56,009 bases of DNA from the IMG/VR virus record IMGVR_UViG_2512047041_000008, one strand, 5' to 3'. This document shows positions 1 through 56,009 of the stretch, piece after piece; positions within the stretch are counted from its first letter, which is position 1; each line of letters opens with the position of its first letter. The position numbers and the translations under genes were made by a program. The DNA comes from a virus (Duplodnaviria; Heunggongvirae; Uroviricota; Caudoviricetes). The notes under the pieces were generated by a model. The model worked only from the letters and a program-made list of their open reading frames with translations, had not been told where the DNA came from and made no database searches.

Positions 1-1284
1 TTACAGACTTCTTGAAGGTTGCGCAGCTGCTACAACACGCGGTTGATCTTCCGCGGCATCTTCCAGTGCACTTAAATCACGGTCTTTCACTTCTGGCATT
101 TTCAGCGCAGAGATTAAACCAATCACTGAATATGCCATGATCATAATGGCGATCGGATACCAGGATTCCGTCATGGTGCAGAAAATACCCGCCAGGATAG
201 GACCAAAACCGGAAGCGATAAGACCACCAATTTCTTTAGAAATAGCCATCCGGGTAAAGCGGTTTTTACAGCCGAACATTTCTGCCATGGTAATGTTTTC
301 CAGAGCAAATAATCCCAGCACCGCACAGTTATGAATCACAATCAGTGCAACCATAATGGTGCTCGGGGCATAGCTTTTATCTACGATGATAGAAAGCATT
401 GGCCACGCCAGCACAATCGCAGAGGTATTCATAATAATATACGGGATCCGGCGACCTATTTTATCGGATAACCAACCAAGGAACGGAATGGTCATAAAGC
501 CGAGAATCGAACTGATCATCAATGCATCTGTTGGAATTGCTTTGTTAAACAATAACGTCTGCACTAAATAGCCTGCAAGGAAAGTCTGAATTAAACCGGA
601 GTTACCAGCCTGACCAAAACGCAGCCCTGTTGCCAGCCAGAAGGATTTGCTCTGGAACATGCTACCAGCAGGTGCAGGTTTTGCTGTCGGTTGGTTACTG
701 TCGTTAACCTTCTCAAAGACCGGGCTTTCTTTCAGATTCATACGCAACCAGATAGCAAAGACCATCACGACAACGCTCGCCAGGAAAGGTATACGCCATC
801 CCCACGCCAGCAGTTCCTCTTTACTGAGAATGAAGAACATAAAGGCCCAGATTGCCGTTGCGCTCAAGGTTCCGCAGTTAGTTCCCATAGCCACAAATGA
901 GGAGATAATTCCGCGCTTACCTTTTGGCGCATATTCCGCCAGCATCGTACCGGCACCGGAAATTTCCGCGCCAGCCCCCAGCCCCTGAATAATACGCAGC
1001 GTCACCAGCAAAATTGGCGCAAACACACCAATTTGTGCATAGGTCGGCAGCACACCAATTAAGGTGGTACAGATCCCCATCATGGTGATGGTAATAAAGA
1101 GCACTTTTTTACGCCCTATTCTGTCGCCCATTTTGCCGAAAATAAATGCTCCGACAATACGTGCCACATAACCTGCACCATAGGTTCCCATTGCCAGAAT
1201 TAACGCCATTGCCGTTGACGATTCAGGAAAAAATATTTCATGAAAAACTAACGCTGCGCCGAGCGAATATAACTGGAAATCCAT
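1..1284 (-). CDS. ydfJ: MFS-family transporter (metabolite:H+ symporter-like), chromosomal gene flanking the prophage
   Basis: 427-aa ORF, multi-TM, MFS signature around GRKKVLF; matches recalled E. coli YdfJ, which is the Qin prophage neighbour. Confidence 0.8.
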   Translation of the reverse strand: MDFQLYSLGAALVFHEIFFPESSTAMALILAMGTYGAGYVARIVGAFIFGKMGDRIGRKKVLFITITMMGICTTLIGVLPTYAQIGVFAPILLVTLRIIQGLGAGAEISGAGTMLAEYAPKGKRGIISSFVAMGTNCGTLSATAIWAFMFFILSKEELLAWGWRIPFLASVVVMVFAIWLRMNLKESPVFEKVNDSNQPTAKPAPAGSMFQSKSFWLATGLRFGQAGNSGLIQTFLAGYLVQTLLFNKAIPTDALMISSILGFMTIPFLGWLSDKIGRRIPYIIMNTSAIVLAWPMLSIIVDKSYAPSTIMVALIVIHNCAVLGLFALENITMAEMFGCKNRFTRMAISKEIGGLIASGFGPILAGIFCTMTESWYPIAIMIMAYSVIGLISALKMPEVKDRDLSALEDAAEDQPRVVAAAQPSRSL

Positions 1285-2069
1285 AATTCACAGGTGTTTT
1301 TTCCCATCCTGTGGTTTCCTTGGCGTTTTCTAGGTTTTTTCAGATAGTTGCATTTTTTAAAAAGCATCCTAAGTTCGATCTCAGTGTCTATCTGGGGCCT
1401 ATTTCTGTCCCATATATGCCCCAAAAAAACTCCTCAACAGATAAGTAGTTTTTTCATGGAGTTACGCGTAAAATCAATAACGGCTGGAAATCATTCAATA
1501 CTCGCACTATCGAAAAATTTACCAGCCAACCGCAGCACGTTCTTGCATAAGGCGTGTCTGCGGTTTTTCAACTATTCAGATACATCACTCCCATCACATT
1601 CATTCCTCCGCATCAAAGGCATATAGGCTATATCACCTTGATATTTTTCTTCTTCAGATAAAAACTGTTATCTATGTATACTTTTAAACCCAATCCGTGT
1701 AGAGTCTCTGCATAAGATAGTTTGCAGTTGCCACTTCAGCTTGCGCCATAAACCGCCTGATTTTTGCCGCCATCTGTTAGCATTCCTGTATACCTGAAAC
1801 GACAATGTTTATCTACGAACTTTAAGAACACCCAGGATAAAAATTGTCAACTATATCATATATAACACATTACTAATTCGAGGCTATATGAACAGCATAC
1901 TGATAATCACTTCGCTCCTTATCATATTCAGCATTTTTAGTCATGCTCTAATAAAATTAGGGATTGGCATATCCAATAACCCAGACAAAACCGATGTATA
2001 AGTCAACATATCCTGAATCAGACATACAATATCGCAATGAAAATCAATAATATTTTAAGGAATATATTC

Positions 2070-2303
2070 ATGAAATCAAAAGACACCCTAAAGTGGTTCC
2101 CTGCGCAGCTTCCTGAAGTCAGAATTATCCTAGGGGATGCTGTAGTGGAAGTAGCAAAACAGGGAAGACCTATCAATACCAGAACATTGCTTGATTACAT
2201 TGAAGGAAACATAAAGAAAAAATCATGGCTGGATAACAAAGAATTATTACAAACAGCGATATCAGTTCTTAAAGACAACCAAAATTTAAATGGTAAAATG
2301 TAA
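2070..2303 (+). CDS. ydfK: YdfK/YnaE-like cold-shock-inducible prophage protein
   Basis: ORF 2037..2303; internal start MKSKDTLKWFPAQLPE matches recalled YdfK/YnaE. Confidence 0.65.
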   Translation: MKSKDTLKWFPAQLPEVRIILGDAVVEVAKQGRPINTRTLLDYIEGNIKKKSWLDNKELLQTAISVLKDNQNLNGKM

Positions 2304-2619
2304 TATAATAAACTTACTTTTTTATCATTTTTCCACTTTAACAACATTTTGCTCCACTTTTCCACGACCAAACAACTTGAAATCTGGTTAAAATAACACG
2401 CAACACTATTCTTCTTCCTTGAGTCCGCCCGGAACTCGAAAAACAAACCGAGTTAAAGCCATTTTTCACAAAATCGATTTTGGGTCTCACCAAAATTACG
2501 GGGTTGCATACGCATTCGTTTATTTTCGAACGTGTACATACAAACATGCACAAAAATAATCAAAATTATTTTCTGAGATGCATTATGATATGAACACCAA
2601 TTTCGTATAGAGTCTCACT

Positions 2620-2979
2620 ATGTCTCGAATTTTTGCTTACTGTCGGATATCAACGCTGGATCAGACCACCGAAAATCAATGCCGGGAAATCGAAAGTGCA
2701 GGTTTTAAAATCAAACCTCAGCAAATAATCGAAGAACACATTAGCGGCTCAGCAGCAACCAGTGAGCGTCCTGGTTTTAACCGGTTGCTTGCTCGCCTGA
2801 AATGTGGTGATCAATTGATTGTGACAAAACTGGATCGCCTTGGTTGTAATGCAATGGATATCAGGAAAACAGTGGAACAACTGACCGAAACAGGTATCAG
2901 AGTGCATTGCTTAGCATTGGGGGGCATTGACCTGACCAGTCCAACAGGAAAAATGATGATGCAAGTAATTTCAGCAGTC
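2620..2979 (+). pseudogene. pin: Serine recombinase / DNA invertase (Pin-like), N-terminal part, interrupted by IS629
   Basis: N-terminus [15 protein letters not shown] is a resolvase/invertase catalytic-Ser motif; reading frame runs straight into the IS629 end, which supplies the stop codon. Confidence 0.8.
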
Positions 2980-3021
2980 TGAACCGCCCCGGGTTTCCTG
3001 GAGAGTGTTTTATCTGTGAAC

Positions 3022-3912
3022 TCAGGCTGCCAGATCATCGTTTCCGATGGAAGCATAATAAGCTTTTTCTGCTTCTGCCGGAGGAGTATGGCCCAGCCTT
3101 TCCAGCAATCGTCGATTGTTATACCAGTCCACCCACGTGAGTGTGGCCAGTTCCACTTCTGCACGGTTTTTCCAGCTCTTACGGTGTATTACCTCCGCTT
3201 TGTAAAGACCATTGATGCTCTCCGCCATCGCGTTGTCATACGAGTCGCCTGTACTTCCTGTTGATGCCAGTAATCCGGCTTCCTTAAGCCGCTGTGTGTA
3301 GGCCAGCGATACATACTGAGAACCTTTATCACTGTGATGGACCGTGCCGGACGGTCGACGGGCCCATAACGCCTGCTCCAGTGCATCCAGCACGAATGTC
3401 GTTTCCATGGACGATGAGACCCGCCACCCCACGATGTATCCGGCAAACACATCAATGATGAACGCCACATAGACGAAGCCCCGCCATGTGCTGACGTAAG
3501 TAAAATCAGCCACCCACAGCTGGTCAGGTCGTTCTGCCACGAACTGACGGTTTACGCGGTCGCCTGCGGCAACGGCTTTCCGGCTGATGGTCGTACGGAC
3601 CTTTTTACCCCGGAGAACACCGGCAAGTCCCATAACCGCCATGAGACGTGCCACAGTGCATCTGGCCACTCTGATACCTTCCCGTAACAACTGACGCCAG
3701 ACTTTACGCACACCGTATACCTTGTGATTTTCATCGTATACGCGCTGTATCTCTTTCTTCAGCCAGTCATCGCGCTGCGCACGGGCACTGCGTTTATCCG
3801 GATGATGTCGCTGTTGCTGACAGTGGTAATACGTTGACGGGGCAATATGCAGTTCGCTGCATAGCGGTCCGACCCCGTACTGCTCACGCAGCTTATCCAG
3901 CAGTGGCATCAT
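3022..3912 (-). CDS. IS629 transposase OrfB (DDE catalytic domain)
   Basis: 296 aa, DDE/rve-type; start overlaps orfA stop (ATGA). Confidence 0.85.
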
Positions 3913-4235
3913 TTTTTCCAGAGGCGGTCGAACTCCGCCTTCGCAAAATAAGCGGAAGCCTGGCGAAGGATATCGTTACTGCGGCGCAGTTCACGATTTT
4001 CACGTTCCAGCTCTTTCAGACGCTGACGTTCAGCGGTGGTGAGCCCTCCATCACCGCCCCCGGTATCCCGCTCATGCTGGCGAACCCAGACACGCAGAGT
4101 CTCCGGCGTACAGCCAATCTTTGGAGCAATGGAACAAATTGTCGCCCATTGTGAGTCATATTCGCTCTGACTTTCCAGAACCATACGGACTGCCCGTTGA
4201 CGGACTTCGGGGGAAAAACGAGTATTTTTAGTCAT
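3909..4235 (-). CDS. IS629 transposase OrfA (HTH)
   Basis: 108 aa, [19 protein letters not shown]...; IS3-family OrfA. Confidence 0.85.
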
Positions 4236-4289
4236 CCTGTTTACCTCTTTCTCAGGAAGTTTAGTCTCCAGGATTCCCGGGGCGGTTCA

Positions 4290-4523
4290 GTCGCTGAATT
4301 TGAACGAGACCTTTTACTTGAACGCACTCATTCCGGGATAGTAAGAGCCCGGGGCGCAGGAAAACGTTTTGGTCGACCACCTGTGTTAAATGAAGAACAG
4401 AAACAGGTGGTATTCGAACGGATTAAGTCAGGTGTAAGTATAAGTGCCATTGCCCGGGAATTCAAAACCTCGCGGCAAACCATTTTAAGAGCCAAAGCAA
4501 AACTTCAGACACCTGACATATAA
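4290..4523 (+). pseudogene. pin: Pin-like invertase C-terminal part (HTH DNA-binding domain), separated from N-part by IS629
   Basis: After removing the IS and one GTC copy the frame continues ...[19 protein letters not shown]...; Fis/Hin-type C-terminal HTH. Confidence 0.75.
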
Positions 4524-4750
4524 AAAATAATCTCGGTGTGAGATGCCTTACGTCTTCCAAGCCCCCTTCCTTGCCGTAAATGGAAAGATACATCTAATTA
4601 TAGAATTTATATGTTTTACCCTACGGCAGTGCTGGCCATTCAATATCCTGTGCAGTTGACGTATCAACACGGTTCAGCAACACCCGATACTTCTTCCAGG
4701 CTTCCCGCAACGAGGTTTCTTCCTCCGTTGCATATACAGCTCACCTTTTT

Positions 4751-5044
4751 TCACCCACGATTAACCAACAGCCAGACCAGCAGACACGCCACCACCGGCA
4801 CAGCAAAATCCATCAGACTTGTCACATCCCACGCGCGCGGATCAAAACCGCCCCACCACGGCATATTCATTCGCTTGCCATGCCCGAACATTTCAATCCA
4901 GCGATATTCTGCCTGGGTATGTTCACGCGCAATGAAGAACGTACAACCGGCTATCGCCCCGTAAGCCCAGTTTCCGGTAAAAAGACCAACCAGTACCTGC
5001 GCAGCCACAGCACAAAGTGCATGAAGGAAAGGTGTTATATCCAT
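4751..5044 (-). CDS. Hypothetical small membrane protein (2-3 predicted TM segments)
   Basis: 97-aa ORF with hydrophobic stretches; no recognised family. Confidence 0.45.
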   Translation of the reverse strand: MDITPFLHALCAVAAQVLVGLFTGNWAYGAIAGCTFFIAREHTQAEYRWIEMFGHGKRMNMPWWGGFDPRAWDVTSLMDFAVPVVACLLVWLLVNRG

Positions 5045-5054
5045 TACTCCTCCT

Positions 5055-5759
5055 TTATCCGATATCGCTTCGGGAAGTTGATAACAACTTTAATTCTGAC
5101 TCAAGTTCATCAACTCTTTCAGTCAGTTTCTGGATATGGTGAATCAGTGGAACAACCAGACGTTCGTACATTACACCTTCGGCAACAAGGCCATTGCTGG
5201 AAATAGCTTCAGGAGCATCATTCTCGTTAGCTGGTCGCCAGTGAACAAACTGAGGGGCAATTTCTCCTACTTCCTCGGCAATCAATCCATAGAATCCCCA
5301 ATCGCGCCTGTCATTTTCGCATTGCGACCTGTACCACACAGGGCGCATCCTGAAAATGAGATCGGCGTGCTCCGAATCTATCGTCTCTACTGAATGTTTA
5401 TAGCGGATAGACGATGTGGACCGCAGTACAGACGAAATTGCGGGGTCAGGATTAAGATAAAGGTTTGCCGCCGCTGTAGTCGTGCCCAATCCCCACAAAT
5501 AAAACGCTTCACGACCAGTCAGCGGGTAAAAATCTCCACCATAACGACCACTTTCCAGATCGTTCACTTCCACTTTGTTTTTCAGCTTATTATCAACTTC
5601 AGTTTTTGTGTATCTGGTGCTGATATCCTGCTTTGCACTGGTCATATCAGTCTGAAGCGTTGATACTTTTCCGTTAATTGAGGAAATATCTTCCTTGGCT
5701 TTACTGACATCTCCCTTTAACGTGGTGATGTCTCCTGGAATTACTGTCGATGTAGCCAT
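5055..5759 (-). CDS. Tail-fibre-like protein with N-terminal coiled coil and C-terminal intramolecular-chaperone (peptidase S74-like) domain
   Basis: 234 aa; C-terminal pattern SSIRYKHSV...GLIAEEV...YERLVVPLIHHIQKL...LESEL resembles S74 auto-cleaving chaperone domains of tail spikes/fibres. Confidence 0.5.
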   Translation of the reverse strand: MATSTVIPGDITTLKGDVSKAKEDISSINGKVSTLQTDMTSAKQDISTRYTKTEVDNKLKNKVEVNDLESGRYGGDFYPLTGREAFYLWGLGTTTAAANLYLNPDPAISSVLRSTSSIRYKHSVETIDSEHADLIFRMRPVWYRSQCENDRRDWGFYGLIAEEVGEIAPQFVHWRPANENDAPEAISSNGLVAEGVMYERLVVPLIHHIQKLTERVDELESELKLLSTSRSDIG

Positions 5760-5768
5760 TTGTCTCCC

Positions 5769-6050
5769 TCACATCCAGCCACGAAGTTGATGCTCAACAA
5801 CAATCGCGTATTTATCGAATATTGACGATTTTTTTGCATCATTAATGATGCGCACGTTTACAAAATATCCGTCCTCCTTAACACATACCGGTTCGCCATC
5901 TTCAGTCAGTTCTCCGGTTTCTTTGTACACGTTACCTATCACGTCAATAAGAATATCATCCTGCATCGACTCGTCATCATAATAGCCAATACTCTCCATA
6001 AAGGCCGAAAAGTCGGCCCTGTCTGCAAATTTGAGCGTTAAATCTTTCAT
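5769..6050 (-). CDS. Hypothetical acidic protein between stf and the S74-domain gene
   Basis: 93-aa ORF, start overlaps stf stop (coupled); no recognised family. Confidence 0.4.
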   Translation of the reverse strand: MKDLTLKFADRADFSAFMESIGYYDDESMQDDILIDVIGNVYKETGELTEDGEPVCVKEDGYFVNVRIINDAKKSSIFDKYAIVVEHQLRGWM

Positions 6051-8452
6051 TTAATACTCTCCCCCATTTGCGCATCAGTTAATTCTTTATGCCAGAGACG
6101 AAGATTTCTCAAATGGCCGAATAGATGACGAGTTCCCGATGTGGCTTGACCTCCAATTCGAATAAAGGTCCGTGTTTTTACGCCCGTCCACTCCGTTTTC
6201 ATGGTTTTAGTAGCCTCACCGTTAGAAACTACTCGTTTAGTACCATCAGAATAAATATTAAAACCACCAATGAATTTTCGAACATCAGTTCGACCAGCAA
6301 ACACACTAGAAACGTAAGTACTTGTCGACGCTTTATAAGTTTGCATATAAAGCTGACCGTAATATTTCTCAGTTGTGTTAAAAGCGTATGTAATTGACTC
6401 AATAGGTGGCACACCAGAAAAATCAAAAATACGCGGTGCTACATTAGGAGGAATATCGCCCCAATTTCTATTAACCTCGACCAGGCACGTAAGCGGTCTA
6501 TTATAGATATTATTTTCAGTTGGGATCGTCACCATATCACTGGAGCGGGTTGCGGGTACAGTTGTCGTAATAACAAAAGATGAAGCACATCCGCCGTTTT
6601 CAAATTGTGGTGTTGCAAGGTAAATATAATCTCCCGCTTCAGTTACACCACCTTTTTTCGGCGCATACTGAATCATTGCGCCAATTAAGGTTTCACCTTC
6701 AACAGCTTCTATAGTTGCCTCATAGAAAATCCACCCTGTAACCGGATCTTTAGTTGCAGTAGCTGCTATTCTATTGGCTGCTCCGCCAGTTTTTTCTATT
6801 ATCAGAGTTCCGAAAGTTAAATAAGCATCTCCTAAAAATGTATAAACCGACCCATCGTATTTTTCAAAACGCAAACGACAACGAAGACCATCAGGAGCTT
6901 TAACCCTGCATGAAACAGTGCAATACTTATTATCGCCACTAACATCAATCCCCCGGGATGCACTGCATGTATGCAGACTAAGTGCAGATGATTGTCCTGT
7001 CATATTATCTTTTGTTCGCATTTTGGCATATGAAAAACCAAATTCATCAACACCATTATTAGTTTTATCGATATTGCTGGTACTCGTCCATTCAGCGGGG
7101 ATATTGGATTTAACAAAATAGTTAGTGCGCTGTCCTTCAATCAATAAACCTTCTTTTTCAAATCGTGGCTCATCAATTTTAGCAACACTAAATACGCCTG
7201 ATTTATTGATATATGTGGCAGTTGATGCGCGTTTAAACTTTACAACCTTATCGCCAGGCATCGTTATTTCATCATCACCAATAACAATCTTTTTATATGA
7301 CGGCGAAAAGCCCGTAATCATATCCAGTGAATCGTTAAACGGTATCCACACATCGGGAAGCGGCTGCAAAACTTGTTTATACGGCTCCGCAGCCTGGCTT
7401 GCATACTCTCTGGCTGCGTCTTCACTTGCTTTTGCAGCCGTCTGGCTTGCTGCCGATGCTTTCGCTGAGTTAGCCGCCGCAGTCTCGCTCGCCTTTGCGT
7501 TGGTTTCACTGGTTTTTGCAGCTTTTTGACTGTTGGCTGATGCAGAGGCAGAAGAAGCCGCCGCACTTGCAGAACCAGCTGCGGCACTCTCGCTTTGGGC
7601 TGCTGCATCCTGACTGTTTTTCGCCGCAGTTTCACTGGCTTTGGCATTCGTTTCGCTGGTCTTCGCTGCCGTCTGGCTGGACTTTGCGTTAGTTTCACTC
7701 GTCTTCGCAGCTTTCTGGCTGTTAGCCGCAGCAGTTGCTGATCCAGTTGCTGAAGTCGCAGAACCGGCTGCCGCGCTCTCGCTTTGGGCTGCTGCAACCT
7801 GGCTGTTTTTTGCCGCAGTTTCACTGGCTTTGGCATTCGTTTCGCTGGTCTTCGCTGCCGTCTGGCTGGACTTTGCGTTGGTTTCGCTCGTCTTTGCGGC
7901 TGTCTCGCTATTTTTCGCGTTGGTTTCTGATTTTTTGGCTGCTGTCGCGGAGTTTTCTGATGCAGTCTGTGAGGTCGCTGCCGCCTGTGCACTATTAGCT
8001 GCATTCGTTTCTGAGGTTTTCGCCGCGTTCTTCGATGATGCCGCTGCAGTTTCGGATTTCTTTGCCGCCGCTGCGCTCTGAGAGGCGGCTTCGGCGTTGC
8101 GTGCCGCTTCTTCCACCATTTCCTCAAAACGACGCAATGCCTCCGGCATGACATCATCTTCCGTCATGGCACCGAGAAAATCATTCAGCGTACCTGGTCT
8201 GGAACCTTCATAGACGGTAATGGTTCCGGCATGTGAAGGCGGAAAACCTTCAACAAGCAGGATAACGCTGTACTGGCCATACTCAACATCCATGCTGTAA
8301 CGCCCGGCTTCATCCGGATTTTCAGAGGCCACCGTGTTCACCAGTACCGTGGTGCTGTTACGCTTTGCCTTCAGTTGAATAGTGCAGTTCTGTATTGGTT
8401 TTCCCGCACCATCTTTCAGCACACCTGAGATTTTTACTGCTGCCATATCCAC
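6047..8452 (-). CDS. stf: Side tail fibre protein (lambda Stf-like N-terminus, Ala/Ser/Thr-rich repeat shaft, lectin-like C-terminal domain)
   Basis: 801 aa; N-terminus MAAVKISGVLKDGAGKP matches recalled lambda Stf; internal tandem repeats. Confidence 0.75.
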   Translation of the reverse strand: MDMAAVKISGVLKDGAGKPIQNCTIQLKAKRNSTTVLVNTVASENPDEAGRYSMDVEYGQYSVILLVEGFPPSHAGTITVYEGSRPGTLNDFLGAMTEDDVMPEALRRFEEMVEEAARNAEAASQSAAAAKKSETAAASSKNAAKTSETNAANSAQAAATSQTASENSATAAKKSETNAKNSETAAKTSETNAKSSQTAAKTSETNAKASETAAKNSQVAAAQSESAAAGSATSATGSATAAANSQKAAKTSETNAKSSQTAAKTSETNAKASETAAKNSQDAAAQSESAAAGSASAAASSASASANSQKAAKTSETNAKASETAAANSAKASAASQTAAKASEDAAREYASQAAEPYKQVLQPLPDVWIPFNDSLDMITGFSPSYKKIVIGDDEITMPGDKVVKFKRASTATYINKSGVFSVAKIDEPRFEKEGLLIEGQRTNYFVKSNIPAEWTSTSNIDKTNNGVDEFGFSYAKMRTKDNMTGQSSALSLHTCSASRGIDVSGDNKYCTVSCRVKAPDGLRCRLRFEKYDGSVYTFLGDAYLTFGTLIIEKTGGAANRIAATATKDPVTGWIFYEATIEAVEGETLIGAMIQYAPKKGGVTEAGDYIYLATPQFENGGCASSFVITTTVPATRSSDMVTIPTENNIYNRPLTCLVEVNRNWGDIPPNVAPRIFDFSGVPPIESITYAFNTTEKYYGQLYMQTYKASTSTYVSSVFAGRTDVRKFIGGFNIYSDGTKRVVSNGEATKTMKTEWTGVKTRTFIRIGGQATSGTRHLFGHLRNLRLWHKELTDAQMGESIK
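7569..7946. repeat. Two tandem 189-bp (63-codon) repeat units inside stf, within a longer degenerate repeat tract
   Basis: Sequence from 7569 recurs at 7758 with near identity over about 120 bp; encodes repeated SETNAK..TAAK motifs. Confidence 0.8.
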
Positions 8453-8510
8453 TCCACAAAAAAGCCCGCCTGAACCGGCGGGCTGTCATAACACTGTGTT
8501 ACCTGGCTAA

Positions 8511-9110
8511 TCAGAACTTATAACCGACACCCACGATGAAACCGTCAGTGCGCCAGTCGCCACTGCCGGAGCCTTCATAAGCAATATCAATGGCCACGGA
8601 TTCGGTCGGGTTAAACTGCACGCCAGCTCCCCACGCCAGAGACGTGTTGCTGTGGCGATCGTCATCACTTCCGGTCAGCACATCGTGCGTTTTCCCCTTG
8701 TTGTCAGTTACGCGGAGATAATCCCCGGAGAACGTCGAAACACGGCTGTAAGCCACACCTGCCATCGCATAAGCACTGAACCATTCATTCACGCGTACAG
8801 ATGGCCCCGCCATCATGCTGAACCAGCGGTTACGCACGGAATCTTCATGCCAGCGGGTATCGCTGTAATGCGTTTTTTGCTCATCTTTGGCATTGGCATA
8901 ACTGAATGACGTCACCAGCCCCAGCGTGTCCGTAAATTCATAACGGTATTTCACGTTAATGCCCTTCAGGTCATCACTGCCTGGCATATCAGTATGGGTC
9001 TGAAGATACCCGGCGCTTAGTGTGGACTGATGCTCTGCTGCGCTCGCTGGCGTACCAGCGGCAACCAGCCAGACTACTGCGGACAGAATAACAGCACATA
9101 ATTTACGCAT
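8511..9110 (-). CDS. lom: Lom outer-membrane protein (Ail/Lom family)
   Basis: 199 aa with signal peptide and beta-barrel pattern; position after J as in lambda. Confidence 0.85.
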   Translation of the reverse strand: MRKLCAVILSAVVWLVAAGTPASAAEHQSTLSAGYLQTHTDMPGSDDLKGINVKYRYEFTDTLGLVTSFSYANAKDEQKTHYSDTRWHEDSVRNRWFSMMAGPSVRVNEWFSAYAMAGVAYSRVSTFSGDYLRVTDNKGKTHDVLTGSDDDRHSNTSLAWGAGVQFNPTESVAIDIAYEGSGSGDWRTDGFIVGVGYKF

Positions 9111-9177
9111 AATTACCTCTCGCTTTTCTGCAATAAAAAAGGCGTCATTTCTGACGCCCGTATTGGGGTTATAAAAT

Positions 9178-12100
9178 TCAGCTGATACTGATGCCTGCGG
9201 TGGCTTTCTTCATCACCACAACCAGCAAATCGCTGATACTTGCTGTGGGATACCAGTCATTTACCAGCCATGCTGACACCGAAAACTCCAGCGTCATGTG
9301 ACCGTGACCGGCAGGCATATCAATAACGCCACTGTAAATCAGCGTATTATCCAGCGCGGTACGGTTATAAATTTCAGCACCGTTTTTCCGCACTATCAGA
9401 CGGCATGAGGAGTAAATATCAGTATGCTCTCTCTCATGTTTAGCGCCGCTGAATGCCACCGCCGGAATAACAATCTGCCGGTCAAACGGCTGATCGTCAT
9501 AAATCCTGACGGTAATGGTCCCTGATGGCCACCGTTCCGGTGCACGGGAGTCCCGGGGGAAAGCTTTACCCACTGTTTTAACGAGATCGCCTTCAATCTG
9601 GTTCGCGGACAGTTTTCCCAGAACCCGGCAGTTCTCGTTAATCGTGACGTTGTTGAGCGTCCCGGAGTTCGCATTCACGTTACCGCTGATATCGGCATTT
9701 TTCGCCGTCAGCCGCCCGTCCGGTGTCAGGGAAAATGCCGGAGGATTACCGCCGCTGGTAATGGTGGGAGCCGTCAGATATTTCAGGAACACTTCGTTCA
9801 TGAATATCTGATCGCCCTGACCAACAAACATCGGCTTTGTGTTGCCATTCGCAGGATTAACCATCGCAATCCTGTCCGCCGCCAGCAGCACCTGACTCTG
9901 CATGCCGTCAGGGGTGTTCTCAATACCGGCACCAATACCCGCGATATAAAGGCGTCCGTCCTGCATCTGCTGCAGCTTCACAGCCCACATGCTGTTCAGG
10001 TTATTATTTGTATCAACCTGAACCTTCTGTATCTGCTGAATTGCCGCACTCTGGTCTTCCAGTTTCTTATTGACGGTCTGCGTGATTTCATTGCTGACAT
10101 CCGTAATGGACGTCCTGATTTCAGCCAGGTCAGGCGCAAGCTGACCGTTATCAATCTGCGTCCACAGCTCCTGAGCCAGATGGCTTTTCCCTATCTCGCC
10201 TTTGAAAAAATCCAGATAGCCGGATGCATCATCACTCGGCTGGCCAACAGCCTCCACAAATGCCGATTTGCCAACGGTGTTCACACTGCGGATGTAAAAA
10301 TAATAATCATGGCCCGGTTTGATATTGATACTGGCAGCTATCCAGTACAGCGCCGTGCCAAGATAGCGGGCTGTGGTTTCAACCTGCCTGATATCCGCAA
10401 TCCGCTTTTCCGAGAACCAGAACTCAAACTGTACCGTCGGATCATAAACGGCAAGATGGGGCGTGGCGGTTATCTGAAAATAGCCCGGCGTCAGCTCAAT
10501 CCGCGACGGCGCTGCCGGTGCGGCAATACGGAACGATACCGATGCCGGATCGCCCTGCTGCCCCCAGGCATTTGCCGCCCGGACTGTCAGCCTGTAGTTT
10601 CCCAGCGCCAGTTGCGTGAAGCGGTATGTGGTTTCCGTCGTCCGGGCCGTGCTGACCAGCCGCTCACTGCCGTCATCCGCTGCCACGGTCAGGCGAAGCA
10701 GGAAGCTCACGCCCTTCACCACCTTCGGTGTGTCCCATCGCGCCAGCACCTGATATTCCCCGCTGTCTGCAGTGACTTCTGCGGTCAGGTGCTGCACCGC
10801 TGGCGGCGTGACACCATTCACCGTGCCACTCTGTTCGCCGTCAAAGTGCGCCCCGTTATCCACGATGGCCTCTTTTTCCGGCACATGCTGCACGGCGGTG
10901 ATGGCATACGTGCCGTCGTCGTTCTCACGGATACTCACGCAGCGGAACAGTCGCTGGCGCAGCGTCGGCAGCTTCAGCCCCCATACGCTGTATTCAGCAA
11001 CACCGTCAGGAACACGGCTCACTTTTACCTTCACGCCGTCGGTGACGGACTGAACCTCCACGCTGACCGGATTGCCACTTCCGTCAACCAGGCTTATCAG
11101 CGTGGTACCGGAGGATGGCAGCGTGATTTCACGGTCGAGCGTCAGCGTCCGGGTCTGGCTGTTCACCGCCAGCACGCGACCACCGGTGCTGATACCGGCA
11201 TAGTCATCATCGCAGATTTCAATGACATCGCCCGGCACATGGCGAAGCCCTTCTGCGCCCACGCTGAAATCCACGGTCTGCGTTTCCAGCAGTTCCGTTT
11301 TAATCAGCCACAGCCCGGCGCGGTGTGCCTGCCCCCGGCTGGTACAGCCAAAGGCATCCATCTTCGTGACATTACGACCGTAACGGGCAATGGCCTGCGT
11401 ATCTTCAACAAGCTCTGTCGCCGTCTCCCAGCCGTTGTCCGGGTCAATCCAGTTCACCTCAACGGCATTATGGCGGTCCTTCAGGGCGCTGAAGCTGTAG
11501 CGGAACGGCGCGCCATCATCCGGCATCACCACATTACTGCGGTTATAGGTCCACACCTTATCCGACTGTCGGTCCTGCACGAACGTCAGCGTCTGCCCGT
11601 TCCATACCGGCATACAGCGCATCGCCGAGCAGAAATCACTGAGCACATCCCACGCCTTGCGCTGTGTGGTCAGGTACGCATTACAGGTGATGCGCGGCTC
11701 CGTGCCGCCAAAGCCGTCCGGCACTGACTGGTCGCAGTACTGGCCGATGACATACAGCGCCCATTTGTCCACATCCGCCGCACCAAGACGTTTCCCCATG
11801 CCGTAGCGCGGGTGGGTCAGCATATCCCACAGACACCAGGCCATGTTGTTGCTGTATACTGGTTTTAACGTTCCGTCCCAGATACCGCTGTATTGTCGCG
11901 TCTGCGGGTTATAGTTCGACGGCACCTGCAGAATGCGCCCGCGAAGATGATAATTACGGCTCACCTGCTGGCTGCCGAACTGCTCCGAGTCCACCTGTAC
12001 GCCGACCAGTGCCGTGTTCGGGTAGCACTGTTTCACATCGATGATCTCGGTGTATGACGACCAGAGCGTTTTGTTCTGCAGCTGGTCTGTGGTGCTGTCC

Positions 12101-12657
12101 GGCGTCATCCTGCGCATCCGGATATTGAACGGGCGCGGCGGCAGGTTATCCACCACCACCGAGGCCAGATACTGCGAGGTGGTTTTGCCCTTAATGGTGA
12201 TGTCTTTTTCCGTCACCCAGCCACCGTTACGCTGTATCTGAACCAGCAGGCGGACTTCCGACGGATTCCTGTCTCCCTTTGAGGTGGTTTCCACCAGTGC
12301 CTGTACACCGAAGGTAAAGCGCAGACGGTCGATGTTTGCCGACGTGATGGTCCGGGTGATCGGCGTTTCATATTTCACTTCCGTACCGAGCACCGTCTCG
12401 GAACCGGAGGATTCAAATCCCTCCGGCGGTGACTGCTCCTGCTCACCTGCCCGGAACACCACCGTGACGCCGGAGATATTGGTATTCCCCTCACTGTCCA
12501 GCACCGGCGTACTGTTCAGCAGCACGCTTTTTAATCCATCCACCGGACCTTCAATCGGCCCTTCGCTGATGGCATCAATCGCACTCAACAGCTGCGTGGA
12601 TTTCAGGTTATCTTTCGCTTCGCGCGGGGTATGCCCCTTACTGCTGCCTGTACCCAT
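9178..12657 (-). CDS. J: Tail tip / host specificity protein J
   Basis: 1159 aa; position and size as lambda J (1132 aa). Confidence 0.9.
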
Positions 12658-12717
12658 TCGTCATGCTCCATAAACGACAAAACCGCCCGGAGGCGGTTTC
12701 ACATAAAACATTTTGCA

Positions 12718-13389
12718 TCAGCGACCAATCACCACAACCTGACCACCGTCCCCTTCGTCTGCCGTGCTGATCTCCTGAGAAACCACCCGCGACCCCACAC
12801 GCATTTCACCGTACAGAACAGGCAGAACATTGCCCTGAGCAACCATGTTATCCAGTGAGGAAAAATAGGTGTTCTGTTTGCCGTTATCCGTTGTCTGTGT
12901 ACGGGGAGTTCTGGCTTTCGGTGCCAGCATCTGCGCCACACCACCGAGCACCATACTGGCACCGAGAGAAAACAGGATGCCGGTCATACCACCGGCCCCA
13001 ATGGCTGCCCCCCATGCTGCAAGGGTGGCTCCGGCAGTAAAGAATGATCCGGCAATGGCGGCAGCTCCCAGGACAATCTGGAATACACCACCTGACTTGG
13101 CCCCGGCGACTCTGGGAACAATATGAATCACAGCGCCATCAGGCAGAGTCTCATGTAACTGCGCCGTTAATCCGGACGTGCTGACGTCCCGCCCGGCAAT
13201 CCGTACCTGATACCAGCCGTCGCTCAGTTTCTGACGAAACGCCGGGAGCTGTGTGGCCAGTGCGCGGATGGCTTCAGCCCCCGTTTTCACACGAAGGTCG
13301 ATGCGGCGGCCAAATCGTTGCAAATCCCCGTAAAGGCAGATGCGTGCCATTCCCGGTGACGCCAGAGGGAGTGTGTGCGTCGCTGCCAT
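12718..13389 (-). CDS. I: Tail assembly protein I
   Basis: 223 aa, same length and position as lambda I. Confidence 0.85.
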   Translation of the reverse strand: MAATHTLPLASPGMARICLYGDLQRFGRRIDLRVKTGAEAIRALATQLPAFRQKLSDGWYQVRIAGRDVSTSGLTAQLHETLPDGAVIHIVPRVAGAKSGGVFQIVLGAAAIAGSFFTAGATLAAWGAAIGAGGMTGILFSLGASMVLGGVAQMLAPKARTPRTQTTDNGKQNTYFSSLDNMVAQGNVLPVLYGEMRVGSRVVSQEISTADEGDGGQVVVIGR

Positions 13390-14030
13390 TTGTCGGTATA
13401 CCTCTCTCGTTTGCTCAGTTGTTCAGGAATATGGTGCAGCAGCTCGCCGTCGCCGCAGTAAATTGCGGCATGATTCGGCACCGATGAACCAAAGCAGCAC
13501 AGCAGCACGTCGCCAGGCTGCGCCTCTGTCAGTGCGACACGGTAAAAACCAGTCGCCTCCATATTGCCAAGATAGAGATTCTGACCGTTACGCCACCAGT
13601 CATCCCCGCGATGAAAATCCGGCATCTCAATCCCCGCCAGATGATAAGCATCCCGGAACAGCGTGTAACAGTCCGTCACCCCGTGCTCAAAGCGACGCCC
13701 GGTAAGATGTGGCACACAGCGGAACTTGTGAATCGCCCCCCGGCAGACCAGCCACCACGGCAAATCACTCTGCACCTGCAGCCGCCGGTCAGCCTCACTC
13801 AGCCAGGGCAGACCACCGGGATGACTGTGGACCAGTGCCACAATCTCACCCTGCATCTCTGCCTGCAGCCAGTCCTCCGGAGCCATCCGGAAATAATCCT
13901 CCGGCTCACCGGAAATATTCACGCAGGGAAAATATCTTTCCCCCTCCGGCGCTCTCACCACGAAGCCGCACGACTCCGCTGGCGCACATCGCAGGGCGTG
14001 CGCCAGAATCGCTGATTCTGTCTCTGTCAT
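13287..14030 (-). CDS. K: Tail tip assembly protein K (JAB/MPN plus NlpC/P60-like)
   Basis: ORF 13287..14072; start placed at the MTETES ATG (14028-14030), which overlaps the L stop; HSH motif present; a later start giving 199 aa is also possible. Confidence 0.75.
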   Translation of the reverse strand: MTETESAILAHALRCAPAESCGFVVRAPEGERYFPCVNISGEPEDYFRMAPEDWLQAEMQGEIVALVHSHPGGLPWLSEADRRLQVQSDLPWWLVCRGAIHKFRCVPHLTGRRFEHGVTDCYTLFRDAYHLAGIEMPDFHRGDDWWRNGQNLYLGNMEATGFYRVALTEAQPGDVLLCCFGSSVPNHAAIYCGDGELLHHIPEQLSKRERYTDKWQRRTHSLWRHREWHASAFTGICNDLAAASTFV

Positions 14031-14034
14031 GGGA

Positions 14035-14733
14035 TTACTGCGAAAGTTTGTTAATGGAAAGGAAGCCGCCAAAGTTGCCGACGTTATTGCGAAACTTACA
14101 GCCGCTCAGGCATTTGCTGCATTTATCCTTCGTGATATCGGACGTCGGCTGGTCATATTCATCCGCGACCGCCGGACCGCTATAACCGCACTCATCACCG
14201 CGATAGGTCCAGGTGCAGGTGTTGGCCAGCATGATGCGCCCCGGAAAAACAGCACCATCCGTTTCCGTCGGCGTGGACAACACAAAGGAGGCACTGACCG
14301 CGCTCAGTTCGCTGCACTGCTCGACGCGCCAGCGGCTGATCACCTCCTGCTCCGGATCGGCATCGCTGTTTCCGTTGACGAAATTCACCGCATCCAGAAA
14401 ACGGGCGTAAACCTTACGCCTGACCACCGTTCCGCCGACCAGACTCTGCAGATCTTCCACCATCCCGGTGACCATACCGTACAGGTTAGAAACCGTCAGC
14501 GTGGGGCGCGTACTGGTGCCTTTGCCATTCAGTTCAAAACCACTCCCCTGAATGGGATACGGCTGATACTGTCGCCCCTGCCAGGTGACCGGCTCACCTT
14601 TTTCGTTCTGCTCATTACAGAAAAAATAACGTTCTCCACCGACCTCTGTCAGGTCGATTTCCCAGAGCACCACGCTGGCCGACTGCTCCGCACGGGTGCA
14701 TTCATTCAGTGTTTCCTGCCGGATATCCTGCAT
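14035..14733 (-). CDS. L: Minor tail protein L
   Basis: 232 aa, as lambda L. Confidence 0.85.
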   Translation of the reverse strand: MQDIRQETLNECTRAEQSASVVLWEIDLTEVGGERYFFCNEQNEKGEPVTWQGRQYQPYPIQGSGFELNGKGTSTRPTLTVSNLYGMVTGMVEDLQSLVGGTVVRRKVYARFLDAVNFVNGNSDADPEQEVISRWRVEQCSELSAVSASFVLSTPTETDGAVFPGRIMLANTCTWTYRGDECGYSGPAVADEYDQPTSDITKDKCSKCLSGCKFRNNVGNFGGFLSINKLSQ

Positions 14734-15062
14734 CAGTTCACCACCTGTTCAAACTCTGCGCTGAACTCAACACGCAGCATACTGACCCGCGACGACCATT
14801 TTGCGCAGGTCACCTTTATCTGCCGCCACTCATAAGGCGGCGTCCACAGAAAGGCTTTCCAGCCCCCGTGCTCTTCCAGAAACGACTCCAGCGCCGCGGC
14901 CTCCCAACGGGGAACAGAAAGCGTCACGCTGTACGTTTTCAGGTTGGCATTCAGCCCGGCAGGCGCTCGCTGGGAATAGCCATCACCAAAGCGCACCTTT
15001 CTTACAGAAGGGGCCGAAGCCACATCCATACCGGGTTTCACTTTCCAGCGGAAGGTTTTCAT
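14733..15062 (-). CDS. M: Minor tail protein M
   Basis: 109 aa, as lambda M. Confidence 0.85.
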   Translation of the reverse strand: MKTFRWKVKPGMDVASAPSVRKVRFGDGYSQRAPAGLNANLKTYSVTLSVPRWEAAALESFLEEHGGWKAFLWTPPYEWRQIKVTCAKWSSRVSMLRVEFSAEFEQVVN

Positions 15063-17623
15063 CGTCCACCTCCGGAGAACAGACCACCATCACGCATCTG
15101 CCCGGTCACAACATCCATTGCCGCCTTACGGGCTACGTCATAAACAGCCTTCAGCGCCTGTGGCCCTATCTGACCGTTCGTGCCGTCGTTGTTAATCACC
15201 ACATGGTTATTCTGCTCAAACGTCCCGGACGCCTGCGACCGACTGTCCGCCATGCTGCCCGGTGTACCGACATAACCGCCGGTGGCATAGCCGCGCATAA
15301 GCCGGTAAAGATTCCCCACGCCAATCCGGCTGGTTGCCTCCTTCGTGAAGACAAATTCACCACGGTGAACAATCCCCGCTGGCTCATATTTGCCGCCGGT
15401 TCCCGTAAATCCTCCGGTCGCAAAATGGAATTTCGCCGCAGATGCCTGAATGGCTGTACCGCCTGACGCTGATGCACCGCCAATGACACTGCCGACACTC
15501 CCGACGATCCCCACCATTGCCTGCTTAAGCAGAATTTCTGTCATCATGGACAGCACGGAACGGGTGAAGCTGCGCCAGTTCTGTTCACTGCCGGTCAGCA
15601 TCGCCGCCATATTCTGTGCAATACCATCAAAGGTCTGCGTGGCTGCACTTTTAACCTGCGACATACTGTCCGTGGCGCTCTCTTCCCACTCACTCCAGCC
15701 TGACCTGAGGCCTGCCATCCAGCTCCCGCGAAGCTGGTCTTCAGCCGCCCAGGTCTTTTTCTGCTCTGACATGACGCTATTCAGCGCCAGCGGATTATCG
15801 CCATACTGTTCCTTCAGGCGCTGTTCCGTGGCGTCCCGCGCTGCCTGCCGGTCAGTCAGCCCCCGGTTTTTCGCCTCAATGGCTGCCCGTTTTGCCCGTT
15901 GCTGCTGTGCGAATTTATCCGCCTGCTGCGCCAGCGCGTTCAGGTGCTCCTGATACGTGACCTTGTCGCCAAGTGCAGCCAGCTGGCGTTTGTACTCCAG
16001 CGTCTCATCTTTATGCGCCAGCAGGGATTTCTCCTGTGCGGACAGCTGGCGACGTTGCGCCGCCTCCTCCAGTACCGCGAACTGACTTTCCGCCTTCCAC
16101 AAATCCCGGCGCTGCTGGCTGATTTTCTCATTCGCTCCGGCATGCTTCTCCAGTGTCCGGAGTTCTGCCTGAAGCGTCAGCAGGGCAGCATGAGCACTGT
16201 CTTCCTGACGATCGCCCGCAGACACTTTCACGCCGGACTGCTTCGGCTTTTTCAGCGTCGCTTCATAGTCCTTTTTCGCCGCCGCCATCAGCGTGTTGTA
16301 ATCTGCCTGCAGGATTTTTCCGTCTTTCAGTGCCTTATTCAGTTCCTCCTGGCGGGCGGTATATTTCTCCAGCGGTGTCTGCAGGCGTTCGTAAGCCTTC
16401 TGCGCCTCTTCGGTATATTTCAGCCGTGATGCCTCAGACTCGGCCCGATCTTTTGCTGCCATCTCACTGGCCTTTTCAAGATCTGCCTGCAACGTGGCGG
16501 CTGAAAGCCCAAGTCGCGCATTCTCTCTCTTCTCCCATGCCCCCCGGAGATTGGCAAGAAATGCTGACGTTTTACCGCGCCGGTGGCTTCGGCTCTGATA
16601 CCACTGCCATTTTTTATCCGCTTCATCAAAAGCCTTTTCAGCTTTGGCGAGCATATCTGCAGAGGAGTCCGGGCGACCAATATCCAGCACCGCATCCCAC
16701 ATGGATTTGAATACCTGTGCAGTCTTGTCTGCCCAGGTCTCCAGCGTACCCATGTTATCTTTCAGTTTACGGGTCTGGTCATCAAACCCTTTCGTTGCGG
16801 CCTCGTTCGCCGCCTGCAATGCCCCGGCCCCATCGCCGGAACGCTGCAACTGAGCAACATACGCAATCTGTTCCGCCGTCACGTTATGGAACTGGCGCGC
16901 CATCGCCGTCAACCCAGACGTCGGGTCAGTGGTCAGCTTCCCGAAGGCTTCAGCGACCTTGTCCACCTCCACGCCGGATGCAGAGGAGAAACGCGCCACA
17001 CTCTGGCTGATTGCCTCAAACTGCTCACCACCACGCACACCGGCATTCACCAGCGCCGTCAGTGACTCGCTGGTCTGGTTAAACGTCAGCCCTGCCGCCT
17101 GCCCGGATCTGGACAGGGCCAGCATACGATCTGCCGTCAGTCCCGCCTGATTACCGGAAAGGACCAGCGTTTTATTGAAATTGGACAGGGTTGAGTCACC
17201 CTGATACCAGGCATACGCCAGCGCACCGGTCGCCACCGCCAGCGAGGTGGCCCCGACCATCGGCAGGGTGATCGCACCGGCAAGCCCCCTGAACATGGGG
17301 ATCATCCCGCCGAAGGAGTCCTTCACCTGACCACCCTGTTGCAGCAGGATCAGCCACGGACTTTGCCCGCCTGCAAGCTGCGTGGCCACGTCAGTGAACT
17401 GCGCAGGCAGCATACGCATGGCAGCTTTATACTGCCCGACGGAAATCCCCGCTTTCTGTGCAGCCAGCGCCTGCCGGTTCATTGACTGTTCAACGACTGC
17501 CGCTGTTTTTTTCGCATCACTTTCCGTACCGGAAAAATGACGCCTGACTCTGGCCATCTGCTCGTCAAATCTGGCCGCATCCAGACTTAAATCAACGACC
17601 AGATCGCCTACCGGTGCAGCCAT
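15059..17623 (-). CDS. H: Tail tape measure protein H
   Basis: 854 aa; close match to recalled lambda H along most of its length. Confidence 0.9.
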   Translation of the reverse strand: MAAPVGDLVVDLSLDAARFDEQMARVRRHFSGTESDAKKTAAVVEQSMNRQALAAQKAGISVGQYKAAMRMLPAQFTDVATQLAGGQSPWLILLQQGGQVKDSFGGMIPMFRGLAGAITLPMVGATSLAVATGALAYAWYQGDSTLSNFNKTLVLSGNQAGLTADRMLALSRSGQAAGLTFNQTSESLTALVNAGVRGGEQFEAISQSVARFSSASGVEVDKVAEAFGKLTTDPTSGLTAMARQFHNVTAEQIAYVAQLQRSGDGAGALQAANEAATKGFDDQTRKLKDNMGTLETWADKTAQVFKSMWDAVLDIGRPDSSADMLAKAEKAFDEADKKWQWYQSRSHRRGKTSAFLANLRGAWEKRENARLGLSAATLQADLEKASEMAAKDRAESEASRLKYTEEAQKAYERLQTPLEKYTARQEELNKALKDGKILQADYNTLMAAAKKDYEATLKKPKQSGVKVSAGDRQEDSAHAALLTLQAELRTLEKHAGANEKISQQRRDLWKAESQFAVLEEAAQRRQLSAQEKSLLAHKDETLEYKRQLAALGDKVTYQEHLNALAQQADKFAQQQRAKRAAIEAKNRGLTDRQAARDATEQRLKEQYGDNPLALNSVMSEQKKTWAAEDQLRGSWMAGLRSGWSEWEESATDSMSQVKSAATQTFDGIAQNMAAMLTGSEQNWRSFTRSVLSMMTEILLKQAMVGIVGSVGSVIGGASASGGTAIQASAAKFHFATGGFTGTGGKYEPAGIVHRGEFVFTKEATSRIGVGNLYRLMRGYATGGYVGTPGSMADSRSQASGTFEQNNHVVINNDGTNGQIGPQALKAVYDVARKAAMDVVTGQMRDGGLFSGGGR

Positions 17624-18050
17624 ACCGGACTCCTCCTGCGATCCCTTCTGATACTGTCATCAGCATTACGTCATCCTCCGTCATGTCCGCCACATACGGG
17701 GAAGCGGGGATAACTTCATTCCCGTCCGGGCCAAAACGAACGCCTCCGGCAAGCCCTGCCGCTTTCTGCATCAGCACATCATCTTCAGGCTCTTCGTCAG
17801 CCTCGCGCCGATTCAGCAGACTGAAATCCAGCGGATGCATCTCCGGATCGCTGAAAAACAGGCTGAGCACGGTGTACGTCAGCCCGGAAAAGTGCATATC
17901 CAGCAGAACATCATGAAAATAATGGGTACTGTAAAAGCGGTGCCAGTCGGCATACTCCGTGGATGACATCCCGGCAAGCATGGCACGCCAGTCGGGTCGC
18001 CCCATCTCACGCGCCAGTTTCAGGGCAAAACTCAGCTCACCGTCGAACAC
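17592..18050 (-). CDS. T: Tail assembly chaperone T region (expressed as G-T fusion by -1 frameshift)
   Basis: ORF in the -1 frame overlapping the G 3' end; slippery GGGAAAG at the overlap. Confidence 0.7.
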   Translation of the reverse strand: MFDGELSFALKLAREMGRPDWRAMLAGMSSTEYADWHRFYSTHYFHDVLLDMHFSGLTYTVLSLFFSDPEMHPLDFSLLNRREADEEPEDDVLMQKAAGLAGGVRFGPDGNEVIPASPYVADMTEDDVMLMTVSEGIAGGVRYGCTGRRSGR

Positions 18051-18454
18051 TTTCCCGCAGAAACAGGCTCTGCGGGCCCGGCGTCCTCTGTCTGTTCAGG
18101 GGCATTATTCACCACAAACTCATACATACCAGACAGCCGGTACACCACGTTTTCAGCATGAGAAATTGCCTCCGTGGGCCAGGTGGTAAGCACTTCCTGC
18201 TCAATCTGTTTAACGGCTTCATTCATGGACGGCATCTGCGTCTTCTGCGGATGGTTATGCCACAGGGACATCGCCACCAGAAACGCGCCGGTTCTGATGG
18301 CGTCTTCCACAGTAAACTTCCGGTTGCTGTCTGACTCCGCCTGTTCTGCCTGCCGTTTCATCAGGGCGAGATGCTCAATGCGCTGCAGGGCTGACAGTTC
18401 AGAAAGCGTGACGGTCACACCGTTATGTTCAAATGATTCGGTTTTCAGGAACAT
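18032..18454 (-). CDS. G: Tail assembly chaperone G
   Basis: 140 aa, as lambda G. Confidence 0.85.
   Translation of the reverse strand: MFLKTESFEHNGVTVTLSELSALQRIEHLALMKRQAEQAESDSNRKFTVEDAIRTGAFLVAMSLWHNHPQKTQMPSMNEAVKQIEQEVLTTWPTEAISHAENVVYRLSGMYEFVVNNAPEQTEDAGPAEPVSAGKCSTVS
18050..18056 (-). other. Programmed -1 ribosomal frameshift slippery heptamer G GGA AAG (G/GT)
   Basis: Plus-strand CTTTCCC at 18050-18056 is GGGAAAG on the coding strand, in the G/T overlap. Confidence 0.6.
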
Positions 18455-18469
18455 CGCTGACTCTCCGGA

Positions 18470-19210
18470 TTAACTGGCGGTGACGGTAATTTCTGCAACC
18501 GCAGCAAACTCACCATTACCGGATACAACCGGAATGTTGACCTTGCCTGCAGCAACGCCGTTCACGGTGATGGTCATACCACTGACCGACACGGTGGCTT
18601 TTGTTTTATCCGCAGACACCGCACGGAAGCTCTTGTCGGTTACGCCTTCCGGCTGGAATGCCACGGTCAGCGTGGTGCTCTGCCCTTTCACTACGGACGC
18701 ACTGGCTGGCGTTACCGTCATGCCGGTTGCCGCCGTCACCGTACTGCGATCTTCAGCCATCGACGGGCGTCCCACATTGGTGACCTTCACCGTGCGGGTG
18801 ATCACTTCCTTCGCCGTCACCGCCTTACCGATACTGCTGACCCAGCCACGGAACACATCGACCGTGCCGTTCGGAAAGCGGATTTTATAGGCACGGGTAT
18901 CACCTTCATTAAACCACGCCAGCAGCGCCTGCTGCCCCTGCTCTCCGGGCATCCACGCCAGCGTGAAGCTGGTATCTCCGGCAGATTTCTGCCCCTGCCC
19001 GGTCGCAGTCCAGTCCGCATCCTCATCATCGAGATAGCTGTCGTCATAGGACTCAGCGGTCAGTTCGCCGGGCGTCAGGTCTTTAACTTTTGCCAGACGC
19101 GACCAGTCAACGTCTGAAAGCGGGTTCGCATAAGGGTCACCGTTCCCCTTATAAACCCACAGTGTGGTCCCGGCACCTTTCACCGGCATTACTGGATTTG
19201 GTACAGGCAT
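18470..19210 (-). CDS. V: Major tail protein V
   Basis: ORF 18470..19240; start at internal MPVPNP as in lambda V (246 aa). Confidence 0.85.
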
Positions 19211-19217
19211 ATCGTCC

Positions 19218-19613
19218 TCACATTTCATAGGTAATGACATACGTCAGATCGGCTGAACTCCACAGGCCCGCATCATCGTCGCGTCGGTAGTCATAGCCAC
19301 TGGCCACCATACTGGTGATCAAATCTGACAGTGCCGGAATATCGCTCATCACCGGATAAATCCGGGACTCCATCCACGAATCCAGCTCTGAATCCGGCAC
19401 CTGAGCAGGCAGGAAAACTTCAATATGCAGCTCCGCCTGCCAGGTATCGCTGTCCAGCTCTTCGCCCGTGTATTCAGCGCCGGTGAGATAAACGGCAATT
19501 GCCGGAAAATCCGCCTCATCAAAAACAGCGGGGCGACCATCAAAAAGCGTCGCCCCGGTGTCATGCTTCTCCAGTGCATCCAGTACGGCTGCACGGAGTT
19601 CAGTATGTTTCAT
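19218..19613 (-). CDS. U: Tail terminator protein U
   Basis: 131 aa, as lambda U. Confidence 0.85.
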
Positions 19614-20188
19614 CGCTTTATTACCATTCTCAGTTGATGCTGCAGCGCATAGCCCAGCTCTTTCGGAAGACGCTCACGCCGTATCCGTTCAATATTCTGT
19701 TTAAACGCCGTGGTCAGTGGCACCGCCATCGGGATTTTCACCACATCAATGGGGTAACGGTTTTTCCCGGCCACACGCTGCATAACATGCCAGCGGCCAT
19801 TTTTCAGTTGCTGAATAAACGCGCCGGGAATACGACGGTTTCCCACCACAAGCACGCTGCCGCCACCTTTCAGGGCTGAACGCTGCCCCTTTTTACGACG
19901 CCTGCGTCGGGACAGGACAATCCGCGCGTTACCCAGCTTTATTACGGGCAAATCCCCCCGGTTAACCTTGATTCTGGCCTGCGGATTTTTAACCGTGGCC
20001 CTTTTCAGCCTGGCCCTTTCCTTTACCAGTTTCCGGCGTACCTTTGTCTCACGGGCAACCTGTGACGCCGACTGCGATATCGCGGATGAAGCAACGCGGT
20101 TAATGGCCATTGCGGCGGCACCAGGCACCGCCGTTTTGCTGATACGGCTGAGGTTTTCAACGGCCTGCTCAAGACCTTTTATGGCCAT
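19610..20188 (-). CDS. Z: Tail completion protein Z
   Basis: 192 aa, as lambda Z. Confidence 0.85.
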   Translation of the reverse strand: MAIKGLEQAVENLSRISKTAVPGAAAMAINRVASSAISQSASQVARETKVRRKLVKERARLKRATVKNPQARIKVNRGDLPVIKLGNARIVLSRRRRRKKGQRSALKGGGSVLVVGNRRIPGAFIQQLKNGRWHVMQRVAGKNRYPIDVVKIPMAVPLTTAFKQNIERIRRERLPKELGYALQHQLRMVIKR

Positions 20189-20199
20189 ACATCCCCCTT

Positions 20200-20553
20200 T
20201 CAGCGGCGACGGTTAACGGCAGGCGGTACGCCCCGCCCAAGCCAGAGATGACAGCTTCCGCCATCATCCGGCGAAATCCGGTCTATCCAGAAGTTTTCCT
20301 CACCGATGGTCAGCGTGTCGCCGCGCCGCAGCTGCCGCACCTCATCAGTCCGGACAAACAGGGACGGGCTGGAGCCTTCAACGCGCACGCCCTGTCCGGC
20401 ATAGCTGATATTTTCAGGGTCATCAAAAACACCACGTATCACAGCACCGGACTGCTCACCGGATGTCATGGTGGCTGACGTTCCCATGTACCCGCGTATC
20501 GTTTCATCGGCGCAGGCAATGGCAGCATCGAACAGGTTATCGAAATCAGCCAC
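20200..20553 (-). CDS. FII: Head-tail joining protein FII (GTG start)
   Basis: 117 aa, MADFDNLFDAAI..., as lambda FII. Confidence 0.85.
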   Translation of the reverse strand: MADFDNLFDAAIACADETIRGYMGTSATMTSGEQSGAVIRGVFDDPENISYAGQGVRVEGSSPSLFVRTDEVRQLRRGDTLTIGEENFWIDRISPDDGGSCHLWLGRGVPPAVNRRR

Positions 20554-20564
20554 AGCGCCTCCCG

Positions 20565-21905
<1,341 letters not shown>

Positions 21906-21913
21906 CCACTACA

Positions 21914-22260
21914 ACAGCCTCATCCCGCGTGGCGTGAAGTGCATCAGTATGCAGCGTCACCAGTGCCACAACCGTGACCAGATCAGCCGTATCAGTCACG
22001 GTATCCGGCTGCGCTGATACAACCTCATTTTCATGTCCGGTCAGCACATTTTCCGGGCTGAGAGGGGTCTCCTGACCGGCAGTGTCGCCCGTGTCATCAA
22101 GCTCTTCTTCCAGCTCTGCCACACGGAGCGCCAGTTCTTCTTTCGTCCCCGTCAGGCTGATATCACGGTTCAGTTGTTCACCCAGCGAGCGGAGACGGGC
22201 AATCAGTTCATCTTTCGTCATGGACTCCTCCACAGAGAAACAATGGCCCCGAAGGGCCAT
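21914..22260 (-). pseudogene. FI: FI N-terminal portion (DNA-packaging accessory protein), truncated by IS insertion
   Basis: MTKDELIARLRSLGEQLNR... matches recalled lambda FI; frame runs into the IS end after ...HATRDEA. Confidence 0.8.
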
Positions 22261-22262
22261 GA

Positions 22263-23288
22263 TTACGCCAGTTGTACAGACACGAACTCATCAGGGTCAG
22301 CCAGCAGCATCAGCGGTGCTGACTGAATCATGGTGAACTCACGCGCCGGGTCGCCGGTGGTCACCCAGTTTTTCGGGTAACGGGCAGAGGCGTTAATGCC
22401 TTCGCGCTGTGCGTCCGCATCCTGAATGCAACCATAGGTGCGCAGACCGCGTGCCTGAGTGTTCCCCAGCACCATCGTGTTGTCCGGCAGGAAGTTCTTT
22501 TTGACGCCGTTTTCCACGTACTGTCCGGAATACACGACGATGGCCACATCGCCATACATTCCCTTATAAGACACCGCTTTGCCCAGGTCTTTTACCGCTG
22601 TCTCCAGCTCGGAATGAGAGCCGCGACGGGTATCCAGCTTCTCCCTGACGGCCTTGAAGGAACGGAACAGCGCCCAGCCTTTCGGATCAAACACGATGAT
22701 ATTCACCACACCGCTGGCGTTCAGCGCGTAGGCTTCGATATCGTCGGTCGGGTCATACGTGGACTTGTCACGCTTGCTCCACTCCGTGCCGCCGGACTGC
22801 GTGATGTTATTCGCCGCACTGCGGCCCATATCCACCTCAACCGGATCGAAGGCTTCACCGGTCATGGTGTATTTGCCCTTAAGCACGGCAGAAACTGCCT
22901 GCATCTCTTCGACCTGGGCAATCGCCAGATTTTCATCCAGCATATTCTGCCGAATAATACGGCGACGACGGTAAGCCGGGTCAGCCAGGTTCTGCGGATC
23001 TTCATCCGGCAGGCGACGCAGGGTCATCTGCGGATTCACCTCATGCTTGGGTTTGACATAACCCGGCGTAAATTCAGAGGTGGAGCCGCCACGGGATCGG
23101 ATAACCTCACCGGAAACAATCGGCGAAACGTACAGCGCCATGTTTACCAGTCCCGGAATTTGTGAGAGATAGACTTTTTCCGTGGTGAAAGGATAGGTTT
23201 CACGGAAAAACAGGCGCAGAAACAGCGGATCGAACTTAAAGTGATGCTGGGTCGATGCCAGTAATTCTGCAGTTGTATATACAGACAT
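22263..23288 (-). CDS. E: Major capsid protein E
   Basis: 341 aa, as lambda E. Confidence 0.9.
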   Translation of the reverse strand: MSVYTTAELLASTQHHFKFDPLFLRLFFRETYPFTTEKVYLSQIPGLVNMALYVSPIVSGEVIRSRGGSTSEFTPGYVKPKHEVNPQMTLRRLPDEDPQNLADPAYRRRRIIRQNMLDENLAIAQVEEMQAVSAVLKGKYTMTGEAFDPVEVDMGRSAANNITQSGGTEWSKRDKSTYDPTDDIEAYALNASGVVNIIVFDPKGWALFRSFKAVREKLDTRRGSHSELETAVKDLGKAVSYKGMYGDVAIVVYSGQYVENGVKKNFLPDNTMVLGNTQARGLRTYGCIQDADAQREGINASARYPKNWVTTGDPAREFTMIQSAPLMLLADPDEFVSVQLA

Positions 23289-23343
23289 AAATTATTTCCA
23301 TAAAAAAAGCCGCACAGGCGGCCTTTGTTGATGAAGGGGAAGA

Positions 23344-23676
23344 TTAAACGATGCTGATTGCCGTTCCGGCAAACGCGGTCCGTTTTTTAGTCTCGTCGCT
23401 GGCAGCCTCCGGCCAGAGCACATCCTCATAACGGAACGAGCCGGACTTGTAGAACGTCAGTGTGGTGCTGGTCTGGTCAGCAGCAACCGCCAGAATGCCA
23501 ACGGCTGCACCGTCGGTGGTGCCATCCCACACAACCAGCTTACGGGTAGTGCCATCCAGCATCAGCGGGGTCATTGCAGGCGTTTTCGCACTCAATCCGC
23601 CAGGCGCAATTGCTGTATGAGCCGGATCACTGTTACCCAGCGGCTGGTAATGGTTAAACTCTTCTTTTGTCGCCAT
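23344..23676 (-). CDS. D: Capsid decoration protein D
   Basis: 110 aa; sequence matches recalled lambda D. Confidence 0.9.
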
Positions 23677-23685
23677 AACTGCCTC

Positions 23686-24997
23686 TTATACCGGTAAAGC
23701 TTCAGGTGTATTAAGTAATTCTTTATTGGTATCAGATGCCAGGTTACCTGCAGCCAGCGGTGCCGGTGCACCCTGCATCAGACGATCCAGCGCAGTGTCA
23801 CTGCGCGCCTGTGCACTCTGTGGTGCTGCAGCCAGAATGCGGCGGGCCGTTTCCACGGTCATTCCGGGGGTTTCTGCCAGAACGCGCGCCTGTTCTTCGC
23901 GTCCGTGAGCCTCCTCACAGTTGAGGATCCCCATAATGCGGCTGTTTTCTGCCGCAACCGCTGCGGTGATCTGCGCGTTCACGTCCGGCTGCGCCGCGCT
24001 GGCGTTTTCGCCCTCCGTCGCTGGCACCACGTCAGTAACGTCAGCCTGCGAAGCAGTGGCTGAAACAGTTGTTGATTGAGTCTCTTTGGTCATTCGCCCT
24101 CCTGAGAGACGGGATTTACGCGCATCCAGTGCATCACGCATGACGGTGATCGCATCGGTGCTGTTAACAAGTTCATCAGCCAGTCCGGCATCAATGGCCT
24201 CCTGACCGCTGTACACTGCAGCCTCGGTATCCAGCACAGCCTGCACAGACAGGCCGGTATATGCCGACACCTTCTGCGCAAACATCTGGCGGGTTGCGTC
24301 CATCCGGGACTGCAGTGTCTCCCGGACGTCATCCGGAAGATGGCTGTAGGGATTGCCATCCACCTTATGGCTGCCGCTGTAAATCAGCGTGATTTCCACA
24401 CCCTGTTTCTCCAGGGCAGCACCGTAATTACTGTGAGCCATCATGACGCCGATGGAGCCTGTCCGGGCGGTCTGCGTGACCAGGCGCCGGGAGGCGGCAC
24501 TGGCAAGCAGCTGACCTGCACTGCAGTTCATGTCGTTGGCCAGCGCCCATACCGGTTTTATGTCACGCACACGGGCGATGATGTCAGCGCAGTCAAATGC
24601 CCCCGCCACCATTCCGCCTGGCGTGTCCATATCGAGCAGAATGCCGTCCACCATCGGGTCGCTGGCAGCCTGTTGCAGACGGGCGATAATGCCGTTGTAA
24701 CCGGTCATCCCCGAGTACGGCTGCAGCGCCCGCGTCCGGCTGACCAGCGTGCCGGACACCGGCAGCACGGCGATGCCGTTCATGACCTGATAACTGCAGG
24801 CCTGTCGTGGTCCGTCATCATCACCGGATAATGCCAGCGTCGCGAGTGCCTCCTGGGCAGTCAGGCTGTCGGCGGACACCGCATCCGTCAGGCGGCTGAT
24901 CCCAAGCTGGCCTGCAAGCGCACAAAAGAAAACCCGCGCATAGGCGGGTTCAAGCATCAGCGGCTCATTAAAGGCCATGCTGGCAATATGCGGGAGA

Positions 24998-25017
<20 letters not shown>
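23686..25017 (-). CDS. C: Head protease/scaffold C (with nested Nu3 frame)
   Basis: ORF 23686..25152; likely start near VTAELRNLPHIASMAF (lambda C N-terminus), overlapping the B 3' end. Confidence 0.8.
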
Positions 25018-28698
<3,681 letters not shown>

Positions 28699-28724
<26 letters not shown>

Positions 28725-29244
28725 TCAGCAACCCCGGTATCAGTTCATCCAGCGCGGCTGCTTTGTTCATGGCTTTGATGATATCCCGTTTCAGGAAATC
28801 AACATGTCGGTTTTCCAGTTCCGGAAAACGCCGCTGCACCGACAGGGGGATCCCGTCGAGAATACTGGCAATTTCACCTGCGATCCGCGACAGCACGAAA
28901 GTACAGAATGCGGTTTCCACCACTTCAGCGGAGTCTCTGGCATTTTTCAGCTCCTGTGCGTCGGCCTGTGCACGCGTAAGTCGGTGGCGTTCGTACTCAA
29001 TAGTCCCTGGCTGGAGATCTGTCTCGCTGGCCTGCCGCAGTTCTTCAACTTCCCGGCGCAGCTTTTCGTTCTCAATTTCAGCATCCCTTTCGGCATACCA
29101 TTTTATAACGGCGGCAGAGTCATAAAGCACCTCATTACCCTTGCCACCGCCTCGCAGAACGGGCATTCCCTGTTCCTGCCAGTTCTGAATGGTACGGATA
29201 CTCGCACCGAAAATGTCAGCCAGCTGCTTTTTGTTGACTTCCAT
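28699..29244 (-). CDS. Nu1: Terminase small subunit Nu1
   Basis: 181 aa, MEVNKKQLADIFGAS... as lambda Nu1. Confidence 0.9.
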
Positions 29245-29421
29245 TGTTCATTCCACGGCCAAAAACAGAGAAAGGAAACGACAGAGGCCCAAAAGTTCGT
29301 TTTCAGCACCTGTCGTTTCCTTTCTTTTCAGGGGGTATTTTAAATAAAAACATTAAGTTACGACGAAGAAGAACGGAAACGCCTTAAACCGGAAAATTTT
29401 CATAAATAGCGAAAACCCGCG

Positions 29422-29433
29422 AGGTCGCCGCCC
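29422..29433 (-). other. cos cohesive-end site (cosN 12-nt overhang GGGCGGCGACCT on the minus strand)
   Basis: Flanks on both sides match the lambda left and right genome ends as I recall them. Confidence 0.8.
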
Positions 29434-29632
29434 CGTAACCTGTCGGATCACCGGAAAGGACCCGTAAAGTGATAATGATTATCATCTACATATCACAACG
29501 TGCGTGGAGGCCATCAAACCACGTCAAATAATCAATTATGACGCAGGTATCGTATTAATTGATCTGCATCAACTTAACGTAAAAACAACTTCAGACAATA
29601 CAAATCAGCGACACTGAATACGGGGCAACCTC

Positions 29633-29866
29633 ATGTCAACGAAGAACAGAACCCGCAGAACAACAACCCGCAACATCCGCTTTCCTAACCAAATGATTGA
29701 ACAAATTAACATCGCTCTTGAGCAAAAAGGGTCCGGGAATTTCTCAGCCTGGGTCATTGAAGCCTGCCGCCGGAGACTGTGCTCAGAAAAAAGAGTTTCT
29801 TCTGAAGCAAACAAAGAAAAGAGTGACATTACTGAATTGCTCAGAAAACAGGTCAGACCAGATTGA
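29633..29866 (+). CDS. Hypothetical basic protein (YnfO-like), adjacent to cos
   Basis: 77-aa ORF; an equivalent ORF exists at the lambda right end. Confidence 0.5.
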   Translation: MSTKNRTRRTTTRNIRFPNQMIEQINIALEQKGSGNFSAWVIEACRRRLCSEKRVSSEANKEKSDITELLRKQVRPD

Positions 29867-29908
29867 AGCAATTTAGATAATCGTGCAGACTACGCCCCCT
29901 CATATCAC

Positions 29909-30334
29909 ATGGAAGGTTTATCTATGGATCAGGTAGTCATTTTTAAACAAATATTTGATAAAGTTCGAAACGATTTAAACTATCAATGGTTTTATTCTGA
30001 GCTAAAACGTCACAATGTCTCACATTACATTTACTATTTAGCCACAGAGAATGTTCATATTGTATTAAAAAATGATAATACAGTGTTATTAAAGGGCCTA
30101 AAAAACATTGTGTCTGTCAAATTTTCAAAGGATAGGCATCTTATAGAAACGACCTCTAATAAGCTGAAATCCAGAGAGATCACATTTCAGGAATACAGAA
30201 GAAACCTTGCTAAAGCAGGAGTTTTTCGGTGGGTTACAAATATCCACGAACAAAAAAGATATTACTATACCTTTGATAATTCATTACTATTTACTGAAAG
30301 CATCCAGAAAACTACACAGATCTTACCACTCTAA
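29909..30334 (+). CDS. ydfO: YdfO-like prophage protein
   Basis: 141-aa ORF; position as ydfO in Qin. Confidence 0.6.
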
Positions 30335-30485
30335 ACCATAACGTCCGGCTTCTCTCACTCCTGAGCCGGACTGCATTGGTTTAATAAAAACCATCAACAA
30401 TTGTGATTTAGATATTCGGAACCATTCAAATATAACAAAACCCCGTAAAAACGAGGTTTATGGATAAATTTTATTATTGAATACA

Positions 30486-30659
30486 TCAGATTAAATTAAT
30501 CTTGACATCATAGCTTTCAAGACCCGTCATTTTTTCCCGTGCGGTAAACTGAATACTGGTAACTTCTTTCCCGGTCTTTTTCTTAAGTTCAATAATTTTT
30601 TTTGTTATATATTCAGAAATATCTGCTTCTGCTTTTGTTTTTAAGTTTTCAATATTCAT
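30486..30659 (-). CDS. gnsB: GnsB-like small protein (GnsA/GnsB family)
   Basis: 57 codons translated by hand from the minus strand, MNIENLKTKAEADISEYI...FTAREKMTGLESYDVKINLI; below the ORF-track cutoff. Confidence 0.7.
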   Translation of the reverse strand: MNIENLKTKAEADISEYITKKIIELKKKTGKEVTSIQFTAREKMTGLESYDVKINLI

Positions 30660-30830
30660 CATTTCCTCTTTTAGTCTGTTATGACTTTCCAGTTACACAG
30701 TAAGTCGATTATATGGTGCAAACGTGTAAAAGATAAGATGAAACATCGCAATAATCAACATACGATAGTCTAAATTTTACACAAACAGACAAAGAGAATT
30801 TTCCTGAATTATCAATGCAATAGCATCAAA

Positions 30831-31022
30831 TCAACTCAAGAGCCTTATTGCTGCTTCCAGAATTTCTTCTGAAGTAACATGTCGATCCGCGGCTACATAA
30901 ATGACTTTATGATCTCCGGTCAGAGATGGAAACCCTGCGGCCATTACAGTAAGGTGTGTTTTTTCGCCATTTGGATATTCACGCATGATGGTGTTAACTC
31001 CAGTCATCGCTGGCACTACCAC
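30831..31022 (-). CDS. Hypothetical small protein (YnfN-like position)
   Basis: 63-aa ORF between gnsB and cspI. Confidence 0.35.
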   Translation of the reverse strand: MVVPAMTGVNTIMREYPNGEKTHLTVMAAGFPSLTGDHKVIYVAADRHVTSEEILEAAIRLLS

Positions 31023-31163
31023 TGCTGGTTCAGAGTTAAAAAAACTATGATTTTTTTCATGATGTTACCGTAGTATGTGAGTATCCATCGAATAGACACC
31101 AAGCAAAAAAGCTCCCGAAGGAGCCTTCATTTTCACTTTTTTAAATCCAACGACAGACGGCTG

Positions 31164-32589
31164 TAATGCCAGTCAGTTAAGCAACTGACTGGCTCTTTTT
31201 CGGGGCTGTGGGGTATTTCCAGGGCCTCTCCTTTACCACTCTCGGGAAGGCCCTTTCCCTTCTTGTCGGTAATTTCACAAGTTGTCCCATACTTGCAAGA
31301 TCGCGCATCAGCTCCGGTATACGTCCCGGTGAAGCGCCCTGCAATGTCATCAGCATTCTCATCACCATTCCACATGATTCTGAGAAACTCAGTTGATTCG
31401 GCCAGTAACCTTTCAGATGTTCTGCCATTTTAATCATCTGATATCTCACCAGATTATAAGCCAGTAAGACACCCCACAGCTCTTGCTCCACAAGCTCCGG
31501 TTTTTTACTTCTCAGCGTCAGCCTGCTCAGTTGCATCGTCTGTTTTATCTCCCTGTATCCCAGTTCGATTTCCCAGCGATGACTGTACAGATCCGCCATT
31601 TCTCCTCCGGGGAAGCGCATGGCGTCCGTCATCGACGTCAGCAGATGGCAGACTTTTCCTTTGCGCGTCACGGTCAGCAGGCGGGCTGTCACTTCATTTC
31701 CCAGTCCCGGCCACTTTTTTCGTGCCTGCGGGCTGGTTTTCAGCTTCACCAGATGATCGCCTTTACCCAGTTTTCTGATCTCTTCATATTGCGCTCCCTT
31801 TCTGAGAGGTATCATCCAGTGGCGGTGTTCTCCCGCCAGGCTCCAGGCATTTAACAGTCCCAGTGAGTAATAACCTTTATCCATTAACGTCAGAGTGTTA
31901 TCGCCGGTTTGTTCTATAAGTTGCTCAGCAAGCTCATTTTCGCTGTTCTTCATCGTGCCGAAGGCTGCAGCCGTCAGCAGATGGCTGGTCAGTTCCATCT
32001 GGCAGACCATTTTGACCTGCGGGTAGAGCGCCGGGTTCCCGGCATGTGTCTGGCGGGGGAAGGCTGCATCGTTCTCTGGTGTATCCGGTGTGCGCCAGAA
32101 CACACCATCGATGGCCAGCAGGGTCAGGCCGCACCAGTGCGGATGCGGCGTGGCGTTATGCCAGAGCTGCGCTGTTTTCGTGAACACGCGGCGGACAGCC
32201 TCACTTCCCAGGCGCTGGCGGGCCTGAATAACGGCACTGGGGGCAACGAAGGGGCGATTGCCCGGCAGCATGATGTCCAGGCGATTCACAATCTGGTGAA
32301 GAGGTTCTTTACGCTCAAGCGCCATGCCAACAATACACCAGACCATCATTTCGAGGGGAAGACGGCGCTTGCGTAGCGTTACAGTACCTGATTCGGCAAG
32401 GCAACGAGAGATGAGTTCGGGGTCGAGGTAATCCCCCAGAGAAGTCAGTGGGTTACGCAGAGAATCGTAACGGGATACCAGATCAAGAGCCTGTCCAATG
32501 TGCATAAAAAAATCCGGAAACAAGTGAGCGTTTCCGGATTCTTACACAGCCACTGGATCGGTCAACTGATCCTTAACTGATCGGCATTA
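31164..32589 (-). mobile_element. IS4, 1426 bp, flanked by 13-bp target-site duplication CGACAGACGGCTG
   Basis: Terminal repeats TAATGCC(A/G)(G/A)TCAGTTAAG; identical 13-mers at 31151-31163 and 32590-32602. Confidence 0.9.
31177..32523 (-). CDS. IS4 transposase
   Basis: 448-aa ORF matching recalled IS4 transposase (probable true start MHIGQALDL, 442 aa). Confidence 0.9.
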
Positions 32590-32770
32590 CGACAGACGGC
32601 TGGCATTTAAGTATTGTGAAATATTATCAAATGTAATCATCATTGATTTACAAAAGATACATTTTGCCCCGAAAGGATTCATGTCAGAAACATCAAAAGA
32701 TGATGTTCTATACTGGGAACCATGACAACACGGGCATCTAAAGTGAATATGGTTTGTAATATTGTCTACC

Positions 32771-32983
32771 TCAAAGCGCCACTACATGAACAGCGGCAGG
32801 ACCTTTAGGTCCGTTCTCAATACCAAATTCAACTTCCTGATTCTCAGTTAATGTTTTGAAATCGTTGCTCTGAATTGCTGAGAAATGGACAAACACATCT
32901 TTGCTGCCATCTTTCGGCGTGATGAAACCAAAACCTTTTTCAGGGTTAAACCATTTCACTAAACCAGTCATTTTGTTAGACAT
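32771..32983 (-). CDS. cspI: Cold-shock protein CspI-like
   Basis: 70 aa; RNP motifs KGFGFI and VFVHF. Confidence 0.85.
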
Positions 32984-33345
32984 AATTATTACCTTTTGAA
33001 GAAATTAGCCCTTGGGCAGAATGGTCCGAAAAAAAATATCAGAGAGAAAAACCAACAAGGAAATCTCAAGAGGTACAAATAATAAAATTATAACAATGAC
33101 TGCTTCAGATAAATTTGTAACAAACCAGAACACCATTAACGCATGATTAACCACCCATAGCAAGGATTACTTTTGTAAAGAAAAACACAGCAATGAAAGA
33201 ATAGCTTTATTTATTAATAAAACGTGTCATTCTGATTAAGACCTTTTATCTTACCCTTAAGATTTCAGGAATTTTGGCTCATGGAAGAGTCCTTTTTATT
33301 TAAATTTTACATTCCGCGATGTAAATGTTCCGATTTAATATTACC

Positions 33346-34369
<1,024 letters not shown>

Positions 34370-34373
<4 letters not shown>

Positions 34374-34681
34374 AGATATTTATGATGAGGACGCTCGTGC
34401 TTATTGGCAGGATTTTCAATCTTAAAGGAGTACTGATGCTGCAGATAAGACTCAACTTTTTCTGACAATTTTTCTGCTACTTCCAGGAAGACTTGCCGGA
34501 CGCTCCTTCTGGCTGCTGCCTCATAAAACTCCAGCGCAGCTCCTTCAACACGGTCCATGGCGACATCCAGGTCAAAAATTTCACCGTCAAAGCGTTCTTT
34601 GTCCTGTAAGGCTACAGTTACCGTAACTTTATTCTCAAAATTACGGACTCCTTTCACAACCAGTTCATAGTCTTGAGTCAT
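34370..34681 (-). CDS. ydfR: YdfR-like protein
   Basis: 103 aa, between holin and lysozyme as in Qin. Confidence 0.7.
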
Positions 34682-34685
34682 TGGA

Positions 34686-34901
34686 TTACTCTCCTCTCGC
34701 AGCCTTACGCCTGTCTTCTTTAATCTTGAAATAAAGATTTGTCAGATACGTCAGCAGGCCAAAAACCAGGCTACCCAGCACACCGATTGCAGCCCACTGT
34801 GACGGAGTTACTTTATCGAGTAACTGCAATGCCCAGAAACCAGCATTACCCGCCGATGTGCCATAGGCAACACCTGTTGTTAACTTATCCATTGATTTCA
34901 T
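34686..34901 (-). CDS. essQ: Holin
   Basis: ORF 34686..34976; probable start MKSMDKL (ATG at 34899-34901), 71 aa with TM segments. Confidence 0.75.
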
Positions 34902-35069
34902 ATCCTCACCCCGATGTACACGGATGGTGCAATATGTTTGAAAAGATCGGAGTCTACGGGGTAGTTTTGACAGCACACGTTGTTCTCAACGGCGCTAAAA
35001 AAACATACACATTAAAAATGTGGGTAATTATTTTGAAAGAAAGTCATATATAAAATAATAATACGAGAA

Positions 35070-35291
35070 ATGTTTTCATATTTAGTGTACTGTATACGGC
35101 CATTTATACAGGAAAAGCCTATGTCAGAACGTAAAAACTCAAAATCACGCCGTAATTATCTCGTTAAATGTTCCTGCCCAAACTGCACCCAAGAGTCAGA
35201 ACACAGTTTTTCAAGAGTACAAAAAGGTGCCCTTTTGATCTGCCCTCATTGCAACAAAGTATTCCAGACAAATCTTAAAGCTGTAGCCTGA
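35070..35291 (+). CDS. Hypothetical small zinc-ribbon protein
   Basis: CxxC...CxxC (CPNC, CPHC); likely start MSERKNSKS. Confidence 0.4.
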   Translation: MFSYLVYCIRPFIQEKPMSERKNSKSRRNYLVKCSCPNCTQESEHSFSRVQKGALLICPHCNKVFQTNLKAVA

Positions 35292-35654
35292 TTGATTTTA
35301 TTAGTAACAAGTATTTTTTATATTTTAATAATATATTTAAAGCAGATAATAAAAAACCCGCCTGAGCGGGTTTGAGATTGTGGTGCTTTTTGTGGGAGTC
35401 ATCCACTTACGCACTTTGTTTTGCCATGCCAGCAGTTAGCTTCTGCTGTAAAACTATTCATGCAGCAAACCTGCACTTCACCACAATGGTTAGCATACTT
35501 TTCCTGATTAAGATTTTGCCAAATATGCTAGCCATTGTTTCATGTATTGGACCTCCTTACTTTTTATTAAAGAGATCCAATATTCACTACTCTGTCCGTA
35601 TCTCTACTCAGGCATCAGCCTTCTTCGTTATCGTATACAGACGAGCGATGAATT

Positions 35655-35870
35655 TTAATCAGTAATGATGACATTTGCTGCTGCAGGACCTTTAGCACCA
35701 CTCTCTATAGAGAAGGTAACCTTTTGACCTTCAAATAAGGTTCGATAATTATCATTCTGAATCGCAGAAAAATGCACAAACACATCTTTACTACCATCAA
35801 CAGGAGAAATAAAGCCGAAACCTTTATCAGCGTTAAACCATTTTACTAAACCAGTCATTTTATTTGACAT
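35655..35870 (-). CDS. cspB: Cold-shock protein CspB-like
   Basis: 71 aa with CspA-family RNP motifs. Confidence 0.85.
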
Positions 35871-36170
35871 TCTACATTCCTTAACTTGAGCCTTTCGGCA
35901 TAAATGGTTTGCATAACAGAAACGACTTCGTACTTAATTGGAGAGACTCAAAGAAGGAATAAGTGAATAACACCTGAAATGAGAACTGCTTTAGTAAACT
36001 ACTTCGTATATCGTCTGTTCTTCAAACCGACGCAATCATTAACGCATAGTTGAACATATGAAGCAATGTTTATTTTAGACATCCAGCCATCTTCAACCCC
36101 ATCAAAAAACTATAGCTTTCTTCAGGAACGTGTGTATAGTGCGCCAAGTTATCAGTATTAAGGAATTTTT

Positions 36171-36383
36171 TTGTCCCGTAAAATGACAGGAATTGTCAAA
36201 ACCTTTGACGGCAAAAGCGGCAAGGGTCTTATCACCCCATCCGATGGTCGTATCGATGTCCAGCTTCATGTTTCAGCGCTCAATCTCCGCGATGCAGAAG
36301 AAATTACCACCGGATTACGCGTGGAATTTTGCCGGATAAATGGTCTGCGTGGCCCTTCAGCTGCCAATGTTTACCTTTCATGA
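36171..36383 (+). CDS. cspF: Cold-shock protein CspF-like
   Basis: 70 aa, [13 protein letters not shown]... Confidence 0.85.
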
Positions 36384-36804
36384 GCTATATTAAAGCTTTA
36401 ATTTCAGGCCCCATCGGATCACACATGGAGAGTTTTTATGAATAACCCCGTCTGTCTTGATGACTGGTTGATTGGCTTTAAAAGCTTATGCTGTACTTTG
36501 GCCGTAATAGCTCTGCTAATAATATAATAAGCAGACTCATTGTGTTTAGGGACATTGTACTGGAAGAAAACATTTTAAACATCAGGCAAATAACCAAGTC
36601 ACCAGCTAAATAATAAGTTAACAGACATGAGTCCCGGGATGAGATTCAACATTACCATTGCCCCATTTAAAGCACAAAACCCGCTCATCAGCGGGTTTTC
36701 TACTTTTTCTTAACGTCGGGTATACAAAGCCCATCGTTGAAAAAATTTTATCCATATTTTTTGAAAAATGCAAACATCATGTCGCCATCTTCAGCAAAAA
36801 TCAT

Positions 36805-39502
<2,698 letters not shown>

Positions 39503-39545
39503 TGAGGTGTACTGGCAATAGCGGACACAACCATTTGTTCTTTTT

Positions 39546-40364
39546 TTAAGCAGCCATCTGATGATATTTTTCCCTGAAGGCTGCCGGGGAGATATTCCCC
39601 AGACGAGAGTGACGACGCTGACGATTGTAGAAAATCTCAATGTATTCCCGTATTACTGAGATGGCTTCATCCCGGTTATTAAAACGATAGTGGCTCAGGC
39701 TCTCATTTTTCAGCGTTCCCCAGAAGCTTTCCATCGGAGCGTTGTCGTAACAGTTACCTTTACGCGACATTGATGTTTTCAGACCAAACTGCTCCTGTAT
39801 GACCCGGTAATCGTATGCGCAGTACTGTGAACCTCGATCAGAGTGGTGGATTAGCCCGGCAGGTGGGCGCTGGCTCCTGAGCGCCATAAACAGGGCTTTA
39901 CCTGTCAGCTCTTTTGTCATGCGCTCTCCCATGGCGTAGCCGACAATTTCGCACGTATAAACATCTTTGATGCCAGCGAGGTACAACCATCCCTCCTGTG
40001 TGGCAACATACGTCAGGTCCGCCACCCAGACCTGATTTGGTGCTGTAGGAGTGAACGTCTGGTTCAGCAGATTTGGCGCAACTGGCAGATTGTGGTTCGG
40101 GTTCGTAGTCGCTCTGAACTTGCGTTTCTGCTTACAGCGTAGCCTTAGCTCCTTACGAAGACGTGCCAGTCGGTCACGACCAACGATGATGCCATTCTCT
40201 GCCAGCTCCGTCTGGAGCCGCCGGGTTCCATATGTTTCGCGAGTGCGGATATGTGCCACCTTAATCTCCAGTTTTAGCCGCTCATCACTTTGTTTTCTGT
40301 CTGAGGGTTCATGCTGTACCCAGTTGTAATAACCGCTCCTGGATACACCAAATACCTGACACAT
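39546..40364 (-). CDS. IS600 transposase OrfB
   Basis: 272 aa DDE. Confidence 0.85.
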   Translation of the reverse strand: MCQVFGVSRSGYYNWVQHEPSDRKQSDERLKLEIKVAHIRTRETYGTRRLQTELAENGIIVGRDRLARLRKELRLRCKQKRKFRATTNPNHNLPVAPNLLNQTFTPTAPNQVWVADLTYVATQEGWLYLAGIKDVYTCEIVGYAMGERMTKELTGKALFMALRSQRPPAGLIHHSDRGSQYCAYDYRVIQEQFGLKTSMSRKGNCYDNAPMESFWGTLKNESLSHYRFNNRDEAISVIREYIEIFYNRQRRHSRLGNISPAAFREKYHQMAA

Positions 40365-40399
40365 CGCTTCAATGGGAAATTGTTGTCGCCATTGTTCGA

Positions 40400-40702
40400 T
40401 TAACGCGTATTTTTCAGCGACTCCTGTGCAAAATACGCTGTTGCTTTTTTTAATATATCTCGCTCAAGGCGAGCTTCATTTAACGCCTTACGCAGTTGCA
40501 GAATTTCAGATTCCAGTTCAGCCACCGTGCGGGAACCAGGAGTACCGAGCCCTTTTCTGGCGGCGGTAACCCATTGTCCTAAAGTGCCTTCAGGAAGAGA
40601 TAATCGGGAAGCGCCTTCGCTGATCGAAAGTTGATTTTCAAGAACCGTTCTGACAGCTTCGGCTTTGAACTCTTTAGAGTAACGTTGGTTTTTTCTGCTC
40701 AT
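40400..40702 (-). CDS. IS600 transposase OrfA
   Basis: 100 aa HTH, MSRKNQRYSKEFK... Confidence 0.85.
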   Translation of the reverse strand: MSRKNQRYSKEFKAEAVRTVLENQLSISEGASRLSLPEGTLGQWVTAARKGLGTPGSRTVAELESEILQLRKALNEARLERDILKKATAYFAQESLKNTR

Positions 40703-40766
40703 TATTAGCTCCTTCTGATGCCATTCTATTTCAGGAAGGAGTGTCCGTTAAACTCAGGCTACCTCA

Positions 40767-40784
40767 TAAGGCTTCAAGGTTCAT
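40767..40784 (-). pseudogene. quuQ: Antiterminator Q 5' end (first 6 codons, MNLEAL) upstream of the IS600 insertion
   Basis: ATG at 40782-40784 preceded by a GGAGAA ribosome-binding site; frame continues on the far side of IS600 as PKYYSPKSPKL... Confidence 0.55.
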
Positions 40785-40797
40785 GCTCGTTCTCCAC

Positions 40798-41886
40798 TTA
40801 CGCCAGTACGCCAATTGCCAGCGCGCGATCGATAAAACGAAATATCAGCTCCAGTTGGGAGCCATACTTATCTTCAAATGCCACTGTATCCGTATGCAGC
40901 TCGTTGTGATGCTTTCTGCACAAAGGCAACACAAAGAGATCATGTGCTTTTGTTCCCATTCCGCCCTGCCCGTGACCAATCAGATGATGCGGATCGTCGG
41001 CTGGCATACCGCAGCAAGCACACGGCTGTGTCTTAACCCAACGTGTGTATTTCTCCTTAACCCAGCGGCGACGTTTAGGCAGCTTCATGAAAGATTCCGG
41101 AGACTCTGGATCAACGGTGATGCTTACCACCGTCTTTTCCTGTGGTGATTTTTGTTGCTGGTGGGCGTAAGGCAACGGTGCAAGATTTTTTGTGCGTTGT
41201 TTCAATATGCTGGTGGCGGTCTGCTCTCCCGGTACGATGTCGCTTTCGCGGTACACCGAGCAGATTTTTTCCGCTGGTAATCCCAGCGAACGACGCGATA
41301 CAGCCTCAGGTAGTGCATCCACCACCTGATTGCAGACCGCCCACCAGGATAATTCAGCCAAAGATAATTCCCGCTCCTGCGTACCGCTTATTGCGTGACG
41401 GATGACGTCAATCACCCATGCTGTCAGATTTTGTTGAGCAAGCAGCTCCAGTGATTCCGATGTCTGGTCACGCAGTTGGTTGTCGCAGTGCCAGCACAAC
41501 ACCATTGCGCCGGTACCATAACGGTGAATGACTGTTTCAGTGTGATGGTAATCGCCATTAGGCCACTGGCAGGATGTAACATGACGTAATAGCCAGTCGG
41601 ACAATGCGCCAACGCCGCCAGCAGCACGAATCACCCGTTCGTTACTAAAAAACGGCAGCAATGTTTTGTCTTCCGCCAGCGGCTGGCGAACGGCAGGAAC
41701 GACTCCGGATGGCAGATTACGCATGCTTTTTGGTTCCGGTTCCACCAGCACTCGAGGATTATGAAATATCTGTATGGATTCACGGCCCGGCTTAAGGACC
41801 ACCAGCCCAAGCTCAGGCACCAGAACAGGTCTAAGTAATACCCGCACGTTACCTCCAGATCCGTTGCTGGAAAGTGCGGGACGCAC
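40798..41886 (-). CDS. ydfU: YdfU-like protein
   Basis: 362-aa ORF; true start may be internal (about 349 aa); position as in Qin. Confidence 0.7.
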   Translation of the reverse strand: MRPALSSNGSGGNVRVLLRPVLVPELGLVVLKPGRESIQIFHNPRVLVEPEPKSMRNLPSGVVPAVRQPLAEDKTLLPFFSNERVIRAAGGVGALSDWLLRHVTSCQWPNGDYHHTETVIHRYGTGAMVLCWHCDNQLRDQTSESLELLAQQNLTAWVIDVIRHAISGTQERELSLAELSWWAVCNQVVDALPEAVSRRSLGLPAEKICSVYRESDIVPGEQTATSILKQRTKNLAPLPYAHQQQKSPQEKTVVSITVDPESPESFMKLPKRRRWVKEKYTRWVKTQPCACCGMPADDPHHLIGHGQGGMGTKAHDLFVLPLCRKHHNELHTDTVAFEDKYGSQLELIFRFIDRALAIGVLA

Positions 41887-42127
41887 GTGGTGGGCGTTCG
41901 GAATAAGGCAGCCTGACAGAGATTATCCAGTGCCGATAGTCGAGACTGAGAGCTTTCTTAACCTCGAACCCGCGCCTGCGGTAAGAATGAATCAGCCATT
42001 CGGCCTGTTCTGCAGTGCATGGAGGGTGCTGGAACCATTCAGACTTGAATGCGTGAGAATACCGCCCGTGCGTGCAGGCAAGAACGGGCGAATTATCAGA
42101 ATTGTAATATTTTGCGTTGCGTGCCAT
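41849..42127 (-). CDS. rem: Rem-like protein
   Basis: 92-aa ORF positioned between ydfU and hokD. Confidence 0.6.
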   Translation of the reverse strand: MARNAKYYNSDNSPVLACTHGRYSHAFKSEWFQHPPCTAEQAEWLIHSYRRRGFEVKKALSLDYRHWIISVRLPYSERPPRASRTFQQRIWR

Positions 42128-42193
42128 CGGTTTTCTCCGGTGGCACGGTGTTACTCAGCGGGAGTTCAGCCCCGCGCAAGATTGTAGATGAGT

Positions 42194-42445
42194 TTATTCT
42201 CCTGAAAAAGCAGAAAAGCCAGCTTTTATTCCGATCTCTTTCAATGCCTGTAATGAAGTGACAAACTCACCTTCGCGCAAGATAAATCCGTCCGTGACCC
42301 GAGCATCCACAAAATTAATTAACGCAGCCCCATTCTTTCGCAAACACATAATGCGGTAATGACTAACAAGATTTCCATTTTCAACGCACACAGCATAGAG
42401 GCCATCTTCACAAAAAATTTTACGCAGTTCTTCGATGTTCATCAT
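42194..42445 (-). CDS. Hypothetical small protein
   Basis: 83-aa ORF, no recognised family. Confidence 0.4.
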   Translation of the reverse strand: MMNIEELRKIFCEDGLYAVCVENGNLVSHYRIMCLRKNGAALINFVDARVTDGFILREGEFVTSLQALKEIGIKAGFSAFSGE

Positions 42446-42661
42446 CAGAATCCTTCCGGATAATTAGCTCTCCCCTTTAAGGGACCATCCCTCTTATCCC
42501 TGCGCGCTACTTAAGTATTTTTGATTCTATTCCGGCACCGTCCAGAACTTCAAACGCGTTGAAAATAAAAACAAAAACCCGCCGAAGCGGGTTAAGTGCG
42601 GGTGCGTTGAGGATGCCTGCCACATCAGAGGTGGCGAGGGATTTCTCCCCCGCCGGGTCTC

Positions 42662-42817
42662 TTACTCCTCAGGTTCGTAAGCTGTGAAGACAGCGACCTC
42701 CGTCTGGCCGGTTCGGATTCGTACCTCGCAGAGGTCTTTCCTCGTTACCAGTGCCGTCACTATGACGGTTAAACAGATGACGATCAGGGCGATTAACATC
42801 GCCTTTTGCTGCTTCAT
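42662..42817 (-). CDS. hokD: Hok-family toxin
   Basis: 51 aa translated by hand from the minus strand, MKQQKAMLIALIVICLTVIVTALVTRKDLCEVRIRTGQTEVAVFTAYEPEE. Confidence 0.85.
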   Translation of the reverse strand: MKQQKAMLIALIVICLTVIVTALVTRKDLCEVRIRTGQTEVAVFTAYEPEE

Positions 42818-42888
42818 AGCCTGCTTCTCCTGTCAACGCAAAGCAGAAGTGTCACCTTCGGTGCGAAACAGAGATGTCATGCTTTGGT

Positions 42889-43176
42889 TCAGAGAATGCG
42901 TTTGACCGCCTCGCTATATACTTCCGAGCGTTCTCTTTTCCCAACAGAAATCACGAAAACGACAACTTTCTCGTCTATAACCTGGTATACAAGGCGATAG
43001 CCTGAAGACCGGAGCTTAATCTTGTAACAATCAGGCATACCACGGAGCTTGTTTGCTTCAATCCGGGGTGACTCAAGTACTTCAACCAGCTTCTTTTTCA
43101 ACTGTTCACGTACCGTCGAGCCCAGCTTTCGCCATTCCTTTAGTGCCCGCTCGTCAAAATCCAGAAAATACGCCAT
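42889..43176 (-). CDS. relE: RelE mRNA interferase toxin
   Basis: 95 aa, matches recalled RelE. Confidence 0.9.
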   Translation of the reverse strand: MAYFLDFDERALKEWRKLGSTVREQLKKKLVEVLESPRIEANKLRGMPDCYKIKLRSSGYRLVYQVIDEKVVVFVISVGKRERSEVYSEAVKRIL

Positions 43177-43415
43177 CAGAGTTCATCCAGCGTCACACGT
43201 ACTGGCTTAGGATTACGAAGCCGTTCTTTCACTATCTCCACAAGTTCAGCATCTTCATCACTCAGGAGTGTCTGTTTGAACGGCAAGCGTTCATTGTCAG
43301 CGATATACTCGAGCATGAGACGAAGCGCTTCAGAAGGAGTTACACCCATTTTTTCAAGCGCGGCGTAAGAACGCGCTTTAAGTTCATCGTCAATACGCAG
43401 GTTAATGCTACCCAT
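43176..43415 (-). CDS. relB: RelB antitoxin
   Basis: 79 aa, matches recalled RelB; overlaps relE start. Confidence 0.9.
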   Translation of the reverse strand: MGSINLRIDDELKARSYAALEKMGVTPSEALRLMLEYIADNERLPFKQTLLSDEDAELVEIVKERLRNPKPVRVTLDEL

Positions 43416-43419
43416 GTCT

Positions 43420-43456
43420 TACACCTCTTGTAATTACAAATGTCATTACAAGTATC
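43420..43456 (-). promoter_or_regulatory. relBE operator/promoter region (relO repeats)
   Basis: CTTGTAATGACATTTGTAATTACAAG repeats immediately upstream of the relB ATG. Confidence 0.55.
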
Positions 43457-43745
43457 GCACTACAACATGCTTAGGGCAAGTCACGAAGGAAGTCAGAAAG
43501 TAGTCGTAAGAACGGTGATCACTGTCCGCTTTGTGCCAGGAGCAGCCATTGCTAAGTCCATCCTGTATTGTGCAGGTCAGCTCGTTTTTAAAGAGTCCGG
43601 CCATCATCTTACTGGTACAGACACCATATACTTTGTGACGGTCAGGCTACATATGCACAACTCAACTTATTCATCTATTTTTTGCTTTAGCATGTCAGTG
43701 TTGCTTTCTCGTCGGCGGGTGAGCGGTGACCTGAACTGTCGATAA
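43440..43745 (+). CDS. ydfV: YdfV-like hypothetical protein
   Basis: 101-aa ORF divergent from relB, as in Qin. Confidence 0.5.
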   Translation: MSLQVSHYNMLRASHEGSQKVVVRTVITVRFVPGAAIAKSILYCAGQLVFKESGHHLTGTDTIYFVTVRLHMHNSTYSSIFCFSMSVLLSRRRVSGDLNCR

Positions 43746-43947
43746 AGGAACGTAACACGTTTTATGCAACACCCGCATGCGGCAGAAAATTATTGCCGAA
43801 CGTTTACCCCTGTCAACAAGCTTTACTTTCTGAGGCGCGCCAGCCCGCGAGGAAAACAATCTGAACATCAAACAATTAATGACACAAGAAATACGATTAA
43901 AGATTTTTTTGTGCATGCCGATAGTGCTTTTTTAAAAGGAGAAATCT

Positions 43948-44280
43948 ATGTCTGTCACAATTCAGGGAAATACCTCAACCGTTATTTCAAACAACTCCGC
44001 CCCGGAAGGAACATCAGAAATAGCCAAAATCACAAGACAAATTCAGGTGCTGACTGAAAAGCTTGGGAAAATCTCATCGGAAGAGGGGATGACGACACAG
44101 CAGAAAAAAGAAATGGCTGCATTGGTACAGAAGCAAATTGAAAGCCTCTGGGCTCAACTGGAGCAGTTGTTAAGGCAGCAGGCAGAGAAAAAGAATGAAG
44201 ACGCGACAGTTCAGCCTGATAAAAAAGAAGAGAAAAAAGACGATACAAATACCGCTGGCACCATTGATATTTACGTCTAA
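43948..44280 (+). CDS. flxA: FlxA-like protein
   Basis: 110 aa, coiled coil, KE-rich C-terminus. Confidence 0.75.
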   Translation: MSVTIQGNTSTVISNNSAPEGTSEIAKITRQIQVLTEKLGKISSEEGMTTQQKKEMAALVQKQIESLWAQLEQLLRQQAEKKNEDATVQPDKKEEKKDDTNTAGTIDIYV

Positions 44281-44323
44281 GTGAACCGCCCCGGGTTTCC
44301 TGGAGAGTGTTTTATCTGTGAAC

Positions 44324-45214
44324 TCAGGCTGCCAGATCATCGTTTCCGATGGAAGCATAATAAGCTTTTTCTGCTTCTGCCGGAGGAGTATGGCCCAGCC
44401 TTTCCAGCAATCGTCGATTGTTATACCAGTCCACCCACGTGAGTGTGGCCAGTTCCACTTCTGCACGGTTTTTCCAGCTCTTACGGTGTATTACCTCCGC
44501 TTTGTAAAGACCATTGATGCTCTCCGCCATCGCGTTGTCATACGAGTCGCCTGTACTTCCTGTTGATGCCAGTAATCCGGCTTCCTTAAGCCGCTGTGTG
44601 TAGGCCAGCGATACATACTGAGAACCTTTATCACTGTGATGGACCGTGCCGGACGGTCGACGGGCCCATAACGCCTGCTCCAGTGCATCCAGCACGAATG
44701 TCGTTTCCATGGACGATGAGACCCGCCACCCCACGATGTATCCGGCAAACACATCAATGATGAACGCCACATAGACGAAGCCCCGCCATGTGCTGACGTA
44801 AGTAAAATCAGCCACCCACAGCTGGTCAGGTCGTTCTGCCACGAACTGACGGTTTACGCGGTCGCCTGCGGCAACGGCTTTCCGGCTGATGGTCGTACGG
44901 ACCTTTTTACCCCGGAGAACACCGGCAAGTCCCATAACCGCCATGAGACGTGCCACAGTGCATCTGGCCACTCTGATACCTTCCCGTAACAACTGACGCC
45001 AGACTTTACGCACACCGTATACCTTGTGATTTTCATCGTATACGCGCTGTATCTCTTTCTTCAGCCAGTCATCGCGCTGCGCACGGGCACTGCGTTTATC
45101 CGGATGATGTCGCTGTTGCTGACAGTGGTAATACGTTGACGGGGCAATATGCAGTTCGCTGCATAGCGGTCCGACCCCGTACTGCTCACGCAGCTTATCC
45201 AGCAGTGGCATCAT
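44324..45214 (-). CDS. IS629 transposase OrfB
   Basis: Identical to the copy 1 OrfB. Confidence 0.85.
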
Positions 45215-45537
45215 TTTTTCCAGAGGCGGTCGAACTCCGCCTTCGCAAAATAAGCGGAAGCCTGGCGAAGGATATCGTTACTGCGGCGCAGTTCACGATT
45301 TTCACGTTCCAGCTCTTTCAGACGCTGACGTTCAGCGGTGGTGAGCCCTCCATCACCGCCCCCGGTATCCCGCTCATGCTGGCGAACCCAGACACGCAGA
45401 GTCTCCGGCGTACAGCCAATCTTTGGAGCAATGGAACAAATTGTCGCCCATTGTGAGTCATATTCGCTCTGACTTTCCAGAACCATACGGACTGCCCGTT
45501 GACGGACTTCGGGGGAAAAACGAGTATTTTTAGTCAT
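45211..45537 (-). CDS. IS629 transposase OrfA
   Basis: Identical to the copy 1 OrfA. Confidence 0.85.
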
Positions 45538-46029
45538 CCTGTTTACCTCTTTCTCAGGAAGTTTAGTCTCCAGGATTCCCGGGGCGGTTCAAAGTGACAG
45601 CCGTATTGTGGCCCTCATCGGGCCACTTTTCGCCATCAGCCTTTTCTTTAAAGACATATTATCTTTGTATCATTTCTGATAGTTAACATTACAAGATATA
45701 AGTAATGGACGCACTCCCAATTAGTCTATTTAAATCGCCACGAGTTTAACTGACAACCCATGATCAATTATGAATTGCAACTATTTCTGTAGTCACTTTT
45801 GTGGGGACAGTCCACAAAACTGCCAACTTCCGCTTCTTGCTCTTAGCGGACATTAGCATAGGCTATTTACCATAACGCCTCATTACGCGCACCGCCCAGA
45901 CTGACTCAGCGCGTTTCTGGCATATCCCCGGTAAAACAAGTAACAAACCACCCGAAAATGAACACCAGAAACGCGACTTAAGAATCTACCCTATGAATGG
46001 ATATGCACTCAACCGAATCGATCTTGGTT

Positions 46030-46125
46030 TCAATCTTTTTTATCGGGATCAGGCTTCTTTTTAGGTAACTTCGGGGGCTTAACTTGCTGATGACTTTGCG
46101 TTCGGCGCGTAAGCCAGGGATGGTC
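46030..46125 (-). pseudogene. C-terminal tail of a DDE transposase gene, split from its body by IS600 copy 2
   Basis: Frame continues ...YYVKPKAD-HPWLTRRTQSHQQVKPPKLPKKKPDPDKKD* after removing the IS and one GTC copy. Confidence 0.6.
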
Positions 46126-46168
46126 TGAGGTGTACTGGCAATAGCGGACACAACCATTTGTTCTTTTT

Positions 46169-46987
46169 TTAAGCAGCCATCTGATGATATTTTTCCCTGA
46201 AGGCTGCCGGGGAGATATTCCCCAGACGAGAGTGACGACGCTGACGATTGTAGAAAATCTCAATGTATTCCCGTATTACTGAGATGGCTTCATCCCGGTT
46301 ATTAAAACGATAGTGGCTCAGGCTCTCATTTTTCAGCGTTCCCCAGAAGCTTTCCATCGGAGCGTTGTCGTAACAGTTACCTTTACGCGACATTGATGTT
46401 TTCAGACCAAACTGCTCCTGTATGACCCGGTAATCGTATGCGCAGTACTGTGAACCTCGATCAGAGTGGTGGATTAGCCCGGCAGGTGGGCGCTGGCTCC
46501 TGAGCGCCATAAACAGGGCTTTACCTGTCAGCTCTTTTGTCATGCGCTCTCCCATGGCGTAGCCGACAATTTCGCACGTATAAACATCTTTGATGCCAGC
46601 GAGGTACAACCATCCCTCCTGTGTGGCAACATACGTCAGGTCCGCCACCCAGACCTGATTTGGTGCTGTAGGAGTGAACGTCTGGTTCAGCAGATTTGGC
46701 GCAACTGGCAGATTGTGGTTCGGGTTCGTAGTCGCTCTGAACTTGCGTTTCTGCTTACAGCGTAGCCTTAGCTCCTTACGAAGACGTGCCAGTCGGTCAC
46801 GACCAACGATGATGCCATTCTCTGCCAGCTCCGTCTGGAGCCGCCGGGTTCCATATGTTTCGCGAGTGCGGATATGTGCCACCTTAATCTCCAGTTTTAG
46901 CCGCTCATCACTTTGTTTTCTGTCTGAGGGTTCATGCTGTACCCAGTTGTAATAACCGCTCCTGGATACACCAAATACCTGACACAT
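46169..46987 (-). CDS. IS600 transposase OrfB
   Basis: Identical to the copy 1 OrfB. Confidence 0.85.
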   Translation of the reverse strand: MCQVFGVSRSGYYNWVQHEPSDRKQSDERLKLEIKVAHIRTRETYGTRRLQTELAENGIIVGRDRLARLRKELRLRCKQKRKFRATTNPNHNLPVAPNLLNQTFTPTAPNQVWVADLTYVATQEGWLYLAGIKDVYTCEIVGYAMGERMTKELTGKALFMALRSQRPPAGLIHHSDRGSQYCAYDYRVIQEQFGLKTSMSRKGNCYDNAPMESFWGTLKNESLSHYRFNNRDEAISVIREYIEIFYNRQRRHSRLGNISPAAFREKYHQMAA

Positions 46988-47022
46988 CGCTTCAATGGGA
47001 AATTGTTGTCGCCATTGTTCGA

Positions 47023-47325
47023 TTAACGCGTATTTTTCAGCGACTCCTGTGCAAAATACGCTGTTGCTTTTTTTAATATATCTCGCTCAAGGCGAGCTTC
47101 ATTTAACGCCTTACGCAGTTGCAGAATTTCAGATTCCAGTTCAGCCACCGTGCGGGAACCAGGAGTACCGAGCCCTTTTCTGGCGGCGGTAACCCATTGT
47201 CCTAAAGTGCCTTCAGGAAGAGATAATCGGGAAGCGCCTTCGCTGATCGAAAGTTGATTTTCAAGAACCGTTCTGACAGCTTCGGCTTTGAACTCTTTAG
47301 AGTAACGTTGGTTTTTTCTGCTCAT
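47023..47325 (-). CDS. IS600 transposase OrfA
   Basis: Identical to the copy 1 OrfA. Confidence 0.85.
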   Translation of the reverse strand: MSRKNQRYSKEFKAEAVRTVLENQLSISEGASRLSLPEGTLGQWVTAARKGLGTPGSRTVAELESEILQLRKALNEARLERDILKKATAYFAQESLKNTR

Positions 47326-47389
47326 TATTAGCTCCTTCTGATGCCATTCTATTTCAGGAAGGAGTGTCCGTTAAACTCAGGCTACCTCA

Positions 47390-48610
47390 GTCAGCTTTAG
47401 GTTTAACATAGTATTTTGAGCGTAAATCAATACGGGCATTATCCACTCGTTCATGGACACTCTTTTCATCATCCAGTGGTATAGGCTCCGGGCCATCAAC
47501 ATACTTTTCCCAGCCCAGCGCTTTCCCGTCATACAGAACGTTAATTTCACCGTCAAAGTTCTCGCATACAGTAACAACCGAATGCCTAAGTCGATATCCC
47601 CGACCCTCACTGCGTACCTGAAACGCACTGCTTTTGTACTGGAAAGTGAGATTTTTAGACAGAACGCGCTTCGCCTGTAGGCTGAAGATATAACCCAGTT
47701 CCTCTTCAGAATGGTGCACATCAAGATGAGCATTATCAGTAGTACGAGGCGACGTAGCGAACCGGTTGTTATAGGCTTCAATAAAGGTCGGCAACCATGC
47801 ATTTGCTGTTTCAATATCACTGATATTCTGAAGCCGCATTTCTTTGACCAGCCTGTCCTGTAGTGTCTGATTGGCGCGCTCTACCCGCCCTTTTGCCTGC
47901 GGGCTGTTGGCATGGATTGGCTCGATGCCCAGTGTCTTTATCGCACGAGTGAACTGGGTCAGCTCACCTTCCCGCTCTGGGTTATTTACCCTGAATATAC
48001 TGTGTCTATCAGAGTAGAGAGCGAGCGGTACGCCATGATCATTAAGGTAACCCCGGAGGGTTTCCATGTAAGCCCGGGTTGTTTCAGCAGGCACAAAACG
48101 CAACGCCATCAACGCACTGGTGGCATCATCAATGAAAACGATCAGTGTACATCTGGGGCCTCGATTTTCAAACCAGTCATGAGGTGAGCCATCAATCTGG
48201 ATCAGTTCACCGTAAGATGGTCGTCGCATGCGGCGTTGATATATACGGGCAATTTTACGACGGCGTTCACGCCATAACCCCTCTTCTATCATCCACTTTC
48301 TGAGAGTTTCAACGGATAAAGATAAACCGTGTATCTCGCGCAATTTTTCGCACGCAAACGTAGGTCCAAAATCAGCGTAACGGCCTTTGAGGAGTGAAAT
48401 TACTGTTGCTCTGAATTCAGTAGAAAAGGAATTATTAGGACGCTTTCCACGTCGGTGGGAAACCAGACCAGAAGGCCCTTCATTTCTATACCGTTGCACC
48501 AGACGTTTAACCTGCCGAATAGAAATGCCAATGCGTGCCGCAGCTTGTTCCTGAATAATCTGAAGTCGGTGGAGTTCCTTATGACTCATCGTAACAGTCT
48601 CTTTGATCAT
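47390..48610 (-). pseudogene. DDE transposase (HTH plus rve-type core; IS481/ISNCY-like, family uncertain), 3' end truncated by IS600
   Basis: 407-aa ORF with D...D...E spacing (IQIDGS, YSDRHS, RVERAN); its stop codon is formed by the IS600 terminus. Confidence 0.65.
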
Positions 48611-48944
48611 GAAAAATCCCCCAGAGAATTGTCTGGGGACATTTTAGAATGGTTCAAAGGGGACATTACAGCTTGGTGTTAACAATAGCCTGCTTCTCCG
48701 TGCCTTTCGGCACGTAAGAGGCTAACCTACATGTGTCTAGCATGAAATTGGCCTCAGATTAATGTTAAGCGTCTTGCAGGACGCGTAATGTTAACTGGGG
48801 CTTTTCTCTATCTGCCGTTGGTGTCCATGCCCGAGGCAGATAGCCTCAAGCACCCGCAGTCATTCTACTTAACTAAGATTTCCCCGCAAACCGTTTTTGT
48901 CCAGCACAGTAAATATCCAACTAAACCAATGGAGTTCGCTGTAT

Positions 48945-49163
48945 TTACCGCCAGTATTCAATGCACATGACCGCCATGAACACCCCTAAAAAAAGGGCAT
49001 TTATATATCCAAATATTAATATCAAAACATCAACTTTTTCCATATACCTTGCTGTGAAGATGATGGGCATACATGATGCGAACAACCAGAACGCAACAAA
49101 CAAAAACTGCAATGCGTTTTTCATTATTCCTCCTACAATCAATGTGCAATTACATTTAAACAC
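48945..49163 (-). CDS. Hypothetical small membrane protein
   Basis: 72-aa hydrophobic ORF; weak support. Confidence 0.3.
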   Translation of the reverse strand: MFKCNCTLIVGGIMKNALQFLFVAFWLFASCMPIIFTARYMEKVDVLILIFGYINALFLGVFMAVMCIEYWR

Positions 49164-50276
49164 ACCTCAATTTGGCCGGACATATAAATATCTAAACCAG
49201 AAAAAATCACTTACATAGCGTTACAAACTCTTTAGTCTAAAGGTTCATCGTAAAACATTCCCCATACTTATCAGTCCGTTCCGCGCCAGGTAGCTCATTG
49301 CCTTATCTGGCAACCTGTAATCAGGTTTCCGCTTTTTCAGTTGGCTGGTCGTTTAACCGACATAGTTAATCCATTAATCTAGTTGCCGGATGTTGGTGGA
49401 TTTTCGCGTTTTAGTTGTTCATAAAAGTGCACAGCTTTAACCAGTTCTTCTGATGTAACTGGGACTGGTGAGGCAGTGAATAAGGCCTGAATTTGATAGT
49501 TCGGCCTGTCGTTACAATCCTCTTTTTTCGGTACATATTTCCAGTCACCAGACCACTACTTCCCCTGAAAGTCCGTAACGCCTTTTTTCACGTAGCGATA
49601 TCGCCATGCCACTGGTTTTGCTTGCCCCGCCGTTTCATGCCCTTCCTGATAATTAATCTCGCTCATTCATCGCCCCACTCATCACAATATGCTTCGACCG
49701 GAGTTTTTCCCGCTTCATAGTCATCACGCTAGGATTCGACATCAGCAGCACTTCCACCGCGTAACTCACCATAGTCCATTAATAGTTCATCCCGCTCTTC
49801 AAAACTGATGTTATATTTAGCTGAACAAAAATCAGCCACTTTGTTCTTCCTCATCGTCTTTTATTTCGTGGTATGAGTAATTGCAGTAGTTAAAGAAAAT
49901 TTCTTATGCTCCGTCATGAATTTCCTCAGGTGTTGCGTCATCGTCCACTTCGAATACATCCTCAAAATCTCCACCAGCTATTCCCGTTTCAATAATAATT
50001 TTGAACTTTCGCATTTCACTACCGCCCTTTCGGGCGGCCTCCTGATGTTCTGAGGGTGCAGAAATCCATCCGGTTAAGGATTAAATTTTATTTACAGAAC
50101 TGAATTTAATTATTCAGATATACGTATCTGTAGCCTTACGAATCTACTCACTGGATGCCTCTTTCATAAAAATAATCCAGTGGGTTTTATCGTTTTTTCC
50201 CTGTTCGTTGACAGATAACAGGTTTTCTGTCTGTCAGTGCCAGAATCTGGCTTACCGGTATTTGCGTTTCATTCCA

Positions 50277-50633
50277 TTAAAAAATCAGAACGCCGTGCGG
50301 CCTCAACACCCGAAAGGCTTCTTTAAATCTCTGTCGCGAATCATCACGCCAGGCATCTTTATTCAGCCGTCCATATTTCTTTCCCATCCAGGCGTTATCA
50401 CCAACACTCTCAAGATGCGGAGGGTCTAATACAACCATCGAAAAAGATGCGTCTGCAAATGATAATGCACGAAAATCTGCGATAATGTCAGGGCTGATAA
50501 TCAAGCGTCTCCCATTGCGTAATGTGTATCCTTCTTTTCTGATATCGCTGAATATCGCCCGTTCGTCAGACTTATCGAACCAGAACATGCGGCTGCCACA
50601 GCACATATCAAGAATGGTTGCCGGTGCACTCAC
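50277..50633 (-). CDS. DNA methyltransferase-like protein (short, possibly truncated)
   Basis: SAM-binding-like DMCCGS and catalytic DPPH motifs; only 118 aa. Confidence 0.5.
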   Translation of the reverse strand: MSAPATILDMCCGSRMFWFDKSDERAIFSDIRKEGYTLRNGRRLIISPDIIADFRALSFADASFSMVVLDPPHLESVGDNAWMGKKYGRLNKDAWRDDSRQRFKEAFRVLRPHGVLIF

Positions 50634-51052
50634 TGCGCCACGTCCTGAAAATTACCCTGATAGAAAGCCAGTATGCGCTGCATAACTTCGCTCTTCCGGC
50701 ACTCGCGACAGATTATGTTTAGGCGACTGTCGTAGCGACGTATTTCTCCGTCAGGTGATGACCAGATAAGGTCCGGATCAACCACAGCAGGTTTCTTCAC
50801 CTTTGCCCTCGAGAGTTTTTTGCGGGCGTTTTGCCAGTCCTTACGCGCCTGTTCAGAGGGGAATAACCCGTAGCCGGAGTTGTATACATCGCCACTGGCT
50901 ACCAGCTCTCTGGCAAGAACGCTCATCAGATATCTAGTCGCACCTGTTTTAGCTTCCAGTTGCCGTAACGTCTCACGGCCGCTCTGGCGCACGAGTTCCA
51001 CCACCTGCCATTTAATTTTTTCCCGCTCTTCTTGTGTAAAAACTTTTGCCAC
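50630..51052 (-). CDS. Hypothetical phage protein downstream of the replication gene
   Basis: 140-aa ORF overlapping the methyltransferase start. Confidence 0.45.
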   Translation of the reverse strand: MAKVFTQEEREKIKWQVVELVRQSGRETLRQLEAKTGATRYLMSVLARELVASGDVYNSGYGLFPSEQARKDWQNARKKLSRAKVKKPAVVDPDLIWSSPDGEIRRYDSRLNIICRECRKSEVMQRILAFYQGNFQDVAQ

Positions 51053-51092
51053 AAGTCCCCCTTAAAATTACCTCATGACCTGAAATCAACAC

Positions 51093-52112
51093 TTATCCTC
51101 TGAAACCAGGCGGAATTTCTGTATCCGGTTCAGAAATATGATTAACACAACGCTGTACAGGTGAACGTCCCAGGCGGATGACCAGTTCGTCCCATTTTTC
51201 GCGGAGCTTTGACGGGCTCATGATGTTTTTTACCCAGAATGGATCTCGCTGAACCCGACCAAACATTTCGCAAATTTGTCTGTGGCTTCTGCCATCCAGC
51301 ATCCGCATTGTGCGCACGTCATTGGCCCAGGCAGTCCAGTTAGGCTCTTTTGGTCGCATGATCTCGCCATCATCACTGGCTGCCTGTTCGTAGAGACCCA
51401 CGATCCGCCCCCAGATCCACTGCGCACACGCCAAATCCTCCCTGCTACCCCACTGGCGTTTTTTCGCACTAAACACAACCGCGTCGGAGTTCCGGGTTAA
51501 AAAATCCTGTTCAGTCGTCTGCGGGTCCGGTTGCGAAGCTTCCGGACGAAAAGTGTTTTTATTCTCTGTAGTAATCTCTGTTGTATTCTCTGTAAGATCA
51601 TCAGGCCATTTTGACCCGATGACATTGGGTCGTTTTGAACCAATGGAGCGTTTCATTTTGACCTCTTCCATCGTGTCATTTTGACCTGATGGAGCGGCGC
51701 ATTTTGAACCGATGGATTCGCTCAATTTGCCACCATCTAAAAGCTCGCTCCCATAGTTGATCGTGTAGAAATTGGTCATATCGCGCTTTGATTTATTGAG
51801 CTTTTCACAACGCAAAAGCCCCAGCGTTTTCAGACTTGCAAACGCGCGCTTTAACGTTGACTCTGACCAGAATGGGAACTGTTCCAGCCATTGTTCCGTT
51901 GTGTTATAAATCCAGCGAACACCATCACATTCCATGCCGGAGTTGGTATCTCTCAACCAGTAGTGCAGTTGTTGCAAAACAATGGCTTCGTTTAAGCCAA
52001 TTTTCATTGCCAGCTGCGTGTTTATAACCAGTGGGCGTTCAGCAAAAAGAAGGCTCATAATTCCATCCAGCTTTTTGTTGGTATTGCTGTCGATACGCAA
52101 GTTTGAAAGCAA
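51093..52112 (-). CDS. Replication initiation protein (lambda O-like role) with internal iterons
   Basis: 339 aa; iteron array inside the gene, as for lambda ori within O; repeated IGSK peptide motifs encoded by the iterons. Confidence 0.6.
   Translation of the reverse strand: MLSNLRIDSNTNKKLDGIMSLLFAERPLVINTQLAMKIGLNEAIVLQQLHYWLRDTNSGMECDGVRWIYNTTEQWLEQFPFWSESTLKRAFASLKTLGLLRCEKLNKSKRDMTNFYTINYGSELLDGGKLSESIGSKCAAPSGQNDTMEEVKMKRSIGSKRPNVIGSKWPDDLTENTTEITTENKNTFRPEASQPDPQTTEQDFLTRNSDAVVFSAKKRQWGSREDLACAQWIWGRIVGLYEQAASDDGEIMRPKEPNWTAWANDVRTMRMLDGRSHRQICEMFGRVQRDPFWVKNIMSPSKLREKWDELVIRLGRSPVQRCVNHISEPDTEIPPGFRG
51605..51740. repeat. Putative replication origin: about 6 direct iterons (core ATTTTGA(A/C)C, period 22-24 bp) within the replication gene
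   Basis: Cores at about 51609, 51633, 51655, 51678, 51702, 51724. Confidence 0.6.
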
Positions 52113-52452
52113 TTGCTTTTTCTATAAGTTCGTCAGTTTCACGATCCACTACGGCAGGATCAGCAAAAAGCAGTCCGGACTCCACCACATCGCCATATTC
52201 TTTGTTTAACCCGGCGATCATGCACGTGATGCTTTTTCCGTCAGTAATTTCACGATACAACCTGAAATCATTAATCCGGATAGCCTCCATAATTGCAGGC
52301 ACTAGCGCCGTGAACTTTTCACGCTTATCCCTGGTGTCGATAGCCTTCCAGCGTTCAAATATCTTCACTCGATTAACGCCAAGCGCTCGCTGATCAATCG
52401 CGCCACCTTCATATGTGACACGCTGAACATCGATGTTCGGGCGCTCTTTCAA
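52039..52452 (-). CDS. Hypothetical phage protein; start lies 18 bp from the IS629-like copy 3 boundary (possibly 5'-truncated)
   Basis: 137-aa ORF overlapping the replication gene start. Confidence 0.35.
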   Translation of the reverse strand: MKERPNIDVQRVTYEGGAIDQRALGVNRVKIFERWKAIDTRDKREKFTALVPAIMEAIRINDFRLYREITDGKSITCMIAGLNKEYGDVVESGLLFADPAVVDRETDELIEKAIAFKLAYRQQYQQKAGWNYEPSFC

Positions 52453-52511
52453 AGCCCAGAATGCTTCAGTGAACCGCCCCGGGTTTCCTGGAGAGTGTTT
52501 TATCTGTGAAC

Positions 52512-53399
52512 TCAGGCTGCCAGATCATTGTTTCCGATGGAAGCATAATAAGCTTTTTCTGCTTCTGCCGGAGGAGTATGGCCCAGCCTTCCCAGTAATC
52601 GTCGATTGTTATACCAGTCCACCCACGTTAGTGTGGCCAGTTCCACTTCTGCACGGTTTTTCCAGCTCTTACGGTGTATTACCTCCGCTTTGTAAAGACC
52701 ATTGATGCTCTCAGCCATCGCGTTGTCATACGAGTCGCCTGTACTTCCTGTTGATGCCAGTAATCCGGCTTCTTTTAGTCGCTCCGTATAGGCCAGTGAC
52801 ACATACTGAGAGCCTTTATCGCTGTGATGGATGGTGCCAGACGGACGACGGGCCCACAACGCCTGCTCCAGCGCATCCAGCACGAATGTCGTTTCCATAG
52901 ACGATGAGACCCGCCACCCCACGATGTATCCAGCAAACACATCAATGATAAACGCCACATAGACGAAGCCCTGCCATGTGCTGACGTAAGTAAAATCAGC
53001 CACCCACAGCTGGTCAGGACGTTCTGCCACGAACTGACGGTTTACGCGGTCACCTGTGGCAACGGTTTTCCGGCTGACGGTAGTGCGGACCTTTTTACCC
53101 CGGAGAACACCGGCAAGTCCCATAACCGCCATGAGGCGCGCCACTGTACATCTGGCCACCCTGATTCCTTCCCGTAACAACTGACGCCAGACTTTACGCA
53201 CACCGTACACCTGATGATTTTCATCGTATACGCGCTGTATCTCTCTCTTCAGCCAGTCATCGCGCTGCGCACGGGTACAGCGTTTATCAGGATGATGCCG
53301 CTGCTGCTGACAGTGGTAATACGTTGACGGGGCAATATGCAGTTCACTGCATACAGGTCCGACCCCGTACTGCTCACGCAGCTTATCCAGCAGTGGCAT
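52512..53399 (-). CDS. IS629-like transposase OrfB (variant)
   Basis: 295 aa, DDE. Confidence 0.8.
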   Translation of the reverse strand: MPLLDKLREQYGVGPVCSELHIAPSTYYHCQQQRHHPDKRCTRAQRDDWLKREIQRVYDENHQVYGVRKVWRQLLREGIRVARCTVARLMAVMGLAGVLRGKKVRTTVSRKTVATGDRVNRQFVAERPDQLWVADFTYVSTWQGFVYVAFIIDVFAGYIVGWRVSSSMETTFVLDALEQALWARRPSGTIHHSDKGSQYVSLAYTERLKEAGLLASTGSTGDSYDNAMAESINGLYKAEVIHRKSWKNRAEVELATLTWVDWYNNRRLLGRLGHTPPAEAEKAYYASIGNNDLAA

Positions 53400-53725
53400 T
53401 ATTTTTTCCAGAGGCGGTCGAACTCCGCCTTCGCAAAATAAGCGGAAGCCTGGCGAAGGATATCGTTACTGCGGCGCAGTTCACGATTTTCACGTTCCAG
53501 CTCTTTCAGACGCTGACGTTCAGCGGTGGTGAGCCCACCATCACCGCCCCCGGTATCCCGCTCATGCTGGCGAACCCAGACACGCAGAGTCTCTGGCGTA
53601 CAGCCAGTCTTTGGAGCAATGGAACAAATTGCCGCCCATTGTGAGTCATATTCGTCCTGACTTTCCAGAACCATACGAACTGCCCGTTGACGGACTTCGG
53701 GGGAAAAACGTGTATTTTTAGTCAT
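53399..53725 (-). CDS. IS629-like transposase OrfA (variant)
   Basis: 108 aa, a few substitutions relative to copies 1 and 2. Confidence 0.8.
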
Positions 53726-53828
53726 CCTGTTTACCTCTTTCTCAGGAAGTTTAGTCTCCAGGATTCCCGGGGCGGTTCAGAACGGTCATCACGAAATCAC
53801 ATCCACCAGCAGGACGTGTGACCATCTA

Positions 53829-54371
53829 ATGATCGACCTTGAAACCATGGGAAAAAATCCTGATGCCCCGATCATCTCAATAGGTGCAATATTTTTCGAT
53901 CCGCAAACCGGAGATATGGGACCGGAATTTAGTAAGACTATCGATCTGGAAACTGCTGGCGGAGTCATTGATCGGGACACCATTAAATGGTGGCTTAAGC
54001 AATCACGCGAAGCGCAATCTGCCATTATGACCGATGAAATCCCGTTAGATGATGCACTGTTACAATTGCGAGAATTTATCGACGAAAACTCCGGTGAATT
54101 TTTTGTTCAGGTTTGGGGAAATGGAGCCAACTTCGACAACACGATTTTGCGCCGTTCATACGAACGGCAGGGGATCCCCTGCCCGTGGCGTTACTACAAC
54201 GATCGCGATGTACGCACAATCGTTGAGCTGGGGAAAGCCATAGACTTCGATGCCAGAACGGCTATTCCATTCGAAGGTGAGCGCCATAATGCACTTGATG
54301 ACGCCCGTTACCAGGCAAAATACGTTTCAGTTATCTGGCAAAAACTGATCCCGAGTCAGGCTGATTCTTAA
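53829..54371 (+). CDS. 3'-5' exonuclease, DEDD (DnaQ-like) superfamily
   Basis: Exo I-like DLETMG and Exo III-like HNALDDARY motifs; co-oriented with int. Confidence 0.7.
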   Translation: MIDLETMGKNPDAPIISIGAIFFDPQTGDMGPEFSKTIDLETAGGVIDRDTIKWWLKQSREAQSAIMTDEIPLDDALLQLREFIDENSGEFFVQVWGNGANFDNTILRRSYERQGIPCPWRYYNDRDVRTIVELGKAIDFDARTAIPFEGERHNALDDARYQAKYVSVIWQKLIPSQADS

Positions 54372-54443
54372 TGTTCAACTGTCGCCGGTTGTGACTGGTA
54401 TTCTGCAACCGGCGCTCGTCTGATGTAAGAGATAAAGAAATCG

Positions 54444-54694
54444 ATGAGCGAAGTAATCATGATTGTCTCTCCCGGCAAATGGGTATCCGAAGAGCAGTTA
54501 ATTGCGCTGAAAGGAATAAAAAAGGTACGTTAAAAAAGGCCCGGGAAAAATCGTTTATGGAAGGAAGGGAATATAAGCATGTCGCTCATGACGGTATGCC
54601 ATGGGATAACAGTCCATGCTTTTACAACCTGGAAGAAATTGATCGCTGGATTGAGCGCCAGGCATCAGCGAGACCAAGACGTCATCTTACTTGA
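54444..54694 (+). pseudogene. xis: Possible excisionase (xis) with a frameshift at an A6 run
   Basis: Frame 1 MSEVIMIVSPGKWVSEEQLIALKGIKK then frame 2 ...GTLKKAREKSFMEGREYKHV...; the GREY segment resembles lambda Xis DGREYLF; A-run at about 54519-54524. Confidence 0.35.
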
Positions 54695-54713
54695 CTAAAA
54701 ACCACACTAACTA

Positions 54714-56009
54714 ATGAGAGAAGTTGAAATGAAATATCCGACAGGCGTGGAAAACCATGGAGGGAAATTACGTATCTGGTTTGTTTATAAAGACGTAAGA
54801 GTCAGGGAAAATCTGGGGGTTCCTGACACAGCAAAAAACAGGCGCGTTGCAGGTGAACTACGCTCCTCTGTTTGTTACGCAATAAAAACTGGTGTTTTCG
54901 ACTATGCAAAACAGTTTCCCTCCTCACGCAATCTGGAAAAATTTGGTGAGGCCCGACAAGATTTAACCATAAAAGAACTGGCTGAAAAATTTCTGGCACT
55001 GAAAGAAACTGAAGTCGCCAAAACATCACTCAACACATACCGTGCCGTCATCAAAAATATCCTGAGCATAATCGGTGAAAAAAATCTTGCCTCATCGATT
55101 AATAAAGAAAAATTACTGGAGGTTCGTAAAGAGTTACTGACTGGATACCAGATCCCCAAAAGTAACTATATTGTTACACAACCAGGGAGATCGGCTGTAA
55201 CTGTAAATAATTACATGACAAATCTTAACGCCGTGTTCCAGTTTGGTGTTGATAACGGTTACCTGGCAGATAATCCGTTTAAGGGGATCTCGCCATTAAA
55301 GGAATCAAGAACCATTCCGGATCCTCTTTCGCGGGAAGAATTTATCCGTCTTATCGATGCGTGCAGAAATCAGCAAGCAAAAAATTTATGGTGTGTTTCT
55401 GTTTATACTGGAGTTCGCCCTGGTGAGCTGTGTGCACTTGGATGGGAGGACATAGATCTGAAAAATGGAACAATGATGATCAGGAGAAATTTAGCAAAAG
55501 ACCGTTTCACGGTACCAAAAACACAGGCGGGAACCAATCGGGTCATTCATCTTATTAAGCCAGCAATCGACGCTCTCCGGAGTCAGATGACATTAACGAG
55601 ACTGAGCAAAGAGCATATCATTGATGTTCACCTCAGAGAGTATGGCAGAACAGAAAAACAAAAATGCACCTTTGTTTTTCAACCTGAAGTGTCAGCGAGA
55701 GTAAAAAATTATGGTGACCATTTTACCGTTGACTCAATAAGGCAGATGTGGGACGCAGCGATAAAACGTGCCGGACTCCGCCATCGAAAATCATATCAGT
55801 CGAGACATACTTATGCCTGCTGGTCGCTGACAGCTGGTGCTAACCCGGCATTTATAGCAAACCAGATGGGCCATGCAGATGCGCAAATGGTATTTCAGGT
55901 ATACGGAAAATGGATGTCTGAAAACAATAATGCACAGGTAGCTTTGTTAAATACACAGTTAAGCGAGTTTGCCCCAACCATGCCCCATAACGAAGCAATG
56001 AAAAATTAA
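54714..56009 (+). CDS. int: Tyrosine integrase (phage integrase family)
   Basis: 431-aa ORF with C-terminal R...H-x-x-R...Y catalytic pattern; possible internal start MKYPTG; ends at the window edge. Confidence 0.85.
   Translation: MREVEMKYPTGVENHGGKLRIWFVYKDVRVRENLGVPDTAKNRRVAGELRSSVCYAIKTGVFDYAKQFPSSRNLEKFGEARQDLTIKELAEKFLALKETEVAKTSLNTYRAVIKNILSIIGEKNLASSINKEKLLEVRKELLTGYQIPKSNYIVTQPGRSAVTVNNYMTNLNAVFQFGVDNGYLADNPFKGISPLKESRTIPDPLSREEFIRLIDACRNQQAKNLWCVSVYTGVRPGELCALGWEDIDLKNGTMMIRRNLAKDRFTVPKTQAGTNRVIHLIKPAIDALRSQMTLTRLSKEHIIDVHLREYGRTEKQKCTFVFQPEVSARVKNYGDHFTVDSIRQMWDAAIKRAGLRHRKSYQSRHTYACWSLTAGANPAFIANQMGHADAQMVFQVYGKWMSENNNAQVALLNTQLSEFAPTMPHNEAMKN

Follow-up and report, generated by a model that had tools for sequence, protein, structure and literature searches.

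The window, by which we mean the whole 56,009-nt stretch analyzed here (IMG/VR record IMGVR_UViG_2512047041_000008), is a defective Qin-type E. coli prophage integrated adjoining rspB. The ydfJ gene of AR_0013 aligns to window positions 1-1284, the Qin ydfJ side, and the integrase at the other end of the window adjoins rspB in the PGAP annotations of N32, IAI39, and FORC_082, placing the integration between ydfJ and rspB. The prophage thus occupies the same chromosomal locus as Qin (Kim) of K-12, from ydfJ/ydfK to the integrase adjoining rspB, and the two have cspB/F/I, essD, rrrQ, flxA, relE, ydfU, and other neighbors in common. K-12 Qin retains dicA, dicC, and dicB and is not known to carry replication or structural genes; the window prophage, in contrast, keeps its head, tail, and replication genes, but nothing is left of its dicC-dicA region.

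No record in the collection compared is collinear with the whole window. N32 matches it identically only from ~46.1 kb on and carries chromosomal DNA to the left of its IS600, and window positions 40767-46125 are absent from IAI39; the prophage is broken at IS600 in N32 and at an IS629 within gpFI in IAI39. The features on which the analysis draws are listed below by window position.

2980..4289, minus strand: IS629 copy 1, "type A"; GTC/GTC target duplication; recombination partner of copy 3 in AR_0013 and AF57
39503..40766, minus strand: IS600 copy a; TAA duplication
44282..45591, minus strand: IS629 copy 2, "type A", identical to copy 1; AAG/AAG target duplication
46126..47389, minus strand: IS600 copy b, identical to copy a; GTC duplication
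51093..52058, minus strand: O-like replication initiator gene, intact, 320 aa (PHROG 391 "replication initiation O-like", E 1.5e-91)
52039..52469, minus strand: 3' remnant of a ydaT / cII-like gene (Pfam YdaT_toxin; PHROG 163 "CII-like transcriptional activator")
52467..52469, no strand: left flanking triplet of copy 3, CAG, without a duplicate on the right
52470..53779, minus strand: IS629-family copy 3, "type B" allele, intact, 1310 bp, terminal repeats located; replaces at least 2421 bp of prophage DNA
52512..53399, minus strand: orfB of copy 3, 295 aa (Pfam HTH_21 and rve DDE domain), 96% identical to copy 1 orfB
53328..53444, minus strand: ALIL frameshift pseudoknot of copy 3 (Rfam RF01497, 116.9 bits)
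53399..53725, minus strand: orfA of copy 3, 108 aa (Pfam HTH_Tnp_1)
53780..53782, no strand: right flanking triplet of copy 3, GAA, without a duplicate on the left
53780..54371, plus strand: 592-nt 3' remnant of an 823-aa phage exonuclease gene (PHROG 2082, positions 644-822/823)
54479..54694, plus strand: excisionase gene, frameshifted (Pfam DUF1233; PGAP "xisR frameshifted")
54714..56009, plus strand: tyrosine integrase, intact (Pfam Arm-DNA-bind_2 and Phage_integrase; PGAP places rspB directly downstream in relatives; Qin attachment side)

The O-like gene corresponds to the PGAP CDS WP_000054512.1 in N32 and FORC_082, and the excisionase frameshift is a 1-nt deletion near 54518, visible as a single gap in the FORC_082 alignment. 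PGAP treats the ydaT remnant as a pseudogene whose N-terminus is missing. The original prediction, made from the letters alone, had assigned copy 3 to 52039-53829; the IS proper spans 52470-53779, and the remainder of that interval takes in a truncated gene to its left and 50 nt to its right. It had also set copy 3 directly between the O-like gene and an exonuclease/xis/int block, but the left neighbor is the ydaT remnant, with the O-like gene behind it, and of the exonuclease gene on the right only the 592-nt 3' remnant is left.

Three IS629-family copies in one prophage

The window holds three IS629-family copies, each 1310 bp long and all in the same (minus) orientation. Both end motifs were found in every copy, and the imperfect terminal inverted repeats start TGAACCGCCCCGGG. 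In copy 3, orfA and orfB overlap with a -1 frameshift, which PGAP annotates as a "programmed frameshift". Identity was judged against PGAP-named and IS1203-named copies as references: copies 1 and 2 are 99.6-100% identical to an IAI39 copy that PGAP labels "IS629 family", and copy 3 is 96-97% identical to copies named IS1203. The PGAP label on the type B copy is only "IS3 family transposase", and that on type A is "IS629 family".

Copy 3 is 95.5% identical to copies 1 and 2. The 59 mismatches among 1310 positions are scattered across 60-1242, and a search of them for a mosaic pattern, as left by a crossover between unlike copies, gave no switch point. Sequence subtypes of IS629 that lie 4-5% apart have already been described, and 62% of the copies in O157:H7 sit in prophages (PMC3271280). 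Copy 3 therefore resembles IS629 / IS1203 in its length, terminal repeats, orfA/orfB domains, ALIL pseudoknot, and prophage location, and departs from them as a 4.5%-divergent allele without a target duplication, a lack that it shares with more than half of the O157:H7 sites.

The flanks bear out the matching 3-bp duplications reported for copies 1 (GTC) and 2 (AAG), as well as the mismatch at copy 3, where CAG faces GAA. Extending the comparison at copy 3 to 4 bp (TCAG vs GAAC) gave no match, and realignment of its IS ends uncovered no hidden 3- or 4-bp duplication. Because the three copies share identical terminal sequences, shifting the IS ends cannot create one.

IS629 duplications are 3-4 bp long and are present at only 21 of 47 O157:H7 sites (absent at 26; PMC3271280), so the missing duplication would on its own be weak evidence of a rearrangement. 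It is the comparison with related prophages that goes beyond it and demonstrates a deletion. The absence of a duplication at copy 3 reflects a secondary rearrangement and has no bearing on its membership of IS629.

DNA missing at copy 3

We compared the locus with IS-free relatives of the same rspB-linked Qin-type prophage, namely FORC_082, RM9131, and SF4-1. The window up to 52469 matches FORC_082 up to 4470 (99.96% over 2472 nt), and the window from 53780 matches FORC_082 from 6892 (99.8% over 2231 nt); the 2421 bp between these FORC_082 breakpoints are absent from the window. In RM9131 and SF4-1, the same two points lie ~4.5 kb apart. Both flanks of copy 3 are thus collinear with, and nearly identical to, relatives that carry extra DNA in place of the IS, and the deletion amounts to at least 2.4 kb and up to ~4.5 kb, depending on the relative. 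No relative has the junction without the IS. In FORC_082, the sequence past the left breakpoint begins TGA, as does the IS, which leaves the left breakpoint ambiguous by 3 nt.

The left breakpoint lies 91 nt (30 codons) inside the 522-nt ydaT gene of SF4-1 and FORC_082, and the right one at nt 1881 (codon ~627) of the intact 2472-nt exonuclease gene of MSB1_9I. In the exonuclease remnant, an ATG at 53829 opens a 180-aa ORF (53829-54371) that corresponds to one complete Rv2179c-like 3'-5' exoribonuclease domain (Pfam PF16473, E 3.8e-67, profile 4-177/177). No sigma-70-like sites turned up when 51900-54500 was scanned for hybrid promoters reading outward across the IS junctions.

The content of the missing DNA was read from PGAP and Pfam, which identify dicC as Cro-like (P22_Cro) and dicA as CI-like (HTH_3 in RM9131). 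Relative to FORC_082, the window lacks the 5' end of ydaT, both dicC and dicA with the intergenic region between them, and the 5' three quarters of the exonuclease gene; relative to the fuller relatives, it additionally lacks ydfA-C, DicF (Rfam), dicB, and ydfD, with the first 1880 nt of the exonuclease gene. The closest IS-free relative, FORC_082, is itself not intact: its dicB operon is already gone, and its dicA carries a frameshift. The dicA/dicC immunity pair, present in FORC_082, RM9131, and SF4-1, is missing from its Qin position in the window because copy 3 occupies that position, which in IS-free Qin-type relatives holds dicC and dicA and, in some, DicF, dicB, and ydfD as well.

We therefore consider copy 3 very probably the mark of an IS629-associated deletion of the immunity and early-left region in a defective Qin-type prophage. 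This agrees with the original prediction of an IS-associated loss of the repressor/operator region, and the comparison with intact prophages that it called for recovered, at the same locus, the expected extra DNA with dicC, dicA, and their intergenic region. The expected position was right, as the IS-free relatives confirm, but the genes lost are dicA and dicC rather than cI, cro, and N. An IS-associated deletion that leaves no duplication is a well-known phenomenon.

The left junction of copy 3 recurs in the independent assemblies of N32 and IAI39, and the right junction in N32, IAI39 (a finished genome), AR_0013, and AF57. Although IS copies are classic sites of mis-joining, recurrence across independently sequenced genomes excludes an assembly artefact, and the 2.4 kb are demonstrably gone. 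A simple insertion whose duplication has since decayed by point mutation is no more credible, since the flanks differ from IAI39 at only 1 of 4620 and 1 of 2230 nt, and three substitutions within 3 bp cannot reasonably be expected; we give artefacts of either kind practically no weight. The deletion is ancestral to a small clade comprising this strain, N32, IAI39, and the parents of AR_0013 and AF57. One set of apparent sharers of the right junction, genomes with an IS next to the exonuclease gene (query 1471-4501), was rejected; their ISs lie 132-1442 nt further upstream and are independent insertions.

Several E. coli lineages have lost the same dic region independently of one another. Separate IS629-bridged deletions cover it in MMC-J-0105 (flanks TCC/GGT) and in the Z1323CEC group, and MSB1_9I has an IS-free deletion of part of it, so the region can also vanish without an IS. 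Separate IS629-family insertions with target duplications lie in the same exonuclease gene of RM9131 (GAC) and cS100a (AAT). These repeated losses fit a dicA/dicB division-inhibitor module that is dispensable or costly after prophage decay.

The deletion would have left the prophage without the dicA/dicC repressor pair at its position, without the divergent early promoter region, and without most of the early-left operon. The cII-like and exonuclease genes are also truncated, and xis is frameshifted. Taken together, the loss of the repressor and early region, the truncated genes, and the frameshifted xis suggest a prophage fixed in place and predicted to be non-inducible; the deletion and the xis frameshift account for its state as such a remnant. 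The locus serves as a worked example of how the lack of a target duplication can point to a hidden deletion and how IS-free relatives settle such a case quickly, and it leaves the current understanding of IS biology and prophage decay unchanged.

Routes to a duplication-free deletion

Missing duplications have been attributed to recombination between IS copies or to adjacent deletion (PMC11708052), and either could apply here; each would begin with an ordinary IS629 insertion at one end point or the other. Along the first route, a second, co-oriented IS629 would insert at the other end point, and homologous recombination between the copies would delete the interval, the surviving copy retaining half of each duplication, CAG from one and GAA from the other. 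Along the second, the transposase would make an adjacent deletion from a single IS629, with no second resident copy, by joining an IS end intramolecularly to a nearby site; in variants of this route, the attacker could be an active IS end, a tandem (IS)2 dimer acting through its junction, or a circle as it reinserts. The two routes would leave the same product.

We lean slightly towards recombination between two copies. Precedents exist within the same prophage lineage, and the three other rearrangements that can be reconstructed there are all homologous IS-by-IS events: in AR_0013 and AF57, copies 1 and 3 have recombined into a single IS flanked by GTC and GAA, with a loss of ~49.5 kb; IAI39 has one IS600 with TAA/GTC flanks, linking the left flank of copy a to the right flank of copy b; and the EAL-locus IS of N32 is chimeric, part type A and part type B, and its left flank is new. 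IS-by-IS recombination is thus demonstrably frequent in the IAI39/N32 lineage, and IS629 and IS600 recombine in this IAI39-like background often enough to delete blocks of 2-50 kb and to overwrite each other.

The transposase-made deletion has a substantial chance of being correct, though the smaller of the two. In the Lenski lines, 14 of 83 events involving IS150, also of the IS3 family, were duplication-free deletions; all 14 adjoined a pre-existing resident IS, and some grew stepwise (PMC11708052). One proposal explains deletions by "sloppy" strand transfer from a single IS629 end (bioRxiv 10.1101/2023.06.07.543989), the orfA, orfB, and frameshift pseudoknot of copy 3 are all intact, and MMC-J-0105 and the Z1323CEC group have the independent IS629-bridged deletions of this region described above. 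IEE-promoted excision and deletion (Kusumoto et al. 2011, as recounted in the same preprint) involves the same IS family and deletions that begin at an IS629 end; in that account, however, such events take out the IS along with flanking DNA and leave no intact IS, whereas copy 3 is intact.

The copy 3 junction and the Lenski-line IS150 deletions have in common an intact IS3-family element at the joint, the lack of a duplication, and flanks collinear with undeleted sequence. Unlike those cases, no precursor state was found among the genomes searched here, and the steps cannot be placed in order. The intermediates sought were an IS between two GAA triplets at the exonuclease site and one between two CAG triplets at the ydaT site, for which the predicted junctions are ...AATTAAGGTGAA joined to TGAACCGCC and ...GGCGGTTCA joined to CAGTGATTAATATC. 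Synthetic junction queries matched none of 5,426 complete E. coli genomes, and exact-pattern scans of metagenome contigs and species-representative genomes likewise returned no hits. As no genome retains either intermediate, the order of events and the route remain inferred. Nor does the IS body record a crossover, since it is purely type B in the window and purely type A in IAI39.

The want of a precursor in any collection searched would also agree with a one-step event, in which an IS629 circle integrates into a pre-existing double-strand gap or break and neither a duplication nor a precursor ever exists. Ngan et al. propose duplication-free IS movements of this kind, associated with large rearrangements, but the IS3-family cases that they could trace all had a precursor insertion, and an old event in a small clade would in any case be expected to leave no intermediates; we regard this explanation as very unlikely. 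Mismatched flanks could likewise arise if copy 3 had taken part in an inversion or translocation with a distant IS629 copy, and IAI39 and N32 do carry large IS-mediated rearrangements elsewhere, but such an event would put unrelated or inverted DNA on one side, whereas in an IS-free prophage the two flanks are co-oriented and separated by just 2.4 kb, making it hardly conceivable.

Possible replacement of the IS body at a fixed junction

The same junction carries different IS bodies in different members of the clade: type B in the window and N32, and type A in IAI39, AR_0013, and AF57, where the body contains a 2.26-kb group II intron. The junctions are nucleotide-identical between the two body types, and the flanks differ at 2 of 6,850 nt. 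Different subtypes at identical junctions imply gene conversion confined to the IS, in which the type B copy at the EAL/cadC locus would be the likely donor or recipient.

The crossover interval of the N32 EAL-locus chimera falls at IS positions 503-550 and spans the intron insertion site (~516-524). That the IS was replaced wholesale by ectopic gene conversion and, more boldly, that intron-bearing IS629 copies drive such exchanges and then lose the intron is a speculative reading to which we assign a small chance; recombination would then take place within or at the intron, with the intron lost afterwards. If true, group II introns would shape IS-mediated genome rearrangement in this lineage.

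Copy 3 and its junctions in the Qin prophage

The window is an entire prophage at the Qin locus, with a left end that aligns with ydfJ, ydfK and a pinQ-like recombinase gene, and a right end carrying an intact integrase that adjoins rspB in related genomes. It holds three IS629-family copies, numbered from left to right, in one common orientation:

2980-4289, transposase on minus strand: IS629 copy 1, 1310 bp, flanks GTC/GTC
44282-45591, transposase on minus strand: IS629 copy 2, 1310 bp, flanks AAG/AAG
52470-53779, transposase on minus strand: IS629-family copy 3, 1310 bp, left CAG, right GAA
Left of copy 3, minus strand: Ren-like/DUF977 gene
Left of copy 3, minus strand: O-like replication initiator (PHROG 391, E 1.5e-91)
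52039-52469, minus strand, immediately left of copy 3: ydaT/cII-like remnant
Right of copy 3, plus strand: exonuclease-gene remnant, the 592-nt 3' part of an 823-aa gene
54479-54694, plus strand, right of copy 3: excisionase gene, 1-nt deletion near 54518 relative to the E. coli relative FORC_082
Right of copy 3, plus strand: intact integrase, downstream of the excisionase gene

Copies 1 and 2 are identical in sequence and each has perfect 3-bp direct repeats, as the original prediction had read them. Its claim that copy 3 has no target-site duplication also stands: CAG faces GAA, a 4-bp reading (TCAG/GAAC) is mismatched too, and because all three copies have identical ends, no shift of the boundaries yields a duplication. 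The interval assigned to copy 3, 52039-53829, does contain the element, but the IS itself spans only 52470-53779, the excess being the ydaT/cII-like remnant and 50 nt ahead of the exonuclease-remnant ATG. Similarly, the exonuclease/xis/int neighbors on the plus side were correctly placed, but on the left it is the ydaT/cII-like remnant, beside the O-like gene, that adjoins copy 3.

Copy 3 is an intact element with orfA (HTH_Tnp_1), orfB (HTH_21 + rve) and an ALIL frameshift pseudoknot. Compared with copies 1 and 2 it has 59 differences, scattered over 60-1242, and is thus a separate allele (type B; copies 1 and 2 are type A), with 96% identity between its OrfB and that of copy 1. IS629 subtypes 4-5% apart have been described previously (PMC3271280).

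The left junction of copy 3 is present in two genomes (N32 and IAI39), and the contiguous right junction, among the matches listed, in four (N32, IAI39, AR_0013 and AF57). Recurrence in independent assemblies rules out a mis-join. The flanks differ from those of IAI39 at 1/4620 nt and 1/2230 nt, indicating an event shared by descent in a small clade. The window is identical to neither genome carrying both junctions: N32 matches only from ~46.1 kb rightward, with chromosomal genes left of its IS600, and in IAI39 window 40767-46125 is absent and copy 3 contains an intron.

Also missing from the otherwise collinear IAI39 prophage is a stretch of ~1.4 kb with a 448-aa ORF (window 31164-32588); an antiterminator gene interrupted by an IS21/IS100-like pair (istA/istB, window 37142-38943) is found in both. 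Rfam matches elsewhere in the prophage comprise isrC sRNA (20724-20846), two cspA-type thermoregulator leaders (32744-33129 and 35639-36031) and sok antitoxin RNA (48684-48855), the last a hok/sok module next to an ISNCY remnant.

DNA missing at the junction

A megablast search of window 51000-55500 against 5,426 complete E. coli genomes recovered IS-free relatives in which both copy 3 flanks are present but wider apart. In the closest, FORC_082 (coordinates within its extracted Qin-type locus), the left flank (window ..52469, FORC_082 ..4470) is 99.96% identical over 2472 nt and the right flank (window 53780.., FORC_082 6892..) 99.8% over 2231 nt; between these points FORC_082 has 2421 bp that the window lacks. 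Within this segment lie 91 nt from the 5' end of ydaT, the genes dicC (Pfam P22_Cro) and dicA with the intergenic region separating them, and the 5' part of the exonuclease ORF; measured on an intact exonuclease gene of 2472 nt, the right breakpoint falls at nt 1881. Part of the early-left operon is already gone from FORC_082. The interval in RM9131 and SF4-1 additionally carries ydfA (DUF1391), two small ORFs, DicF RNA (Rfam, 72.5 bits), dicB, ydfD and the exonuclease gene in full, so that ~4.5 kb is missing from the window relative to these strains; an Rfam scan found no DicF in the window. Comparison with intact Qin-like prophages thus gave the predicted answer, dicC/dicA-bearing DNA between the flanks, and supports the proposed IS-associated loss of the repressor/operator region.

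Both regulators are gone from the prophage, as is the stretch between them in which divergent early promoters and operators would be expected, and so are the 5' end of the cII-like gene and the bulk of the early-left operon. With xis frameshifted as well, neither induction nor excision of the prophage is expected. No sigma-70-like promoter was predicted at either junction of copy 3. An IS3-family element at a deletion joint in a decaying prophage belongs to a well-described, already known class, with which this case shares both the missing duplication and the setting.

Origin of the deletion

We lean towards a two-copy route, in which two co-oriented IS629 elements would have inserted, one in ydaT with a CAG duplication and the other in the exonuclease gene with a GAA duplication, and homologous recombination between them would have left one IS with half of each duplication. 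This preference rests on the other reconstructable rearrangements in the lineage, all of which are IS-by-IS homologous events. AR_0013 and AF57 (locus 4621-8200) have a single IS whose left flank (GTC) is that of copy 1 and whose right flank (GAA) is that of copy 3; this IS is a copy 1 x copy 3 recombinant, and both strains have lost the ~49.5 kb prophage body between the two copies. Two further elements of the window are involved elsewhere:

39503-40766: IS600 copy, own 3-bp duplication TAA
46126-47389: IS600 copy, identical to the former, own 3-bp duplication GTC

In IAI39 a single IS600 is preceded by TAA and followed by GTC, and the intervening DNA, including IS629 copy 2, is absent; in N32, recombination at IS600 has involved a remote chromosomal site (ydcO region). 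The IS at the EAL/cadC locus of N32 (4002-5311) is a type A/type B chimera that follows type A as far as position 503 and type B from 550 onward, with a left flank unlike that of IAI39 and papI in place of a DUF4942 gene. The EAL locus of IAI39 carries a type B copy (2501-3810) flanked by CGC/CCT, without a duplication.

Independent IS629-family insertions with target duplications occur in the same exonuclease gene in other strains (RM9131, GAC; cS100a, AAT). Synthetic junctions joining FORC_082 sequence to IS ends, used to seek intermediates, found none of the predicted precursors in the 5,426 complete E. coli genomes, a metagenome collection or species-representative genomes, and the body of copy 3 shows no allele switch marking a crossover. 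A credible alternative starts from one insertion, with transposase then making an adjacent deletion: in the Lenski lines, 14/14 duplication-free IS150 deletions adjoined a pre-existing IS150 (PMC11708052), and for IS629 "sloppy" strand transfer by one end has been suggested (bioRxiv 10.1101/2023.06.07.543989), although the IEE-type deletions described there take the IS away too.

Allele replacement and recurrent loss of the region

IAI39, AR_0013 and AF57 carry a type A IS at the CAG-IS-GAA or GAA-side junctions (IAI39 locus 4621-8200), with a 2.26 kb group II intron (ltrA) at IS position ~516-524, and the window and N32 have an intron-free type B body at the same junction. Between the window and IAI39 the flanks differ at 2/6,850 nt and the IS bodies at 59/1310, a combination which implies that the IS body was overwritten from another copy, by gene conversion confined to the IS. 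The type B copy at the IAI39 EAL locus matches copy 3 at every position except 1278 and 1280. This replacement of allele and intron at a fixed junction is the only mildly unusual element of the case. The crossover interval of the N32 chimera (503-550) includes the position at which the intron is inserted; about 3.6% of randomly placed crossovers would land in these 47 nt.

Loss of the region is common, the window being one case of several. In MMC-J-0105, an independent type A IS629 bridges FORC_082 positions 4069 and 6760 without duplication (TCC/GGT); in a group of chicken isolates (e.g. Z1323CEC0010), the IS629 right flank starts at FORC_082 position 6680 and several other IS elements are stacked on the left; and MSB1_9I lost ydaT'-dicC-dicA-ydfABC without any IS. 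At the MSB1_9I junction (1540-1866), a shorter ydaT remnant is joined straight to dicB, and dicB, ydfD and an intact exonuclease gene are kept; the loss of dicA yet retention of dicB is surprising, since DicA represses the division inhibitor.

The three independent IS629-bridged deletions (Z1323CEC0010, MMC-J-0105 and the window) end at FORC_082 6680, 6760 and 6892, and their bridging elements share one orientation, which the search method was biased towards finding. An internal ATG 49-261 nt downstream of these endpoints starts a complete 180-aa Rv2179c-like 3'-5' exoribonuclease domain (window 53829-54371), and the position of the endpoints could reflect either an insertion hot spot or selection for keeping this domain.

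Follow-up and report, generated by a model that had tools for sequence, protein, structure and literature searches.

A putative iteron-type replication origin inside the O-like initiator gene of a lambdoid Escherichia coli prophage

We describe an array of iterons followed by three tandem 12-mers in the linker-coding part of the initiator gene of a lambdoid E. coli prophage. By analogy with known phage origins, the array and the 12-mers together very probably form the theta-type replication origin of this prophage, lying within the gene of its own initiator. An iteron-type phage origin inside the initiator gene is a textbook arrangement, and the version presented here is an unannotated one: RefSeq names the gene product 'hypothetical protein' (WP_000054512.1), there is no Pfam model for either of its domains, and the records that we examined carry no rep_origin feature. 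With its recognition, a large class of temperate phages, lambdoid and other, acquires a concrete ori. In the open-access literature we found no description of such an origin type or of the 12-mer, although older subscription papers could be missed in this way. The analysis covers the whole stretch of 56,009 nucleotides, referred to below as the window, whose sequence is that of E. coli strain N32 (100% identity).

The iteron array and the initiator

The array extends over positions 51599–51737 and was delimited by repeat search as six head-to-tail 23-bp units, which read on the plus strand while the gene lies on the minus strand. The units occupy 51599–51621, 51623–51645, 51646–51668, 51669–51691, 51692–51714 and 51715–51737, so that their starts are spaced by 24, 23, 23, 23 and 23 bp. 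The original prediction of about six repeats inside the replication ORF proves to be real, since the 23-bp period is recovered by self-alignment, by TRF (period 23, 3.7 copies) and by lag identity. The self-identity of 51599–51737 is 0.56 at lag 23 and 0.55 at lag 46; the value at lag 23 corresponds to z = 6.3 when every 139-nt segment of the window serves as reference, and none of 5000 shuffles was as high. Within the window this periodicity is exceeded only by that of an unrelated in-frame repeat at 7548–7927.

In gene sense the iteron core is GGTCAAAATG. Exact copies of ATTTTGAMC number four within 51608–51709, compared with 1.47 expected over the whole 56 kb; the window as a whole contains six matches, a count reached by 0 of 100 shuffles. 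The fifth unit has GTTTTGAAC in place of the exact core, with one base different, and the sixth (51715–51737) is degenerate, with AATTTGCCA. The gene-sense consensus of the units is CATCrGGTCA-AAA-TGrCCyGATG, and the 23-bp units starting at 51669, 51623 and 51599 are near-palindromic, 16 of their 23 positions being self-complementary. DnaA boxes (TTWTNCACA) are found at chance level, and none is located at the putative ori.

The gene that contains the array lies at 51093–52058 on the minus strand and encodes 321 aa from the annotated ATG, while its longest ORF, with a TTG start, encodes 339 aa (51093–52112, minus strand). The status of this ORF as a replication initiator, on which the original prediction depended, is well supported: it matches PHROG 391 'replication initiation O-like' with E = 1.3e-91 (residues 35–339 against positions 11–298 of the 298-position profile), and BLASTP aligns its C-terminal half with residues 135–270 of lambda O (34% identity over 148 residues, E = 2e-26). 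This alignment starts at the last iteron, that is, at the junction between the iterons and the AT-rich DNA, and pairs the peptide encoded by the 12-mers with the peptide encoded by the AT-rich tract of lambda. At E <= 1e-10 the protein family of the initiator has 4248 members in the database, nearly all of which are unnamed and lack Pfam domains.

An AF2 model of the protein (mean pLDDT 55.9, moderate confidence) predicts two folded domains joined by a linker. The N-terminal, winged-helix-like domain (aa 1–107, encoded at 51738–52058, minus strand) is presumed to bind the iterons. The helical C-terminal domain (aa 183–296, 51171–51512, minus strand) is homologous to the lambda O C-domain by BLASTP. 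Between them, residues 109–175 have a pLDDT of 24–30 and are predicted to be disordered, and it is exactly this predicted linker that the iterons and the 12-mers encode.

In the N-domain, residues 10–105 are modelled with a pLDDT of 66–83 and a topology of H-H-E-E-H-H-E-E, which suggests a winged helix. We ruled out the lambda O (Phage_rep_O) type for this domain. It gives no match to PF04492 or TIGR01610 at E <= 10, whereas lambda O itself scores 5.7e-36 and 5.4e-39, and hhalign of the N-domain profile against residues 1–115 of lambda O returns a probability of 0.1%, indicating no relationship.

Pfam and NCBIfam searches with the whole initiator returned no domain match except for a 20-aa DnaT-like tail. 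This C-terminal tail, VQRCVNHISEPDTEIPPGFRG (51096–51158, minus strand), makes up the final 21 residues and is similar to the sequence at the very C-terminal end of E. coli DnaT, and in a sequence search of the PDB it was the only part of the initiator to be matched (DnaT chains 2ru8, 6aep and 9zbt_D). Tails of the form …SEPDtEIPPGFRG are carried by loader-less initiators. As a side reading, the tail may mark a motif by which DnaT and such phages make contact with a partner in the host's replication restart or helicase loading; a 2026 preprimosome paper does not state a role for the extreme C-terminus of DnaT.

The 12-mer block and the recurrence of the cassette

Directly downstream of the iterons in gene sense lie three tandem 12-mers (51560–51595, minus strand), a putative DNA-unwinding element. 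Their general form is TACAGAGAnTAC, and the three gene-sense copies read TACAGAGAATAC, AACAGAGATTAC and TACAGAGAATAA. The surrounding tract, 51557–51598, has a GC content of 29%, as against 48% in the gene, and its sense strand is rich in A; an adjoining AT-rich stretch, for which the original prediction had proposed to look, is present here. In a nearest-neighbour stability scan, no 36-mer of the gene is less stable than the one that starts at 51556 (rank 1 of 930, z = 2.9), and when lambda gene O is scanned in the same way, its minimum is located within the known AT-rich tract (z = 3.0). Among five other cassette phages the stability minimum falls in the 12-mers or beside them, with rank 1 in four; in Pseudomonas 8P the 12-mer has rank 5 and the gene-wide minimum begins 8 nt upstream of the 12-mers.

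The 12-mers encode T-E-x-T units, and we collected 116 such units from 84 distinct genes. Threonine is written as ACA in 113 of the 116 (24% elsewhere) and glutamate as GAG in 112 (44% elsewhere), although GAA would be the more AT-rich codon; ANT stands at the third codon, and ACA or ACT at the fourth. Ten of the 12 positions are fixed, in hosts with a GC content of 0.32–0.63. These fixed synonymous positions argue that the 12-mer is constrained in its sequence and is not merely AT-rich.

We next consider the distribution of these elements. Over the region 50600–52472, identity is 100% with Escherichia phage PhiR42_1 and 97% with HannyBb and mEp460_ev081, the ori itself being present in these three deposited phage genomes at 97–100% identity. 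Of 5426 complete E. coli genomes, 1955 (~36%) contain the ori segment, always under a 'hypothetical protein'. A scan of IMG/VR with the N-domain alignment returned only copies with 97–100% identity and was used for haplotypes; diversity was taken from a species-level genome collection. From E. coli to Staphylococcus and Geobacillus, the N-domain is conserved at 49–100% identity, with 49–75% in Klebsiella, Erwinia, Pseudomonas, Geobacillus, Staphylococcus, Bacillus and other phages.

Repeat finding in Klebsiella ST147-VIM1phi7.2, Erwinia PEp14 and Klebsiella SopranoGao shows a 23–24-bp array directly after the N-domain, followed by ACAGAGA 12-mers. The Pseudomonas phages AF and 8P have the 12-mers, with lag-23 periodicity in a wider analysis, and Staphylococcus phage StauST398-3 has a 22–23-bp array and a single 12-mer-like copy. 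Most of 79 species-level loci and 6 phages have an array with a period of 21–24 bp directly after the N-domain and, behind it, ACAGAGA 12-mers. In most of the 79 loci the best autocorrelation lag is 21–24, and across these loci ACAGAGA is almost confined to the post-array spot and to the sense strand. Iteron units and 12-mers could be aligned in register for 11 elements from 9 genera. The iteron flanks vary with the N-domain subgroup (GGTCAAAATGAC, GGGCAAATTGCCC, GGACAAAATGGCCC), and the CAAAWTG centre is retained. As judged from these sequences, phages of Proteobacteria and Firmicutes share a recurring cassette made up of the N-domain, an array of ~21–24 bp period and ACAGAGA 12-mers. Not every homologue has it: a minority of Neobacillus-type homologues with short linkers have neither the array nor the 12-mers.

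The C-terminal domains of the cassette phages are mutually unrelated, and the neighbouring genes vary as well: there may be none, a primase-helicase, or a loader together with a DnaB-like helicase. These phages amount to a natural experiment that joins a single origin-binding cassette to several different helicase-recruitment domains. We tentatively propose that the 12-mer, ACAGAGAnTAC(A/T), might be a sequence-specific origin element recognised by the initiator, plausibly as single-stranded DNA once melted, and that N-domain, iterons and 12-mers might constitute a portable origin cassette fused to interchangeable helicase-recruiting C-domains (lambda-O-like, DnaD-like and others). Recognition of the 12-mer as single-stranded DNA would plausibly resemble that of DnaA-trios or the binding of the ssDUE by plasmid Rep proteins. 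If the cassette is portable in this sense, which we consider less likely than not, the 12-mer may have travelled with the winged-helix N-domain across phages of Proteobacteria, Campylobacterota, Desulfuromonas and Firmicutes.

The presence of unrelated C-domains after the 12-mers, in phages that share the N-domain, iterons and 12-mers, could also be read differently: the 12-mers, and partly the array, would be kept as recombination microhomology at a module boundary, shuffling N-domain cassettes onto C-domains, and not for unwinding. In keeping with this, among 80 near-identical IMG/VR copies one haplotype is mosaic and turns to unrelated sequence exactly inside the 12-mer block, but such a junction is also expected if the 12-mers are the sole DNA common to otherwise different genes. 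We regard recombination as a very unlikely reason for the conservation of the 12-mers. Selection for evolvability is a weaker force than a direct role would be, and the 12-mers are the least stable duplex in six of the seven genes tested and lie beside the minimum in the seventh. Moreover, they occupy the position of the unwinding tract of lambda, and their ten fixed positions are held across hosts of 32–63% GC precisely at the stability minimum. A role as recombination linker is possible as a side effect of an element that, in our preferred reading, would serve in opening the origin.

Proposed origin function and comparison with known origins

The lambda ori in J02459 lies in the middle part of gene O and consists of four dyad-symmetric iterons of 18–20 bp (ATCCCTCAAAACGAGGGA and variants), spaced by 20, 24 and 23 bp and followed by an AT-rich tract. 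Lambda has four gene-O iterons and Stx phages have six, and the AT-rich tract is the site of unwinding (PMC7466680). The arrangement in our prophage resembles that of lambda and of the Stx phages 933W and P27 in that the origin would lie midway through the initiator gene, where the linker between the two domains is encoded, with 4–6 dyad-symmetric iterons that have an A-tract at their centre (CCCTCAAAACGAGGG in lambda, GGTCAAAATGACC here). This centre, TCAAAAYG, is found in each unit here, as in the lambda anatomy. The spacing of 20–24 bp between iterons is also lambda-like, as is the A-rich, easily melted tract just promoter-distal to them, which coincides with the stability minimum of the gene.

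The likeness to lambda that was originally proposed holds for this layout but does not extend to the DNA-binding part of the protein: unlike in lambda, the N-terminal domain is not of the Phage_rep_O family. There are further differences. The units measure 23 bp here compared with 18–19 bp in lambda, the melting tract is built of sequence-specific 12-mer repeats where lambda has a simple run of A/T, the initiator is not followed by a P gene, and it bears the DnaT-like C-terminal tail.

SPP1 oriL likewise has direct repeats together with an AT-rich DUE inside gene 38 (PMC6316719), the gene of the phage's own initiator, the replisome organizer gp38, and for SPP1 the binding of the initiator is known. 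Unlike our prophage, SPP1 encodes the loader gp39 and the helicase gp40 and has a second origin, oriR.

RepA_N replicons also have iterons inside the rep coding sequence. In a Foldseek search of the PDB with the predicted N-domain, the best matches were the N-domains of RepA_N-type plasmid initiators (pSK41/pTZ2162 RepA), followed by generic wHTH regulators; these matches are weak (E >= 0.02), and the top ones, 4pql, 5kbj and 4pt7, have E values of 0.02–0.2 and a TM of about 0.5, obtained from a model of moderate confidence. The domain has no Pfam match at E <= 10, a negative that would cover RepA_N if this family is among the models searched, and RepA_N initiators belong to plasmid, not phage, replicons. 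The likeness to RepA_N is suggestive and not established.

The DUEs of oriC-type origins contain repeated 13-mers or DnaA-trios. Our 12-mers are similar to them as a short tandem repeat of fixed sequence, placed beside an initiator-binding array where the duplex is least stable, but differ in the sequence, ACAGAGAnTAC, and in the family of the initiator.

Taken with the homology of the initiator and the AT-rich tract, this layout supports the original reading of the array as a putative ori, and from these analogies we infer replication function and origin activity. Modelled on lambda ori with O and on SPP1 oriL with gp38, initiation would proceed as follows. Winged-helix dimers of the N-domain would bind five or six dyad-symmetric 23-bp iterons, whose CAAAATG A-tract centres are ~23 bp apart. 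The resulting nucleoprotein complex, on supercoiled DNA, would then destabilise the adjoining triple 12-mer TACAGAGAnTAC, the weakest duplex point of the gene. Finally, the host replicative helicase would be recruited by the lambda-O-like C-domain, the DnaT-like tail or both. All three steps, from binding of the iterons by the protein through opening of the 12-mers to the way in which the helicase is brought in, are proposed by analogy.

No P-like or DnaC-like loader gene follows the initiator in the window, in PhiR42_1 or in mEp460_4F5, where the downstream genes are DUF977/LygF and a methyltransferase. The cross-phylum 12-mer and the DnaT-like tail provide leads on how DNA may be opened and the host helicase captured by phages without a loader of their own.

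As initiator-binding sites, the repeats could instead act mainly in control, through autoregulation, titration, incompatibility or the exclusion of related phages, with the true origin located elsewhere. Titration of initiators and exclusion are known effects of the iterons in plasmids and in cloned phage oris, and papers on the lambda inhibition phenotype and on ectopic ori reportedly bear on such titration or exclusion by cloned phage oris; in addition, SPP1 has its second origin outside gene 38. On the other hand, our core scan detected no second iteron-core cluster anywhere in the 56-kb window, and the array adjoins the duplex-stability minimum of the gene, which a purely regulatory site would not need. 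The position is also equivalent to that of the experimentally proven lambda ori. A mainly regulatory function is in our view highly improbable, and an origin in the initiator gene is by far the better account of the array.

Constraint on the array as DNA and the state of this copy

The original prediction had also stated that the repeats encode a recurring IGSK peptide, and that the DNA and protein repeats are coupled. IGSK does occur three times in the translated linker (SIGSKC, SIGSKR and VIGSKW), but the coupling is incidental. A period of 23 bp is not divisible by 3, so that the core falls into each of the three reading frames: the frame offsets of the six units are 0, 2, 1, 0, 2 and 2, and the same core is translated as GSK, GQN or VKM. 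IGSK is encoded only by the three co-phased units, while the remaining units encode GQND, VKMK and GKLS. A tandem peptide repeat would have a period that is a multiple of 3 and one conserved peptide unit, whereas here the period is 23 bp and the peptides differ. Since the same core appears in all three frames and IGSK arises only from co-phased units, the DNA repeat is primary and the peptide repeat its by-product.

We compared pairwise identity at the three codon positions among 9 enterobacterial relatives whose sequences align gap-free. In the block of iterons and 12-mers, positions 1, 2 and 3 are identical at 0.88, 0.87 and 0.83, respectively, whereas the block coding for the N-domain gives 0.90, 0.95 and 0.58 in the same relatives, a normal coding signature. 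Among identical residues, the codons are identical at a rate of 0.90 in the ori block versus 0.55 in the N-domain block. Conservation of the peptide follows the opposite trend, with 0.73 in the linker versus 0.88 in the N-domain. This indicates that the array is constrained as DNA and overprinted on a tolerant stretch of protein, and an embedded origin would explain the non-coding-type conservation of this coding stretch.

We therefore rejected the view that the array is an IGSK repeat selected for protein function with the DNA periodicity as a consequence: in spite of the three IGSK copies, it is effectively refuted by units lying in differing frames at a 23-bp period and encoding four different peptides, by a conservation of synonymous sites above that of the flanking folded domain, together with a less conserved peptide, and by the predicted disorder of the segment.

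The copy in the window has lost part of its surroundings. In the intact order of PhiR42_1, cI, cro, cII and O follow one another. In the window, a truncated cII/YdaT-like pseudogene without its N-terminus (52039–52470, minus strand) lies upstream of the initiator gene, and beyond it lies an IS3-family element (52512–53725, minus strand). Compared with PhiR42_1, the IS3 element truncates the cII/YdaT-like gene and the cro/cI/pR region is missing, which on this sequence comparison points to its removal by the IS3 insertion or an associated deletion. The exo and xis genes of the same prophage are pseudogenes. The initiator gene itself is intact but has lost its natural promoter, and since the upstream promoter and the immunity region are deleted, this ori copy in the E. 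coli N32 prophage is probably silent and inactive. The IS3-truncated arrangement was found in 2 of the 5426 genomes.

Tandem 12-mer and the boundary of the probable ori

We examined the tandem 12-mer ACAGAGAnTAC(A/T) that is placed after the six iterons inside the initiator gene, where the window copy occupies 51560-51595. Among the comparison loci, the 12-mer is found in L003 (1999-2034), L005 (1953-2000), L006 (1947-1970), L004 (1875-1898) and L007 (1969-1992), as well as in most of the loci from the genome contigs collection (L090-L169), with 1 to 5 copies per locus. The phages and prophages that carry it belong to hosts from the Enterobacterales, Pseudomonas, Campylobacterales, Desulfuromonas, Geobacillus/Anoxybacillus and Staphylococcus, and its synonymous positions are fixed whatever the GC content of the host (ACA in 113 of 116, GAG in 112 of 116). 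No description of this 12-mer was found in the open-access literature searched.

Iterons and 12-mers join exactly at a GATC (51596-51599, within GATGATCyTACAGAGA), and 9 of 11 enterobacterial relatives keep this junction site. In several of these relatives the initiator gene has a Dam-type methylase gene just downstream of it. In one IMG/VR haplotype among the near-identical copies L010-L089, the iterons are identical and unrelated sequence begins within the 12-mer block; this switch is a mosaic recombination junction lying exactly at the boundary of both the protein domain and the ori.

The initiator family and its neighbouring genes

The C-terminal residues of the initiator (VNHISEPDTEIPPGFRG, 51096-51158, minus strand) almost match those at the very end of E. 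coli DnaT, and relatives with a different C-domain likewise terminate in …PAGFRG or …PAGFRS. The 2026 preprimosome paper gives no partner for this DnaT-like tail. No helicase loader gene of the P or DnaC type lies after the initiator (50277-51052, minus strand); the next genes encode a DUF977/LygF ('Ren-like') protein and a SAM-dependent methyltransferase. The intact phage PhiR42_1 and mEp460_4F5 (L002, L008) agree with the window on both points.

At E <= 1e-10, 4248 database proteins fall into the initiator family, and 36% of the complete E. coli genomes carry the ori segment. The initiator (51093-52058) shows no Pfam domain and is named 'hypothetical protein' in RefSeq (WP_000054512.1), while PHROGs and some phage records use an O-like label. 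The family is an annotation gap.

Degraded prophage end, probably misfiled records and a second repeat

The prophage end at 52039-54371, which adjoins rspB, is degraded: an IS3-family element (52512-53725) cuts short a cII/YdaT-like gene, the window lacks the cro/cI immunity region that PhiR42_1 has, and the exonuclease and excisionase are pseudogenes according to RefSeq. Among 5426 E. coli genomes, just 2 share the IS3-bearing arrangement.

The contents of five records of the genome contigs collection (L090, L091, L137, L164, L167) are likely a binning or contamination artefact in public assemblies. E. coli prophage sequence occurs at 100% identity in contigs filed as Veillonella parvula, Bacillota and Collinsella MAGs, and a Staphylococcus-phage-like contig of 32% GC sits in records titled Nocardioides and Micromonospora.

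The strongest periodicity of the window, in-frame tandem repeats of 21/42/189 bp at 7548-7927, is unrelated to the iterons and ori; it falls in the structural-gene region, within an 801-aa ORF (6047..8452, minus strand) whose product is presumably a repetitive fibre-like protein.

Follow-up and report, generated by a model that had tools for sequence, protein, structure and literature searches.

A one-base contraction in the predicted excisionase gene of a Qin-site lambdoid prophage of Escherichia coli

The stretch of DNA analysed here, 56,009 nt long and referred to as the window, carries at positions 54444–54694 a gene that its sequence identifies as an excisionase gene, xis, of the DUF1233/XisR type. 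We hold with high confidence that this xis of a Qin-site lambdoid prophage has been inactivated by the contraction of a run of seven adenines to six (A7 to A6, 54518–54523), and that the contraction is likely to be real, inherited and one lesion among many. The feature is already known, as RefSeq annotates the frameshifted xis in identical sequences. The gene, its two frames and the site of the deletion are arranged as follows:

54444–54694, plus strand: probable xis pseudogene (DUF1233/XisR-type excisionase), 251 nt and not 252; the corrected translation matches PF06806 and PHROG 539.
54444–54533, plus strand: ORF1, which encodes the first 27 residues of Xis plus VR before it reaches a stop codon (29 aa, MSEVIMIVSPGKWVSEEQLIALKGIKKVR followed by the stop); it covers PF06806 positions 1–23 in a profile search.
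54518–54523, plus strand: A6 run where one nucleotide has been lost, intact alleles having A7, as seen in the alignment with 10R and PhiR42_1.
54524–54694, plus strand: the last 56 codons of Xis, shifted to the −1 frame and contained in the mechanical ORF 54479–54694 (ORF2); ORF2 covers PF06806 positions 22–69 in the profile search.

The frame that opens with the ATG at 54444 is interrupted after 29 codons by a stop at 54531–54533, and ORF2, read in the −1 frame with respect to ORF1, overlaps the latter at the A6 run. Inserting one A into the window restores a 252-nt ORF. Its translation, 83 aa long, agrees in every residue with WP_000005552.1 of E. coli 10R and with the excisionase of phage PhiR42_1. 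In the DNA alignment with these two intact relatives, which covers 291 nt of the window in 292 columns, nothing within the coding sequence differs except for the single-A gap; the window has A6 where they have A7, and with it the premature stop. The original prediction had likewise let the frame switch at an A6 run, which it set one base too far downstream, at 54519–54524. Another A6 run of xis follows 8 nt after the first, at 54532–54537, where the intact frame reads TTA AAA AAG; this further potential hotspot for insertions and deletions is unaltered in the window.

What does the corrected gene encode? Joined across the run, the protein matches PF06806 (DUF1233, ‘putative excisionase’) over positions 1–69 of 70 at E=1.6e-31, scoring 108.1 bits where the curated cutoff is 22 bits, and it matches PHROG 539 ‘excisionase’ over positions 1–79 of 80 at E=1.4e-35. 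The only solved structure found, PDB 2KVV (‘putative excisionase’), aligns over residues 7–73, so that the match spans the junction of the two frames; NCBIfam returned no model for the corrected protein. Since ORF1 and ORF2 match successive parts of PF06806 and the joined protein matches nearly the whole of it, the two-frame arrangement is not a product of chance. These comparisons bear out the original prediction, which had combined the two adjacent frames of 54444–54694 into one excisionase and had proposed setting the frame-corrected protein against excisionase families: the protein proves to be a full-length member of PF06806 and PHROG 539, with a structural match in 2KVV. One of the single-frame ORFs might have turned out to be a known protein in its own right, which would have spoken against a joined gene; each of them, however, matches solely its corresponding portion of the PF06806 family.

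Its homologues mark the intact protein as a putative recombination directionality factor, which would bind near the att site and steer Int to excision. A proposed course of its loss begins with replication slippage on the homopolymer, by which the A7 run would have lost one A. Translation from the ATG at 54444 would then halt after 29 codons, with only the first ~27 of the 83 Xis residues made, and the remaining 56 codons would be left in the −1 frame without a start signal of their own. The loss of most of the DNA-binding domain would presumably abolish Xis function, and the loss of Xis would in turn be expected to abolish Int-dependent excision.

The relation of this protein to known excisionases is of two kinds. 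Rac XisR (YdaQ) of E. coli K-12, for which experiments established that it promotes excision and binds attR (PMC4632033), also belongs to PF06806 and is likewise encoded directly upstream of an integrase gene. It shares 26% identity with the window protein over 62 residues, which argues against its being the orthologue, and the two prophages differ in their attachment sites, the window lying on the rspB side of the Qin site and Rac at ttcA. We therefore reject the orthology that the PGAP name ‘xisR’ suggests, given the low identity, the other prophage and the other attachment site; binding to att and stimulation of Int-mediated excision are predicted for the intact form of the protein from Rac XisR, a distant member of its family. 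The second comparison concerns lambda Xis, to which the original prediction had likened a ‘GREY’ segment of the protein. Lambda Xis does hold this tetrapeptide, and it resembles the window protein in being a small basic protein encoded beside int with the expected role of a recombination directionality factor. However, when the corrected protein was compared with lambda Xis by BLASTP, no similarity was detectable (E=9.5), and a Pfam search with the corrected protein gave no match to PF07825 (Exc) at E<=0.01. Lambda Xis itself belongs to PF07825 (E=1.2e-41) and PHROG 629, as opposed to PF06806 and PHROG 539, and at the sequence level the proposed kinship has to be rejected. The two proteins may share the winged-helix fold of lambda Xis.

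The neighbourhood of xis is that of an excisionase gene at a prophage end, with damage on its upstream side:

54729–56009, plus strand: tyrosine integrase gene, intact, 426 aa, the partner of xis; PF12167 (Arm DNA-binding) at E=3.7e-22 and PF00589 (Phage_integrase) at E=3.9e-18.
53781–54371, plus strand: 3′ remnant of the 3′-5′ exonuclease gene that usually precedes xis, truncated by an IS; PF16473 at E=3.8e-67.
52512–53725, minus strand: IS3-family (IS629-like) transposase orfAB bordering the truncated exonuclease gene; ORFs of 108 and 295 aa.

As had been predicted, the excisionase gene lies upstream of int. The two genes are on the same strand at the end of the prophage, the xis stop codon ending at 54694 and int starting at 54729 after a gap of 34 nt. 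The integrase is annotated as WP_000876958.1 in strains AR_0013, N32 and AF57, which match the window at 100% DNA identity throughout 54330–56009, and in relatives int is followed by rspB. WP_000005552.1 is carried by Qin-site and related lambdoid prophages and phages (for example 10R, PhiR42_1, HannyBb, Tritos and mEp460_ev081), and in the intact relatives the gene occupies the same position, in the order 3′-5′ exonuclease gene, xis, int. The exonuclease remnant of the window comprises the last 591 bp of a normally 2.4-kb gene, with homology to the strain 190 gene beginning at 53780, and PGAP describes it as ‘missing N-terminus’. The gap that separates the stop codon of the exonuclease gene from the start of xis contains a perfect 9-bp inverted repeat at 54383–54414 (CGCCGGTTG / CAACCGGCG, 14-nt loop), which has no T-run and is therefore not a canonical intrinsic terminator.

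Is the missing adenine a property of the genome or of its sequencing? DNA searches returned matches to the locus from thousands of E. coli genomes and from the genomes of four phages, and nearly all full-length matches span 502 nt, as against 501 in the window. All four of the phage genomes carrying the gene match over 502 nt, consistent with A7, and for PhiR42_1 the A7 run was confirmed by alignment. The A6 allele is rare: an 81-nt probe centred on the A-run matched 2576 complete E. coli genomes and was found exactly in eight of them, while about 2557 of the 2576 differ by roughly one position, all of the matches listed among these being 82 nt long, that is, A7. A probe with A8 matched no genome at >=99% identity (no exact match). 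The eight A6 genomes fall into five haplotypes over 54330–56009, and in every one of them RefSeq/PGAP labels the gene ‘xisR, excisionase family protein, frameshifted’. IAI39 is one SNP away from the window over this interval, and it has in common with the three identical genomes, AR_0013, N32 and AF57, a private SNP at 54701 and the context of an IS-truncated exonuclease gene. The recurrence of A6, of the window's haplotype and of the truncated neighbour gene in four separately deposited genomes indicates that the deletion is probably real and inherited, most likely a lesion of an IAI39-like lineage and not a sequencing error. The original prediction had named both a pseudogene and a sequencing error as explanations, and this sharing favours the former.

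Homopolymers are a classic site of indel errors in long reads, and a miscalled run would mean that the true genome has A7 and an intact xis. Errors of this type appear to exist in the dataset. A6 is also found on other backgrounds, in strains 190, MSHS 472, ET791 and O157:H7 Z1814, and three of these four (190, ET791 and O157:H7 Z1814) show extra frameshifts in adjacent genes (exonuclease, int, DUF1482), suggesting error-prone assemblies and that, in some of them, miscalls happen at the A-run itself. For the window, however, we regard a miscall as improbable. Its haplotype returns with A6 in IAI39, AR_0013, N32 and AF57, where the flanking DNA is near-identical and the IS context alike; IAI39 was, we assume, sequenced by Sanger shotgun, making an A6/A7 miscall unlikely there; and the adjoining int gene of the window is intact.

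A further possibility, which we consider very improbable, is that the two frames are functional as they stand, either by leaky or programmed recoding, in which a −1 slip would supply Xis at a low, tuned level, or by an A6/A7 phase-variable switch of excision competence. In favour of this idea speaks the sequence at the junction: together with G54524, the A6 run forms the heptamer A_AAA_AAG (54518–54524), which is slippery and in phase with ORF1, and a −1 slip on it would yield the intact 83-aa Xis, identical in amino acids to WP_000005552.1. As A_AA.A_AA.G, this motif ranks among the most shift-prone in E. coli (PMC4066793). The A6 allele has, moreover, arisen on at least five haplotypes. However, the two-frame arrangement is not conserved, being present in 8 of the 2576 genomes while the others have an in-frame A7 or variants and the four phage genomes have the A7 length. 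Nor is there a stimulatory structure in the 77 nt of downstream RNA at 54524–54600, which fold worse than shuffled controls: their MFE is −10.1 kcal/mol, the shuffles average −13.9 (z=+1.59), and 194 of the 200 shuffles gave a fold at least as stable. An SD sequence stimulates −1 shifts at a spacing of 10–14 nt, as known from studies of dnaX, whereas the only SD-like element here, AAGGA at 54511–54515, ends 2 nt before the heptamer and is thus too near. Without stimulators, A_AAA_AAG shifts at about 0.3%, and even the best 3′ context raises this to no more than about 3.7% (PMC4066793). The −1 sites of dnaX and of the IS3 family have the identical heptamer, and in the window it stands in the correct phase, but unlike those sites the window has no downstream hairpin or pseudoknot, no correctly spaced SD and no conservation among homologues. 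A programmed −1 frameshift is accordingly rejected for its lack of conservation, the missing downstream structure and the low unstimulated efficiency (PMC4066793). The same holds for a phase-variable A-run in the manner of a contingency locus, which calls for length variation in both directions: the run occurs as A7, commonly, or as A6, in eight genomes, and the A8 probe came back empty. The surrounding prophage is in any case defective, so that little is left for a switch to control.

The A_AAA_AAG site is a by-product of the deletion, and at best the A6 allele would allow trace leakiness of full-length Xis. It is hardly to be expected that the ‘pseudogene’ yields some 0.3–4% of authentic full-length Xis by −1 slippage or reverts from A6 to A7 appreciably often, in which case excision in this lineage would be throttled, not abolished. 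The site makes a neat example of an indel that ribosomal slippage could, in principle, partly rescue, and nothing suggests selection for it.

Finally, we would like to place the inactivated xis, as we read it, in the context of the prophage. The window is a whole Qin-site lambdoid prophage of E. coli, extending from ydfJ, an MFS transporter gene at 1–1284, through tail, head and lysis genes to the integrase gene, whose stop codon forms the other end. Genes for the tail (J, tape measure), the head and lysis are apparently full-length, while the early region is riddled with IS elements. On the side away from the exonuclease remnant, the IS629-like element borders a 5′-truncated ydaT-like gene (52039–52470). 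Relative to strain 190, the dicB-ydfD region, which precedes the exonuclease gene, and ~1.8 kb of the exonuclease gene itself are absent, suggesting that the IS629-like insertion came with a deletion in the early region. Just upstream of these lesions there are an IS600, an ISNCY remnant and more frameshifted ORFs. With its IS insertions, truncated genes and lost early region, the prophage is defective, and the xis lesion is one of many. It is ordinary prophage decay: the homopolymer contraction in xis is a further inactivating lesion where IS insertions and deletions have already disabled the prophage, in keeping with the way E. coli prophages are commonly domesticated and decay. The practical value of the finding lies in annotation, where the two short ORFs are to be merged into one frameshifted excisionase pseudogene, as RefSeq does.

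Comparison with the individual strains brought out some further variation in this part of the prophage. The transposase at 52512–53725 is annotated in N32 as ‘IS3 family transposase, programmed frameshift’. In IAI39, AR_0013 and AF57, a group II intron (ltrA reverse transcriptase/maturase) sits inside the IS629-like element, at the equivalent of ~52500–53780; in the window and in N32 the element is uninterrupted. The N32 annotation also lists two further decayed ORFs upstream: at ~49245–49666 a hypothetical protein that carries both a frameshift and an internal stop, and at ~49832–50014 a DUF7167 protein interrupted by an internal stop. Positions 1–25000 and 46122–56009 of the window are each 100% identical to N32, yet there they lie ~160 kb apart on opposite strands. 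The breakpoint in N32 coincides with the outer end of one IS600 copy (transposase 46169–47325), which indicates that strains identical in other respects differ by a rearrangement bounded by IS600.
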